Part shown: one piece after another, positions 1-54,351 of the stretch | Numbering within the stretch: the stretch's first letter is position 1 | Layout: the number at the start of each line of letters is the position of its first letter | IMG/VR virus record: IMGVR_UViG_3300045988_082110 | Coordinates: 1-54,351 of that record | Source: a virus | Strand: one strand, 5' to 3' | DNA length: 54,351 bases | Made by a program: the position numbers and the translations under genes | The notes under the pieces: generated by a model | Database searches by the model: none | Seen by the model: the letters and a program-made list of their open reading frames with translations, nothing else | Told to the model about the DNA's origin: nothing

Positions 1-77
1 ACATCAGATTTGAGTGTATCAACATCAGATTTGAGTGTATCAACATCAGATTTGAGTGTATCAACATCAGATTTGAG
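1..77. repeat. Terminal 77-bp identity with the window end; 21-bp tandem unit ACATCAGATTTGAGTGTATCA x3 plus 14 nt
   Basis: Positions 1-77 read identically to 54275-54351. The repeat is in frame inside a minus-strand ORF (LKSDVDT heptads). Confidence 0.95.
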
Positions 78-1556
78 AGAGGTTTCACTTATATAACTAC
101 AGTCAATCTTGATATTACCAGAAGTCCCATTTGTTGTAGGATATATCCATATCTGATTAAACTTGAAATCCAAATTACATTCAACAGAGTATGTCTTTTT
201 CTCTGTTCCTGACACGCTGCCTAGCTCTGCTATCTTTTTAGTGTTCTGTCCATTCAGTGCAAAATAAAGCTTTACATTTTCTTGATTAACAATTCCATCT
301 GGTGTAATCTCAAATGTTAATTTTTTACCATTGAAATTTGCAATAGGCGAAAATTGCAAGATTGTAGCTTGATTTGCTACACTTGGAACTGCTGCTTTTT
401 CAGAAGATAAAAATGATATTTTTTGCTCATTAACAACAGAACTCTTTAAGTTTGATACATCTTTTGAAACTTTAGCAATATAGCCACTCACCGCCTTCTG
501 AGACATAACAAGTTCCTCGGATTCTCCAGACTCTTGGACAACGCTGTTTTTGTCGAACTTCTTGGCAAGTTCTTTAGTATTCTTTGTTACTTTGGGGTCT
601 GTACGATATACTTCAAACTTTCCTTTTGCATTACCAATAGATTTGCACCAATATCCATTACCTGAATATTGCTCAGTTCTATCTATAATAAGTGATTCTC
701 CTGCTTTTATTTCCTTAGATTGAATTTCTGATTCAGAATCATCTGTGCCAAATGTGCCAACAGAAAACCAAGAATCTAAAGAAGACTTGTTAGTACAAAT
801 GAGTTTAATGACATCATTAGGATAGAAAAAGTTAGTTTCCTTAACTTCTACTTTCGTTGTAAAATCATCTTTTACAAAATGTTGTGTTACTCCTAACTCT
901 GATTCTTTGTCTATTGTACTTAATAAGTCGCTGAGTTTATCTTCTACAGAAAACCAGTTTGCTGGGGCTGCTGACCATGTATTTGCCTTTAAAGTATAGC
1001 GACAGATGGTATTACCTGATTTGTAGGTGATAGTTAAACCTACCTTCTGGAATGTGGTAGGAACAGAGTTGATGGCATCTTTGAGAGTAGTATGGGTTAC
1101 GGTTCCACCTTTTGAGCAGTCGTAGGTTAGGATGCCTAGCTTGCCTACTTCGGCTGAGAGGAAGTCGGTCTCTCCACCAGTTATAGCATCATTGACTAAG
1201 GTCTTGTTGCTCGCATCGGCTACACCGCTGTTTCCCTGCATACCAACTTCACCTTTGTCACCCTTATCACCTTTGTCACCCTTATCACCTTTGCTACCTT
1301 TGCTACCATTGTAGAACTTAACTTGCTCGGACGTACCATCATGACGGGTTAGAGTGATAACATTCTCGCCACCATCCTCTGCACTTTGCTCGGTTTGTTT
1401 TAAGGAATTAAAGGAATTGTCGGTGCGAGTCTTCATTTCTTTATTGATGTCTGACTGCATCTTTCTTCTGTCCTTATCGAAGATGTTGTCGGAATTAGCC
1501 AACTTACCATCTTTTCGACCTGAAACGAGTGTTTCGTTGTATCTTTGTTCTGACAT
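1..1556 (-). CDS. Tail fibre, N-terminal part (ORF runs off the window start and continues at the window end)
   Basis: My hand translation from ATG 1556 down to position 1 has no stop. The ORF is missing from the ORF track because it reaches the edge. It reads MSEQRYNETLVSGRKDGKL..., has a G-X-Y run, the fibre-typical motif ESEELVMSQKAVSGY, and ends in LKSDVDT heptads. Confidence 0.75.
   Translation of the reverse strand, partial: MSEQRYNETLVSGRKDGKLANSDNIFDKDRRKMQSDINKEMKTRTDNSFNSLKQTEQSAEDGGENVITLTRHDGTSEQVKFYNGSKGSKGDKGDKGDKGDKGEVGMQGNSGVADASNKTLVNDAITGGETDFLSAEVGKLGILTYDCSKGGTVTHTTLKDAINSVPTTFQKVGLTITYKSGNTICRYTLKANTWSAAPANWFSVEDKLSDLLSTIDKESELGVTQHFVKDDFTTKVEVKETNFFYPNDVIKLICTNKSSLDSWFSVGTFGTDDSESEIQSKEIKAGESLIIDRTEQYSGNGYWCKSIGNAKGKFEVYRTDPKVTKNTKELAKKFDKNSVVQESGESEELVMSQKAVSGYIAKVSKDVSNLKSSVVNEQKISFLSSEKAAVPSVANQATILQFSPIANFNGKKLTFEITPDGIVNQENVKLYFALNGQNTKKIAELGSVSGTEKKTYSVECNLDFKFNQIWIYPTTNGTSGNIKIDCSYISETSLKSDVDTLKSDVDTLKSDVDTLKSD
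1224..1307 (-). repeat. Collagen-like G-X-Y run (GSK GSK GDK GDK GDK GDK GEV GMQ GNS G) inside the tail fibre
   Basis: Read directly from the minus-strand translation. The plus-strand ORF 1132..1314 (SPLSPLSPL) is its antisense shadow. Confidence 0.85.
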
Positions 1557-1573
1557 ATTTATATTATTTTATG

Positions 1574-2290
1574 TTATATAATCGTTATTGTGGAATCGCC
1601 TGAAATCAATTCATCGGAATGATAATAGTATAGTTCTCCTATCTTACTCTGCTGCATTTCCAATGGCAAACCACCTTGAAGGAATGTGAGAGGAACAGAT
1701 GATACTACCCAGATGATGTCTTCATTTTCGGTTGTACTGATGGTTATTGTCTGTCCAGAGAGAACACCTGAGAATTGTTGTAAGTATTCGACATTAACCT
1801 TGTTAGGGTCTGTTGTAGATAAAGCACCATAGTAAGAGAAAATGACATCTTCTTTTGTGTTCAGTTCTATCCAGTACTTCGCATTGTACATACCTCCCAT
1901 TTCACCCTCTACGATACCGAGAGGAATATGTGACTTTCCATTGCGCTCCACGATACGGAAAAGGCGGTGCTCAATGCTACAGATGTCGTTTCCGTTGTAC
2001 TTGCCACGAATGGTAATGCCATATAGTCCTTCCTCTAGAAATGGTGGGAACTTGACACATATATCACTTGGTTCTACTTCACTATTATTTGTTCCGCTCT
2101 GAACAAAAGGCATTTTTGCTACACACTCTCCAAAGGCATCAGTAAGGTGTACTTCTAGATTACTGATGGCAGCTACGTCAATATCTTCCAACATCTGCTT
2201 ATTCTTGCTGATGTAGGCTTTCTGTAGCTTGATGAAAAGGTCGAAGCTGTTGCCTTTAACAATCTTATAAATATCCATATACGTATACAT
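1574..2290 (-). CDS. Hypothetical virion/tail-associated protein (238 aa)
   Basis: ORF track. It lies immediately upstream of the tail fibre gene and downstream of a late-type promoter. No motif recognised. Confidence 0.55.
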   Translation of the reverse strand: MYTYMDIYKIVKGNSFDLFIKLQKAYISKNKQMLEDIDVAAISNLEVHLTDAFGECVAKMPFVQSGTNNSEVEPSDICVKFPPFLEEGLYGITIRGKYNGNDICSIEHRLFRIVERNGKSHIPLGIVEGEMGGMYNAKYWIELNTKEDVIFSYYGALSTTDPNKVNVEYLQQFSGVLSGQTITISTTENEDIIWVVSSVPLTFLQGGLPLEMQQSKIGELYYYHSDELISGDSTITII

Positions 2291-2303
2291 TATTAATAAT
2301 AGA

Positions 2304-2344
2304 CAAAGATAGGCAGAATTTTCTCTACCTATCTTTTATCCATT
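2304..2344 (-). promoter_or_regulatory. Late-type promoter: AATGGATAA-N24-TATCTTTG
   Basis: Minus strand reads AATGGATAA, then 24 nt, then TATCTTTG, ending 13 nt before ATG 2290. The spacing is the same as at five other sites. Confidence 0.6.
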
Positions 2345-2363
2345 TATTTATGGAAGAAAAAAA

Positions 2364-2669
2364 TTAGATTAAGCCTTTCCATCGTAGGAATTTGCGCTTA
2401 CGGCTGCGCTTTCCTTTCTTGCTTTTGCAGTTGGTATGGTATACGCAATCCTTAAAGAGGTCTCTGACCTTCATGTCGCTGTCTACCAGTTTGGTTTTCT
2501 TGAATGCCTCGAAAAGTGAGCGGTTCATAATCATGAGGTTGCCCTTCTGCGTAGGAAGGACGTAGAAGATTTCACCATTGTTCTTCTTGGATGCGTAGTC
2601 TGCCTTAGCCGTAGCTTGGCGGTACATGATTTCGCACTTGATGCGCTTGAAAATCTTTGTTACTTTCAT
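2364..2669 (-). CDS. Small basic hypothetical protein (101 aa)
   Basis: ORF track. It lies directly downstream of TerL on the same strand. The C-terminus is Lys/Arg-rich. Confidence 0.5.
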   Translation of the reverse strand: MKVTKIFKRIKCEIMYRQATAKADYASKKNNGEIFYVLPTQKGNLMIMNRSLFEAFKKTKLVDSDMKVRDLFKDCVYHTNCKSKKGKRSRKRKFLRWKGLI

Positions 2670-2693
2670 AATCGTAATTATTAATGTTTGAAA

Positions 2694-4838
2694 CTATATG
2701 ATGGTTGCTGCCGAAACAGAAACCTTTCTTCTCATTACTCTTGCCTGAATGGAAATCATCTTTGGCATTTCCATTTCGTTGAAACAGATGTGGAGTCCGA
2801 TGGCTCTGGTCATGAGCAAATCATCGTGCTTTCCGTCTGCTGCCTCGTATATGGTTCCGTTCTTCTCGTAGGTTAGATATTCATCTAAGCATCTATCGTC
2901 TCGCTCTACATAGAGTTGTTCACGGATAACCTGAACCAATACTGAGATAACCATTGGCTTGGTTGCCACGTTGGTATGGAATCCGTACTTCACTGGAACC
3001 TTATTCTTGATGTCTGATTCGCTCTGTTTGCGTGCATAGAGATTGTCGTATACATCTTTAATTTGATTCAGGATGAACTCAGACTGGTCACCACCTTCCA
3101 AGATGTGCTCCTTGTCTTTCGTCTCCAAGGTATTGGATTCAATCACCAACAAAGCATCGTTGTAGTATTTGGCTATCTGAGCCGCCTTCCATGCCAGTAA
3201 GTCCATATCAATATGCCCATACCATTGGGCTACCACATACGGCTTGCCACCTTCCATCATCCAATAGCGGTCGAAGACACAGATAACAGACCAGTCGGCA
3301 TTCTTGCTACGTCCACCAATATCCACTACGACCAGATAGCGGTTTATCACCTTGCAATCATCAAAGGTCTCGGGCTTGCTCCATATCCACAACTGACCCT
3401 GCTTGTCTTCACAGAACCGAACATTCTGCATACACTTCTTGCCCTTGTAACCATCACCATAAACATCACCGATGAACTTAGGTGCTCGGCATCCCTTGCG
3501 GAACTTGTCAACCTTGTCTTCGGCAAACACCTTGGCTCCTGAATGCTTGAATGCTTCAATATCATCGGTAGGGTAGCCAGCAGCCATATCGGCATGGTCG
3601 GTGAACTTCCTGCGCTCGGCAATATACCAGTTAATGGCTTCGAGTGGAGCACCCAGTGTCCATAACTTCCAAAGATAGGTACATGGCTCCTCTCGGTCGG
3701 ACATCGTGTTGGTATTGTTGCGGTTCTCGTATAACCATTTAGCGAACTCTACCTTCTGTTTCTTGCTTTCAAATTCCAGATGATACATATCGTATATCTC
3801 GTACCAAGGCACAAAGAATGGTTCAAACTGAGATTCGCCCTTGACTGCTGCAAGCCACTCCTTGTGGAAGAAGTTGCCAGTACCATTGGCGGTTGATTCA
3901 TAGGCAATCATCGTGTATGGTCGATACAAGATACCATTGGTAGCATTCTGTACCACCTCCTCAGGAGATTTACCATCCGTCTTTTTCCACAAACCAACCT
4001 CGGAAAGGTGAACCAAGTTGTAGTCTTCACCATTGGCTGACAACGGTCGTTCCATGGAACCCACCTTAATCTTGCAGAATCGCTGAGGAACCTTCTTTAC
4101 ATTACCTGATGCTCCCACTCCAACAAACTTCGGTTCGTTCTCAGAGAACGCTTCTCCCATTTCGTAGAGGAACTTGGTAGGGAAGTTTTTCAGAGCTTCC
4201 TCGAACATACCTCGAATGGTCTCTGCTGTGTCCTTGACCTGAGCCACGATGAGCGAGTTGAGTCCCTTCTGCCACATGAGTTGCAGCCAGAGAAAGTACA
4301 TCTGAATGACCGTAGAACCTCCCCATTGTCGGGCTTTCAGCAGGATGAGACGGATAGGGCGATTTTTCTTTCTTCGCTCCTCCAGCCACCTGAGCAGTCT
4401 GCGCTGCGGTCTTCTGAGCACAAAACGGAAGGGGAGACCTCCACCTTTCGGTTTGATATAGATGAATGTGGCAAAGAAGAAGAAAGGGTCGTGTTTCATC
4501 CTGATGCGAGTGAACTGCTCTACCAGTTGTTCTATTTCCTCTTCTAGGTTGTATGGCTCGTCTATATCCTTGTGCAGTTCCTCGATTACTGCCTTGCAAC
4601 TACCAAACTCGATGAGCATCTTGACGAGCGGAATCTTCTTCATGGAAACTGGAAGCTGCTGTCTCTGAATTGGGAAATCAGGAAGGAAGAGCAGGAATCG
4701 CTTATCTCCACAACCTTCACCCTTGATAGGATTGAATGGTGTGTTGATTTCCTTGATTCGTTTCTCGTTCTCTTTCAGGATGCCAAGCACATGTTTATCT
4801 ACAGCATCAGTCAGTTTGGCGGTTACTTGTCTTGGCAT
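2694..4838 (-). CDS. terL: Terminase large subunit
   Basis: Walker A-like KARQWGGST. The C-terminal nuclease region has acidic motifs (VVVDIGGRS, KHDDLLMTRAIGLH). I moved the start to MPRQVTAK (ATG 4838) because the upstream 72 nt overlap the rhomboid ORF. Confidence 0.88.
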   Translation of the reverse strand: MPRQVTAKLTDAVDKHVLGILKENEKRIKEINTPFNPIKGEGCGDKRFLLFLPDFPIQRQQLPVSMKKIPLVKMLIEFGSCKAVIEELHKDIDEPYNLEEEIEQLVEQFTRIRMKHDPFFFFATFIYIKPKGGGLPFRFVLRRPQRRLLRWLEERRKKNRPIRLILLKARQWGGSTVIQMYFLWLQLMWQKGLNSLIVAQVKDTAETIRGMFEEALKNFPTKFLYEMGEAFSENEPKFVGVGASGNVKKVPQRFCKIKVGSMERPLSANGEDYNLVHLSEVGLWKKTDGKSPEEVVQNATNGILYRPYTMIAYESTANGTGNFFHKEWLAAVKGESQFEPFFVPWYEIYDMYHLEFESKKQKVEFAKWLYENRNNTNTMSDREEPCTYLWKLWTLGAPLEAINWYIAERRKFTDHADMAAGYPTDDIEAFKHSGAKVFAEDKVDKFRKGCRAPKFIGDVYGDGYKGKKCMQNVRFCEDKQGQLWIWSKPETFDDCKVINRYLVVVDIGGRSKNADWSVICVFDRYWMMEGGKPYVVAQWYGHIDMDLLAWKAAQIAKYYNDALLVIESNTLETKDKEHILEGGDQSEFILNQIKDVYDNLYARKQSESDIKNKVPVKYGFHTNVATKPMVISVLVQVIREQLYVERDDRCLDEYLTYEKNGTIYEAADGKHDDLLMTRAIGLHICFNEMEMPKMISIQARVMRRKVSVSAATII

Positions 4839-5302
4839 AGCGGTGCATTTAGATAACCCCACAACAGACCAAGTACATAGCAATAGATGTGGACTCCAAC
4901 TGCCATGCAAGGGAAGAAGATTCCAACACAGATATATAGGAGAATGGTGAGATTGTATCTTACCTTATTCTCCACGTATGGGGCGATAAAGCCCATGTAA
5001 GCATAGATAAAGCCGCTAAGACCGATGATTGGAACGGATGAGGTGAAGGGATAGCTGATGGCTATGAGATAGAATGCCACCAAGTGACCGATGCCACAAG
5101 GGATGGCTCGGTAGCATTGATGGAAAACATAAAGGTTGATGGCAGCATGAAAGATATTCTGATGAAAGAAAGGGTAACTTAGTCGGTTCTGAATAGAACA
5201 ATCGTCAAAAAGACCCATGCCATCATATCCAAGAAAAGTGATACACATTATTATAATGTACCCAGCATAAAGCGCAATCTTCTCTTTCGTCTCTCGTAGC
5301 AT
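4823..5302 (-). CDS. Rhomboid-family intramembrane serine protease (159 aa, minimal 6-TM core)
   Basis: Six hydrophobic helices. The TM2 motif is FHAAINL (H52..N56). The TM4 motif GLSGFIYAYMG (S96) resembles GlpG GLSGVVYALMG. The TM6 motif is VHIYCYVLG (H138). Confidence 0.75.
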   Translation of the reverse strand: MLRETKEKIALYAGYIIIMCITFLGYDGMGLFDDCSIQNRLSYPFFHQNIFHAAINLYVFHQCYRAIPCGIGHLVAFYLIAISYPFTSSVPIIGLSGFIYAYMGFIAPYVENKVRYNLTILLYICVGIFFPCMAVGVHIYCYVLGLLWGYLNAPLCQDK

Positions 5303-5706
5303 CTTTGCTTCTCCTCCTTTCTCACCCTGCTAAGAATTACGTGTATGCTTTGAGGAGTCAAATAGAAACTGGGTGCTTTTTCAGCACATACACGTTTGAT
5401 AATATCCATATTACTGAGATATGGCTCATTACTCTTATGAATCTGGAATCGTCTGAAAATCTCCTGATACATTTCCTTTCGGGTAGGTATCATGTTATCA
5501 AGAGGTTTTCCTTTCAGTAAGTCCAATATGACTATATAAGCACGGTCTTCTGAAACCCAAAATCTTCTGCTCGGAGATTGGGCTAGCTTTTCCTCAATCT
5601 CTGAGAGTCTGATATTGTCTCTTACATTAATAATTTCTTTGTAAGCCCTCAATAAATCAGCATCACGTTCCTCTATAAAATAGCATCGTGAATCCTTATA
5701 TTTCAT
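5251..5706 (-). CDS. Hypothetical DNA-binding/packaging-associated protein (possible small terminase)
   Basis: ORF track. It is the first gene of the operon that contains TerL and has a basic C-terminus. The function is inferred from position only. Confidence 0.45.
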   Translation of the reverse strand: MKYKDSRCYFIEERDADLLRAYKEIINVRDNIRLSEIEEKLAQSPSRRFWVSEDRAYIVILDLLKGKPLDNMIPTRKEMYQEIFRRFQIHKSNEPYLSNMDIIKRVCAEKAPSFYLTPQSIHVILSRVRKEEKQRCYERRKRRLRFMLGTL

Positions 5707-5717
5707 ATCTGACCCTG

Positions 5718-5725
5718 CAAATATA
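5718..5725 (-). promoter_or_regulatory. -7 box TATATTTG for the packaging operon
   Basis: Minus strand reads TATATTTG, 11 nt upstream of ATG 5706. Confidence 0.5.
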
Positions 5726-5766
5726 CAAAAAAGTATTGAATAAGTCGCATCCGATTAGACTAAATT

Positions 5767-5807
5767 AACGGATAAAAGATGAAAATCGGAAAAAAGCATT
5801 AATTTTG
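5767..5807 (+). promoter_or_regulatory. Late-type promoter: AACGGATAA-N24-TAATTTTG
   Basis: The 9-mer is at 5767-5775, followed by exactly 24 nt and a -7 box at 5800-5807. The ATG at 5839 follows. Confidence 0.65.
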
Positions 5808-5838
5808 GGCATTGATTTATAAATATACACATATATAT

Positions 5839-6654
5839 ATGGACGATAATACAAATATTGAGCAGAATGCTGGTGCTGCAAAACAGCAAGATACCAAGAC
5901 CAAGAGAGACTTGGCTTTGGAGCGTTTGAAGACCCGCCATCCTGATACGGAGTATGCGGATGATGAAGCTATGTATGGAGCCATCAATGATGATTATGAT
6001 GCCGACCAGAAGGCTTTGCAGGGTTATAAGGATAATGAGAAGGCGATGGGTGACTGGTTGGGCAGTGACCCTGAGGCAGCTACCTTCCTACAAGCAATGA
6101 AGGCAGGTAGGAGTCCTTACGCTGAGTTGATTCGTACACATGGCGAGGATGCCATTGACTACTACTCTGACCCTGACAATGCGGATGAGATTGCATCGGC
6201 TCAGTCGGAGTTCTTGCAGAATGCTGCCAACGGCAAGAAATTGCAGGAGGAGTATGACAAGAACATGCCTTCCAGCTATGAGGTGTTCGACAAGTTGGAG
6301 GAGAAGTATGGCGAGGAAGCTGTGAACGATGCCATCGACCAGTGTTTTCAGACAATGCGCAATGTGGTGACTGGCAAGTTTACTGAGGAAATGATTACTG
6401 CTTTCATCAAGGCAAAGAACCATGATACTGATGTGGCTGATGCTGCCCATGAGGGTGAAGTTCGTGGCAAGAACAGCAAGCACGTCAAGAACCTTGAACT
6501 GAGAAAGAAGGGCGATGGTACTGCTGACCTTGATTCAGCCAATGCAGAGACCAAGCAGACGGATAACCAGCCTGACCTTGGTGCTGTGGGCAGGGTATCA
6601 CGAAGGGGTAACGTCTGGGAGCGTGGCAACGAGAAGAGAACACACATTCGATAA
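5839..6654 (+). CDS. Scaffold-like protein (acidic, helical, about 271 aa)
   Basis: The track ORF 5812..6654 starts at TTG; the first ATG is 5839 (MDDNTNIEQ). It lies just upstream of the capsid gene. It is Asp/Glu/Ala-rich and has the C-terminal motif NVWERGNEKRT. Confidence 0.6.
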   Translation: MDDNTNIEQNAGAAKQQDTKTKRDLALERLKTRHPDTEYADDEAMYGAINDDYDADQKALQGYKDNEKAMGDWLGSDPEAATFLQAMKAGRSPYAELIRTHGEDAIDYYSDPDNADEIASAQSEFLQNAANGKKLQEEYDKNMPSSYEVFDKLEEKYGEEAVNDAIDQCFQTMRNVVTGKFTEEMITAFIKAKNHDTDVADAAHEGEVRGKNSKHVKNLELRKKGDGTADLDSANAETKQTDNQPDLGAVGRVSRRGNVWERGNEKRTHIR

Positions 6655-6707
6655 TTCGACAAGGTGAAAAGATAATATATAATGTTTAATTAATATTCAG
6701 AATAACA

Positions 6708-8249
6708 ATGAAGAAAAGTACATTTAATCGGCTGTTTTCCATCTTTATTATGGTAATGGCAGTTATTTTTGGAGTGAATGGTCAGGTTATCATGGCTGAG
6801 GCGGCAAATCTGCCTGATGGCGGTAGTACCGAGAGTGGTTCTGCTGATGAGGCTGGTGGTGCTCCTGTTGCTGGTAAGGCTGGCAATGGCGGTGCTGCTC
6901 GACAGAGTGAAGGTATCAAGAGCGAGACTCAGGGACGTGAGCATTTTAACGAGAATGGCACGGAGTATTACCTGAACGACATTGATGAGAAGATTACCAA
7001 GATTCGCCCGATGGCTACTCCAGTTGACCAGATTTCACGCTATGCGACAACCAAGTCTGCCAACTCGTTTGTAGTTGAGTATTGGAGTATCGGTACACGC
7101 CCTATCAAGACAACCGTGAAGGAAAAAACGGAGGAGAGTACTGGTACATCTATGGTATTGAAGGTAGAAGACCCTACCATGTTTACGCTGGATGATACCA
7201 TCCGAGTGGTAGGTGTGAATGCGATTACCAACTATAAGGGTGTTGAATATTCTAACATTAATGATGCTCCTACTCCTGATTTGGAACTCTGCGTTTGCGG
7301 TAAAGACACAGAAGGTTATCCGATTGTGTATGCTGTAAATGGTAAGTTGGTCAATAAGCAGGCTATCGGTATTCCAGCCTTGCAGAAGGGTCAGAAGCTC
7401 ATCCGTATGGCTAAGAGTTGTGGTGAAATGGACGTTCAGACGGGTCGTTTCAACAACCTTCCTTCTAATGAGGTTCAGTATTGTCAGAACTTCATGATTC
7501 AGGTCGAGCAGACCACTTTCGACAAGATAGCTGCTAAGCGAGTGGATTGGGATTTCTCTGACATCGAGGAGGATAGCATCTATGATATGCGTCTTGCTAT
7601 GGAAGGTACTTATCTCTTCGGTGATATGGCTTGCATCAAGCACGAAATCAAGGATGGTTCTGCCCAGTGGTTTACCAAGGGTATCTGGTGGATGGCTGGT
7701 AAGGATATTGAGGTAGGTCATGTTGCTACTGCTGATGATATTAAGAAGGGCTACAACAAGAATGAGCGAGTGATTACCGACTTGGAGTTGGTTGACATTT
7801 CCAAAGATTTGTTTGTTGGTACTGGTATCGGCAACAAGCGCAAGGTAATTATCGCTGGTTCTGACTTCGTGAGCGCATTCAGTAAGATTGATTCCGACAA
7901 GTTCCGTTTGAAGGACACCGTTGATATTTGGAAGTTGAAGTTCAAGAGTTGGGAGACTGACTTCGGTGAGGTGCTGATGATTCACTCTGAGTTGTTTGAC
8001 CTCTTCGGTATGAGTGACTGTGGCTTTGCCCTTGACCCTGAGTTCTTGGTTAAGCGAGTACACTTGTCTTGGACACGAAACGTTCTCGATTTGAAGGCGG
8101 CTGGCATCCGTAACACCGATGCAGTAGTTATTCAGGAGGTAGCTTGTCTGTACTTGAAGTACCCTAAGGCACATGCTCGTATGCGCCTTGCTGCGGTTCC
8201 TGCTACAGATGGCACTTCTGGTACAGAGGGAACCAAGGCTAATGCCTAA
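6708..8249 (+). CDS. Major capsid protein (HK97-fold type), with an unusual N-terminal hydrophobic plus Gly/Ala-rich extension
   Basis: It sits between the scaffold-like and portal genes. IDEKITKIRPMATPVDQISRY and the C-terminal AVVIQEVACLYLKYPKAHARMRL are typical of capsid proteins. It is followed by a strong terminator. An alternative start is ATG 6792 (MAEAANLP). Confidence 0.75.
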   Translation: MKKSTFNRLFSIFIMVMAVIFGVNGQVIMAEAANLPDGGSTESGSADEAGGAPVAGKAGNGGAARQSEGIKSETQGREHFNENGTEYYLNDIDEKITKIRPMATPVDQISRYATTKSANSFVVEYWSIGTRPIKTTVKEKTEESTGTSMVLKVEDPTMFTLDDTIRVVGVNAITNYKGVEYSNINDAPTPDLELCVCGKDTEGYPIVYAVNGKLVNKQAIGIPALQKGQKLIRMAKSCGEMDVQTGRFNNLPSNEVQYCQNFMIQVEQTTFDKIAAKRVDWDFSDIEEDSIYDMRLAMEGTYLFGDMACIKHEIKDGSAQWFTKGIWWMAGKDIEVGHVATADDIKKGYNKNERVITDLELVDISKDLFVGTGIGNKRKVIIAGSDFVSAFSKIDSDKFRLKDTVDIWKLKFKSWETDFGEVLMIHSELFDLFGMSDCGFALDPEFLVKRVHLSWTRNVLDLKAAGIRNTDAVVIQEVACLYLKYPKAHARMRLAAVPATDGTSGTEGTKANA

Positions 8250-8285
8250 CAGCAAGCAGAATTGCAAATTATTCATTAAATAGTG

Positions 8286-8318
8286 AGGGGTGTGGGCACT
8301 AGCCCCATCCCTTTTTTA
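8286..8318 (+). terminator. Intrinsic terminator after the capsid gene
   Basis: GC-rich hairpin GGGGTGTGGGC-acta-GCCCCATCCC followed by TTTTTT. Confidence 0.7.
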
Positions 8319-8345
8319 GTAACACATATATAATAAGGTATAATC

Positions 8346-8753
8346 ATGTTTAATAAATATCAAGCTGGTACTGATTTGGCATTCAGCGTTATGGTAGGTA
8401 GCGAGCGGATGCGCATTAACTTTGAGGGTAAGAGCACGGGCAGTAGTGTCTATATGACAAGAGACCCAAAGGTACAGAAGGCTATCGAGTCTCATTATTG
8501 GTTCAACGACAAGTTCTTCTTGGTGGAGAGTATTGACGAGAAGAAGGAAACTGCGGAAGCCAAGAAGAAGGCTGCTGCCAAGGCAAAGAAGAAGGTGGCT
8601 GACGAGAAGAAGACTCATGTCGTGACAGACGTTGAGGATGCCAAGGACTATCTGGCTGAGACCTTCGGTGTGAGCCGTTCCAAGATGAAGACCAAGGAAG
8701 ACATCTTGGCGATTGCTAAAGAAAAGGGTGTTGAACTAGAAGGTTTAGAGTAA
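8346..8753 (+). CDS. Hypothetical head-associated protein with Lys/Ala-rich linker and HeH/SAP-like C-terminus
   Basis: ORF track. Contains KKKAAAKAKKK and a C-terminal DAKDYLAETFGVSRSKMKTKEDILAIAKEKGVEL. Confidence 0.55.
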   Translation: MFNKYQAGTDLAFSVMVGSERMRINFEGKSTGSSVYMTRDPKVQKAIESHYWFNDKFFLVESIDEKKETAEAKKKAAAKAKKKVADEKKTHVVTDVEDAKDYLAETFGVSRSKMKTKEDILAIAKEKGVELEGLE

Positions 8754-9409
8754 TGGTAGAATATGCTGTATCTGATTTAGTGAAAGAGGTGAAGGTGCTC
8801 TTGGATAGAAACCAAGAGTCTGCTGGCTTGCTGGCTCCTGACGATTCTGATACACTCTCGCAAGCAGAACTTATTGAGAGTAAAATCGTAGATGCAGCAA
8901 GAATCATTCTTTCGGATGCTCCTGAGGATATGGTGGAAGGTACTGCGTGTACGAATGCTGTAACGTGGACGGATAGCAACGGCTATTACGTGGGTAAGAT
9001 GGTTTTGCCTACCGATATGCTGAGAATCCTTTCTGTGAAGGCAGAAGGCTGGAACCGTCCTGCCGAAATCATTTCAGAGAGTGATGATGCCTACAAGTAT
9101 CAGAACTGCAAATATGGAGTTAGGGGAAATCCTGAGCGACCGATTGCGGCTATCGTGCATACGGCTAACGGCAAGAGTATCGAACTATATACTAGTAAAA
9201 AGCAGGATGCTACATTGGCATTCATCTATGTTCAGGTTCCATCTATCACTACCGAACAGAAAATCAGTCTGCCTTCCGTCCTGAAAGATGCCATCTTATA
9301 CATGGCTGGCTATCTCACTTGTAACAGCCTTGGCGATACCGATACTGCAAGCGGATTCCTTGGAGTGGCTAGAAAGTTGGCACATATTGTTGAACCTACA
9401 ACATCATAA
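8753..9409 (+). CDS. Hypothetical virion protein (possible head completion/connector)
   Basis: ORF track. Its start overlaps the previous stop and it lies between the capsid and portal genes. Confidence 0.55.
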   Translation: MVEYAVSDLVKEVKVLLDRNQESAGLLAPDDSDTLSQAELIESKIVDAARIILSDAPEDMVEGTACTNAVTWTDSNGYYVGKMVLPTDMLRILSVKAEGWNRPAEIISESDDAYKYQNCKYGVRGNPERPIAAIVHTANGKSIELYTSKKQDATLAFIYVQVPSITTEQKISLPSVLKDAILYMAGYLTCNSLGDTDTASGFLGVARKLAHIVEPTTS

Positions 9410-9412
9410 ATT

Positions 9413-11449
9413 ATGGCAAAGAAGAAAGAAGAAACCAAACTGCTATCGTTGAGTAGGGTACTTGACAAGGAAGAACTGGATAGCGTGAAGGCATCCAAGA
9501 ACCGATTTGACAAGCCATACGAGCGTGCCTTCTCTATATTGCTAGAGGCTCAACGATACTACAACAACATGGATAACTTCCGAAAGCGAAGACTGAGAAA
9601 CAAGCGATACTGCTATGGAGACCAGTGGGGCGATACCATTGAGTTCAAAAGCAAGTGTGGCTTTACCAAGCGTATCAGGGAGGAAGACTATATTCGTGAG
9701 CAGGGTAGCGAACCATTGAAGAACAACCTTATCCGTAGATTGGTGAAGAATGTGCTGGGTGTGTATCGCTCTCAGAGCAAGGAACCAACATGTAACGCTA
9801 GAGATAAGGATGAAAAGCGATATGGTGAGACCATGAGCGTGGTGCTGCAATGTAACCGACAACTGAACCGAGAGACGGAACTGGATGCCCGAACCATGGA
9901 AGAGTTCCTGATAAGCGGTGCTGCTATCTATAAGAAAAAGTATGGATGGCGAAGAGGTAGGTTGGATTGCTGGACGGACTACGTAAACCCGAACAATTTC
10001 TTCATAGACAACAATATGATGGATTTCCGTGGTTGGGACGTGAGTTGCTTGGGTGAGGTGCATGACATTAGCATCGGCAACGTGCTGAGAGAGTTTGCCA
10101 AGTCTCCTGCTGAGGCTCGTAAGTTGAAGGAGATATACCGGTTGGCGGCTAACCGAGATTTCGTGATTGCAGACTGCACCCAGCGATTCGGTGAGTTCGA
10201 CCCTAAGACCATCGACTTTATGAATCCTGCCAACCCTTCGCTCTGTCGAGTGATTGAGGTTTGGCGAAAGGAGAGTAAGCCAAGATACCGATGCCACGAC
10301 TACAACAATGGCGATGATTTCAAGATTGATATTGAGGATAAGGCTGATATTGTAGATGCAGAGAACAGAGACAGAATCAGGCGAGGTATGGCTGCTGGTA
10401 TGCTGGAAGAGGATATTCCTCTGATTGATGCCGAGTGGTTTATGGATGATTACTGGCATTTCTACTACCTTTCTCCTTTCGGTGATATTCTGAGAGAAGG
10501 CGAGACCCCTTATGCTCATGGTGAGCATCCGTACTGCTTTAAGTTCTATCCGTTTATTGATGGCGAGATTCACAGCTTCGTGGAAGACGTGATTGACCAG
10601 CAGAGATACGTGAACCGACTTATTACGATGTATGACTTCATTATGAGGGCGAGTGCCAAGGGTGTGCTGCTCTGTCCTGAGGATTGTCTGCCTGATGATA
10701 TGAGTTGGGATGATTTCTGCGATGAGTGGAGTAGATTCAATGGTGTGGTGAGATACAAGCCAAACAAGAGCGGTCAGGTTCCTCAGCAAGTAGCGAATAA
10801 CTCTACGAACATCGGTATCGGTGATTTGCTCAGCTATCAGTTGAAGTTCTTCGAGGATATATCGGGAGTGAATGGTGCGCTGCAAGGAAAACCAGGACTA
10901 TCAGGTACGAGCGGTTCGCTTTATGCTCAGCAGACACAGAATGCTACCATGTCGCTGCTTGATATTTTGGAGACTTTCAGCCAGTTTATCATTGATGGTG
11001 CTTACAAGACCGTGAAGAATATGCAGCAGTACTACGATGTGGCTCGCAACTTCAATATTGTTGGTAGGGCAGGACAGATTGTACACTACGACCCTAAGAA
11101 GATTAGAGACGTGGAGTTTGACATCAACATCACGGAAAGTACAGCTACTCCTGTATACAGGCAGATGGCGAATGAGTTCCTTATGACCTTGTGGCAGAAT
11201 CAGGCTATCACGCTGGAGCAGTTGCTGCAAGTAGGAGATTTCCCATTTGGAGAGGAGTTGCTGCAATCGGTTGCATCCAACCAGCAAGCCATTCAGAATG
11301 GTGAGACTCCACAAGGATTCTCTCCTCAGCTTCAAGCCCAAGTTGCTCAGGCATCACAGAGCAATCCGAAGGCTCAGGCTATGTTGCAGCAGATGATGAG
11401 CGGTCAGGGGGTGAGTCCTGACGGGCAGAACCCACCGCTTGCTGCTTAG
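9413..11449 (+). CDS. Portal protein
   Basis: 678 aa. The N-terminal YYNNMDNFRKRRLRNKRYCYGDQWGD motif is typical of portals. The C-terminus is Gln-rich. Confidence 0.8.
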   Translation: MAKKKEETKLLSLSRVLDKEELDSVKASKNRFDKPYERAFSILLEAQRYYNNMDNFRKRRLRNKRYCYGDQWGDTIEFKSKCGFTKRIREEDYIREQGSEPLKNNLIRRLVKNVLGVYRSQSKEPTCNARDKDEKRYGETMSVVLQCNRQLNRETELDARTMEEFLISGAAIYKKKYGWRRGRLDCWTDYVNPNNFFIDNNMMDFRGWDVSCLGEVHDISIGNVLREFAKSPAEARKLKEIYRLAANRDFVIADCTQRFGEFDPKTIDFMNPANPSLCRVIEVWRKESKPRYRCHDYNNGDDFKIDIEDKADIVDAENRDRIRRGMAAGMLEEDIPLIDAEWFMDDYWHFYYLSPFGDILREGETPYAHGEHPYCFKFYPFIDGEIHSFVEDVIDQQRYVNRLITMYDFIMRASAKGVLLCPEDCLPDDMSWDDFCDEWSRFNGVVRYKPNKSGQVPQQVANNSTNIGIGDLLSYQLKFFEDISGVNGALQGKPGLSGTSGSLYAQQTQNATMSLLDILETFSQFIIDGAYKTVKNMQQYYDVARNFNIVGRAGQIVHYDPKKIRDVEFDINITESTATPVYRQMANEFLMTLWQNQAITLEQLLQVGDFPFGEELLQSVASNQQAIQNGETPQGFSPQLQAQVAQASQSNPKAQAMLQQMMSGQGVSPDGQNPPLAA

Positions 11450-11479
11450 TTTATAGTTAATAGTTAATTGTTTATAGTT

Positions 11480-11701
11480 ATGATTGCAGACAAACCAAGT
11501 GACAAGGAATGGTATGGCAATGGGAAACCTGATGCCAGCCAAGGTGGCAACCCGAATGGTGGTGTTGCTTCAGAGACCCAAGGTAGGGAGAATAAGCCCG
11601 AACTTTACGAGAATGACGTTATCGGAAAGGTGGCGAAACGCAAGAAAAACGACATCTGGACGAGGGGTGGAGAAAAGAGAACTAAATTTAAGGACGAATA
11701 A
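11480..11701 (+). CDS. Small virion-associated protein that shares motifs with the capsid N-terminus and the scaffold C-terminus
   Basis: The track ORF starts at TTG 11468; the first ATG is 11480. It has SETQGRE (11570-11590) and DIWTRGGEKRT (11651-11683). Confidence 0.5.
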   Translation: MIADKPSDKEWYGNGKPDASQGGNPNGGVASETQGRENKPELYENDVIGKVAKRKKNDIWTRGGEKRTKFKDE

Positions 11702-11796
11702 AGAAAGGAGGTGTTTTTATCGTAACTGTATTTGTCTGATATTCAGATAGCTACAGAAATATCTACGAGTTTATGGTGCTGCGTTTAAGATTTGCC

Positions 11797-11804
11797 TATC
11801 TTTG
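11797..11804 (+). promoter_or_regulatory. -7 box TATCTTTG
   Basis: Perfect TAnnTTTG, 31 nt before ATG 11835. There is no AACGGATAA 24 nt upstream. Confidence 0.5.
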
Positions 11805-11834
11805 CAGCATCATAAACTTTTAAATTATATAGGT

Positions 11835-12320
11835 ATGAATTTCGTAGAGTTTGTAGAAAAGTATCAGCAGGAAATGGCTCCTGAACAGATGTTGGCTATA
11901 GCTAAGGCAGTCGGCAAGTATCTCTCATGCAAGTTGAGCGATGTGGAGGAACATCATCTTTGTGCGATGGTGTATGGTGTGTTGAGCGAAGAGCATTTTG
12001 ATAAGCACTTTGCCGATGATGCTATCAGCAAGATGTGGTATGAGGATGCGGACGGAAACAAGCATACGGCTCCTTTCTTCTCGGATGATGAGATAAGAGA
12101 AGCCTTTGACAAGCATCAGGATGATATTTCTGACTATACCATCCATGATTTGGCTGTGACTATGAACCTGATGAGAAGTGACCATCATGTGATGCTGGAG
12201 CGATATAGCAAAGATGCTGATGAGTTGAAGGAAATGGTGGTTTTGATGGCTATCGAGTATCTGCAAGACCCTGACTGCTTGCATCCTACCAGCAAAATAT
12301 GGCACACAATAAACGGATAA
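11835..12320 (+). CDS. Hypothetical protein, paralogue-like to 52468..52896
   Basis: The ATG is MNFVEFVEKYQQ. It shares the pattern HF..(D/K)....MWY/LMY ... D.D with the 152-aa ORF at 52438. Confidence 0.55.
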   Translation: MNFVEFVEKYQQEMAPEQMLAIAKAVGKYLSCKLSDVEEHHLCAMVYGVLSEEHFDKHFADDAISKMWYEDADGNKHTAPFFSDDEIREAFDKHQDDISDYTIHDLAVTMNLMRSDHHVMLERYSKDADELKEMVVLMAIEYLQDPDCLHPTSKIWHTING

Positions 12321-12352
12321 AGTAACTAATTGGGAATCATTTCTTATCTTTG
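12312..12352 (+). promoter_or_regulatory. Late-type promoter: AACGGATAA-N24-TATCTTTG (lysis cassette)
   Basis: The 9-mer at 12312-12320 overlaps the stop codon of the previous gene. Exactly 24 nt follow, then the box at 12345-12352. Confidence 0.65.
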
Positions 12353-12388
12353 CATATTATTAATGTTAATAGTATAAAAAGATAAGTT

Positions 12389-12652
12389 ATGACTCCAAAC
12401 GTGCGTGAAGGATTGCAATATGGTACAGCCATTGGAATGGTAGTGAGCGGCATCGTCCTCGCCTTCCTATCATTCTTTCTGAACAACTATATTATTTCGG
12501 ATGGTGTGCTCTGGTACATCAGCCAAGCGTTGGTTTACTCTGGAGCAATATTCGGGGTGAACATTTATTTCAAGACAAAACTAGGCAACTTTGAGAGCAA
12601 GGTGAAGGATGAACTCGCAAGTATGCTGAAACAAGTGAAGGAGGGCAAGTAA
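12389..12652 (+). CDS. Holin (87 aa, two TM helices)
   Basis: Two hydrophobic helices and a charged C-terminus, immediately upstream of the endolysin. Confidence 0.65.
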   Translation: MTPNVREGLQYGTAIGMVVSGIVLAFLSFFLNNYIISDGVLWYISQALVYSGAIFGVNIYFKTKLGNFESKVKDELASMLKQVKEGK

Positions 12653-12653
12653 T

Positions 12654-13202
12654 ATGAAGGTAACAAGAGAACAGATTTTGGAGATTATGCCGAATGCCAA
12701 GGATAAGGTGGATGCGTTCCTACCTTATATCAATGGCTATGCAGAGGTGTTCCATATTGATACCCCTAAGCGTATGGCTCACTTCTTGGCTCAGATTGCA
12801 CATGAGAGTGGTGAACTGAGATATACCAAGGAACTCGGCAACAAGTACTACTTCCACAGGTATGATGTGGGCAAGTTGAAAAATATGCTCGGCAACCTGA
12901 AAGATGGCGATGGCTACAAGTATCGTGGCAGGGGCTTGATTCAGATTACTGGCAGAGCCAACTATCAGGCTTATCAGAACAGCAAATATTGTACTGGTGA
13001 CATCATGGAGAGCCCTCAGTTGCTGGAGCTTCCGCTAGGAGCAACGAAGAGTGCTATGTGGTGGTGGTGGAAACATGACCTGAACAAACTTGCTGATAGT
13101 GATAGTTTCCTTGCTATTACCAAAACAATCAATGGTGGAACCAACGGTTTGGAATCAAGACGGAAGTTCCTTACAAGAGCAAAGAAGGTCTTTAATGTTT
13201 AG
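12654..13202 (+). CDS. Endolysin, glycoside hydrolase family 19 (chitinase-like)
   Basis: AHFLAQIAHESGELRYTKE, YRGRGLIQITGRANYQAY and INGGTNGLESRRKF are GH19 lysozyme signatures. Confidence 0.85.
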   Translation: MKVTREQILEIMPNAKDKVDAFLPYINGYAEVFHIDTPKRMAHFLAQIAHESGELRYTKELGNKYYFHRYDVGKLKNMLGNLKDGDGYKYRGRGLIQITGRANYQAYQNSKYCTGDIMESPQLLELPLGATKSAMWWWWKHDLNKLADSDSFLAITKTINGGTNGLESRRKFLTRAKKVFNV

Positions 13203-13205
13203 CCT

Positions 13206-13739
13206 ATGAAAGTAAAATGGTACGATACTGATTTTTGGCAAGTGGCACTCTACGTGATTGGCATCTTGCTGGTGGCATTTTTTCTGTCGGGATGCAAGTC
13301 TTCGTTCCACACTATGAAACCAGAAGTTTCACACTATGAAACTGATAGTTTCACGTCTGAAACAAAACAGAACGTCCTGAGGTGGGATTCTATCGTTAAG
13401 CGTGACAGCATCTATGTAATGGATAGTGTGGCAACAAGGAAAGAGGGAGATACCATCTTCGTAGAGCGATGGCATTGGGAATATATCTATGATTTCTTCA
13501 AACTGGAGAAGATGAACTTGGAGAATAAGCAGGATATGGATTTCCGATTTATCGCAAGGTCAGATACCATCAGGGTTCCCTATCCAGTTGAAAAACAACT
13601 CTCCAAGTGGGAGCAGTTTCAGTTGAAGTATGCAGTATGGTCTTTTGGAGCACTCTGCATGCTGTTAATCGTATTAGGTTATAAACTCTATAAAAAGATA
13701 AAGAATGGCAAATTTCACATTAACAATCACGAAAAGTGA
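13206..13739 (+). CDS. Unimolecular spanin candidate (N-terminal lipoprotein signal plus C-terminal TM)
   Basis: Lipobox FLSGC (Cys30) and a C-terminal TM, YAVWSFGALCMLLIVLGYKLY. It lies directly after the endolysin. Confidence 0.6.
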   Translation: MKVKWYDTDFWQVALYVIGILLVAFFLSGCKSSFHTMKPEVSHYETDSFTSETKQNVLRWDSIVKRDSIYVMDSVATRKEGDTIFVERWHWEYIYDFFKLEKMNLENKQDMDFRFIARSDTIRVPYPVEKQLSKWEQFQLKYAVWSFGALCMLLIVLGYKLYKKIKNGKFHINNHEK

Positions 13740-14154
13740 CATCTATGAGGAGGTGGCAAAGACTACTGCCTACTTAGGAGGAAAGAACTTGGATAAAAAC
13801 GGGAAAAGTCTGTATGACCAAGTGTTTGTGACGGAAGCTGATAGAGAAATGCTGGAAGGCTTTTGGGAAGATTCCATTGATGATGTTTCCGTAGCCTTGG
13901 AGAGTATTCTTGGATGGCAGAAGTGTGAATCAGGCAGCAACGAGGTCTTTGGTCTGAGAGTAAGCAGCCTTTTTAATGAGAGTTTATTTAAGACCTTAGA
14001 ATCAACGGTTTTTAGTTATGTAGTCAACAAAATAGTAGCAGAATGGTGCTCAGTAGTCTATAAGGATAAGGTAGAAGACTATCTCTCCAAGGCAAACGTT
14101 TTGCTGCTAAAAATTGACGCAATCATTTATACACGTAAAAGACCAACGAGATAG
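13705..14154 (+). CDS. Hypothetical virion protein (149 aa)
   Basis: ORF track. It overlaps the spanin end by 35 nt. No motif recognised. Confidence 0.5.
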   Translation: MANFTLTITKSDIYEEVAKTTAYLGGKNLDKNGKSLYDQVFVTEADREMLEGFWEDSIDDVSVALESILGWQKCESGSNEVFGLRVSSLFNESLFKTLESTVFSYVVNKIVAEWCSVVYKDKVEDYLSKANVLLLKIDAIIYTRKRPTR

Positions 14155-14165
14155 GAGGATAGGAT

Positions 14166-14714
14166 ATGAGGTATTGTAATAAAGGATATAAAGTGATGAT
14201 AGAGTTGGAAAAGAATGAGTTGGTATATGACATCAAGAATACTGCTTTTTCTTTTGCTGACTCTTATTCCAAGCAGAAAGGTATAGATGCCAAACAATTA
14301 AAGAATGTGTTTGATGTGTCAGAGGAAGGAAACAGAGATAAGTTAGCAAGGATTCTAGACTCAGCAGTAGAGGATTGCAGAGAAATGCTTTTCCGCTTCA
14401 CCAAGGTGGAAATGCTTGGTGGCGGCTTTGATTCCAACGAATGGGAAGAGTGCATAGGCTCGCCTACCAACGAGGAGGATGCCTATTACTTGGCGATGAG
14501 GATGCCGCAAGGTTTCTCGAAAACAAGTGTACATACCATGACCGTCTACTTGCATGACTACATCGTGAACCAATGCCTTTACGAATGGTTAATGATTGTG
14601 TTTCCTGATGGTGCTGATAGATTCTGGGCACTCGCTGAGGATAAAAAACAGAAGATTAAGGATGCAAGCAACCGCTCGGCTGTTAGAGCAAGAATCAGGT
14701 TGCATCCATTTTAG
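14166..14714 (+). CDS. Hypothetical virion protein (182 aa)
   Basis: ORF track. There is a GGAGG 9 nt upstream of the ATG. It is the last gene before a convergent terminator. Confidence 0.5.
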   Translation: MRYCNKGYKVMIELEKNELVYDIKNTAFSFADSYSKQKGIDAKQLKNVFDVSEEGNRDKLARILDSAVEDCREMLFRFTKVEMLGGGFDSNEWEECIGSPTNEEDAYYLAMRMPQGFSKTSVHTMTVYLHDYIVNQCLYEWLMIVFPDGADRFWALAEDKKQKIKDASNRSAVRARIRLHPF

Positions 14715-14740
14715 GTTAGTCGTTTAAGACTAGATAAAGC

Positions 14741-14778
14741 AAGGGTAGCTATCCATCACGGACTGCTACCCTTTATTG
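14741..14778. terminator. Bidirectional hairpin between convergent operons
   Basis: AAGGGTAGC-15 nt-GCTACCCTT followed by TATTG. Confidence 0.55.
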
Positions 14779-14810
14779 TATTGAATGACAAACTTAATAT
14801 TTATCTAAGT

Positions 14811-15653
14811 TTATGTTCCACTAGACGTGGACTCCTGCTTGGTAGTTACCGAACCAGTAACAGCAGCATTAATATTGATACTCTCAGGCAAGGTCTTGAC
14901 ATTAACATCTGTAGATGCCAGCTTCAATCCGTTCTTCTGCCGGTCGGCATACTGATTCTTATCCTGAGCGATAAAGTTGTTGATAGCTGTAGCTATGTTG
15001 TAGAGCAGTTTATCGGTATCGCTACTAAGTGAATCAGAATCAACTGATGCGTACTTGTTGTTCTCAACGGTTGCCGATGTTGTCTCCTTCTCACGATACA
15101 GAACTGCCTGATTGATGAACTCCTGAGCAAACAAGAATGACTTGCTTACAAGTTGCTTAATCTTGGTGTTGTCTATATTGAGCGGATTTTCATACTTCTG
15201 TAGCATAGACTGCAAGCAACTTGCGGCTACTTCTTCTCTAGGCTGTAGGGTAGCGATGGAGAAGATTTCCTCTTCTTTTCCGCTTTCCTCTGTTCCACCT
15301 GTCTCTGATGCGGTAGCTATTCCGTATCTAGGGAATGGGCGAGCATTTGATGTTCCATCAGATGAGGTTTCTCTGACGAGTTTCGTTCCAGTTGTCTTTG
15401 TGATGTTGGAGTCTACAATATAGGCAACACCTACTTTAGTTTTATTCAGATTATAGAGATTTCCGTCTGAGTCGAAATAGAACAACCGGTATAAGTTGTT
15501 GTTGAATATCACATATCCCATGTACATATTTGTACCTAAAGGATAAATGTTGATACATGTGGATAGAACTATCTTGTCATCTATTTTCGTTCCCAAGGAT
15601 GCACCTTGCTCAACCTTGTATTTATCGAAGTCGGTTAATGTATATTCTGCCAT
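14811..15653 (-). CDS. Hypothetical virion protein (280 aa)
   Basis: ORF track. Its start abuts the stop of the 997-aa ORF. Confidence 0.55.
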   Translation of the reverse strand: MAEYTLTDFDKYKVEQGASLGTKIDDKIVLSTCINIYPLGTNMYMGYVIFNNNLYRLFYFDSDGNLYNLNKTKVGVAYIVDSNITKTTGTKLVRETSSDGTSNARPFPRYGIATASETGGTEESGKEEEIFSIATLQPREEVAASCLQSMLQKYENPLNIDNTKIKQLVSKSFLFAQEFINQAVLYREKETTSATVENNKYASVDSDSLSSDTDKLLYNIATAINNFIAQDKNQYADRQKNGLKLASTDVNVKTLPESININAAVTGSVTTKQESTSSGT

Positions 15654-15655
15654 AA

Positions 15656-18577
15656 TTATCTGAGTTTATTTTGTAATCTTGTTTGGAATTCTGTAGATAG
15701 TGCGCTGATAGATTCTTTTGGGGCAAGGCTGCCCATAAGCGCAAGCCTGAAATATTTGTATGGAGAACCAACAAGGTTTCTGAGATACATATTAACAGAA
15801 GAACCAGCGTAATACCAATTAACCAAATCATTACTTCCGAACAGAACCATTCCACACTTTCCTGCCTGAACGCTGCCTAAATATCCTCTTGTGATGCAAT
15901 CAAACATGGTCTTATAGGCATCCTGACCAAGCGTTAAAGGACGGCTGCAAAGGAAGAATGGAACATTTTCTGTTGGTTCCTTCACGTACACATCAAGTAT
16001 GTTTCCTGCTTTGTCTGTAGCGAATGGCTCAGGATATATGTTTACTCGCTTGTTGAAGACATTGTGCATGGTTCCCCACATATTGCTTTTCAAAGAGTAA
16101 ACGTAAGCATAAGTATAATTCGGATTGAACACGATGATACGGCTATCGTAATAGTCGTAAATCATGCCAGCTTCTTCGAGATACTTACGGAAACGGACAT
16201 ATTTCACATCTGACTCAGGAATATTACCTAGCGCAAGGAGTTTATTCGGATAGGTCTTATCCTTTGTTGAATGTGAATAAATGGATAGAAAATCGAAAGG
16301 ATAATCATCCAGCACATCGGTAATGCTCTCAGATTCTCGCCCTCGCTGCATCATGATGCCTCGCTCGGTAGGGTACAGAACGGCATCATCAATCTGCAAA
16401 ATGCCCTTCGGGTTGGAGCAAATATCTCTATTGGCTGGCTGTCGGGCAATATAGGTTCCTTCATCGCCCAGCATCAGCACCCACACACCTTCATCTGTAA
16501 AGGCATAGAGAGGAGCATCACCAAACTGACCTTCGCTGATTGGTCGTGTATTGGCTGCCATTGCACTAACGATGGAGGAGCCAACCTGAACACTATTCTT
16601 TGCAGGGAAGACAAGTGGGTTCTCAGCTTCACTTACTTTTATTACGTTTGGGTGCTGTGTGACATATTTCTGGCTCACGACATTACTTAAAACTGCATCG
16701 TATTCTTCCTTGGTTATCTCTATGAAGTCACCAGTATCTATCGGTGTATTGTCCCAATAATATGAAGATGAAATTACCGTTCCACTTTGATTTCCAAAAC
16801 TACCACCTTCAAAACCTTCTGCTCTTGTTGTTCCACTAGATGAATCCTTTTTTAGGAGTTTGTGGCGGTATATTTGCATGAAAGCAGGAAGACCAGCATC
16901 ATCGTGATAGAGGTACATGTAATCAGACAACTCTGATTTTTCCTCCTCTGTAGGTGCATCAACCCTTCCTCCAAATCCTTCATTTTCCAAAGAATTGGAA
17001 GATTGTCTATCAGCTGCGGTAGGAGTAGTACGATTCTTACTAATGTTGATATAGTAAGACATTCCAAATGTTTCGGAAGGTTTCAGATTTACTCTCTTTG
17101 AGTAATATTTGTTATACTTCGGTAAGTGGAAATAGATAGTCATTGCCGTGGCAAGCGTACTAGGATATGCCAAGATAGGGCAGATAGGATATTGTAGTTT
17201 GCCCTTATGGTATATATCTCGCTTGATGCTATTTTCGCTGATGCTTACCTTGAAGACTGCATCACAAATATAATCAGTGGTAGCGGTACTGCTTTCTGTA
17301 ACATCTACATACTCATTTAAGCATAGTTGTGTATTTGAAACTTTTCTCTTGGAGAAAATATCTGTATCGAAAGCATTATATATGGTCTTCTTTACGTTTC
17401 CTATATGCAATCGGTTGTTGTATGTTATAGCACACTTTCCTCCAAAAGAGTCTCGCTTGAAGTCTGCCAAAGAAATACTTTCTTCTGTCTGTAAAACTCG
17501 TTTGAGTTGTATATCTGTACCTAGCTTTTCCTTGTTGATACTGGTACTAAGATAGAAGGATTTGTTTTCAAACGACTGGTAAACATCTTCCTCTGACAGA
17601 TATTGGAAGGCATCACAATTAACTCCTGATGCCATCTTGCTGTTCCAAAGAAAACATTTGTATCGTGAAATACCTCTTGTTCTTTTCTCTGTATCAATAA
17701 AAGATTCAGGCTGGGACAGGTAAACATCTACACCAAGAATGAGGTCTTCCAAACCTTTGGGTATATCCATGCTAACGTTGATGGTGTGGGTGTGAAGGCT
17801 TGTGCTTGTTCCTACAGATTTCTTTTCCTGATACCAGATGAACTTATTGAATGATGTTTCAGGTGCAAGAATGAATGGATTAGATATATTGATGTGTGAG
17901 GTTCCATCATATAACTTGATAGCCAATACTCCAAAAACCGTATATTTGAAGTATTCCTTGCCTTTTTCGTTTAGTCGTTTGTTGATAAGTGCATCGAATG
18001 CGTTGAATATGATAGATGCGCCTTTGAGAGAAGTATCTACGTTATTATTAAAGTGTCTGTTCGTCTCAAAAGCATTATCCCAATCATCGCCAAGGTTGGT
18101 TGATACATCACATTTCTCAGACTTAACATTGGTGATTGTTGCACTATAGCTAAGTGAAGAAAGGTCGAAACTTGTGTAGTTGCTACCTTTCCAATATGCG
18201 TACATTGTTTTCTCGTCACCTATGAAACATAAGATATTGCCAACTGCTGTAACGGCATTGACGTGGAATCCGTTTAAGTCGATGGTGTTCTTGGTTCCGT
18301 CTCCACCTTTCTCCATCCAGTACCAAGTATCATCTGATTTACGGATGATGTAGTGAGAGTGAATCGCTTCATCGTGTGTTACCTTATGCACCAGTTCGAT
18401 GGTATCTCCTGCATCCAGCGTGATGTTCTGTTCTGCTACTACTGGCTGCTGGATAGGGTGGAGTGCTCCATCCTCGTTGATGAGGTTGAGGCAGGTTGCC
18501 AACTCACCATCCTGACAATCGTAGTCGGATGGAGAGTGAGTAAGCCCTTTGAGTATTACTTCTTGTCTTGTTGCCAT
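15656..18577 (-). CDS. Large virion structural protein (about 973 aa; tail/adaptor class suspected)
   Basis: I moved the start to MATRQEVILKGL (ATG 18577) to limit overlap with the upstream ORF. The call rests on size and position in a late-promoter operon. No catalytic motif recognised. Confidence 0.6.
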   Translation of the reverse strand: MATRQEVILKGLTHSPSDYDCQDGELATCLNLINEDGALHPIQQPVVAEQNITLDAGDTIELVHKVTHDEAIHSHYIIRKSDDTWYWMEKGGDGTKNTIDLNGFHVNAVTAVGNILCFIGDEKTMYAYWKGSNYTSFDLSSLSYSATITNVKSEKCDVSTNLGDDWDNAFETNRHFNNNVDTSLKGASIIFNAFDALINKRLNEKGKEYFKYTVFGVLAIKLYDGTSHINISNPFILAPETSFNKFIWYQEKKSVGTSTSLHTHTINVSMDIPKGLEDLILGVDVYLSQPESFIDTEKRTRGISRYKCFLWNSKMASGVNCDAFQYLSEEDVYQSFENKSFYLSTSINKEKLGTDIQLKRVLQTEESISLADFKRDSFGGKCAITYNNRLHIGNVKKTIYNAFDTDIFSKRKVSNTQLCLNEYVDVTESSTATTDYICDAVFKVSISENSIKRDIYHKGKLQYPICPILAYPSTLATAMTIYFHLPKYNKYYSKRVNLKPSETFGMSYYINISKNRTTPTAADRQSSNSLENEGFGGRVDAPTEEEKSELSDYMYLYHDDAGLPAFMQIYRHKLLKKDSSSGTTRAEGFEGGSFGNQSGTVISSSYYWDNTPIDTGDFIEITKEEYDAVLSNVVSQKYVTQHPNVIKVSEAENPLVFPAKNSVQVGSSIVSAMAANTRPISEGQFGDAPLYAFTDEGVWVLMLGDEGTYIARQPANRDICSNPKGILQIDDAVLYPTERGIMMQRGRESESITDVLDDYPFDFLSIYSHSTKDKTYPNKLLALGNIPESDVKYVRFRKYLEEAGMIYDYYDSRIIVFNPNYTYAYVYSLKSNMWGTMHNVFNKRVNIYPEPFATDKAGNILDVYVKEPTENVPFFLCSRPLTLGQDAYKTMFDCITRGYLGSVQAGKCGMVLFGSNDLVNWYYAGSSVNMYLRNLVGSPYKYFRLALMGSLAPKESISALSTEFQTRLQNKLR

Positions 18578-18999
18578 GTGCTCGAATTTAAGTTTGGTCG
18601 CATGATTTCGTAATAAGGTTCGCCTTTGGCTGACTTGCGTGGGATGCAAGTAAGGCGAACCATTCTGTTGAGAGGAAGGTTGTACTCATCAAGGATGGCG
18701 GTGATGGAAGGGTAGTCACTTCTGAAACCTACCTTCTTATACTTCTGGTTGAATTGAAGCTGAGCGAAGGCGGTGTTGGCTTTGCGAAGTTCTTCCCAGT
18801 CTTCACGCATGCAGAATCCGTATGTACCTCTGTCAGATAATCTGAACACGAAGATGGAATTGTCTGTTCTCTCCTTCTGCATGATGTGGTCATAGATGCC
18901 CTTGGAGAGCGTGACCGAGTTGGCTCTTCCGTCCAGTACCACAAAATCGTTGCGGTGCCTGAAACCATTGATTTTATCTATTAAATACTTGAATTTCAT
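18556..18999 (-). CDS. Hypothetical protein (147 aa), first gene of the late virion operon
   Basis: ORF track. The ATG lies only 4 nt after the -7 box, so the mRNA may be leaderless. Confidence 0.5.
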   Translation of the reverse strand: MKFKYLIDKINGFRHRNDFVVLDGRANSVTLSKGIYDHIMQKERTDNSIFVFRLSDRGTYGFCMREDWEELRKANTAFAQLQFNQKYKKVGFRSDYPSITAILDEYNLPLNRMVRLTCIPRKSAKGEPYYEIMRPNLNSSTWQQDKK

Positions 19000-19003
19000 G
19001 TTG

Positions 19004-19044
19004 CAAATATAATATGAAAAGTGATAAAATGGATATTATCCGTT
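19004..19044 (-). promoter_or_regulatory. Late-type promoter: AACGGATAA-N24-TATATTTG
   Basis: On the plus strand, TTATCCGTT is at 19036-19044, followed by 24 nt and CAAATATA at 19004-19011. Confidence 0.65.
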
Positions 19045-19299
19045 AACTTTGTCTTTCCGCTTGGGTCTACCCTTGCGGTTGCCATACTTGGTGATGATGG
19101 CGGTTGCACGCTCAGAGCGGTAACAGCCACATGATTTGGTTCGTCCGTCACGAAGAGCAGAACCTAGAACCGTACAACCCCTGCCACAATCACACTTGCA
19201 TATCCAGAACGCACCATGCTGGTGGTTCTCTTTATCAGATTTTCGGCAGACGAGTAATCTGCCGAAACGCTGTCCAGTAAGGTCTATCAACTTTCCCAT
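19036..19299 (-). CDS. Cys-rich zinc-ribbon-like protein
   Basis: MGKLIDLTGQRFGRLLV...WICKCDCG...SCGC pattern. I placed the start at ATG 19299, right after the upstream stop. Confidence 0.5.
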   Translation of the reverse strand: MGKLIDLTGQRFGRLLVCRKSDKENHQHGAFWICKCDCGRGCTVLGSALRDGRTKSCGCYRSERATAIITKYGNRKGRPKRKDKVNG

Positions 19300-19300
19300 A

Positions 19301-19597
19301 CTACTTCTCTGCCAGTTTCTTTGCCTCTTCAACTGATACTGGCTTTCCGCTAAGAGGAATGCGGAAGTCGAACTTTGAACGGAAACCATAATAGCCTACG
19401 AAATCGAAGCTCTGTTTCATACGCTCATCTGTGGTGATGTACTTCTTGTAAGCCTTCACCTCCTTCTCTGAGCGGTAGATGGTAGAGTTAACGAAGTAGG
19501 AACTGGTTCCCTTGTTAGCGATTACTGCGATAAAGAACTGCTTACCAAGGAATTTTTCCTTGATACGCTGAATGATTGAGATTTTCTTTGTATTCAT
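19301..19597 (-). CDS. Hypothetical protein (98 aa)
   Basis: ORF track, same-strand early array. Confidence 0.45.
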   Translation of the reverse strand: MNTKKISIIQRIKEKFLGKQFFIAVIANKGTSSYFVNSTIYRSEKEVKAYKKYITTDERMKQSFDFVGYYGFRSKFDFRIPLSGKPVSVEEAKKLAEK

Positions 19598-19648
19598 ATA
19601 TTAAATTTGATTAATTATTAAGAAGAATGCAGATAGGCTGCATTCTTT

Positions 19649-19843
19649 TTAATATTCTATTCCACAAGATACGATACCATCTTCTTTGTTGATACCTCGG
19701 AAGTGTTTGCATCGCTGGCAAGCAAGGCTACCGACCATCAGGATTTCGTGGGTATACTTGCCTGATATGCCGAATGGGCAGGGAGTGATGTACTCGAAGT
19801 GACCATTGACAAATTCGTTGAGGGTATATTTTGGATATTTCAT
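19649..19843 (-). CDS. Small Cys-containing hypothetical protein (64 aa)
   Basis: ORF track. Its start overlaps the stop of the ThyX-like gene by 1 nt. Confidence 0.45.
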   Translation of the reverse strand: MKYPKYTLNEFVNGHFEYITPCPFGISGKYTHEILMVGSLACQRCKHFRGINKEDGIVSCGIEY

Positions 19844-20412
19844 TATTTGTCAGTATATAATTTAAGATTTTTGTAGAATCTTCTCATGAAACAAAATGTA
19901 CTTCTCTTAGTTCTGCCACATGATTTTGACTCAGGGCAGAATCCTCTGTATACGCATTGAGGAACACAAGCAGATGCAAGCAAAGGTTCGATACAAGCCA
20001 ACTTATCAAGTACCTTATACCACACCTCTCTTGTCTCCTCGGATGCCTTGTTGCAGAGTCTCAGCTTGGAGATATTGATAATCTCCTGAGCGTTGAGGGA
20101 TAGCTGCAAGTTGACCAAATCATCCTGCCGCATATCGTGACGAGATACCTTGGAGCCAGTAATATCTGGTCTAGATGTGGAGACGAATGGCTGTGCATGA
20201 ACATGGCGAACAAAATGGTTGCTCACCCAGTATGGTATGCCATACATTTTAATATCGAACTCCAATTCTCTGAGCGGTGAATGCTCGCTGAGAATCATCT
20301 GTTTCTTGAACTCATCGCTAGGCTCATGCCCCAGCGGTTCCTTGCCTTGTGTGAACCGAGCAGCATCCACTACACGCTGCCAGTCCGTTACTCTTTTGAT
20401 TTCTATTTTCAT
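19843..20412 (-). CDS. ThyX-like (flavin-dependent thymidylate synthase fold) protein with a degenerate RHR motif
   Basis: SEHSPLRELEFDIKMYGIPYWVSNHFVRHVHAQPFVSTSRPD parallels the ThyX pattern H.S.lE...F.i.g.s....q..RHR..s...S.R. It is only 189 aa. Confidence 0.5.
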   Translation of the reverse strand: MKIEIKRVTDWQRVVDAARFTQGKEPLGHEPSDEFKKQMILSEHSPLRELEFDIKMYGIPYWVSNHFVRHVHAQPFVSTSRPDITGSKVSRHDMRQDDLVNLQLSLNAQEIINISKLRLCNKASEETREVWYKVLDKLACIEPLLASACVPQCVYRGFCPESKSCGRTKRSTFCFMRRFYKNLKLYTDK

Positions 20413-20498
20413 ACGCTATAAATTCTTTAACTTGCCAATTATTCTAGCAAAGCGTGGTATATTTTTTGAGTATTCACTTAAACGATACTCTTTCGTCA

Positions 20499-20621
20499 TT
20501 AAGTTGTATATCCATTGCAGAACATCTTAATAAGTGCTGTCGTAACTACAAGAATACCTCCTATAGCAGCCATTATAAACAGTAAACTTCCCACTATCTT
20601 ATCTTTCTTTTCTTCTTCCAT
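20499..20621 (-). CDS. Possible 40-aa single-TM peptide
   Basis: Hand translation gives MEEEKKDKIVGSLLFIMAAIGGILVVTTALIKMFCNGYTT. It is below the ORF-track cutoff. Confidence 0.3.
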   Translation of the reverse strand: MEEEKKDKIVGSLLFIMAAIGGILVVTTALIKMFCNGYTT

Positions 20622-20667
20622 ATTCTCTTCTTTTTACCCTCTCCCTTTTACAGGAGAGGGTGGTTAG

Positions 20668-20940
20668 TTACTTAGATGGCTCAGTATATGATACTGGTTC
20701 CCATACATCGTAAGCTGTCAGCAAAACTGGAGCGATAACAGATGGGGCGAAGATGATAGATGCTACAACATCTGGAGCATTCAACTCGTAGTTAACACCT
20801 TCTACTTTGTTTTCCTTACTAGCCCAGCCATAAGGCTTTGCTGTAATCGTAGAGCCATCTTTCTTTTTAAAAGTCTTCTCGCTAGAGCAAGAAGCGAACA
20901 AACTTGCAACGACTAAGGCTGCTAAAATAATCTTTTTCAT
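20668..20940 (-). CDS. Lipoprotein (90 aa), possible superinfection-exclusion type
   Basis: Signal peptide with a lipobox, LFASC. Confidence 0.55.
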   Translation of the reverse strand: MKKIILAALVVASLFASCSSEKTFKKKDGSTITAKPYGWASKENKVEGVNYELNAPDVVASIIFAPSVIAPVLLTAYDVWEPVSYTEPSK

Positions 20941-20977
20941 ATTACTTCTATTTATATCCTTTGCGGATGGTTAGTTA

Positions 20978-21193
20978 CTAAATCTCATCAAACTCTTTCT
21001 GAAATCTCTGTTTTGTTTCATTCAGAAGCTGCTTGAATTTTGTTTTAAACTCTTCATCACACTCTGAAAGCCCACAAATAGCATCAGCAAGACTACTACG
21101 CATTGATTTTGGAGACAAATTTAAGAGTTCATTTACTTTAGGAATTAAACTCTTGGCTAAGATATTTGCTCTTTCTAATTTTTCTGTATTCAT
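20978..21193 (-). CDS. Hypothetical protein (71 aa)
   Basis: ORF track, early small-gene array. Confidence 0.45.
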   Translation of the reverse strand: MNTEKLERANILAKSLIPKVNELLNLSPKSMRSSLADAICGLSECDEEFKTKFKQLLNETKQRFQKEFDEI

Positions 21194-21228
21194 GTTACTT
21201 TTTATTTATATCCATTACAGGATGGTTA

Positions 21229-21558
21229 TTACTCTACTACTTTCTCAAGGGAAAAATAATCAATTCCCCAAGCTTGGCATTCGTATAGATAAGGTTCTCC
21301 GTTTTTCTTTATTTTTCGGATAAAAAAATGAACCTTGACTTCATTCTTGCCAAGAGACATGGCACTTTTTAGTTGTCCTATGATAAAGATATTGCCATCT
21401 TTATCTTTTACCTTGTCACCTTTCTGAAAAGGTAACAAACTAAGGAAGTCGTTCATTATACCATTCCGCTTTTTGCGAAGCTCTGATATTTGTGAATCCA
21501 TCATCTTTAAACGACCTTCTACATTTTGTAATTTGTTGTATAATTCTATTTCTGTCAT
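21229..21558 (-). CDS. Hypothetical protein (109 aa)
   Basis: ORF track, early small-gene array. Confidence 0.45.
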   Translation of the reverse strand: MTEIELYNKLQNVEGRLKMMDSQISELRKKRNGIMNDFLSLLPFQKGDKVKDKDGNIFIIGQLKSAMSLGKNEVKVHFFIRKIKKNGEPYLYECQAWGIDYFSLEKVVE

Positions 21559-21584
21559 ATTTTTAAATTTGTGCCTGAAGGCGG

Positions 21585-21698
21585 TTAAACTTCTTCTCTT
21601 TTAAGACAAGCTTCGGGAGTATATTCCGACCAGATACAAGTCCCACCTCTTGCCTTGCACCATCCATTATTTGTTTGGTGCTTACATTTCTTTTTCAT
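21585..21698 (-). CDS. Small Cys-rich peptide (37 aa)
   Basis: The internal ATG (MKKKCKHQTNNGWCKARGGTC) avoids overlap with 21727..21960. Confidence 0.35.
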   Translation of the reverse strand: MKKKCKHQTNNGWCKARGGTCIWSEYTPEACLKREEV

Positions 21699-21726
21699 AC
21701 GATTTGTTTCTTGTGCCCGAAGGCTG

Positions 21727-21960
21727 TTAATCACCATATTTATATAATTCTTCACCACTTGAATCATACCCACAACAAGGACATACCCACCCCCGAATTA
21801 CAACGGACTTTTTACACTTAGGGCATAAGCCTCTGACTCTATTAAACGTTTCTAAAGCATATTGGCAAGCTTTCAAATACTCTAATTCGTCTTTGTCAGC
21901 TTGATTATCAATAAGTGCCTTATATTCATCCTTATTTAAAACTACTACTTCTAATGACAT
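21727..21960 (-). CDS. Zinc-ribbon protein (77 aa)
   Basis: CPKC...CPCC pairs. Confidence 0.5.
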   Translation of the reverse strand: MSLEVVVLNKDEYKALIDNQADKDELEYLKACQYALETFNRVRGLCPKCKKSVVIRGWVCPCCGYDSSGEELYKYGD

Positions 21961-21962
21961 AT

Positions 21963-22364
21963 TTACACCTCCATTTCTGAGTTAAGTCTTAGACCGAAGA
22001 GAATGTGCTGTAACTGATGAACAAAGTTAATACTAGCAAGATTGTGTCTGTCTAGACCTACGCACACCAAGAACTCACCCAAAGTTATTATATCTTTTGT
22101 TATATACAGATAAGCTCTTTTTGTTGGCAATTTATACCAGTCATAGCCATCGTTCTTCCATCCGTTCTTCTCTAGAATCTCTGGAGTGAGAGGGATAGGA
22201 ACAATATTATCCTTATCAGCATATTGAATTTCTCCATTTGGGAACTTGATTTGGTATGAGAGTACTTCATTTTCGTTTTCCGTACCAATTACCTCAACGA
22301 TATATTTCTTTATACCTACATATACAGAGATAAAATCTCCTGGAATGTATTCTAGCTTATCCAT
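21963..22364 (-). CDS. Hypothetical protein, paralogue A (133 aa)
   Basis: It shares EILEKNGW, WYK and the C-terminal QLQHILFGLRLNS with 22535..22957. Confidence 0.55.
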   Translation of the reverse strand: MDKLEYIPGDFISVYVGIKKYIVEVIGTENENEVLSYQIKFPNGEIQYADKDNIVPIPLTPEILEKNGWKNDGYDWYKLPTKRAYLYITKDIITLGEFLVCVGLDRHNLASINFVHQLQHILFGLRLNSEMEV

Positions 22365-22377
22365 ACGCTTTACTTCA

Positions 22378-22530
22378 TTAACCTAAGTTCTTTCTAGCCC
22401 AAGCTTCTGCCTTTGGCTTAGTCTTGAACTGTTTGTTTTTTACTTCATGCCAAACTCCATAAGGAGCTGTCTTATACTCGATGAGAAGCAAACCTTTCTC
22501 TATCTTGACTATTCTATATTCAAAATACAT
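22378..22530 (-). CDS. Possible 50-aa protein
   Basis: Hand translation gives MYFEYRIVKIEKGLLLIEYKTAPYGVWHEVKNKQFKTKPKAEAWARKNLG. It fills the gap between the paralogues. Confidence 0.35.
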   Translation of the reverse strand: MYFEYRIVKIEKGLLLIEYKTAPYGVWHEVKNKQFKTKPKAEAWARKNLG

Positions 22531-22534
22531 ACGC

Positions 22535-22957
22535 TTATATTTTTAAATTGCTATCTAATTGCAAGCCAAAAAGAATATGTTGGAGTTCATCTACACATTT
22601 TATCATAACAGTATCGTCTTTTCCGTCATTGAAAGATACTCCGATAATTCCCAAGAAATTATTATATCGCAAAGTGAAAGGGTATTCTTGGTGTTTATAC
22701 CACCTACGCCCAAAACATTCTCCTTCAGAGCGATAACATGTCCATCCATTCTTTTTAAGAAACTCTTCCCAAATATGAACGTGCATAATATCATTTTGAC
22801 AAATTTTGCCCAAGCTTTGCCCATCAATAACTTTCAAGTCGTAAGAATAATCTATATTGAACGGATAGATGCTACAGACAATACAAATAAATCCGTGACT
22901 ATAAACTATATCACCCACCATATAACGAGGTGGTTTCCTAAATTCTTTCTGTGCCAT
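22535..22957 (-). CDS. Hypothetical protein, paralogue B (140 aa)
   Basis: FLKKNGW, WYKH and ELQHILFGLQLDS. The upstream junction GTAAAGCGTATGG is the same as for paralogue A. Confidence 0.55.
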   Translation of the reverse strand: MAQKEFRKPPRYMVGDIVYSHGFICIVCSIYPFNIDYSYDLKVIDGQSLGKICQNDIMHVHIWEEFLKKNGWTCYRSEGECFGRRWYKHQEYPFTLRYNNFLGIIGVSFNDGKDDTVMIKCVDELQHILFGLQLDSNLKI

Positions 22958-22962
22958 ACGCT

Positions 22963-23247
22963 TTACTTTTCAAGTTTCTCAATCAATGCCTTAATCTCAT
23001 TATATGCAAGAATATCTGTACTTCTACAGATGTTACCAATATTCTTCAAATCCATGATTATCTCATGATTTGTAGGCACACCATGCTTCTTTCTTATCCA
23101 TTCGATGAACTCGGGAATTACAATATTAGTGCTTTCCAATGTCTTACCTACTCTGCCATTGTATGACAGAAGGTAGTAGTTCTTTCTTGTTAAGAACCAC
23201 CACAAAGCAACTATCCTATATTTGATACTTAATAATTTCTGTTTCAT
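22963..23247 (-). CDS. Hypothetical protein (94 aa)
   Basis: ORF track. It has an ATGA overlap with the upstream gene. Confidence 0.45.
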   Translation of the reverse strand: MKQKLLSIKYRIVALWWFLTRKNYYLLSYNGRVGKTLESTNIVIPEFIEWIRKKHGVPTNHEIIMDLKNIGNICRSTDILAYNEIKALIEKLEK

Positions 23248-23567
23248 TCTTTGCCTTTTACAATATTGTACACTTGTTTTAACTCATCTGTTGATAAGCG
23301 TTTGAAATCAAAAGACATGATAGCGTAGATGAGTTTCTTGCGAAAATTCTCTTCTTTAATATCTGATATATCCTTTTCTGTTGGAACAGATATTTTTCTA
23401 TTATTCCATATATCGCTACCACATTTCCAGCCAGAATCTCTTCTAAATCTAGCGTTATCAACAACAATTTTAGTCTTTGTCACTTTATCAACCTTGGCGA
23501 TACGTTTGTAAGACATACCTGTAACTAGTACTTCATCACCAACAACCAAATCTTTAAGTTCTTTCAT
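23244..23567 (-). CDS. Hypothetical protein (about 107 aa)
   Basis: The start MKELKDL is preceded by AAAGGAGGAAGCA. Confidence 0.45.
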   Translation of the reverse strand: MKELKDLVVGDEVLVTGMSYKRIAKVDKVTKTKIVVDNARFRRDSGWKCGSDIWNNRKISVPTEKDISDIKEENFRKKLIYAIMSFDFKRLSTDELKQVYNIVKGKE

Positions 23568-23790
23568 TGCTTCCTCCTTTCTTTTTAGGAACGTACTCAT
23601 CTAACTCATCGTCAAACTCATAGCAGTCTGGGCAGTAGTGCTTATCACCTATTTCTGCCCATTCGCTTTCCATTGCTTGCTCTTTTGCAGTTCCTTCGTC
23701 CAACCAAGCCACAATGCCATTAAATTCATCAATAAATGGTTTCCCGCATCTATCACAAACGACAGAGTACATAGTAACTGACTTAATCAT
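23554..23790 (-). CDS. Zinc-ribbon protein (78 aa)
   Basis: Start MIKSVTMYSVVCDRCGKPF ... HYCPDCYEF, with a GGAAGGAGG upstream. Confidence 0.5.
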   Translation of the reverse strand: MIKSVTMYSVVCDRCGKPFIDEFNGIVAWLDEGTAKEQAMESEWAEIGDKHYCPDCYEFDDELDEYVPKKKGGSNERT

Positions 23791-24160
23791 GGTTGCCTCC
23801 TTCCTTTGGGAATAAATCGAGGACATAAGCCCAGCATTTCCAGCCCATACCATCTTTACCATAATTGGAAAGCATTTCATAAACAAAAGATATTTTAAAT
23901 ATATCAATTTTGCCACTATTGTATACTACTAAGCATTTTCCATTTCGTAGTATAGGCTTTTCACTAGCAGGATGCCACAAGTCATTAAGCAATTCACAGA
24001 TTGCCCACTTGGCACCAGCTTTAAAAGCACATTCACTTATTGCTGATTCTGCATAGCGTTCTGCAAATGTCCGCTTTGGAATGTGCTTCTTCTCCAATTC
24101 ATTTTCAACTTTCTCGTTGTACTCTTCGGCAGCAGCATCTATTTTCTTATCGTCCACCAT
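23783..24160 (-). CDS. Hypothetical protein (about 125 aa)
   Basis: The start MVDDKKIDAAAEE lies right after the upstream stop. Confidence 0.45.
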   Translation of the reverse strand: MVDDKKIDAAAEEYNEKVENELEKKHIPKRTFAERYAESAISECAFKAGAKWAICELLNDLWHPASEKPILRNGKCLVVYNSGKIDIFKISFVYEMLSNYGKDGMGWKCWAYVLDLFPKEGGNHD

Positions 24161-24162
24161 AA

Positions 24163-24372
24163 TTACTTCACTCTTTTGAATTGAACACTCTTTCCGTCTT
24201 TTCTGTCGATTCCGACACACTTGAAATTTCCGCAAACTTTTTCATAAATGTCGGTACATATCTCATCGAAAAAACAACCATTGCATTGTTCTTTCTCGGT
24301 CTCTACCACCTTCAAGATGATTTCTGACCCAATAGGTAAATCTTCCATAACTAATTCCTCATTATGTGACAC
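24163..24372 (-). CDS. Hypothetical protein (69 aa; alternative start 24348)
   Basis: ORF track. Confidence 0.4.
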   Translation of the reverse strand: MSHNEELVMEDLPIGSEIILKVVETEKEQCNGCFFDEICTDIYEKVCGNFKCVGIDRKDGKSVQFKRVK

Positions 24373-24551
24373 TTTACAACCTTGTTTACTGCAAGAGGTT
24401 GCGAATTATTGAAATTCTCTATAAACTGACGTTCCATCTGTTCAGGGAAGATGGGCTTGGTAGGCTTTGGAATGGTGATGGTAGCTTGGATTTTGCTACC
24501 ATCACTCAACGTCAATAAACATCTTCTTTGAATCTGTTCTATTCCAAACAT
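24351..24551 (-). CDS. Hypothetical protein (66 aa)
   Basis: ORF track. Confidence 0.4.
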   Translation of the reverse strand: MFGIEQIQRRCLLTLSDGSKIQATITIPKPTKPIFPEQMERQFIENFNNSQPLAVNKVVKCHIMRN

Positions 24552-24563
24552 AATTTTGTCCTC

Positions 24564-25166
24564 CTAATATTTGCATCCGTGTAGGTACGGACGAGATTCG
24601 TTATACTGCATTTTCAACTTGATATGCTCCATCAGGTCGATATTGTTGTTCTGTGCTAGGGCGAAAACCTGCATGAGTGTCTTCTGGATAATCTTTGAGA
24701 TATACCAATATGGCGAGTTGTTGTCAGTAAACGAGCATAGGAAACTGATGATATGGTAGAAATCTTTAGCTATGCCACACTTGTATTTAATCTTTGCGAT
24801 TCCATACTCTTCTTTGAGATAAGAGTCGCTTTGAAATTCTGTTGGTCTTTTGGTGTCCATCCATCCCAAGAGTGATAAGATTCGGATGCCAACGTCAGCG
24901 AACTCGGATTCTACCGTTCCTTCAAGAGTGTTCTTGTAGGCAGTAAGAATATCTCTGCCCATCTGAATCTCGCTCTCATAGTCTTCGATACTTCCGTGTC
25001 GGTTGTGTCTGTCTGCCTGAACAGCTTCTGCCATTTCTGTGATAATGAGCATCAGAGCGGTTGTTATATCTGTGTTGTCAGGATAGAAACCATGTCTTTG
25101 TGCATTCAGGTAAGCATCGTTTGCCAAGACAACCAGCTTCTTCTGTGTAATAATTTCTTTTTTCAT
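24564..25166 (-). CDS. MazG-like all-alpha nucleoside triphosphate pyrophosphohydrolase
   Basis: ALMLIITEMAEAVQADRHNRH (an E..E..E/D helix) is typical of MazG/HisE-type NTP-PPases. Confidence 0.5.
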   Translation of the reverse strand: MKKEIITQKKLVVLANDAYLNAQRHGFYPDNTDITTALMLIITEMAEAVQADRHNRHGSIEDYESEIQMGRDILTAYKNTLEGTVESEFADVGIRILSLLGWMDTKRPTEFQSDSYLKEEYGIAKIKYKCGIAKDFYHIISFLCSFTDNNSPYWYISKIIQKTLMQVFALAQNNNIDLMEHIKLKMQYNESRPYLHGCKY

Positions 25167-25178
25167 ATTGTTCTTGAT

Positions 25179-25394
25179 TTATAATTTTCTGATAGTTAAT
25201 GCCATATCGTTGAGGGTTCGGCACCATTTTATTTTGCCTTCTTCACACAACTCATTGATGGCTTGATATGGCTGGTGGCATCCTCGGTTGATGATTTCGG
25301 CTGTTAGGACGTGGGGCGGCACGATGTGGGCAGCTTCACGCTCTTCCTGAATCTCAGCGATGATGGCTAGGATTTTTTCTTTCTCTGTCTTCAT
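25179..25394 (-). CDS. Hypothetical protein (71 aa)
   Basis: ORF track. Confidence 0.4.
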   Translation of the reverse strand: MKTEKEKILAIIAEIQEEREAAHIVPPHVLTAEIINRGCHQPYQAINELCEEGKIKWCRTLNDMALTIRKL

Positions 25395-25608
25395 TTGGCG
25401 AAGGTAAGAATGAGACGTGTGTGACTTCGGACTGGAACATTAATTGTTCCAACATTCCGTTTAGGTCTTTCTGATACCACAAGCCATCGTGCATCGTGCC
25501 GATGATTGGTTTTCCTTTGTACCATAGCACCATTTCCTTATCGGTAAACATGGTTTTGTGCGCTTTACTGATGCGCTTTCCTATCTTGATATATCCAAAA
25601 ATATCCAT
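25354..25608 (-). CDS. Hypothetical protein (84 aa)
   Basis: ORF track. Confidence 0.4.
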   Translation of the reverse strand: MDIFGYIKIGKRISKAHKTMFTDKEMVLWYKGKPIIGTMHDGLWYQKDLNGMLEQLMFQSEVTHVSFLPSPNEDRERKNPSHHR

Positions 25609-25611
25609 AAG

Positions 25612-26064
25612 CTAGAAGAGTGATAGCTGACCAGTCTTGTCGTGGTAGTGATTTCCTGAGGGGAATATCAGTTCCTCGAACATGGCGGTCAGGCAGTTGG
25701 TTACTATTGAGTTTCCTGCAAGGGCATATAGTTTGCTTTTGCTGATGATGAGTTGACCAGACTTCTCCTTGCTCAGGAGTTTGTCTATGTCAGCTTCGTG
25801 TACTCCCATCAGTCGGAAACAATCTCTTGGAGTGTACTTTCTGATTTGGATGGAGTATTTCTTTCCGTTTGGAGCGGTGTGAATGATTTCTTTGTTCATG
25901 ATTGTTACGAATGTCATGTTTGCTGTATCTATGGTTGTCTTGATGGTAGGGGAGATACTTTGCATTACAGCTTGGTTGTAGATGTCGAGAACTTGACCGC
26001 CTAAATCAGGCTTCACCTTCCCTGATAGGAGCAGGGATTTCATTCTCTTTCCTCCTGTTATCAT
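25612..26064 (-). CDS. C5-cytosine DNA methyltransferase fragment 5: TRD-like unit plus motifs IX and X
   Basis: SISPTIKTT, then YTPRDCFRLMGV (motif IX) and LAGNSIVTNCL (motif X). An internal ATG at 26043 has GGAGG upstream. Confidence 0.8.
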   Translation of the reverse strand: MITGGKRMKSLLLSGKVKPDLGGQVLDIYNQAVMQSISPTIKTTIDTANMTFVTIMNKEIIHTAPNGKKYSIQIRKYTPRDCFRLMGVHEADIDKLLSKEKSGQLIISKSKLYALAGNSIVTNCLTAMFEELIFPSGNHYHDKTGQLSLF

Positions 26065-26222
26065 ATCTCTTTGACGATTAAGAATAGTGGAATGCAGTTA
26101 CCTCCGTGACCCATAGCTGAATTGAGAGTAGGAGAGATTCCCTTGGTGGAGTAGACTCTGGTCTGCTGCTCTATTCTGCCTTTGATTTGGAGGTTTGCTA
26201 GCTTTATAATTTTGTCGCACAT
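26061..26222 (-). CDS. C5-methyltransferase fragment 4 (TRD-like, 53 aa)
   Basis: Hand translation gives MCDKIIKLANLQIKGRIEQQTRVYSTKGISPTLNSAMGHGGNCIPLFLIVKEI. It has a TAATG overlap upstream and an ATGA overlap downstream. Confidence 0.6.
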   Translation of the reverse strand: MCDKIIKLANLQIKGRIEQQTRVYSTKGISPTLNSAMGHGGNCIPLFLIVKEI

Positions 26223-26413
26223 TATAATTTCTTTATGATTAAAACTGCATTGGCTGCTCTGCCATCGTTATGTATATAGTTAGCAAAACCAGCCTTATAA
26301 TAACTTGTACGGATTGTTCTACTTAAACCATCTACGTCTGAGTTGATGAGCAGTTTTCTGCTTGTAACTTTTTGATTATCAATACCCCCCCTTAGGGAAA
26401 TGGTCAACACCAA
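26222..26413 (-). CDS. C5-methyltransferase fragment 3 (TRD-like, 63 aa, TTG start in the track)
   Basis: Contains DVDGLSRTIRTSYYKAGFANYIH. Confidence 0.5.
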   Translation of the reverse strand: MVLTISLRGGIDNQKVTSRKLLINSDVDGLSRTIRTSYYKAGFANYIHNDGRAANAVLIIKKL

Positions 26414-26525
26414 GAAGATTGGCTATGCTGATTCCTGCACCAAATGATGATGTGATGGTCGGGGAGCATCCATCAGCAGTTTTCGGTATTGCTATCTTCG
26501 GGGTAGAGTTTTTCGATTGATTCAT
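26379..26525 (-). CDS. C5-methyltransferase fragment 2 (TRD-like, 48 aa)
   Basis: Hand translation gives MNQSKNSTPKIAIPKTADGCSPTITSSFGAGISIANLLGVDHFPKGGY. It ends just after a G7 run (C7 at 26385-26391 on the plus strand). Confidence 0.45.
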   Translation of the reverse strand: MNQSKNSTPKIAIPKTADGCSPTITSSFGAGISIANLLGVDHFPKGGY

Positions 26526-27231
26526 TGATGTCTGCTTTGGTGAGATACTTTTCTAGGAGGGGCTGAGATAGAAAATATTCAGGAGATACACCATCTTCCA
26601 ATATGTCCTCAACCGTTGACTCTAACTTGATAGGAGAAGGGAAGTGGTACTCTGGGCTCGGCTCGTCTTCTGTGCGTAGGATGGAGATAACAAAGATACG
26701 CTCACGATTCTGAGGGATTCCGTAATCTTTTGCATTCAGTACCTTGTAGAAGGAGGTGTAACCGAAGGAGTCAAGGTCTTTGACGTACTGGAAGAAGTAC
26801 TTTCTCATTGACTTTGAGAGAAGACCTTTTACGTTTTCGAGCATAACGTACTTTGGTTTCTTGACTGCCAGCATTCTCTTCTCCTGAAAGATAAGGGATG
26901 AGCGTGTTCCGCTGCCTTCCTCTGCTCCTTGGCGAAGTCCTGCATTGGAGAAATCTTGGCATGGTGAAGACCATGATATGAAGTCGAAGTCGGGAACCTC
27001 ATTCCAGTCTATCCTTGTCACGTCTCCATAGTTAGGTATATCTCTTCCGTGCAGGAGTCCGTAGGCTTGGATGGCTGATGGTTCTATCTCTGAGTAGCCC
27101 ACTACCTTGAAGTCGAACTCAGGATGCTTATCTTTGAGGTACTTGAAGGCTAGGCTCTGACTGCCATATCCTGCGAATGCCTCAAAGACTCTGAGAGGAT
27201 GCTGCTTGTTGTACTTACTGATTGCTATCAT
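26473..27231 (-). CDS. C5-cytosine DNA methyltransferase fragment 1: motifs I to VIII
   Basis: FEAFAGYGS (motif I), SSPCQDFSNAG (IV), MLENVKGL (VI), QNRERIFVI (VIII). Confidence 0.88.
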   Translation of the reverse strand: MIAISKYNKQHPLRVFEAFAGYGSQSLAFKYLKDKHPEFDFKVVGYSEIEPSAIQAYGLLHGRDIPNYGDVTRIDWNEVPDFDFISWSSPCQDFSNAGLRQGAEEGSGTRSSLIFQEKRMLAVKKPKYVMLENVKGLLSKSMRKYFFQYVKDLDSFGYTSFYKVLNAKDYGIPQNRERIFVISILRTEDEPSPEYHFPSPIKLESTVEDILEDGVSPEYFLSQPLLEKYLTKADINESIEKLYPEDSNTENC

Positions 27232-27252
27232 TTTGGTAAACAGATTTGTGGT

Positions 27253-27786
27253 TTATGGATTCCATTGGATGCCCAAGCGTTCCAAAGTTCCGTTATCACG
27301 ATATATCTCCAACTGCTTTCGGCATAGGCTATGAGGATTCTTTTGCAGAAGCTCTATCATTCCTATGATGCGTGTTTTGAAAACGTTGTCCTTATCCGCA
27401 TTTGTTACGTTCTGTTCAGCCTTCGTCTTTGCGATGAGTTGACTGATTTCGGAAGGATTCTCGTTAACGGATGCTGGCGGTGGAGTTGCTCCGATGATTT
27501 CATCTTCCCATCCTCGTTGGTTAAGGAAGGTTTGGAAGTTCTTTCTGTACTGCTTGTCGGGCTGTGAGATTACATAGAGAGGAATATACTCTATAGCTGC
27601 CTTGCGGTCTTTCAGGCTCATGGAGTTCCATTTCTTTTCGAGTTTGGCTTTGCAGCCTACCTTCTTGTCGTACAAGTTCCATGCTCGTTCAAAGGTATAT
27701 TCGTCTTTGATTTCCTTGGGAGGAGCGGTAACCTTGTAGCCATTCTCTTCTAGAAGCTGGATGGCTTGTTTGATTTCATCTGTCAT
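27253..27786 (-). CDS. Conserved phage hypothetical protein (177 aa)
   Basis: FERAWNLYDKKVGCKAKLEKKW ... FLNQRGWEDE pattern. Function unknown. Confidence 0.5.
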   Translation of the reverse strand: MTDEIKQAIQLLEENGYKVTAPPKEIKDEYTFERAWNLYDKKVGCKAKLEKKWNSMSLKDRKAAIEYIPLYVISQPDKQYRKNFQTFLNQRGWEDEIIGATPPPASVNENPSEISQLIAKTKAEQNVTNADKDNVFKTRIIGMIELLQKNPHSLCRKQLEIYRDNGTLERLGIQWNP

Positions 27787-28208
27787 AGTTCACCATTTAA
27801 ATAATTGTCGATTGCTTGGATAAATTCATCTATAGAGCGGACGATGATGTACTTGCCACCATGTCGTTCTACTTCATACTGGAATACCTTCTGCTCGGGT
27901 TCCTGCCTACCTTTCGGTGTTTTATTTTCGATGCAGAGGAAACCATACTGAGAGGTGCGCTTCAGGAGGAGCATATCTGAAACTCCTGTCTTCATACCTT
28001 CTTCTTTGAGCCATTCGGCTTGTCGGGAAGTTCGCTTGCCACCATTAGGAACGGCAAAGAAGACTCCTTCAAGGTCAGGATATACCCCACGGATATACCT
28101 GACCTCTGCGGCTTGCAAGTTGTGCTCATCATAGGATGAACGCTTGCGTATCTTCTTGCCTTCCTGCTGTAGCTTTGCCTTGATTTCAGCGTAGCTTGCC
28201 ATTACCAA
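27783..28208 (-). CDS. VRR-NUC domain nuclease
   Basis: FAVPNGGKRT..., GVSDMLLL, FLCIENKTPKGRQEPEQKVF. Confidence 0.75.
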   Translation of the reverse strand: MVMASYAEIKAKLQQEGKKIRKRSSYDEHNLQAAEVRYIRGVYPDLEGVFFAVPNGGKRTSRQAEWLKEEGMKTGVSDMLLLKRTSQYGFLCIENKTPKGRQEPEQKVFQYEVERHGGKYIIVRSIDEFIQAIDNYLNGEL

Positions 28209-28957
28209 TCGGTTGAGAAAAGGTCGTTGAGAGAATCTTTACCCATCAAGCGGATGGCTTCATTTGTAAGTTTTGCGCTCTTGAAGTAAACGCTTCCGTT
28301 GTTTGTTAAACCATTGTAATTTGGATAATAGCTATTATTAAGTTTAATGATGTTCCAATTTTGATAATGACTACAAAAATTCGGTTTCCAGCCTTCGTTG
28401 AGATACTTGGCGATGTTCTGCAACTTGTTGAAGGCAATCAAACGTTTTACCTGAGCCTCGCTTGTGCAGTTGTCAACATCTTTGTAATTTGATGGTGATG
28501 CCATGTCTGAGTCAATACCATCTTTATAAGCCCAGTATATCTTATTCTTCCAGAAGAGACTCTTGCAAATATCATCATAAGTGATAGGCTTTTCCTCTTC
28601 TTTGATACGAACATTTTCATGTCCCGTCTTCTGACGAACCATCAACTTACCATCCTCAGCGAAGAAGAACTGGAGATTATCAGGGATAGGGTACTCTACT
28701 GCCGAGCCATCAGCAGGAATACGCAACTTAGATAAGGTTGCCTTTCCGTTATTGATGTTGGTAACATCTTGATTGCTGATGCCTTCTGCGTGAATATCAG
28801 GAGTTTCCTCGTTATTCTCTGCCATCTTCTTGGCAATCATGTCTACACCTTTGCCAACGATTGCTCCGAAAAGCATCTGTGCAAATGGTGGTAACTCTGG
28901 GGTGTTGTTGCGCTGACGATTACGTCTGTTGTTGCGCTTGTCGTTTCTACGTGTCAT
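28202..28957 (-). CDS. Hypothetical protein with Arg/Asn-rich N-terminus (about 251 aa)
   Basis: The start MTRRNDKRNNRRNRQRN lies directly after the upstream stop. Confidence 0.5.
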   Translation of the reverse strand: MTRRNDKRNNRRNRQRNNTPELPPFAQMLFGAIVGKGVDMIAKKMAENNEETPDIHAEGISNQDVTNINNGKATLSKLRIPADGSAVEYPIPDNLQFFFAEDGKLMVRQKTGHENVRIKEEEKPITYDDICKSLFWKNKIYWAYKDGIDSDMASPSNYKDVDNCTSEAQVKRLIAFNKLQNIAKYLNEGWKPNFCSHYQNWNIIKLNNSYYPNYNGLTNNGSVYFKSAKLTNEAIRLMGKDSLNDLFSTDW

Positions 28958-28958
28958 A

Positions 28959-29396
28959 TCAACTATAATTTTGTAAAATGTTATTAAACTCGTCTTCTGT
29001 AACACCATCTGCATAGAGTATCGTGAGGATGGTGTCTAAGACTCTACTATATACTTCATTGAAGGCTGGCTCATCCATCTTGGCGAAGGAGATAGACTTG
29101 GCTCTCTCCAAGAACTTCTGTCCGTTGAGGTCGTAAAGCGGTTCGCTGAATCCTGATGTTATCAGAAGCTGCTCACGGAATGTGTCTATAGAACGTAGGT
29201 TTGTGCGCTGCTGCTCTGTGAGACAATCCCATGCTGTTCTGATAAGGGAGAAGAACTTGCGGTGAAACTTAATGTTCCTTGGTCGAACTATGTTCGCCTT
29301 GACGATGGAACCAACCTTTATCTTTTTCATTTCCTCGTAATCATCATCCGTGTAGGGGCGAAGACCAGTGGAGGTTCTTACTAGATGAATTTCCAT
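28959..29396 (-). CDS. Hypothetical recombination-module protein (145 aa; DUF1367-like impression)
   Basis: It sits between the SSB and nuclease genes. The family assignment is from memory only. Confidence 0.45.
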   Translation of the reverse strand: MEIHLVRTSTGLRPYTDDDYEEMKKIKVGSIVKANIVRPRNIKFHRKFFSLIRTAWDCLTEQQRTNLRSIDTFREQLLITSGFSEPLYDLNGQKFLERAKSISFAKMDEPAFNEVYSRVLDTILTILYADGVTEDEFNNILQNYS

Positions 29397-29406
29397 ACCT
29401 TATTTA

Positions 29407-29898
29407 TTATTGATTTGGGGCAGGGAAGGGAAGACCCTGCAGCTGACCACCTGCATATTGAGCGTTCTGCTGAATAGGTTGACCGCTTGCGTTAACCTGA
29501 GGGGGAAAAGTCTGCATCTGCTGCTGGATAGGTGCTGGCTGCGGTGGATAGTTGGCTGCTTGCTGCTGAGGAACCTGACCAACCTGACTCTGGACAACCT
29601 GTCCTTGCTGCTGGGCATTTGGTCGTTTCACCTTCCAACAATCCAACTGATTGAACCATCGTCCGTCTCTAGACTGATGCGCCTTCAATCCGATGTTGGC
29701 TGTGATGATTTCACCTACCTGGATGCCGAACTGCTGAATCTTGTCTGAACCGTAAACTTGGATAACGGCTCTTGAAGGGTACTGCTGATTCAACTCTTCG
29801 ATAACAAACTCTTGGGAACTCCATTGGGTTCCGTTTTGTGAAGTTCCCATTTGAACTTGCCCTGCTGCAATAATTTTACCAGTAAATTTAACGTTCAT
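29407..29898 (-). CDS. Single-stranded DNA-binding protein (OB fold, Gln/Pro-rich tail)
   Basis: An N-terminal OB-like domain of about 95 aa, a Q/P-rich linker, and a C-terminal GLPFPAPNQ resembling the SSB acidic-tip position. Confidence 0.6.
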   Translation of the reverse strand: MNVKFTGKIIAAGQVQMGTSQNGTQWSSQEFVIEELNQQYPSRAVIQVYGSDKIQQFGIQVGEIITANIGLKAHQSRDGRWFNQLDCWKVKRPNAQQQGQVVQSQVGQVPQQQAANYPPQPAPIQQQMQTFPPQVNASGQPIQQNAQYAGGQLQGLPFPAPNQ

Positions 29899-29906
29899 AT
29901 CTATAC

Positions 29907-30830
29907 TTAATTAAGTTTGATTCTTATTGACGGCTTGGTGGTCGTTTCCTTTAGATAGTGCTCGTAGTGGTCAGGCTCCGTGTCCTTGAACAGCTTCGTG
30001 TCGAAGGTCTTCTTGGTGGTAGCTGCCACATAAGAGTAGGAGGCGAACTGAGTCTTGACGGATTTCTGCTTATTGTCTTCCATCATCTTCATTATCTTTT
30101 CCTTCAACTCATCCTGCTTAATCTTTAGGGCATCCACACGAGCGGTTATCAATCTGAACTCCTGCTCTAGGGCAGAGAACTGCTCAGGAACCTCCACCTT
30201 ATATTGGTACTCTGCATCATCAGCGAGATAAGCGTTGATTAAATCGTCAATCTGCCAATCTGCTACCCTAGGTAGCGGCTGGAACTTGCTCTGTCCGTTC
30301 TTGAACCACATGCAGACAATCTCCTTCACCTTCAAGTCGGGGTTCTGCTCCTCGAACCATTTTGCATAGATAGATAATTGGAGAGATACATTGTCGTAGT
30401 GAAGGGTGGCGGTGGTCTTGTAATCTACAAGATAGATGTTGCCTTCGTTGTCGGCAAAGATTCCATCAATGGCAGATGCAAAGTTTTCACCATCTGTAAC
30501 AAGATACTCGGATGCTACATAGTGTAAATCGTATGCGACTAACATACTATGGAAGGCTTGAAGCTCTTCCGTAGGATTCGGGTACTGCTTGATGTCGGCA
30601 TCGAAGATGGAGCAGAATGTTTCAAACGTGTTGTGGATAAGACCTCCTCGCTCTGCTGCCTTCTTCAATACAGACTCGGGAATATTCTTGTAGGTGTCGG
30701 GGAATGCTTTCTTGATGAGCGTTCCCGTTACTCCTTTCAGTTCCTTCTTGCCGATGAAGTACTGGTGAGACTCCTCAATGAATGTGACTCTTGGTACATT
30801 CAAAGTGATTTTCTTTGTTTCTGTTGTCAT
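29907..30830 (-). CDS. PD-(D/E)XK exonuclease (RecB/Cas4-like recombination exonuclease)
   Basis: AIDGIFADNEGNIYLVDYKT and QLSIY motifs. It lies adjacent to the annealing protein gene. Confidence 0.7.
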   Translation of the reverse strand: MTTETKKITLNVPRVTFIEESHQYFIGKKELKGVTGTLIKKAFPDTYKNIPESVLKKAAERGGLIHNTFETFCSIFDADIKQYPNPTEELQAFHSMLVAYDLHYVASEYLVTDGENFASAIDGIFADNEGNIYLVDYKTTATLHYDNVSLQLSIYAKWFEEQNPDLKVKEIVCMWFKNGQSKFQPLPRVADWQIDDLINAYLADDAEYQYKVEVPEQFSALEQEFRLITARVDALKIKQDELKEKIMKMMEDNKQKSVKTQFASYSYVAATTKKTFDTKLFKDTEPDHYEHYLKETTTKPSIRIKLN

Positions 30831-30831
30831 A

Positions 30832-31425
30832 TTATTGTATACCTAATTGTTTCTTCTTGGCTGATACTGCTTGCATGAACTGAGTGTTAGAGCAGAGTGG
30901 CTGGTAATGCTGAATTACCCACAACAGATTGTCCTTACTAACACATCTGCTCAGATAGCCCAATCCTTCGTTCAGGTCGCTCGGGTGGTACTCAGGGGCG
31001 GCTGGCTGCTGAGTCTGTGTCTGCTGCTGCGCTGCCTGATGCTGCCCATCGTTGGTGATATCAGAATCAGCATTATCATCAATAGCAAAGAGACCGTTGA
31101 GGGCATACTTTCGGGCGTAAGAGGAAGATGCTCCAGTAATCTGACTGCCATCCATACCTTTCTTGGTTTCCTCTTCTCTAGCCCAACCATTGGTTGTTTC
31201 ACACTCGCACTTCTCGTTCTTGATGGTAGCAGTTGCTTTCACGTAGATGCGGTTGCCTACCATCACAATATCATCTGTGATGGTTAGCGTGCATTTCTGC
31301 TTGTTGAGCAAAGGCTTGACAGCTTCAAGAATGTCCTCAGCCTTGCGATACTTGTAGCCACCGAAGTTATTGAACTGACTCTTCGGGGCTTTCAGTTCTG
31401 ACTGAATTGTGATAAGTTCCTTCAT
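30832..31425 (-). CDS. erf: ERF-family single-strand annealing protein
   Basis: FGGYKYRKAEDILEAVKPLL and SSSYARKYALNGLFAID. Confidence 0.7.
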   Translation of the reverse strand: MKELITIQSELKAPKSQFNNFGGYKYRKAEDILEAVKPLLNKQKCTLTITDDIVMVGNRIYVKATATIKNEKCECETTNGWAREEETKKGMDGSQITGASSSYARKYALNGLFAIDDNADSDITNDGQHQAAQQQTQTQQPAAPEYHPSDLNEGLGYLSRCVSKDNLLWVIQHYQPLCSNTQFMQAVSAKKKQLGIQ

Positions 31426-31451
31426 ATCTTATATGTATTAAGTTGTTATTG

Positions 31452-31562
31452 ATATTTCCATTCATAGCGGCTGCATTTGTAGCCACCATCAGGGTTCTTA
31501 TTCGGGTTGTCACACATGGTCAAGAAGAGACAATCGTGACAACTATTTGCTTTATATCTCAT
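31452..31562 (-). CDS. Possible 36-aa Cys-rich peptide
   Basis: Hand translation gives MRYKANSCHDCLFLTMCDNPNKNPDGGYKCSRYEWKYQ. Confidence 0.3.
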
Positions 31563-31592
31563 ATTGTATGGTTTGAAATGTTCAAATTAAAA

Positions 31593-31638
31593 GCCCCACG
31601 ATTCTCACGAATGGTGGGGCGAGAGTTTTTTATTTTTG
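31593..31638. terminator. Bidirectional hairpin with T-runs on both sides
   Basis: GCCCCAC-14 nt-GTGGGGC, followed by TTTTTTATTTTT on the plus strand and CTTTTAATTT on the minus strand. Confidence 0.6.
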
Positions 31639-32192
31639 TTTAACCTGAGCGGTCGCTACCGCATCGAAAATGTAATCTGTATGAAAGACACTAATATGTC
31701 AATATTTGCAATTTCCTTTAGAAAAGGAGGGGCAGTAAAATGAATATGATAAAACCGCCACCTCCGTGGAGCGACATCTATACAATCTTGGCGGATGGTG
31801 AATCGCTCCTTGGTTCCCTTCTGCATTCATGGAGGCTTAGGACTCCCAGCACTAGTAATCGCACATATTGTGATATATCTGATTTCTATAAAATAACCAA
31901 TTATAACTATTGAACCGAATAGAAAGAAAGCGTGCTGGCTGCATTAGAACCGATTTGTAGTTGTGCGCTCCTACCTTTAGATGCTACCTTATTATATAAG
32001 GGTCACGGCATCAGGTCTGCTTCTTCACAAGTGAACTCCAAGTTTTTCCAAATTCCACCTATCAGGTGTATGTACTCGCTTGCCACTTCCACGTCTAAGC
32101 ACCATCTGTGGTTAATGATGCTCCTTTTGGGTACGTGTACCTCTCTAGGAAGGTTTATCCTATCCGATATAAAGCCTTGGAATCGGGCTATA

Positions 32193-32271
32193 TGGGGCGC
32201 AAGGTGGGACTCGAACCCACGACCTCGAAGGCTCATAAACCTTCATACTCTACCAACTGAGTTACTTGCGC
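32193..32271 (-). tRNA. tRNA with a non-canonical anticodon arm (20 nt instead of 17); identity undetermined
   Basis: Acceptor stem GCGCAAG/CTTGCGC, U8, D arm ACTC-AGTTGGTA-GAGT, variable loop AGGTC, T arm GTGGG-TTCGAGT-CCCAC, discriminator C, encoded CCA. The anticodon arm is TGAAGG-TTTATGAG-CCTTCG. Confidence 0.8.
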
Positions 32272-32546
32272 TGGGTAAAAACTTAAAACATGTAAAATTA
32301 TAACGACAAAGTTCTAGTGGAGACTGGGAGTAGCAAACTCCAAAAAACCTCTGCTGTTTTCAATGACTGAAATATCATAAGACTTAACACACTAATAACT
32401 TAATACTTAACTATTCTTGTGAGGTTCAATCTCCATATTTCTTACTTGCCTACCTCCTTGAAGTAGGAGTGGATTTCCTTAACGGCAACAGCGAAAGCGA
32501 TTACGCTAGCTACCAACATTACATCTGCTATCATAAGTTTATCTGT

Positions 32547-32828
32547 TTAATGGGTAAAACAATAGGCTGCTGCCTCTGATTTCAACTCTGCCATGCTCTT
32601 CCTTCGATTCTGAGTCATCCACTCTTCCAACTCGCTCTTCTTGAAGTAGAGTCGGTTCACATTTGGTTTATAGCAAGGAATGATGCGGTTCCTGACGTTC
32701 TCTCTCACTCCTCTAACCGTCATACCAAGAATGATTGCAGCTTCATTAATGTTGAGCACATTCTTTGCAGCTATGAGCGAATACTGCTCTATGCGGTCTA
32801 GCTGCTCTTTAATCTCTGGGTCTATCAT
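32547..32828 (-). CDS. Excisionase/MerR-like helix-turn-helix DNA-binding protein
   Basis: LNINEAAIILGMTVRGVRENV...LYFKKSELEEWM. The start MIDPEIKE lies after the upstream stop. Confidence 0.6.
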   Translation of the reverse strand: MIDPEIKEQLDRIEQYSLIAAKNVLNINEAAIILGMTVRGVRENVRNRIIPCYKPNVNRLYFKKSELEEWMTQNRRKSMAELKSEAAAYCFTH

Positions 32829-32829
32829 A

Positions 32830-33690
32830 TCAGTTGAATTTGAGGGTTTGTTGACTGGCACTAGCTGCCTTGGCTGGCTCTGTTCTACCAGTGCCCTTAT
32901 TGCTGGGAGTGTTCTCCTGCTCTATCAAGGGGAGAATGCCCTTCGCTTTGAGTGATTCATATAGGAAGATTCTTCCTTTCGTTGCCCACTCGGTGTTGTA
33001 CTTCACATCATGCCGACCATCACTCCTTACGATGTCTACTGCTCTGCTGTGAACATATCCACCTTCTAAGAACTGGGCAAACAATATCCATTGACCTCTT
33101 ACCTTGTGCTGGATTCTCATAGACTCCAACTCCTTGTTTAACCTCATGGCACTCATTCCGTAGTCCTGAGCAATCTGAGTAACGGTCATAGTGGCATTAC
33201 TCTGCAAGATTTTGTCGTAGTAGCTGACCTTCGGCAGCATTTCGGTAATCTTGTTGCCGAGTTCCATGTTCGTCTTGCTGATAGTGAGGATTTGTTCCTG
33301 CTGCTTCTTATTTTCCAAAGCTAGCTGCTGTTTCTCCTCCTCAGCCTTGACCAGAGATTTGAGAGCTTCGAGATAGTTCTGAGGAACGGATGGCTTTTGA
33401 TGTTGCTCTTCCAGTTCCTTCCATCGTTTAATCAACTTGGCTCTCGCTTCATCGTTGAACTTGGTGGCGATGTAGAGACATTCTTCCTTGTTGAGGGAGT
33501 AGCAAGGTCTCGTCTCGCCTTTTTCATCTTTGTAATCAACCAGCTCAAACTTGCGCCCGTTGATATTTTCCCAAGCTGGCTCCATGTTTCTGATTGCTCT
33601 CATAACATTTTTGTGGAGCCTTGCAGTAATCTCTGCAATCTGTAGTGATGTCATTCTGTCACCATCTACAATAGTTGAAAGTTCATTCAT
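32830..33690 (-). CDS. Rha-family regulator fused to a KilAC/antirepressor C-terminal domain
   Basis: N-terminal MTSLQIAEITARLHKNVMRAIRNM, a coiled-coil middle region, and a C-terminal TVTQIAQDYGMSAMRLNKELE. Confidence 0.7.
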   Translation of the reverse strand: MNELSTIVDGDRMTSLQIAEITARLHKNVMRAIRNMEPAWENINGRKFELVDYKDEKGETRPCYSLNKEECLYIATKFNDEARAKLIKRWKELEEQHQKPSVPQNYLEALKSLVKAEEEKQQLALENKKQQEQILTISKTNMELGNKITEMLPKVSYYDKILQSNATMTVTQIAQDYGMSAMRLNKELESMRIQHKVRGQWILFAQFLEGGYVHSRAVDIVRSDGRHDVKYNTEWATKGRIFLYESLKAKGILPLIEQENTPSNKGTGRTEPAKAASASQQTLKFN

Positions 33691-33711
33691 AGGATTCCTC
33701 CTTCTTTATTA

Positions 33712-33909
33712 TTAGTAGAACATGACCTTATCGGTCTTAACTCCTCCGAACTCATTCAGGGCATCATGCCTGATGCTTTCGGATTGCTTGCTCTGACTTC
33801 TAAATGCAAGAGCGTTGAAGATTGTTTCTCTACAGCAACCATATCGCTCAGCAAGTTTTTTTCGTCCTTCAAGCGAAACTTTGATAATTTTTATCTTTTT
33901 TACTTGCAT
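33712..33909 (-). CDS. Small Cro-like HTH protein (65 aa)
   Basis: RKKLAERYGCCRETIFNAL. It is divergent from the CI-like gene. Confidence 0.5.
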   Translation of the reverse strand: MQVKKIKIIKVSLEGRKKLAERYGCCRETIFNALAFRSQSKQSESIRHDALNEFGGVKTDKVMFY

Positions 33910-33969
33910 ATCTTAATTTTTTATTGTACTTTTGCTTCTAATAATTAAGCAACTTGTTGTTTACGAGTG

Positions 33970-33977
33970 CAAAGATA
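33970..33977 (-). promoter_or_regulatory. -7 box TATCTTTG for the early leftward operon
   Basis: Plus strand reads CAAAGATA, 60 nt upstream of ATG 33909. Confidence 0.55.
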
Positions 33978-33985
33978 GTCATTTA

Positions 33986-34022
33986 TTGCTAAATCTCCAA
34001 ATATTTAGCAAGAAATTGCTAA
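33986..34022. promoter_or_regulatory. Operator-like repeats: TTGCTAAAT / ATTTAGCAA inverted pair plus a third TTGCTAA
   Basis: 33986-33994 and 34003-34011 are exact reverse complements of each other. TTGCTAA recurs at 34016-34022. All three lie between the divergent HTH genes. Confidence 0.5.
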
Positions 34023-34064
34023 CTGATTATGATTAATTAATTATGGTTTACAAATGTAAAATGT

Positions 34065-34466
34065 ATGGAAGTAACTATTTATCAGCGAATTATGCTAATT
34101 TTAGAAGATAAGCAAGTATCGGTTAATGCTCTATCAAAGTTAGTCGATATGTCTCAAACTACCCTTAATACTCAGTTGAAGGGTGAGCGTGCTTTGTCTG
34201 CAAACGTTGTTGCCAAGGTTCTTGTAGCTTATCCTGACGTGTCTGCTGAGTGGTTGATGCGTGTGGTAGGTACTATGTATAGCAACCAAGATGCAGATGA
34301 TTCATCTTATATGGTAGCTGAGACTCCTCATCGTGAAGAACCTAAGATAGAAGAGTCTCATCAGGATGATTCTGTATGGAAGGCGAAGTATGAGGAACTG
34401 GAGAAACGCTACGACCAGCTATTGTCTATCTTGGGCGGTGGCGTGAGAAAAGCAAATGTAGGATAA
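34065..34466 (+). CDS. CI-like XRE-family repressor
   Basis: N-terminal HTH (VNALSKLVDMSQTTLNTQLKGER) and AEWLMRVVG, typical of Bacteroidota phage repressors. Confidence 0.65.
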   Translation: MEVTIYQRIMLILEDKQVSVNALSKLVDMSQTTLNTQLKGERALSANVVAKVLVAYPDVSAEWLMRVVGTMYSNQDADDSSYMVAETPHREEPKIEESHQDDSVWKAKYEELEKRYDQLLSILGGGVRKANVG

Positions 34467-34838
34467 TTAAAATGTGGTAGGTATGAAAAGATTATTTTTA
34501 GCTAGTTTTATGTTACTCTGTACATTTGTTGTATATCTTTATTATTCCAATACGATTTATTTTGTTAGTTAAACACCTGATTTATAAATAGTTATATATT
34601 TCTTCGTTTTTGATTAGTAACAAAATAGCAACAATGAAGTGTTAATCTTTGCAAAGTAACTAACTTGCCCACAACAAAGATAAGAATTAAATCTTATTCA
34701 CAATTAATTTTCAAAAAGACTTTAACTTAGATTAACATTGTATCATTTCGTATATCTAATGTATATCTATTTCCCTAAAAAATCAATTTCGTTTACATTC
34801 AACACTTTTTAGCATTTGGTGGTTTCAGAAAAAGTTTC

Positions 34839-34846
34839 TATCTTTG
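34839..34846 (+). promoter_or_regulatory. -7 box TATCTTTG with no ORF behind it
   Basis: Perfect TAnnTTTG. The next convincing CDS starts about 455 nt downstream. Confidence 0.5.
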
Positions 34847-34851
34847 CATCG

Positions 34852-34975
34852 TCAATGTTACGGTTGACAGACTAAAGTAGTCCTCCTTTCAAGGCGTAAG
34901 CCTACGAGATATGAACCTCTGAGTCGTTGTCCGTAACCAACACTCGGGGGTTCTTTTTTATTCCCCTGAGTTTGA
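34852..34975 (+). ncRNA. Candidate small structured RNA (about 120 nt)
   Basis: A long helix pairs 34857-34873 with 34922-34937 and encloses a GNRA hairpin, AGGC-GTAA-GCCT (34892-34903). A second hairpin pairs 34942-34950 with 34963-34971. Confidence 0.35.
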
Positions 34976-35301
34976 GACAAGACAAGATGGAAGACTATGG
35001 GCTAGATACATTCCGATTCATCGAGTCTATAAATTGCAAGGAAGAGTCATGGCAAAGCACAGGATTGATTGCAGAAGGTGCGACAAGGACTGAAAACTAT
35101 ATTTCAGAAAGCTGCAAAACCGATTCACGTATAGATTTGTGATAGGTCGATGGAAGGGGCGAATATACGGTCTCCACCCAAGTGAGTCCTCCACCACAAT
35201 GAAAGATTTGTGGGTAAGGGGGATTTTACTTCCCTCAGCTAACGTGCAACCAGTTCCTGTTTAAAGCCTACGGAATATAAATTTAATTAAATATTTTCGT
35301 T

Positions 35302-36048
35302 ATGAAAAATAATAAGAAACAACCTGACGTGTACGTGCCTACGCGCGAAGAGTTCGATGAGTTTTGTGCTTATGGAATGAAGTTGGATGATAAGGAATGG
35401 ATTAATGCCATTTGGAATCTTGTATCAAAAGCAGGATGGAAAAAGAAAAATGGCGAAGCTCCTAATCATTGGCACTCACTTGTGTCTGCGTATAATGGCG
35501 TGTTGATTGCAAAGAGAGGAAGAAAACCTCGTTTACGAGTAGAAAAGAAAGTTCCTCAGCATGAAAAGACAATCATTAATGAGATTGAAGATGAGTTTCC
35601 TGATAATGGTCTTCATTATGTAGCCTATACTGACGGCTCTTGTGATAACTTATCACAAACAAAGGCTGGTGGTGCTGCATACGTCATTCTCAAAGATGGG
35701 GAAATTTTGAAGGTGAAGAATCATGGTCAACTTAATACCTCAAACAACAGAATGGAGTTGTTGGCGATTATTAGTGCTGTGAACGCTTGCCCTGATGGTG
35801 CATACGTGGATATTTATACAGATAGCCAGTATTGTATCTTGGTGCTCTCCAAGTCATATAAGCCAAAGAAGAATCCTGACCTCTATGAGTTGTATAAGAA
35901 ATGCTCTGCTCATTTGGCAGGAGTTCGTTTTCACTGGGTGAAAGGTCACAATGGTGACAAGTACAATGAAATGGTCGATAACTTGGCTTATGGCGCATAT
36001 TGCGAAATCTGTGACCAATATAACATCGAAAAATCGAAAAGACATTAA
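35302..36048 (+). CDS. rnhA: RNase H (type 1) with a roughly 105-aa N-terminal extension
   Basis: YTDGSC, NNRMELLAI, IYTDSQY, KGHNGDKYNEMVDNLA (the D-E-D-D residues of RNase HI). Confidence 0.85.
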   Translation: MKNNKKQPDVYVPTREEFDEFCAYGMKLDDKEWINAIWNLVSKAGWKKKNGEAPNHWHSLVSAYNGVLIAKRGRKPRLRVEKKVPQHEKTIINEIEDEFPDNGLHYVAYTDGSCDNLSQTKAGGAAYVILKDGEILKVKNHGQLNTSNNRMELLAIISAVNACPDGAYVDIYTDSQYCILVLSKSYKPKKNPDLYELYKKCSAHLAGVRFHWVKGHNGDKYNEMVDNLAYGAYCEICDQYNIEKSKRH

Positions 36049-36059
36049 AATTTTGGCTT

Positions 36060-36440
36060 ATGGAACTTGATATGTTGATTAGAAGTGCCCTGAGTGATGC
36101 TAATTGGTTAATTGCTAAGGGTGGCACGGATAGGGCAGAAGTCCTGAATCGTGTGCTGGGTAAGATTGATAATGTCCTGAAAGAACTGGATGGGGCAGAA
36201 CTCATTGACCTCAACAAGGTGTGGCATCAGGCGAAAGATGTTATGCCGCCAAGCATTTATGGTGGCAATCATGCAGACTTGCTGTGTGTGCATCAGTTCA
36301 AGCCAACCTCTCATCCTCATCTTACTCACGAAGAGAACTGCCCTGAGTTTGAGGAGTATCTTAAAGCGAGTTCGAATGACTGGTGGTGTAGAACTGGGGA
36401 TTTGTTGAAGAAGGAACATCGTGAACTTTATTGGAGATAA
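36060..36440 (+). CDS. Hypothetical protein (126 aa)
   Basis: ORF track. Confidence 0.45.
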   Translation: MELDMLIRSALSDANWLIAKGGTDRAEVLNRVLGKIDNVLKELDGAELIDLNKVWHQAKDVMPPSIYGGNHADLLCVHQFKPTSHPHLTHEENCPEFEEYLKASSNDWWCRTGDLLKKEHRELYWR

Positions 36441-36464
36441 ATATATTAATTAAAATTTAAGATT

Positions 36465-36581
36465 ATGAGTGAATTATATTGGTTAGGTGTTTTAGGCAAC
36501 CTGAATGATTTAGGTGGGGCTATTGCTGTTTTATCATTTTTGGTATTTATAGCTTTAGGCTTCTGTTTTTTTTTTGTGTAG
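36465..36581 (+). CDS. Possible 38-aa TM peptide ending in a T10 run
   Basis: Hand translation gives MSELYWLGVLGNLNDLGGAIAVLSFLVFIALGFCFFFV. Confidence 0.35.
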   Translation: MSELYWLGVLGNLNDLGGAIAVLSFLVFIALGFCFFFV

Positions 36582-36609
36582 TGAAGATGATTTAGAACCA
36601 TCGACTTTT

Positions 36610-36837
36610 ATGAAAAAAATGTTTAAGGGTTCTATGTTTGCTATTGTGTTAGGGGTAGTTATGGCGATATTTATTCCTTCCCAAAAGAATCTGCTTATCA
36701 TCTATGGGGTAGGTGGCACTATTGATTATCTCAAAGAAAACAAGGATGCAAATAAGATTCCTGATAAGTGCATTAAGGCTCTTGACAAGTATCTTGATGA
36801 TGCGTTGAATGAAGATAAAGACAAAGATAAGGAGTAA
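36610..36837 (+). CDS. Small TM protein (75 aa from ATG; the track ORF starts at TTG 36574)
   Basis: MKKMFKGSMFAIVLGVVMAIFIP, followed by an acidic tail. Confidence 0.45.
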   Translation: MKKMFKGSMFAIVLGVVMAIFIPSQKNLLIIYGVGGTIDYLKENKDANKIPDKCIKALDKYLDDALNEDKDKDKE

Positions 36838-36839
36838 CT

Positions 36840-37118
36840 ATGGTATCTGAATCAACTAGATATTATCAGACTCACCCAGCAGCTAGGGCACGGAAGGCTG
36901 CCTACGATACAAAGTTCGAGTCTTCTCCTGCTCAGAAGGCTAAGCGTATGGTACTCGCCCGACACAACGCTGCCCATGATAAAAAGTATGGGGCAGCTTC
37001 TCGCAAGGGCATGGATGCTAGCCATACACGTTCAGGAATTAGGTATAAGCCATCATCGGTGAATCGTGGTTCCAAGACGGATATGGCTGGGGATAGAAGA
37101 GCGAGAGGCGGTCGCTGA
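36840..37118 (+). CDS. Basic hypothetical protein (92 aa)
   Basis: ORF track. Confidence 0.45.
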   Translation: MVSESTRYYQTHPAARARKAAYDTKFESSPAQKAKRMVLARHNAAHDKKYGAASRKGMDASHTRSGIRYKPSSVNRGSKTDMAGDRRARGGR

Positions 37119-37134
37119 TAGTGAATAAAAAAAG

Positions 37135-37162
37135 AATAGGGAGTGCTCACGCATTCCCTATT
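37135..37162. terminator. 12-bp hairpin between convergent genes (T7 run on the minus side)
   Basis: AATAGGGAGTGC-tcac-GCATTCCCTATT. On the minus strand it is followed by TCTTTTTTT. Confidence 0.65.
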
Positions 37163-37240
37163 TCGTTATCCTAACAATCTTAAAACCTATAAACCAAAAA
37201 ACCTATGAAAAAAACAAACGTTCTTTTTATGAATTACATT

Positions 37241-37549
37241 TTATCCTTCCTCTTCCGACATCTGTCTCAACTTCTCGGTGAGGGCATTGTGAACCTCACG
37301 CTTATCGTCAAGAGTGACGGTCTGTAGCTTAGGGCAGTTGAACTCTAGTATCTTGATGAATGATGCTACCTTATCCTTCGGCTCGCACTTATACCAAGCT
37401 GCCATGAAATCATCCCATGCCTCTCTAGAAAAGTCGGCACACAACTCACGAAACTCCTTGTTGATAGGAGATTCGTAACCTTTCTTCTTACCTCCAGTCT
37501 TTGCCCGACCTTTCTCGAACTGACCTTTTGTATTTCTATCTACTGCCAT
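37241..37549 (-). CDS. DUF5681-like protein (family often found next to terminases; possible small terminase)
   Basis: MAVDRNTKGQFEKGRAKTGGKKKG resembles the G.F.KG.SGNP.GRPKG N-terminus. The start is set at ATG 37549, behind a late promoter. Confidence 0.5.
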   Translation of the reverse strand: MAVDRNTKGQFEKGRAKTGGKKKGYESPINKEFRELCADFSREAWDDFMAAWYKCEPKDKVASFIKILEFNCPKLQTVTLDDKREVHNALTEKLRQMSEEEG

Positions 37550-37568
37550 TGACTTAACTATTTTGGTG

Positions 37569-37609
37569 CAAAGATAGTAATTATTCGGCAAACGGAAACT
37601 TTATCCGTT
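37569..37609 (-). promoter_or_regulatory. Late-type promoter: AACGGATAA-N24-TATCTTTG
   Basis: On the plus strand, TTATCCGTT is at 37601-37609, followed by 24 nt and CAAAGATA at 37569-37576. Confidence 0.65.
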
Positions 37610-37627
37610 AACTCACCTACCTAAATA

Positions 37628-37668
37628 AACGGATAAAATACGAATCTCGGATGGTATCAGTATCTTTG
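37628..37668 (+). promoter_or_regulatory. Late-type promoter: AACGGATAA-N24-TATCTTTG (giant-ORF operon)
   Basis: The 9-mer is at 37628-37636, followed by 24 nt and the box at 37661-37668. The ATG is at 37701. Confidence 0.65.
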
Positions 37669-37700
37669 TACCATTATTAATAATTTTAATTTTCATATAT

Positions 37701-38366
37701 ATGATAGGTGCATTAATAGGTGCTGGGCTTGGTCTTGCAAGCAGTATTGCTGGCGGTATAGCTAACCGCAAGGTGAGAAAAAAGCAGGAGCAGATGATTG
37801 CTCAGCAGCAGAGAGAAAATCAGGCATGGTATGATAGAAAGTATAATGAAGACCCTACCAAGCGTGCTGATACGGTTCGATTGCTCACACAGATGCAGGA
37901 GCAGATTAAGAACAGAAACAAGGCAGCTAAGGGTAGACAAGCGGTGATGGGTGGTACGGAAGATTCCACTACTGCGGTAAAGGAGGCGAACAACAAGACT
38001 CTTGCTGATACTACCTCACAGATTGTGGCTGCTAATGATGCCCGAAAGGATAACATTGAGCAGCAGTATATGAACAGAAAGAACCAGTTGCAGAACCAGC
38101 AGATGAGTATTGACGCTGAGAAGGCTGCTGATACTGCCAATGCGGTTGCTGGTGTGGCTGGTACTGCTGCCAATATCGCTGCATCGCTTGATAGTGGTGC
38201 TGGTGGTGCGAAGAAGGCACCGAATATGAATGTGACTCAGGAGCAGTTGAATGGTATCGCTAAGGACTCAAATGATGTTCTTGGCTTGAAGGCTAAGGCT
38301 ACGGCTCTTCCTTCTGAGGGTGACTTGAATAGCCTTGGGGCTAAACTTCAAAAGATTAAAGCATAA
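37701..38366 (+). CDS. Internal virion/DNA-pilot-like protein (Gly-rich hydrophobic N-terminus, Gln-rich coiled coil)
   Basis: MIGALIGAGLGLASSIAGGIANRK followed by Q/N/A-rich helices. This composition resembles ejection or pilot proteins. Confidence 0.5.
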   Translation: MIGALIGAGLGLASSIAGGIANRKVRKKQEQMIAQQQRENQAWYDRKYNEDPTKRADTVRLLTQMQEQIKNRNKAAKGRQAVMGGTEDSTTAVKEANNKTLADTTSQIVAANDARKDNIEQQYMNRKNQLQNQQMSIDAEKAADTANAVAGVAGTAANIAASLDSGAGGAKKAPNMNVTQEQLNGIAKDSNDVLGLKAKATALPSEGDLNSLGAKLQKIKA

Positions 38367-38370
38367 GCCT

Positions 38371-39459
38371 ATGAAAGCATCAGATATGTTACGAAACAAC
38401 AATGGCTTGAAGACAACACAGAGTGTTCTCAATAAGCAGCAGAGTGGGGTGGATGCCGCTCAGAAGGTGGCACAGACTCAGGCTCCAGTCTTCACCCAGC
38501 AGCAACTTGATGCGGCTGGCAAGAAGGTTGACCAGATGAATGCTGCCACTCCTCAGAATGAAACACCTACGATGAAGGCGGCTAGAGAGAAGACTATCGC
38601 TACTCAGCAAGCTATCGCCAATGGTGTAGATGTGAATCAGGGTGCGCCAAGTGATGAGGAGGATAAACCATCTGTCCCTATCGTGAAGAAGGAGGAGCCT
38701 AAACCTCAGCCTAAGCAGTTGTCTTATGCTGATATGTATAAGATGCTGAATCCTGAACTGAATGAGACTGCTGAGCAGAGGGCGAACAGAGAGAAGAAGG
38801 AACGTGCCAAGGCTCGTATCGCTGCTACTGGTGATGGTCTTCGTGCGCTCGCCAATATTTTCTTTGCTACGAATGGTGCCAAGGTGGTACACAATCCTGA
38901 GTCGGATATGACTAAGGCGGTGAATAAACGCAAGGCTTATATGGATGCTCAGAGAGAGAAGAATCGGGCATCATGGCTGGCAGGGTATCAGAGGGCACTC
39001 GCTCTTGATGAGGAAGCTAGGAAGAATAACCTGACTCTCGCTGAGCAGATGAGGTATCACGATAATATGGATAGAGTCAATAGAGCAAAAGCCATGTTAG
39101 ACCAAATGAGGATAGCAAAGCAAGATGAATACAATAAGGGTAAATTAAGTAATCAGGAGTCTGCGAACAAAGAATCTGTTCGACATCATAAAGAGCAGGA
39201 AAGTATTAGTAGGAAGAATGCCAACGCTAATGTGACTAGAGCACAAAAGGCAGGGAAAAATAAAGGTGGTTCTTCTAAAGAAAACTATAATAAAACTCTC
39301 GCTGGTTTAACTACTAATGACCCTAATGGAGTAAGAGCGGTTACTAGGAGTTTGAAACGTGATGGTGTTCCTCAAAATGCACAGACAATAGTAGAGGCTT
39401 ACAGAACACGGAAGGGTTCTTCTTCATCTAATGGTAGAACACTTCATGGAATAAAATAA
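38371..39459 (+). CDS. Lys/Gln-rich hypothetical internal protein (362 aa)
   Basis: The first ATG after the TTG-started track ORF, 4 nt after the upstream stop. Confidence 0.5.
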   Translation: MKASDMLRNNNGLKTTQSVLNKQQSGVDAAQKVAQTQAPVFTQQQLDAAGKKVDQMNAATPQNETPTMKAAREKTIATQQAIANGVDVNQGAPSDEEDKPSVPIVKKEEPKPQPKQLSYADMYKMLNPELNETAEQRANREKKERAKARIAATGDGLRALANIFFATNGAKVVHNPESDMTKAVNKRKAYMDAQREKNRASWLAGYQRALALDEEARKNNLTLAEQMRYHDNMDRVNRAKAMLDQMRIAKQDEYNKGKLSNQESANKESVRHHKEQESISRKNANANVTRAQKAGKNKGGSSKENYNKTLAGLTTNDPNGVRAVTRSLKRDGVPQNAQTIVEAYRTRKGSSSSNGRTLHGIK

Positions 39460-39466
39460 TTATAAT

Positions 39467-42400
39467 ATGGCTACAAGAAAAGAGATTGCACAGAATCAAA
39501 AGATTCTATATGATGATGCAGTTGCAAACAATATGTTTCAGGCTGCTGTACCTAGCTTTAAGGAGTTTCAGAAGCGACTCGAAGGTCAGGGGTATCAGAA
39601 AATGGTGTATGATAACTACAAAAAGCACAATGTGAGAGGAAAGGGATTTAATAATCTCAATGAGTTCCGTGGTGCTTTTGGTGGTTCTTTCTATGCTGAT
39701 GAAAATAAAATTGGTGTATCGGCTGGGGCAGCAGCTATCTCGGCTAGTGCTCAGCAGACAAAGAACAATGCTGGCAGATACAATAGACTGAAACAACGCA
39801 AGCAGAAACAGCAGAAGGATTTCGGTCGTGTGAACTTGGGTACACATCAGACTCCTTATGGTGGTGATGCAAACAATGTGGTGAAGGATGATTTTGCTTA
39901 CAATCCTGAGACTGGCAAGACTGGCGCATACGTTACCTCGGACAATGAGAATGCTTATTCTCTTCCTGAAGCTGAGCAGATGCAAGCTATTCTTGACAAG
40001 CAGAACGATGCCTATCAGGTAGCGGTAGATACTGGCGAGATTCCATCTGCATTTGATGTTCGTGACAAGAATGGTAACTATGACTTGCAGGAGAACATCG
40101 GCAAGAATGGAACCTACCTTACTGAGGAGGGTGCTCAAAAGCAGTTTGACAAGAAACTGGCTGATGCCTATGCTCGAAAGAAGGAGATTGAGGCTCTTAT
40201 CGCTGAGGATAATCGGCAACACGGAAATCCTTTGCTCTCTTATGGTGCTAGTATCGGTGCAAGTAACGGAAGAACTGCTGAGCAGAGTGACTATAGAAAT
40301 AAGTTGGCAACCTCTCTTTCTCTGGTTAAGCAGCAGATTGGTGCGCTGGAAGCGGTGAAACAATATCCTACAAGTAGCTGGGGTGAGGATGCCTTGAAGG
40401 CTCTTGACAATACTGCATTTACTGCAAAAACATGGGATTTCGGTCTTACTGACTTCGCTACTATGGGGCAGATGGAACGTATCAAGACAAAGATGGATAA
40501 CAATATTCCTCTCTCAGGTTCTGATAAGATGCTCTTGAAGAGTAAACTGGGTGCGGATGCTGCTGCGGCTCTTGAAGACGAGAAGATGGGTAACGTCTAT
40601 CGTTGGACGAAGATTGCAGGGCAGAGTCTCCCATTTATGGCTGACTTTTTCTTGACTGGCGGTTATGGTGGTATTACTAAGGGCATCAGTCGTGGAGCCT
40701 TGAAGATTGCTGCTAAGCGTGGCATGGGCAAGGTGAGTGCTGCGGTCTTGAAGAATACTGGTATTGTGATTGGTGATATTATCGGCTCGTATGCGATGGC
40801 TGGAACTGAGCAAGCGTTGAAGACTGGTGCTGACATCATGCAGCGACATCTTGGTAATCTGTATCAGGATGAGAAGGGTGATTATAAGTTTGGTACTTTC
40901 GATGAGAATGGAAATCTTCTGCATGAGGGTGGTGAGTCTATTGGTACTGCTCTCTATAAGGGTATGACCTCTGCTATGGTAGAGAACTATACTGAAAAAC
41001 TCTTCGGTCACAACTATGGTATCAAGAAGGGTGCTGTCAACTTTATGGAGAAACATGGTATGAATGCTTCTGCTGAGTTCTTCAAGAATATCGGCAAGAG
41101 TGGATGGTATACCAATTCCAAGAAGTGGATGGAGAAGTTCGGTATCAATGGTTTCGCTGAGGAAGTTATGGAGGAGGAAATTGGTATTCCTCTTCATGCC
41201 TTGCTGGATGGTGAAGGTAAGGTTAGCGACCTTCTTGATGCTAAGCAGCAACTCGACATCATCGGTGGTATGGCTATCTCGGTCGGTTCTATGTATGCGA
41301 TGGGTGCTGGCTCCCGACCAGTAAAAGGTATCTACAATCGTGCTCAGTATTACCGATTCCGCAACAAGGTGAACGTGGCTGATAGTGATGCTCAGAACCT
41401 TATGGGCGATAACTGGGCAGACATCAAGGATAAGATAGACAACGCAACCAACGAGCAGATGGGTGGCGTGCTGGCTGATATTCTCAGACAGAGAGATACC
41501 ATGACCAAGGAGCAGATTAATGCTGCTGTTAACTATGGTGTCAACCTGATGAAGATGCGTGGCTACAATATTGCCAAGACTGCTGAAATGAATGCCAAGG
41601 AGATAACCAATGAGCCTACAACACCTGAGGAGCAGCATCAGGCAGATATTGACAACGCTTATTCTGAGGGGCATGATGCTGATGATGCAGACAAGCATGA
41701 TATTCAGATTCAGCAGGAAGACCAGATGAAGACTCTTGCAGCAGCATTGGGTATCTCTGAGCAGCAGCTATCTGCCATGAGTGACGAGGAACTGGAATCC
41801 ATGACTGGGCAGGATGATAAACTTGACCAAGCTATCTATGACTACCAGTTGTCTTCTGCCCGATACCAAGGTGTGGTTGATGATGCACAAGACAAGGTTG
41901 ACCTTGCTGCTCATCAGGCAGAGCAGAGAGTGGATATGTACACAGACCAGAGTCGTAGTTCTGTCCGTAACGCTACTATCAAAGCATTAGGTGGCTTGGA
42001 AGACTATGGTGTTTATATTATCAGTGGTAATATTGCTACTCATGATGATGGCTCCATTGATGTAAGCAATAGCGATGGTATGATTCTATACTATGACCCG
42101 ACAACGAATAGTGTAGAACATGCTGATGCGTTGATGTTCGCTGAACTGGGTGAAGAACTCCCTGCTGATGATGTGAAGGCTCAGGCAGTAGCTGATGCAA
42201 AAGAGAATGCTATCAAGGAAGTGGCTGGCATCATTGATGGAACCGTTGAAATTGGCTCCCAGTTCAATGTGACTGATACTGATGGTACTGAACATACCTA
42301 TGAGGTGTTGGCTGACTATGGTGATGGTACTGCTGCTATCTCTATAGATGGTAACGTGGTGGAGAATCCTTATTCGCTTGCAGACTTGCAGCAGATGAAA

Positions 42401-45400
42401 GACTTGGAAGACCAGAAGAGACTGGAAGCTGCCAAGGCTGAGCGTGAGCAGATGGAAAAAGAACGTGCTGCCCAGCAGAATCAGGAGACAGAAGAGACTC
42501 AACCTTCGTTTGACTTCAATCAGATTCTCAATGATAATGGTAACGTGGTGCTCGTTGATGTGCTCGACAAGGATGGTAATACCAAATATCCTGACTCTAG
42601 ATTGTTCCTCATTCGTGATGCTGGTGCCAAGGCTAAGGTAGTTGAGTTGAAGAGTGATGGTACTATTGTTCCTCATGCTGTGAACAAAGAAGATGTGGCA
42701 ACTATCTCTTCTATGTCGCTCGATGAATACAAACAAGCTATGCCTGAATCCTCAACAATAGAGGATAATAGTGGAGAAGAATCTGATGAGGATTCTCAGT
42801 TGGCAAATCTCGGTTTGCCTAAAGGTAGCGAGATATGGATGAGTGGCGATGGATTCGGAAGACCAAAGGAAAACACTCTATCAAAAGTTGTTGGTATTGA
42901 TGAGCAGGGCAGTATAATCCTTGAAGATAAGGATGGTAAAAAGTGGTCTGCATCATTTGATTATATCAACAACCATCGTGAGCTTCCACCTTTGGATGAG
43001 AATACCAATATCGTTAATGAGGAGAATAATCAATCTGAATCAAATGCTGAGGAGAACACTCCTGCTCCTGAGCAGACTCCTGCTATTACTCTTGAAGATG
43101 GAACCATTGTTCCTATGCTGGAGGATGGCAATCCTGACTTCTCGAAGCTGACTGCCGCACAGACTGCTGAGTTGTATGATACTCAGTTCGGTGAGGATGC
43201 AGATAGTATCGTATCTGGATATGTGTCTGACGCAAAGAAGGCACTCGACAAGGCTAGCAACATGACCGTGAAAGGTAAGACTTTCGTGGAACAGAAGGCT
43301 GCCAAGGATGCCAAGGAGAAGGCTATTGCTGATGCTCAGGCGGTTTATGATTCTGCTATCGCTATTCGTGATGCTTACAACGAGCGACAACTGGCTAAGG
43401 TGGAAGATACTGCTGAGGGTAGAAAGGAACTCATTGAGAAGGCAAGAAGAAAGTTCGCTCGCTTGAAGAGTGCTGTTAAGGATGATGCTGAGGCTGTATC
43501 ACAACTCTACCGAGAAACTATCGGTTCTCTCCTTCATCGTCTGTATGATAGTACTGGTATTGACGTGACTGATACAACTCCGCTTACTGCTGAGGAGTAT
43601 GTGGCTAGCAACCTCGGTGCTCACTCTCTCAACTTAGAGGGAACAGAGACAAGCAAGGGTGTTAAGCAGGAGACTGGATTGAGCAGAGAAGACTTTGCCA
43701 AGACTCAGTTGCTCGCTGCTGATGGCAAGGGAACTACTATTGATGCGCTCGTTCACAGCTTGTGGGAGAATCGTCCATCCAACCTTGAATCACTCGACAC
43801 TCAGGATATTCGTAACGCACTTATCGGTGTACTCAATAGCGGTTTTAAGGCATCGGAAGCAAGGAATTTTGTTGAAAATATTCGCATTGCTCAGGCAGAG
43901 AACATACTTGAAGAGCAGAAACGTGCTCAGGAGAATGCAGCCTATGCTGAGCAGCACAAGGCTGAGCCAGAGGCCGAGTTGAAGGCGAAGTCGGATGAAA
44001 AGGCTGAGTTGAAGGCGAAGTCTGAGGCGAAGTTGGATAATGAATCGTCTAATGAATCTAATGATTTGTCTAATGAAACGGATAATGAGAAGATAAATGA
44101 CAATATAAATGATAACATAAATGTTCCTGAGGATGCTACTGATGAGAATCCTTTAGGCGCACAGCGTGATGAATCTGACCTTCCTTTCTCTGCTAAGGAG
44201 AATGGTATGCAGCAGACAACTGCCGTGCGTGCTGCTGACGTGGAGAAGAATAAGGTGAATGATATGAAGGTTGTTGACAATATCGTAGGGCAGAAGACTC
44301 GCAAGGCTTTCGAGAGACTGGCTAAGATGATGGGTGCTAACATTCAATGGCAGTACTCTGACAAGTTGGGCAACGGCTGGATTCAGGAGACCAAGGATGC
44401 CGATGGCAACGTTCATCGTACCATCTTCATCACTCTTGACTCTTCTATCACGGAAGGTGCTCAATTTATCTTCGGTCACGAAATGACCCACCAAATCAAG
44501 AACCTGAACCCTGCTGCATACAATGAGTTGACTCAGCTTGTGCTTGATACCTATGGCTCTGATGCCTTCGACAAGGCGGTGGATGAGACCATGCAGAGAT
44601 ATTCTGATGCTGGATTCTCTGGACGTGCTAGAGATTACTATGCTGAGGAGGTTGTTGCTGATTCGGTAGGTGAAATGATTCGTGACTTGAACCTTGCTCA
44701 CACTCTAGCCATGAAGATGTCTCATCCTCTGCTCGCTGCTATCCATGAGATATTGCAGAAGATTAAGTTGGCATTCTTTGGTACTGAGTATAGCGATGTG
44801 ACCAAGAACATCATCCGCTCTATCGAACAAGCCTACGTGAAGACTGCCAATGGTCAGGTAACGAATTCTGAAACTGGCGAAGATGTTGCCTTCTCTCTCC
44901 GTCAGAAACCTGAACCTAAGAAGAAGGGTGTCGGCTACAAGGTGTTCGTGCTAAAGGATGGCAAACTCTATCCACCAATGGTAGCGAACCCTGATGGCGC
45001 TGCTACTCCAGTTGGTGTATGGCTCGATGCTGATGCGGCTCCTATTGCAGGAGAAAGCAAGACTGGCAGACCTCAGGTTAAGCAGGGCGGCAAGGGAACA
45101 CAAGGCGGTAGCGGTAAGCTAGCCTATAGACCAGGCTGGCATCTTGGTGTAGTGCCTTATGCTATTCAGTTCAATCGCAAGGATGCTGAGGGAAACAAGA
45201 CTCTCTTCCCTAAGAACTTCGTCTTCGCTGAGGTGGAGTATGCTGCTGATGTTGATTATCAGGAGGAAGCTCGCCAAGAGGGTATCAATCCATCGGGCAA
45301 GTATCAGCATTCATTGGCTGGTTTGAAACATCTGCCTACTGATGGATATTATATGTATCGTACCAACCCGAACCCTGAGACTGACCCTTGGGTGATTACT

Positions 45401-48400
45401 GGTGCGATGAAGGTGAACCGTATCTTGACCAGAGCAGAGCAAGCGGAACTTGTGAAGAATGCCGGACGTGAACCTCAGCAGATTCAGGAGGGCGATATTG
45501 TTACTGATGATGTTGTGAACAGCATCAATCAGGAGATAGCTGCTGCTCCTAAGTTCTCGTTGAAGGTGTATCATGGTAGCGGTGCTGACTTCACAGAGTT
45601 TGACTTCGACCACATGGGCGAGGGTGCTGGCTCCCAAGCATTCGGTTGGGGTGGCTATGTTACCTCTTCAAAGAAGATAGGAAAGGACTATGCTCGGTTA
45701 GGTAAGGAGACTGGCGGTGACTATCAGTATATGGGTGACACGAAACTTACCTCAGAACAAGCAAGGGTTCTTGCTGTTTTTGTAGGTTTACCTGCATACA
45801 AGGAATATTCATCTATGAAGGAAGGAGTTGGTGCTTATATTAAGTCTTTGCGTACCTTGGAACAGAAGGGTGGTTTTATGGCAAAACATGCTGGAGAACG
45901 TATCAAGGTACTGGAGAGTGTTCTCCCTAAACTTGACAAAGTGAGCAGATATGATTTTGCGCACAAGTCTCGTAATCTCTATGAGGTTGATATACCTGAG
46001 GATAATGGCAGCAACTATATTGAGTTCTACGAAGATGCTACCCCTGAGTTTAAAGAACAGATTAAGAGTGTGTTGGCAAATGGTCTCCCTTCTGAGTTGA
46101 AGAAAATGCCTGAGTACAAAGAGGCTGAACGGAAATTCTATGAGGAGAACGGAACAGATGAATCGTTTGAGAAGTCTCTTATTGATGATGCTCTATTTGA
46201 GTTGGAACGTAGAAAAAGTAATGGCGATGCTTATAATGCGTTGTCTGTTGCTGTTGGTGATAAACTGGCAAGCAAAATTCTTTCTTCGCTCGGATATACA
46301 GGTATCAAGTACCCTGCTGGCACCATAATGGGTGGCGCTGAGGAAAATGATACCAACTATGTTATCTTTAAGCCTGAGGATATGAAAATCACAGAGCATA
46401 CCAAGTTCTCTCTCCGTTTGAAGTCTGCTATTGAGGAGACTGAAACCAATCCATCTGACGCACAGAAAGAGAGTGGCAACTACAAGAAGGGACACATCAA
46501 GTTCGGTGGCTACGATTACACTATAGAAAATCCGAAGGGTTCTACTCGCTCAGGCAAGGATGCCGATGGGAAAGAATGGAAAGTTATCATGCACGATACC
46601 TATGGTTATATCCGTGGTAAGTTTGGCAAGGATGGTGACCATTTGGATATGTTCATCAATGACAAAGCAGACCTTGATAATTGGAATGGTGATGTGTTTG
46701 TCGTTGACCAAGTGAATCCTGATGGCTCGTTTGATGAGCATAAGGTAATGTATGGCTATGACTCCATGGATGATGCCAAAAAGGCTTATCTCGCCAACTA
46801 TAGCGATGGTTGGCAAGGTCTTGGAAATATTACTGGAGTAAGCAAGGATGAGTTCGACAAGTGGCTTGATACGAGCAATCGTAAGCTAAAGCCATTTGCA
46901 GACTATGCTAAAGTAAAGTTCTCGTTGAAGGATATAAAGCCAGTAGGTGTTGGTGCTTTCGGAAATATATACAACCAGTTCCGTGGCAATGCCAAGGCTG
47001 CAATCGAGTTCTTGAAGAAGGTTCGTGGTGGAGAAGCTGTCGGTGCTCTTCATCACAAGGATATTGGTGATATTGATTTGGTTTGGGGCAAAGAAGGAAC
47101 TGGACATAGTGATGGCTATGGTCTTTCTAAACTTGTGAAGTATCATCCTGAGGTTCTTGATAATTTGCAGGAGATTCTGAATGATATGCGTGTAGTTTCA
47201 AGCAGTAAGAATCGTGTAAACTTGGAAAGTGAAACCCATAAGGCTGGTGTTCGTCTTACTTGGGATGGAGAAAGAAAATCTTGGTTGTTGACTGCATTTA
47301 AAAAGGAAACTTCGGCAAGCGACAAGAGGACAGACACTGCCGCTACTTCGTTGGAAGGTGACACCGCTCTCTCCCAAACCGAAGGTTCTGCTGCAAAGAT
47401 AGACAATTCTTCTGAAACTGCCAAGGAAAATGGCGAAAAAGTTGATGTTGAGGCTCCAAAAACTTTCGATGAGTTCCTGAATCATCCTTCTTTGAAGTTC
47501 TCTATCAAGAATGAGCAGCAGAGAAAAGCGGCTGAGGATGCTTATATCGTGGGGAATACCCGATTCTCCTTGCGCTATGACCAGTTTGAGCATGACCTGA
47601 ACCAGTGGAAGAAGGATAATAATCTGCCTAAGGATGCACAGAGGCCAACCATCCCACATCGCAATGCTGGAGAGAGTGCCGTTGACTTCCTGAGGAGAGT
47701 AGACGAGTACCGCAAACAGATGGCTCTGTGGAAGACTGCTCCAACCTACGAGCAGCATCTTTTGAGCGATGATACTGCCCTTGGAGAGTTCAACCGAGAG
47801 TTGCAGCGTGGTTCTGTGCTGAAACGTATCGCCTTCCAAGATAGTATGCTGGCTATCCGCAAGGCTCAGGAAGCTATCATGAAGGAAGTGGGTGTTGACC
47901 GCCTGAACATGGCTGAGGATGCCTATACTGCCGAGAACCGCAGTCATGGCAAGGGAAAGAACGAGTTTGAGGAGTACAACAATGAGTTCTTGCAGCCATT
48001 GAGAAAGGCTTATCATCAGATGAAGAAGATACTGGGTGACAGCTATGATAATGTCCGTATCTACATGATGGCTAAGCATGGTTTGGAACGTGATGCTCAG
48101 ATGGCATTCAAGAAGTCTTTGGAAGCTGATTATGAGGACGTGGCTCAGAGAAGTGCGGCATACAAGGCTTACAAGGGCGATATGAACCGTATTATCAATG
48201 ATAGCGATTTGGAGTTTGGAAGAGTGGATTTCACTACTTGGAGACAGAGAGATAACGCTCTCAGAACGAAATACTCTCCTTCCTATATGGACTATCGTTA
48301 TGATGAGAATGGTATTGCCTACGATTATTCAGGTTTGTCTGCTCTCTATGACGGCTCAGACTTTGAGGAAGCTGCCTACAAACTGGTAAAGGATATTGAG

Positions 48401-51157
48401 GATAAGTATGTAACCGAGACTCACAACCTCTGGGATGCAACGAATGCGGCAACCAAGAAGATTCTCCGTGATGGCTACAAGGCTGGAATGATGAGCAAAG
48501 ATACCTATCAGTATGTGCGTGATATGTATAGCCATTATATTCCTCTCCGTGGCTGGGATGGCACTACTGCCGACCAAGTATGGGACTATATTGGTGGCGG
48601 CAAGGGTGCTTTCAATCAAACCTTGAAGAAGGCACACGGACGTACCTCTATCGCTGATGACCCTATCGCATACATCGAGAATATGGCAGAGAGTGGAATC
48701 CTGCTGAACAACAAGAACTGGGTGAAGCAACACCTGATGCTCTTGGCTCAGAATCATCCAACCTCTCTTCTTACCCTGAGCAAGGCTTGGTACGTGAAGA
48801 GTGTGGATGATAATGGCAACGAAGAGTGGATTCCTGCTACACCTCAGATTACTTCTCAGATGGATAGCAATCAGGTGAAGGCTGCCATTGATGCTTTCGA
48901 GAAGAAGATGGAGAAGATGGCTCAGACTGGCGATGCTACCCAAAAGAGAGACGGACTGAATATAGCCTATCCTCAGACTCATAGCGAGGAGAGAGAGCAT
49001 GAGGTAAGAGTGATGAAGGATGGCGAGGAGTACGTTATCTACGTGAATGGTGACCCTCAGTTGGCTCAGGCGATGAACAATACTAGAGCACACCGAGTAA
49101 GAGAGATTCAGAGCGGCAAACTTGATAGGGCTGCTGCTTGGTTGGGCAGAAAGATGGCTGCTGCCTATACCAGTCTTTCACCTCTCTTCATCCCTTCCAA
49201 CTACTTCCGAGACCTGACCATGACGCTGGCATCTACCGCTATTCGTGAGGATGGCAGATACAACTATCTGCTCAGAAAGAATCTGGCTACCTCTTGGAAT
49301 CTCGGTTTCATGCTGAGAGACTATCAGAACGGCAAGTTGAGAGATAAGGTAAACAACGGAAACGCTACACCAAAGGAACAGATGTTCTATGACTTCATGA
49401 TGAATGGTGGCGAAACTGGCTTTGTCTCTTCGCTTGATGTGGAAGACTTGAAGAAGAAATTCAAGAATGACTTGAAGGATTTGGATAGATGGAAGGCGAA
49501 CCCAGTAAAGGTAGGGCATACCATCATGGATAGTATCGAGTTCCTGAACAGAATGATTGAGGATAGTAACCGATTTGCGGTTTACATGACCTCTATTCAG
49601 TATGGACGTTCCATTGATGAGGCGGTGAATGATGCCAAGGACGTGACCCTGAATTTCAACCGAAAGGGTACAGGCGAATATGGCTGGCAGATGATTAGAA
49701 ATCTCTATCTCTTCATCAACCCAGCGGTACAGAGTTTGCAGACATTGGGTGCGCTTGCCAAACATCATCCTTTCAAGTTTACGGCTGTTACTGCATCGTG
49801 GTTGGCGAGTGGCGTGCTGGTTCCTATCGTTAACGCTGCTCTGATGAGTATGTTGGGTGGTGATGATGATAATAAGGATAAGTACTGGCAGTTCACAAAG
49901 TGGGATAGACGAAACAACCTGATTATGTGGGTTCCTTTCACTCATGAGTATGTGAAGATTCCGCTTGCTCAGGAGTTCCGTGCCTTTTATGGAATAGGTG
50001 ATATGATTGCATCCAAGATGATGGGTGGCGAGTTGGCTGAGGAGAGTTGGAGTCAGTATGCAGAAGACTTGCTCGGTCAGGTAGTGGATATGCTTCCGCT
50101 TGACCCTACTGGCTATGATGGCAATATTGCTGTCAGTCTGATGCCGAATGCTATTCGTCCAGTCTTTGAGTTGGCTTTCAATATTGACTTCACTGGTAAG
50201 CCATTATTCAAGGACACAGAGTATAACAAGTATGACCCTAACTTCACCAAGGCATACGTGGGAACTCCTGATTGGTTGGTGCGTGCTTCCAAAATGGTTA
50301 ACTCAATCGGAAACGACTATCCTGATGTGCAGCAGAATAGCATAGATGCTTTCGGTGACCCAAGATACAATCTGAATAACCCTGCCGTGGTTGACCATGT
50401 ATTGTCTTCTTATCTCGGTGGTGCTTACACCATGGGCAGTCAGGTGCTCGGTTTGCTTACCAAGTCACTCAATGACCCGAAGGAAATCAAGGTGGCTGAT
50501 ATTCCATTATTCAGCAAGTTCGTCAGCAATCCTGATGATAGACCGGTTACTAAGAAACAAGGTGATGAGTTCTGGGATATGAAGGAGAATCACGACCGAG
50601 CAGCCAATACCCTGAGCAAGTTGAAGAAACAAGCTAAGGTGGATGGCGATTACTCTATGCTGGAGCGGTTCTACGGCTCTGAGGAGTATAAGCAGTACAA
50701 GCAGGATGATGCGAAGGTGAAGAAGTATGAGGAAGACAAGAAGAAGGAACGTGCTGAGGAGAGTGGGGAGGAGTATAGACCTCACAAGTTGAATGCCGAG
50801 GATATTTACAAGGCTCATGCTACTCCGAAGGATGATTTCGAGGACTTGAAGCTGAAACAACTCTACACCAAATTGAACGGATTCAAGACTTCCTATGACC
50901 TCTTGGTTGATACGGCTCCTAGTCAGAGCGATGGCTACTACAACACCAACAAGGCTGCTATTGATGCCATTGACGAGATTTCTCTTGATAAGCAGGAAAT
51001 ATCCGAGTTAAAGAAAGGTTTCTTGGATGATGGCAAGGATGCCTACAACGCTGAGGACATGAAACAGATTCGTGAACTTAGAAAGAAGATTCTTTCCGTG
51101 CTGGAAAAGGCTAACAAGGTAGTTGTGGCTAACCAGAAGGCGAAGGCTGAGAAGTAA
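39467..51157 (+). CDS. Giant polyvalent virion protein (3,896 aa)
   Basis: A single uninterrupted ORF of 11,691 nt containing several enzyme-like modules (see the sub-features below) and a C-terminal hydrophobic helix (about 49780-49860). Confidence 0.85.
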   Translation: MATRKEIAQNQKILYDDAVANNMFQAAVPSFKEFQKRLEGQGYQKMVYDNYKKHNVRGKGFNNLNEFRGAFGGSFYADENKIGVSAGAAAISASAQQTKNNAGRYNRLKQRKQKQQKDFGRVNLGTHQTPYGGDANNVVKDDFAYNPETGKTGAYVTSDNENAYSLPEAEQMQAILDKQNDAYQVAVDTGEIPSAFDVRDKNGNYDLQENIGKNGTYLTEEGAQKQFDKKLADAYARKKEIEALIAEDNRQHGNPLLSYGASIGASNGRTAEQSDYRNKLATSLSLVKQQIGALEAVKQYPTSSWGEDALKALDNTAFTAKTWDFGLTDFATMGQMERIKTKMDNNIPLSGSDKMLLKSKLGADAAAALEDEKMGNVYRWTKIAGQSLPFMADFFLTGGYGGITKGISRGALKIAAKRGMGKVSAAVLKNTGIVIGDIIGSYAMAGTEQALKTGADIMQRHLGNLYQDEKGDYKFGTFDENGNLLHEGGESIGTALYKGMTSAMVENYTEKLFGHNYGIKKGAVNFMEKHGMNASAEFFKNIGKSGWYTNSKKWMEKFGINGFAEEVMEEEIGIPLHALLDGEGKVSDLLDAKQQLDIIGGMAISVGSMYAMGAGSRPVKGIYNRAQYYRFRNKVNVADSDAQNLMGDNWADIKDKIDNATNEQMGGVLADILRQRDTMTKEQINAAVNYGVNLMKMRGYNIAKTAEMNAKEITNEPTTPEEQHQADIDNAYSEGHDADDADKHDIQIQQEDQMKTLAAALGISEQQLSAMSDEELESMTGQDDKLDQAIYDYQLSSARYQGVVDDAQDKVDLAAHQAEQRVDMYTDQSRSSVRNATIKALGGLEDYGVYIISGNIATHDDGSIDVSNSDGMILYYDPTTNSVEHADALMFAELGEELPADDVKAQAVADAKENAIKEVAGIIDGTVEIGSQFNVTDTDGTEHTYEVLADYGDGTAAISIDGNVVENPYSLADLQQMKDLEDQKRLEAAKAEREQMEKERAAQQNQETEETQPSFDFNQILNDNGNVVLVDVLDKDGNTKYPDSRLFLIRDAGAKAKVVELKSDGTIVPHAVNKEDVATISSMSLDEYKQAMPESSTIEDNSGEESDEDSQLANLGLPKGSEIWMSGDGFGRPKENTLSKVVGIDEQGSIILEDKDGKKWSASFDYINNHRELPPLDENTNIVNEENNQSESNAEENTPAPEQTPAITLEDGTIVPMLEDGNPDFSKLTAAQTAELYDTQFGEDADSIVSGYVSDAKKALDKASNMTVKGKTFVEQKAAKDAKEKAIADAQAVYDSAIAIRDAYNERQLAKVEDTAEGRKELIEKARRKFARLKSAVKDDAEAVSQLYRETIGSLLHRLYDSTGIDVTDTTPLTAEEYVASNLGAHSLNLEGTETSKGVKQETGLSREDFAKTQLLAADGKGTTIDALVHSLWENRPSNLESLDTQDIRNALIGVLNSGFKASEARNFVENIRIAQAENILEEQKRAQENAAYAEQHKAEPEAELKAKSDEKAELKAKSEAKLDNESSNESNDLSNETDNEKINDNINDNINVPEDATDENPLGAQRDESDLPFSAKENGMQQTTAVRAADVEKNKVNDMKVVDNIVGQKTRKAFERLAKMMGANIQWQYSDKLGNGWIQETKDADGNVHRTIFITLDSSITEGAQFIFGHEMTHQIKNLNPAAYNELTQLVLDTYGSDAFDKAVDETMQRYSDAGFSGRARDYYAEEVVADSVGEMIRDLNLAHTLAMKMSHPLLAAIHEILQKIKLAFFGTEYSDVTKNIIRSIEQAYVKTANGQVTNSETGEDVAFSLRQKPEPKKKGVGYKVFVLKDGKLYPPMVANPDGAATPVGVWLDADAAPIAGESKTGRPQVKQGGKGTQGGSGKLAYRPGWHLGVVPYAIQFNRKDAEGNKTLFPKNFVFAEVEYAADVDYQEEARQEGINPSGKYQHSLAGLKHLPTDGYYMYRTNPNPETDPWVITGAMKVNRILTRAEQAELVKNAGREPQQIQEGDIVTDDVVNSINQEIAAAPKFSLKVYHGSGADFTEFDFDHMGEGAGSQAFGWGGYVTSSKKIGKDYARLGKETGGDYQYMGDTKLTSEQARVLAVFVGLPAYKEYSSMKEGVGAYIKSLRTLEQKGGFMAKHAGERIKVLESVLPKLDKVSRYDFAHKSRNLYEVDIPEDNGSNYIEFYEDATPEFKEQIKSVLANGLPSELKKMPEYKEAERKFYEENGTDESFEKSLIDDALFELERRKSNGDAYNALSVAVGDKLASKILSSLGYTGIKYPAGTIMGGAEENDTNYVIFKPEDMKITEHTKFSLRLKSAIEETETNPSDAQKESGNYKKGHIKFGGYDYTIENPKGSTRSGKDADGKEWKVIMHDTYGYIRGKFGKDGDHLDMFINDKADLDNWNGDVFVVDQVNPDGSFDEHKVMYGYDSMDDAKKAYLANYSDGWQGLGNITGVSKDEFDKWLDTSNRKLKPFADYAKVKFSLKDIKPVGVGAFGNIYNQFRGNAKAAIEFLKKVRGGEAVGALHHKDIGDIDLVWGKEGTGHSDGYGLSKLVKYHPEVLDNLQEILNDMRVVSSSKNRVNLESETHKAGVRLTWDGERKSWLLTAFKKETSASDKRTDTAATSLEGDTALSQTEGSAAKIDNSSETAKENGEKVDVEAPKTFDEFLNHPSLKFSIKNEQQRKAAEDAYIVGNTRFSLRYDQFEHDLNQWKKDNNLPKDAQRPTIPHRNAGESAVDFLRRVDEYRKQMALWKTAPTYEQHLLSDDTALGEFNRELQRGSVLKRIAFQDSMLAIRKAQEAIMKEVGVDRLNMAEDAYTAENRSHGKGKNEFEEYNNEFLQPLRKAYHQMKKILGDSYDNVRIYMMAKHGLERDAQMAFKKSLEADYEDVAQRSAAYKAYKGDMNRIINDSDLEFGRVDFTTWRQRDNALRTKYSPSYMDYRYDENGIAYDYSGLSALYDGSDFEEAAYKLVKDIEDKYVTETHNLWDATNAATKKILRDGYKAGMMSKDTYQYVRDMYSHYIPLRGWDGTTADQVWDYIGGGKGAFNQTLKKAHGRTSIADDPIAYIENMAESGILLNNKNWVKQHLMLLAQNHPTSLLTLSKAWYVKSVDDNGNEEWIPATPQITSQMDSNQVKAAIDAFEKKMEKMAQTGDATQKRDGLNIAYPQTHSEEREHEVRVMKDGEEYVIYVNGDPQLAQAMNNTRAHRVREIQSGKLDRAAAWLGRKMAAAYTSLSPLFIPSNYFRDLTMTLASTAIREDGRYNYLLRKNLATSWNLGFMLRDYQNGKLRDKVNNGNATPKEQMFYDFMMNGGETGFVSSLDVEDLKKKFKNDLKDLDRWKANPVKVGHTIMDSIEFLNRMIEDSNRFAVYMTSIQYGRSIDEAVNDAKDVTLNFNRKGTGEYGWQMIRNLYLFINPAVQSLQTLGALAKHHPFKFTAVTASWLASGVLVPIVNAALMSMLGGDDDNKDKYWQFTKWDRRNNLIMWVPFTHEYVKIPLAQEFRAFYGIGDMIASKMMGGELAEESWSQYAEDLLGQVVDMLPLDPTGYDGNIAVSLMPNAIRPVFELAFNIDFTGKPLFKDTEYNKYDPNFTKAYVGTPDWLVRASKMVNSIGNDYPDVQQNSIDAFGDPRYNLNNPAVVDHVLSSYLGGAYTMGSQVLGLLTKSLNDPKEIKVADIPLFSKFVSNPDDRPVTKKQGDEFWDMKENHDRAANTLSKLKKQAKVDGDYSMLERFYGSEEYKQYKQDDAKVKKYEEDKKKERAEESGEEYRPHKLNAEDIYKAHATPKDDFEDLKLKQLYTKLNGFKTSYDLLVDTAPSQSDGYYNTNKAAIDAIDEISLDKQEISELKKGFLDDGKDAYNAEDMKQIRELRKKILSVLEKANKVVVANQKAKAEK
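44264..44836 (+). other. Zincin-like metallopeptidase module in the giant ORF
   Basis: FIFGHEMTHQIKNL (HEMTH at 44477-44491), with downstream AEEVVADSVGE. Confidence 0.6.
45554..46396 (+). other. ADP-ribosyltransferase-like (H-Y-E class) module in the giant ORF
   Basis: KVYHGSGADFTEFDFDHMGEGAGSQAFGWGGYVTSS, then NLYEVDIPED. This resembles the HGS ... G.G.Y ... E pattern of PARP/DT-type ARTs. Confidence 0.4.
46406..46906 (+). other. Family I inorganic-pyrophosphatase-like module in the giant ORF
   Basis: YTIENPKGS...TYGYIRGKFGKDGDHLDMFI...DEHKVMYGY parallels E. coli PPase [20 protein letters not shown]. Confidence 0.55.
46919..47326 (+). other. Possible barnase/EndoU-type nuclease module in the giant ORF
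   Basis: DIDLVWGKEGTGHSDGYGLSKLVKYHPEV ... WLLTAFKKE. The assignment is from memory of polyvalent-protein nuclease domains and is low certainty. Confidence 0.3.
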
Positions 51158-51169
51158 TACATATATGAC

Positions 51170-51202
51170 TATCCCCTGAAAGTGCTAGGCTTTCGGGGGA
51201 TA
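51170..51202 (+). terminator. 13-bp hairpin after the giant ORF
   Basis: TATCCCCTGAAAG-7 nt-CTTTCGGGGGATA. Confidence 0.6.
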
Positions 51203-51322
51203 ATTGCTTTCAATCTGAAACTTTTTACCTCTATTTCTTGTGTAAATCTGTCAATCTGTAAGTATTTATAAAGTTTAACTATTGAAAATATCCTAAATTG
51301 TTATGTTCTTATTATTTCTTTT

Positions 51323-51330
51323 TATATTTG
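51323..51330 (+). promoter_or_regulatory. -7 box TATATTTG
   Basis: Perfect TAnnTTTG, 83 nt before ATG 51414. Confidence 0.5.
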
Positions 51331-51413
51331 CAGCATCTAAGAACATCTGAATCTCAGGTGATTACATCAGCAAAAGATTATCCAATCATTATAAACTTAA
51401 AAAATGAAGGCTT

Positions 51414-51650
51414 ATGAAAAAAGATGAAGACGAAGACCTACGAGTCAAGAAGTTAATTGGAGAGATAACTAAGTTACTCCCTGAACGAAGCAAGATTAAG
51501 ACTGACTTGTTTTATTTCAAGTATGCGCCTATATTGGTCATGCTTTTCAGATGGTATGGTATATCTCAGTTCTATGACAACAAAATGGAGATAACACTAT
51601 GGTACGAAGAGAATGAGGAACCTATCTGGTTCTTCTACTTCATCACTTAA
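51414..51650 (+). CDS. Hypothetical protein (78 aa)
   Basis: ORF track. Confidence 0.45.
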   Translation: MKKDEDEDLRVKKLIGEITKLLPERSKIKTDLFYFKYAPILVMLFRWYGISQFYDNKMEITLWYEENEEPIWFFYFIT

Positions 51651-51658
51651 TCGGTCAG

Positions 51659-52081
51659 GTGGTTTCAGTAAGCAATCCTCAGACGAAATACCCTACCTTT
51701 AACAACGGCTTTACTCCTCAGCCTATGGAGACCGTAGTGGACGTGAAGGTGAAGCTGGGTGATGAGGAAGTGGATTTCAAGCAACTGCCAGCAAACGGAC
51801 AGATTGCCAACGACAAGAATCTTGTGGTTAGCGACAACAAGGATGCTATGAGTGCAGAGGTGGATGCGATGCTGAGACAATCCAAGGCGATACTGGAGAG
51901 CGTAGATTACAACAAGAGGGTAGTAGAATCTTGTGAGGGAATGCTACAGCAACTCAACCCCCAGATAGCCAAGGAGAAGGAACAGACCGAGAAAATCAAT
52001 AAACTGGAAGGTAAGGTTTCAGGTATTGAGGGCAAGATTGACAAGATGATGGGATGGCTCCAGCAGACCATGAGCAAGTAA
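51659..52081 (+). CDS. Coiled-coil hypothetical protein (GTG start in the track; first ATG at 51725)
   Basis: ORF track. The C-terminal part has heptad-like KEKEQTEKINKLEGKVSGIEGKIDKMM. Confidence 0.45.
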   Translation: MVSVSNPQTKYPTFNNGFTPQPMETVVDVKVKLGDEEVDFKQLPANGQIANDKNLVVSDNKDAMSAEVDAMLRQSKAILESVDYNKRVVESCEGMLQQLNPQIAKEKEQTEKINKLEGKVSGIEGKIDKMMGWLQQTMSK

Positions 52082-52112
52082 TCTCCTATCTATCTATTCA
52101 TTTTAATATCTT

Positions 52113-52400
52113 ATGATTATGGTAATGATTGAGATTACAGAAGATAAGTTCGATGATTTGTATGACAACATTGAGTCTATGCTTGGTTTTGGCAGCAAGG
52201 CTATGTCTTGTCTGAAAAAGATGAAGCAGGAGCGTATGGGTGAGCGTATGCCTGATTATCGTGACGATTGGAGAAGAGAGCGTGAGGAACGTGAAGAGCG
52301 TGAGAACAAACGTAGATTCAACAACGTGAACGATGATTGGAACTACCCGAACCGCTATGGTGAAAGAGGTGGTGGCGGCTACAATGGTGGCGGTCGCTAG
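52113..52400 (+). CDS. Small Arg/Glu- and Gly-rich protein (95 aa)
   Basis: ORF track. Contains RREREEREERENKRR and GERGGGGYNGGGR. Confidence 0.45.
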   Translation: MIMVMIEITEDKFDDLYDNIESMLGFGSKAMSCLKKMKQERMGERMPDYRDDWRREREEREERENKRRFNNVNDDWNYPNRYGERGGGGYNGGGR

Positions 52401-52467
52401 TGTTTAACTTGGGAGTTTTGGCACCGACATTTATGCCGTGACCAGACTCCCTTTAATATTCAGCAAT

Positions 52468-52896
52468 ATGGGAAAATGCAGAATGCCATTGGATATGTAT
52501 GACCTCAAACCTGAGGGAATGGTTTCTTATCTAAGATACAATGGCTATCATTTCAGCAAGAAGATGTGCGAGTGGGCGGTGAGCCTGATGTACAAGTATG
52601 ACCCTTCCTCCAAGCGTGATGTAAGTGTCTCGTTTTGGGATAAGGAGAAGGTGGATGCCCTTCTGCTTGGTCAGGGAGTAGAGGTAAAGAATAAGGCTGG
52701 CTACGACCATGTATATGTGGCGAATATGGCAAGGGCAGACTTCTACAAGTCTTCCATCAAGGATGAGGAGCAGCTAGCCCAGTTCATCAAGGATATGGTG
52801 GATGATTCCGACCAGAAGGATGGTTTCATCTTTAATAGATTTTATGCCGACTGCTGCCACAACGGTGTGCCTATCCCTTGGGAAGATGTGTTATGA
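52468..52896 (+). CDS. Hypothetical protein, paralogue-like to 11835..12320
   Basis: This is the first ATG in the track ORF 52438..52896. Contains YLRYNGYHFSKKMCEWAVSLMY. Confidence 0.5.
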   Translation: MGKCRMPLDMYDLKPEGMVSYLRYNGYHFSKKMCEWAVSLMYKYDPSSKRDVSVSFWDKEKVDALLLGQGVEVKNKAGYDHVYVANMARADFYKSSIKDEEQLAQFIKDMVDDSDQKDGFIFNRFYADCCHNGVPIPWEDVL

Positions 52897-53273
52897 TGAG
52901 AAGAGTGATACAGCTTCCGAAGTACGATTGGAGCATAGTATGTTTCATAGGTTATCAGCCTTCTGATGCCGATGAGATATGCCATGCTCTTTCTGATATT
53001 AGATGTAGCGGAAATCCATTATCGGAAGCATACGAACATCTAACCAAGTAGAGTGGAGATAGAGGGTTGACTTATTCTAACCTAGCAGAAAGAAGGAGCG
53101 TGCTTGCCATTGGGGAGTGTGAATCTGATGGTAGCATCATCAATACAATAGGTCATGAGCTTCTTCATGTGGTAGCGCATATCTGTGAGCAGGATGGTAT
53201 TGATATGCTGAGCGAAGAGCCATGCTATATGATGGGGAGTTTATGCGAGAAGTTCTTCAAGATGTATTGTTAA
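52893..53273 (+). pseudogene. Small HExxH protein interrupted by one in-frame TAG (53049-53051): pseudogene or read-through gene
   Basis: MMRRVIQLPKYDW...AYEHLTK-TAG-SGDRGLTYSNLAERRSVLAIGE...IGHELLHVVAHI. Both halves are in the same frame (53067-52893 = 174). Confidence 0.6.
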
Positions 53274-53410
53274 TATGTATAGGGAGGAGGCATGATATTT
53301 GCTTGGTGGATTGGTGCAGGCTTGCTGCTTACGCTTATTTTAAATTTATAATTTGCAAAATTACGAAATTCCACCCCCCCGTACAAAATGTATTAACGTT
53401 TATTAAAACT

Positions 53411-53449
53411 AATTATACGTATGCAACAATCAGTTGCATACGTATAATT
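53411..53449. terminator. Perfect 17-bp inverted repeat with a 5-nt loop between convergent units
   Basis: AATTATACGTATGCAAC-aatca-GTTGCATACGTATAATT. The right arm abuts the tail fibre stop codon. Confidence 0.65.
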
Positions 53450-54351
53450 TATGAATTTCTAATGTCATTGTTCCATGATTGCATTCTAAATCTACCAGTT
53501 CCTGCATCGTTTTCACCATTAATATATGGTGCTTTTGTCATAGAACAATTATTTACAACAAATGTGCTATACTTCAAACTATCACCTAACTGAGATACAA
53601 TTATAGTTCCGTCTTTAAAATAAGCATCCTTTATCATTACAGAATTACAGAAGTTGCTTCCAAAATTTGACTGAGGATTATGATAGCTAATAACTTGGTC
53701 TAAGTTACTCTTATTGATGTCAATGTTCTTGGACTCATAATAACCACCGATGATTTGAATATCGCCATGTTCACCAAGTCCACCTCCAATACACTGACAC
53801 GTTTTAAAGTATGTCTTATTTGTGTTGTCAAGAACCATCCTGCAATTATCGTACAGATGTTTATAGCATCCCTTACCATTACATTCATCATGGACAACAT
53901 ATCTTGTGTTAGTACATTCAAACTCTCCACCATGTATTTCAAAGTCACTTCCTCCAATATCAGTTGTTTCAATAGCATTCAAAGGAGAAAATCTTTCTAA
54001 GCTTGCATTAAGCGTACCTGTGTAATTTGCTATTATTTTTGCACCTTGTGAGAAAAAGATTCGTACACCTCTTCCGATTTTAGGACCATAATATCCTGCG
54101 GCACTGTCTGAATCAATCTTTGCAATGGTCAACTCCGCAACAATATCATAAGTACCGGCATCTACATATAAGTCAACATTTCTTTTTGCTACAGCAGCAG
54201 CTAAGCCATCAGTAAACTTGGTGAACTCTCGATTTGCTCCAACGTACATTTTTGCTCTGCTTTCTATTATGTCAACATCAGATTTGAGTGTATCAACATC
54301 AGATTTGAGTGTATCAACATCAGATTTGAGTGTATCAACATCAGATTTGAG
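53449..54351 (-). CDS. Tail fibre, C-terminal part (possible beta-helix receptor-binding or depolymerase domain)
   Basis: The track ORF 53449..54249 stays open upstream to 54351 (LKSDVDT x3, LKSDVDIIESRAK-MYVGANREF). It is in frame with the 1..1556 ORF once the 77-bp overlap is collapsed (1556+826 nt = 794 codons). The beta-helix idea is a weak by-eye impression (VDLYVDAGTYD, repeated G/N-rich strands). Confidence 0.7.
   Translation of the reverse strand, partial: LKSDVDTLKSDVDTLKSDVDTLKSDVDIIESRAKMYVGANREFTKFTDGLAAAVAKRNVDLYVDAGTYDIVAELTIAKIDSDSAAGYYGPKIGRGVRIFFSQGAKIIANYTGTLNASLERFSPLNAIETTDIGGSDFEIHGGEFECTNTRYVVHDECNGKGCYKHLYDNCRMVLDNTNKTYFKTCQCIGGGLGEHGDIQIIGGYYESKNIDINKSNLDQVISYHNPQSNFGSNFCNSVMIKDAYFKDGTIIVSQLGDSLKYSTFVVNNCSMTKAPYINGENDAGTGRFRMQSWNNDIRNS
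54275..54351. repeat. Second copy of the 77-bp terminal identity (assembly overlap of a circular or terminally redundant genome)
   Basis: Identical to 1-77. It is preceded by unique sequence (tatgtca), and the copy at the window start is followed by unique sequence (agaggttt). Confidence 0.95.

Follow-up and report, generated by a model that had tools for sequence, protein, structure and literature searches.

The window analysed here is the whole 54,351-nt stretch of viral DNA. It carries a giant ORF (3,896 aa; taken from the ORF list and its translation), which is a phage polyvalent protein in a T7 gp16-like ejection-protein slot. Its product matches the Pfam families InPase, PBECR1, ART-PolyVal (weakly) and LPD38, as well as a DarB-like family and phrog_14770 in PHROGs. 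The gene directly upstream encodes a T7 gp14-family protein (Pfam T7_gp14, E = 4.5e-06, 27.1 bits with a cut-off of 27 bits), which places the giant ORF in an ejection-protein cluster, and the surrounding structural module is podovirus-like, with an SU10-type capsid protein and adaptor. No sequence similarity between gp16 itself and the giant ORF was found. The window also encodes a RecE-like exonuclease. The features are as follows.

37701..38366, + strand: T7 gp14 internal-virion-protein family gene, upstream of the giant ORF
39467..51157, + strand: giant ORF, phage polyvalent protein with an effector array
39467..44182, + strand: N-terminal conserved region, aa 1-1572, no motif copies, weak LPD14 match only
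44183..44197, + strand: junction copy 0, P-F-S-A-K, directly before M1, variant without basic residue at -1
44198..44887, + strand: M1, predicted gluzincin-like metallopeptidase, aa 1578-1807
44888..44902, + strand: junction copy 1, A-F-S-L-R, M1/M2 junction, without basic residue at -1
44903..45550, + strand: M2, aa 1813-2028, very conserved domain of unknown function (phrog_30118)
45551..45565, + strand: junction copy 2, K-F-S-L-K, pLDDT <50
45566..46402, + strand: M3, aa 2034-2312, ART-PolyVal/DUF3990-like ADP-ribosyltransferase (weak assignment)
46403..46417, + strand: junction copy 3, K-F-S-L-R, linker pLDDT <50 up to F
46418..46915, + strand: M4, InPase domain, aa 2318-2483 (Pfam InPase E = 1.1e-50, aa 2331-2467)
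46916..46930, + strand: junction copy 4, K-F-S-L-K, pLDDT <50
46931..47494, + strand: M5, PBECR1 predicted RNase, aa 2489-2676 (Pfam E = 1.5e-09, aa 2527-2615)
47495..47509, + strand: junction copy 5, K-F-S-I-K, pLDDT <50
47510..47560, + strand: 17-aa remnant between copies 5 and 6 (module clustering, m29 vs m11)
47561..47575, + strand: junction copy 6, R-F-S-L-R, last copy, opens the C-terminal region
47576..51154, + strand: C-terminal conserved region, aa 2704-3896 (Pfam LPD38; phrog_14770)

The giant ORF contains five copies of the strict motif [KR]FS[LI][KR] and two looser ones. All seven are found where the first-pass annotation had placed them, at F1574 (nt 44186), F1809 (44891), F2030 (45554), F2314 (46406), F2485 (46919), F2678 (47498) and F2700 (47564), and the spacing of 171-284 aa that it gave for the first six copies is reproduced (235, 221, 284, 171 and 193 aa, then 22 aa). 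The strict pattern, which it had used for the whole set, fits five of the seven copies, since VAFSLR has no basic residue at position -1, and LPFSAK, also without it, has Ala at +2. The observed count was reached in none of 2,000 shuffles of the giant protein, with 0.01 expected vs 5 observed copies for the strict pattern, 0.12 vs 6 for FS[LI][KR], and 0.21 vs 7 for FS[LIA][KR]. The N-terminal 1,573 aa and the C-terminal 1,193 aa are free of copies, in agreement with the claimed absence outside the array. As for the background check that had been suggested, the window's other stop-to-stop segments (100 aa or longer, 20,546 aa in total) likewise contain none. The claim that the motif marks every module boundary is thus true of the effector array and not of the long terminal regions; in relatives, some inter-motif units are multi-domain.

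The junction consensus is [DGN]-[TPVI]-[KR]-[FY]-S-[LI]-[KR]-[DE]. In the AlphaFold model, domains folded with confidence are separated by linkers of pLDDT <50, which contain five of the seven copies in full; each of the other two extends across the beginning of the domain that follows. Copy 0 (pLDDT ~31) is conserved, as LPFSA[KR], in 48 contigs of related phages, and copy 1, at the ordered N-edge of M2, has the form V[SA]FSLR in relatives. One tail upstream of copy 2 precedes 6-7 different modules in relatives, and copy 6 is conserved there as NT[KR]FSLRYD, ~1,190 aa from the C-terminus.

The N-terminal region, probably a packaging or ejection part, shows 25% identity with the N-terminus of Bacteroides phage BKO1-TP3 gp55. 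The C-terminal region contains one strongly hydrophobic segment at aa ~3437-3465 (hydropathy scan) and shares 31% identity with the C-terminal ends of BKO1-TP3 gp55 and BF1-TP2 gp68. Between them, M2 retains 70-77% identity across distant polyvalent proteins and has no match in Pfam or NCBIfam, and the weak assignment of M3 reflects an ART-PolyVal score of 25.5 bits, below the 31.2-bit cut-off. The 17-aa remnant is the product of an internal deletion: it fuses the head of a module whose family members measure 226-230 aa in relatives with an ...IVGNT tail, which in relatives precedes the last junction. DNA methylases and other effectors are found among the array modules of relatives.

Module M1 is predicted from its sequence to be a gluzincin-like zinc-protease domain. 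The embedded HExxH motif noted earlier is indeed present as HEMTH at aa 1671-1675 (nt 44477-44491), and an E-x-x-x-D-x-x-G element (E1728, D1732 and G1735 within EEVVADSVG) follows 53 residues past GHExxH, both being invariant in homologues down to 20% identity. Moreover, GHExxH, Y, Y, E, D and G are invariant across 22 diverse homologues, and HExxH is intact in 152 of the 154 homologues spanning the site. In profile comparison, an M13 peptidase (9eyg_A) matched weakly (E = 0.079), with HExxH and GE..AD..G both in register. M1 has no match in Pfam (including MPTase-PolyVal), NCBIfam or PHROGs; fold searches, which gave nothing below E = 0.6 in PDB and weak SprT-like matches only in BFVD, leave the zincin fold unconfirmed. 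None of the cultured phages in the collection searched carries M1.

The motif is conserved in homologous giant proteins. Clustering at 50% identity gave 96 giant representatives that have an M1-like domain, and these contain 214 strict copies vs 5.6 expected. Of the copies, 212 are located downstream of M1, with a single copy in 103,672 aa upstream, and the last copy typically lies 1,190-1,500 aa from the C-terminus. At the same time, 38 of the 96 proteins have no strict copy, which counts against processing by M1, and no alternative recurrent motif was found in these 38. Ten cultured-phage proteins have homologous InPase modules and lack M1, and each contains no more than 0-1 copies, attributable to chance. 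Eight of the ten, among them BKO1-TP3 gp55, BS-TP4 gp3, BF1-TP2 gp68 and Atu_ph08 gp21, are giants (2,180-5,553 aa) without motif arrays. Where a protein begins with M2 or InPase, the motif lacks its basic and aromatic part. All lineages retain [SR]-[IL]-R at the N-edge of M2, including cases in which M2 opens the protein. Also counting against a role of M1, proteins in which no M1 is detectable (e.g. P0118, P0078 and P0082) have a motif-like element, D-[IV]-R-[FY]-[SR]-[IL]-R, ahead of M2; at this junction it belongs at least in part to M2 itself or has some other reader.

The copies coincide with the borders of exchanged modules. As the first-pass annotation had it, they stand at module starts: alignments to relatives begin exactly 4 aa after F and end 1-2 aa before F, and BLAST module alignments run from q1 to q-end between motifs. 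The 30 upstream and 32 downstream context clusters form 52 combinations, one upstream module being followed by up to 9-11 different downstream modules. Among 77 close relatives, phages sharing 87-99% identity over the C-terminal region, 67 module architectures, ~30 module families and 89 junction types were counted, and every junction has the motif. Similarity between relatives ends within ~4 codons of the motif; in particular, shared nucleotide identity ends at +5 from the F codon in 500 of 1,158 pairs, and at +12 to +14 in 262. The position after F is occupied by Ser in 100% of the 89 junction types and of 199 distant copies, R or Q appearing there in outlying motif forms.

The best-supported reading, which we propose with a probability of about 0.45, is that the giant ORF product is a polyprotein of MARTX-like design and that M1 cuts it at the junction motifs. 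It would be a virion-packaged ejection protein; a related LPD38 giant protein, phi24B gp47, was found packaged in the virion by mass spectrometry. The conserved N- and C-terminal parts of the giant ORF product would flank a strain-variable array of anti-host effector modules, and the junctions would be short exposed linkers acting as processing sites, at which M1, always heading the array, would cut. By analogy with thermolysin/M13-type gluzincins, the scissile bond would probably lie just before the aromatic residue (between K and F in K-F-S-L-K); such a cut would fall at a tryptic site, so that the semi-tryptic mapping suggested earlier would be blind to it. Cutting would free M2, the ADP-ribosyltransferase-like module, InPase and the PBECR RNase as separate proteins, and likewise DNA methylases and other modules in relatives, with the release possibly occurring inside the capsid or after injection. 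What suggests processing is that the copies are in linkers and are confined to the array downstream of M1, that M1 is flanked on both sides by conserved variant copies (LPFSAK and V[SA]FSLR), and that the M1-less cultured-phage giants have no arrays, although the co-occurrence of M1 and the array is confounded by shared ancestry. Polyprotein proteases typically have their own cut sites on both flanks. Zincin autoprocessing of polyvalent proteins was independently predicted by Iyer et al. 2017 (PMC5512222); counting against processing here, other zincin-bearing polyvalent proteins, such as N4 vRNAP, ArdC and TraC1, are delivered unprocessed according to the same paper.

Among the other explanations, it is very improbable that the conserved feature is a DNA site (a recombination hotspot or cassette-exchange microhomology) with the peptide as its mere translation. 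The breakpoints of shared nucleotide identity do fall within the 15-nt motif, a RecE-like exonuclease is encoded in the window, and there is a nucleotide consensus, AAG TTC TCN YTG AAG, with TTC in 19 of 22 motif Phe codons, TCN in 24 of 25 Ser codons and CGN in 16 of 16 Arg codons. However, the TCN and CGN biases are expected from common descent and purifying selection on Ser and Arg, only ~8 contiguous nucleotides are fixed, fewer than homologous recombination or any known site-specific system requires, and a basic residue is maintained at both ends although interchanging K and R takes two base changes. Moreover, the third codon base of the fully conserved Ser, the central nucleotide of the site, carries 0.03 bits of information content, and seven codons are in use at the Leu/Ile/Val position; thus the constraint acts on the peptide rather than DNA. 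The peptide, in turn, could be a structural junction element, either a short amphipathic beta-strand or 'cap' at the start of each cassette or an insulator of adjacent domains in folding or tail threading, having no cleavage or binding role, which we consider unlikely. The hydrophobic/polar alternation in [IVP]-[KR]-[FY]-S-[LI]-[KR] is that of a beta-strand, the S-L-R part before M2 is predicted to form a beta-bridge at the ordered edge, and it is kept in all M2 proteins, at N-termini as GLGSIR. The shared first beta-strand that the first-pass annotation had offered as an alternative applies in part to M2 only, given its N-edge conserved in every lineage, and is disfavoured for most copies: these have pLDDT <50 and no assigned strand, the Pfam InPase and PBECR1 models begin 17-42 aa past the motif, and the downstream modules have unrelated folds. 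The same modules, besides, are motif-free in proteins without M1.

The APIM (AlkB homologue 2 PCNA-interacting motif) consensus [KR]-[FYW]-[LIVAST]-[LIVA]-[KR] is also fitted by [KR]-[FY]-S-[LI]-[KR]. We see a small chance that the copies are APIM-like sliding-clamp-binding linear motifs and not cut sites, tethering effectors to the host beta-clamp or replisome or, as an array, sequestering clamps, in which case host replication would be blocked. RFSLK, an exact variant of the motif, bound the bacterial beta-clamp in vitro with KD below 50 uM, stopped E. coli growth when overexpressed and lowered mutation frequency (PMC7261172). Disordered linkers are a typical location of short linear motifs, and the motif-like element before M2 persists without M1. 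On the other hand, Ser is invariant after F, in a position where APIM tolerates L, I, V and A, and a binding motif need not mark every junction and nowhere else: 1 of 214 copies is upstream of M1, although long disordered acidic stretches are present there. The motif is lost in stand-alone modules and M1-less giants, a five-residue resemblance could be coincidence, and we know of no natural bacterial or phage APIM. Also doubtful is the reading of the copies as cleavage sites of a different protease (from the host, or a phage protease in the procapsid), with M1 having its target elsewhere, e.g. among host proteins. In T4 and the phiKZ/SPN3US group, prohead proteases do cut ejection proteins packaged in the head, at short consensus motifs. 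The M2-leading element without M1 and the 38 motif-free M1 proteins would agree with this, and Iyer et al. allow zincin domains as effectors themselves (PMC5512222); it is opposed by the variant copies hugging both ends of M1, by the M1-less cultured-phage giants without arrays, and by the window ORFs searched, in which no prohead or other protease was detected.

Processing of the array by M1 would have parallels in several known systems. In MARTX toxins of Vibrio and related bacteria, conserved translocation-implicated ends flank a strain-variable effector array exchanged by recombination, and an internal protease adjoining the array cuts unstructured linkers at a minimal consensus, freeing effectors in the target cytosol. 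The giant protein likewise has conserved ends, a swappable effector array and an adjoining protease, here a candidate with putative cleavage. In MARTX toxins, the array has its protease at the C-terminal end, a cysteine protease (CPD) activated by InsP6 and cleaving after Leu, while the candidate here is a zincin at the N-terminal end. The two systems have no sequence homology, and here phage ejection would deliver the protein, with a bacterium as the target. Polyproteins cut by picornavirus 3C (between Q and G) and potyvirus NIa have a short conserved peptide at every junction and an embedded protease flanked by its own, often suboptimal, sites, which resembles the junctional peptide and the candidate protease between variant copies; the differences are that those are RNA-virus replication and structural proteins and chymotrypsin-like proteases. 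The literature searched contains no description of anything similar in effector arrays of tailed phages.

Prohead proteases (T4 gp21, cutting L/I-x-E, and those of phiKZ/SPN3US, cutting S/A/G-x-E) also trim head-packaged, injected proteins at a short consensus motif. The prohead protease of SPN3US is named in PMC10052503. Such trimming removes targeting propeptides and is done by a separate protease, whereas the sites proposed here divide effector modules from one another, with the candidate protease built into its own substrate. APIM has the identical five-residue pattern, RFSLK being among the beta-clamp-binding APIM peptides tested by Nedal et al. 2020 (PMC7261172), but it is a eukaryotic binding motif, studied in bacteria as a synthetic or overexpressed peptide; here the third-position Ser is invariant and the motif strictly junctional. 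The location of the giant ORF directly after a gp14-family gene recalls the T7 gp14/gp15/gp16 ejectosome, the ORF being 3-4 times larger than gp16 because of the inserted effector array, and the LPD38 C-terminal region is shared with phi24B gp47. The polyvalent proteins of phages and conjugative elements described by Iyer, Burroughs, Anand, de Souza and Aravind in 2017 (PMC5512222) likewise combine ART-PolyVal, InPase, PBECR and LPD38 on one phage polypeptide, with an embedded HExxH domain proposed to release domains. The text of that paper does not contain the words 'linker' or 'boundar...', and an inter-domain consensus site is absent from its passages considered here; relative to these, it is new that a junction motif is defined, that this motif coincides exactly with the borders of the cassettes, and that it varies on a population scale.

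The giant ORF (39467-51157, + strand, 3,896 aa) belongs to the polyvalent proteins as defined by Iyer et al. 2017 (PMC5512222). These are encoded by phages, plasmids or conjugative elements and contain at least two distinct conflict or effector domains, among them family-specific ones (LPDs, ART-PolyVal, PBECR and InPase); the giant ORF is multi-domain and phage-encoded, and its match in PHROGs is a DarB-like family. Its units, bounded by a recurrent short motif, and its Pfam domains are listed below.

Motif-bounded units and Pfam domains of the giant ORF (+ strand, amino acid positions)
aa 1578-1807: unit M1, the HExxH module (HEMTH at aa 1671-1675)
aa 1813-2028: unit M2, very conserved
aa 2034-2312: unit, ART-like module
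aa 2032-2133: domain, ART-PolyVal (weak match)
aa 2318-2483: unit, InPase
aa 2331-2467: domain, InPase (171 bits, above the cut-off)
aa 2489-2676: unit, PBECR1
aa 2527-2615: domain, PBECR1 (39 bits, above the cut-off)
After the PBECR1 unit: 17-aa remnant, then the C-terminal region, motif-bounded
aa 3471-3681: domain, LPD38 (82 bits, above the cut-off)

M2 (window positions 44903-45550) has no Pfam or NCBIfam family, its sole family match being phrog_30118 (function not assigned). It is rich in near-invariant Gly, Pro and Trp residues, and its identity among otherwise unrelated polyvalent proteins (70-77%) is the highest of all modules. In this clade it always comes next after M1, while elsewhere it is found at the head of proteins of about 900 aa.

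The motif is genuine, far from random and general, and it coincides exactly with the boundaries between exchangeable effector cassettes throughout a large clade of phages known from uncultured sequence. All seven copies reported by the first-pass annotation were located, both as residues (F1574, F1809, F2030, F2314, F2485, F2678 and F2700) and in the nucleotide sequence, and a short conserved site is present at each of the seven junctions of the window array. The strict form [KR]FS[LI][KR], under which they had been grouped, holds for the last five of them, while VAFSLR (F1809) and LPFSAK (F1574) are variants without the basic residue at position -1. In 2,000 shuffles of the protein the strict pattern is expected 0.01 times (5 observed), and two looser patterns 0.12 and 0.21 times (6 and 7 observed, respectively); none of the shuffles attained the observed count for any of the three patterns. 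An unbiased count of 5-mers in a reduced alphabet returned the same element, the most repeated one in the giant ORF being basic, aromatic, small-hydroxyl, aliphatic, basic. The claimed confinement to the effector-rich segment also holds, with no copies in the N-terminal 1,573 aa and C-terminal 1,193 aa of the protein. All other stop-to-stop segments of the window reaching 100 aa or more, 20,546 aa in total, are likewise free of it.

Alignment of the giant protein with its relatives shows that the motif is kept at module borders there too. Among 120 homologues of the central segment, BLAST alignments of window modules typically span the module from its first to its last residue, beginning 4 aa past the F and stopping 1-2 aa short of the next F. 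Clustering of the 25 residues on each side of every copy distinguished 30 types of upstream context and 32 of downstream context, which pair in 52 combinations, a single upstream tail being seen before seven different modules and another before nine. For example, DAPKFSLK is followed by VYHG or by DIKP, and the tail in EHTKFSLR-LKSA recurs in EHTKFSLK-TYHG and EHEKFSVK-SNVD. In three homologues analyzed with Pfam each recognised domain, including C5 DNA methylase, LPD13, PBECR3/5 and MuF_C, is preceded by one copy.

Two related loci deserve separate mention. At positions 10001-17068 of L001, a Prevotella pectinovora chromosome (GCA_037333775.1), a truncated polyvalent fragment lies amid housekeeping genes (typA/bipA, rpsO, OMP genes). 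It is 1,812 aa long, begins within M1 and contains six motif copies, and a 539-aa MuF_C protein comes after it; the fragment adjoins a Gp49/HTH toxin-antitoxin-like pair, is present on 10 contigs, and may be a domesticated or decaying remnant. In L003, a related contig (positions 1-12718), the giant gene is divided into three ORFs of 556, 1,751 and 1,934 aa overlapping by 4 and 10 nt; the splits do not coincide with motif positions and are either frameshifts or assembly errors. The hosts of the clade are probably Prevotella and other Bacteroidales, since homologues are found in Prevotella assemblies.

A scan of IMG/VR with the C-terminal region retrieved 80 contigs, 87-99% identical in this region, of which 76 had enough of the gene to be analyzed, making 77 genes with the window. 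Splitting these at the motif yields about 30 module families in 67 distinct architectures. The module order is conserved (M1, M2, ART, ..., methylase, ART), and within it cassettes are present, absent or replaced; all 89 distinct junction types have the motif. The window array is among the shortest of the 77, lacking the C5 DNA methylase and several cassettes common to most relatives, and at 47510-47560 an internal deletion has left the 17-aa remnant of a lost module. Among 1,158 pairs sharing the upstream module and differing in the downstream one, 500 lose nucleotide identity at position +5 relative to the F codon and another 262 lose it at +12 to +14; these breakpoints are therefore inside the motif or at its edge.

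The nucleotide consensus of the motif is AAG TTC TCN YTG AAG. At the third position of the Ser codon the information content is 0.03 bits, and seven codons are used in the Leu/Ile/Val position, hence selection acts on amino acids. In the window, L001 and L003, Ser is encoded by TCN in 24 of 25 copies, compared to about 58% in the rest of the genes, and Arg in or next to the motif by CGN in 16 of 16 cases, compared to about 56%. This codon bias is what copies of common descent kept by purifying selection would show, and suggests that they share an origin; the approximately eight fixed nucleotides could favour junction-precise illegitimate recombination.

Beyond the close relatives, M1 was used as the query of a full HMMER search of 1.84 billion representatives, which identified 211 proteins, nearly all 2,000-6,200 aa long. 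The 96 representatives of at least 2,000 aa contain 214 strict copies, with 5.6 expected; 212 of these are downstream of M1 and one is upstream, in 103,672 aa, the last copy usually being 1,190-1,500 aa from the C-terminus. Some M1 domains are just 30-36% identical to that of the window, yet their proteins have multi-copy arrays (nine copies in P0151, eight in P0244, six each in P0235 and P0200). A strict copy is absent from 38 of the 96, and no replacement recurrent 5-mer was seen in these motif-less M1 proteins. The consensus is [DGN]-[TPVI]-[KR]-[FY]-S-[LI]-[KR]-[DE], with Ser in 100% of the 89 junction types and 199 distant copies. The motif flavour (F or Y, K or R) is uniform within a protein (p <= 0.01), an effect confounded by ancestry and of little weight. 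A word-indexed homologue search using M1 by itself was uninformative, with 10 close fragments as its yield, and megablast of the giant ORF against cultured phages produced no match. A DNA-pattern scan of bacterial genomes for AAGTTCTCNYTGAAGGAY yielded, among at least 120 loci listed, none with two or more copies per ORF, the listed matches being isolated chance occurrences in unrelated taxa.

In the collections of cultured phages and plasmids M1 is absent, the one weak match being an uncultured fragment. Ten cultured-phage proteins have a homologous InPase without M1; they show 0-1 chance copies each, no array, and no motif at the InPase borders. Eight of them are giants of 2,180-5,553 aa: gp55 of BKO1-TP3, gp3 of BS-TP4 and gp68 of BF1-TP2 (Bacteroides phages), gp21 and gp22 of Sinorhizobium phage PBC5, gp21 of Agrobacterium phage Atu_ph08, a protein of Vibrio phage douglas, and gp30 (partial) of Ochrobactrum phage POI1126. 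The C-terminal region of the window protein is common to BKO1-TP3 gp55 and BF1-TP2 gp68, and its N-terminal region is also found in gp55. The association between M1 and the motif is nevertheless confounded by common ancestry. At a protein N-terminus M2 reads MEYNEGLGSIR..., without the basic and aromatic part of the motif. M1 is not detectable in proteins such as P0118, P0078, P0082, P0083 and P0097, yet D-[IV]-R-[FY]-[SR]-[IL]-R precedes their internal M2; at that junction the element is either in part a feature of M2 itself or has a reader different from M1. Speculatively, the specificity of M1 might have arisen on the N-terminal edge of its constant neighbour M2, the site then spreading with new cassettes.

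M1 has no match in Pfam, NCBIfam or PHROGs. It is always at the head of the array, between conserved variant copies LPFSA[KR] and V[SA]FSLR. Invariant in 22 homologues, down to 20% identity, are G-H-E-x-x-H, two Tyr and E-x-x-x-D-x-x-G (E1728, D1732 and G1735 in the window), and 152 of the 154 homologues with a match across this site retain an intact HExxH. The secondary structure predicted by AlphaFold2 consists of helices, a three-strand sheet (strands at model residues 65-99) and then the helix bearing HEMTH (residues 112-121). A marginal match of the M1 profile among PDB sequences is to an M13 peptidase (E = 0.079), aligning viGHEmtH and GEtlADyGG; the GE..AD..G stretch holds the third zinc ligand in M13, and the pair HExxH and ExxxD is the signature of gluzincins of the thermolysin/neprilysin type. 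With the HExxH helix after a sheet and a downstream Glu, M1 is predicted to be a gluzincin-type zinc metallopeptidase. As gluzincins of this type cleave on the amino side of hydrophobic residues, the likeliest scissile bond would be the one between [KR] and [FY].

Two AlphaFold2 models were built (aa 1560-2040 and 2020-2760). In these models the motif sites are predicted to be exposed or unstructured: copies at F1574, F2030, F2485, F2678 and F2700 lie wholly in segments with pLDDT below 50 amid better-predicted domains, while those at F1809 (before M2) and F2314 (before InPase) straddle the start of an ordered region. Foldseek searches of both models against PDB gave nothing significant (none below E = 0.6 for the M1 query, a two-domain model averaging pLDDT 70), which is probably due to the presence of several domains per model and to moderate model confidence; against BFVD the same M1 query matched other polyvalent proteins and, weakly, SprT-like ones (E = 0.3-0.5).

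The genomic context is that of a tailed phage with terminase, portal and endolysin genes, and further features are as follows.

Features of the window outside the giant gene
6708-9409: SU10-type major capsid protein and adaptor
24564-25166, strand opposite to the giant ORF: MazG-like pyrophosphatase
26473-27231, strand opposite to the giant ORF: DNA methyltransferase
29907-30830, strand opposite to the giant ORF: RecE-like exonuclease
32830-33690, strand opposite to the giant ORF: Ant anti-repressor
35302-36048, + strand: RNase H
37701-38366, upstream of the giant gene: T7 gp14-family internal virion protein
Between the gp14-like gene and the giant ORF (37701-39459 region): 374-aa ORF without family match

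The capsid and adaptor genes, the gp14-family gene and the 374-aa ORF indicate a podovirus-like virion with an ejectosome cluster. Being preceded by the gp14-family gene in the internal-core cluster, the giant ORF occupies a gp16-like ejection-protein slot; no match to the gp16 family was found for the whole ORF in Pfam, PHROGs and NCBIfam, or for its N- and C-terminal parts in Pfam and NCBIfam. A related LPD38 giant protein, gp47 of phi24B, is packaged in the virion, as found by mass spectrometry.

The accessory gene set spans 24564-36048. Within it ARAGORN calls a tRNA at 32193-32271 (- strand) of undetermined identity with a four-base anticodon, tatg, which may be either a spurious call or a tRNA resembling frameshift suppressors. 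Long antisense ORFs (182-394 aa) inside the giant gene (40514-41698, 44153-44701, 47198-48079, 48356-49093 and 49178-49945, all on the - strand) have no family matches and were set aside as spurious; they probably arise from the purine-rich, GC-skewed composition of the coding strand.

The best reading is that the motif provides cleavage sites for M1 specifically, to which we assign a probability of roughly 0.45; that it is a cleavage site in general, whatever the protease, is predicted with slightly better than even odds. The giant ORF would then be a self-processing, MARTX-like effector polyprotein, cut by an uncatalogued gluzincin-like domain at junction peptides such as EIAAAPKFSLKVYHGS. 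A more speculative twist is that a cut between K and F would leave an N-terminal Phe or Tyr on every effector; these residues are bacterial N-degrons, so that the effectors would have a built-in short lifetime. Autoproteolysis of the F-S bond by an N-to-O acyl shift (cf. Nup98 and the HFS of PIDD) was rejected, since the modules upstream share no relationship and the site itself is in a disordered segment, leaving no common fold to strain the bond.

The junction peptides could instead be natural ligands of the sliding clamp, of the type of the AlkB homologue 2 PCNA-interacting motif (APIM). The APIM consensus is [KR]-[FYW]-[LIVAST]-[LIVA]-[KR], and five of the seven window copies fit it exactly. 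Moreover, RFSLK is a tested APIM variant: the peptide binds the bacterial beta-clamp with KD below 50 uM, and its overexpression stops growth of E. coli and lowers the mutation frequency (PMC7261172). However, APIM tolerates hydrophobic residues in position 3, where the junction motif has an invariant Ser (89 junction types and 199 distant copies), and the outlying forms carry R or Q there, outside the APIM consensus. Given also that the motif is strictly junctional and disappears when modules stand alone, we consider clamp binding improbable. Even less likely is its extension, in which an injected multivalent array, or processed effectors each with a clamp-binding tag, dock on the host beta-clamp and either enrich methylases, nucleases and ADP-ribosyltransferases at DNA or deprive the host replisome of clamps.

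Processing of polyvalent proteins by zincins is a published concept (PMC5512222); the literature searched here yielded no description of the junction site, of the protease family or of the cassette structure at population level. Few weapons of phages and conjugative elements are as large or as poorly understood as polyvalent proteins, and their cutting into working parts has been a conjecture since 2017, which a junction peptide of about eight residues and a candidate protease now make simple to address by experiment. As an annotation rule, splitting at [KR][FY]S[LI][KR] delimits effector cassettes across hundreds of genomes of uncultured gut phages, many of the cassettes being unknowns like M2, and a hypervariable effector locus that takes 67 architectures among 77 near-identical phages is useful for studies of phage-host arms races in Prevotella and other Bacteroidales. 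If processing is confirmed, the pair of site and protease could become a tool, and the giant protein would be for bacterial viruses what MARTX toxins are for bacteria, and would match viral polyproteins in design.
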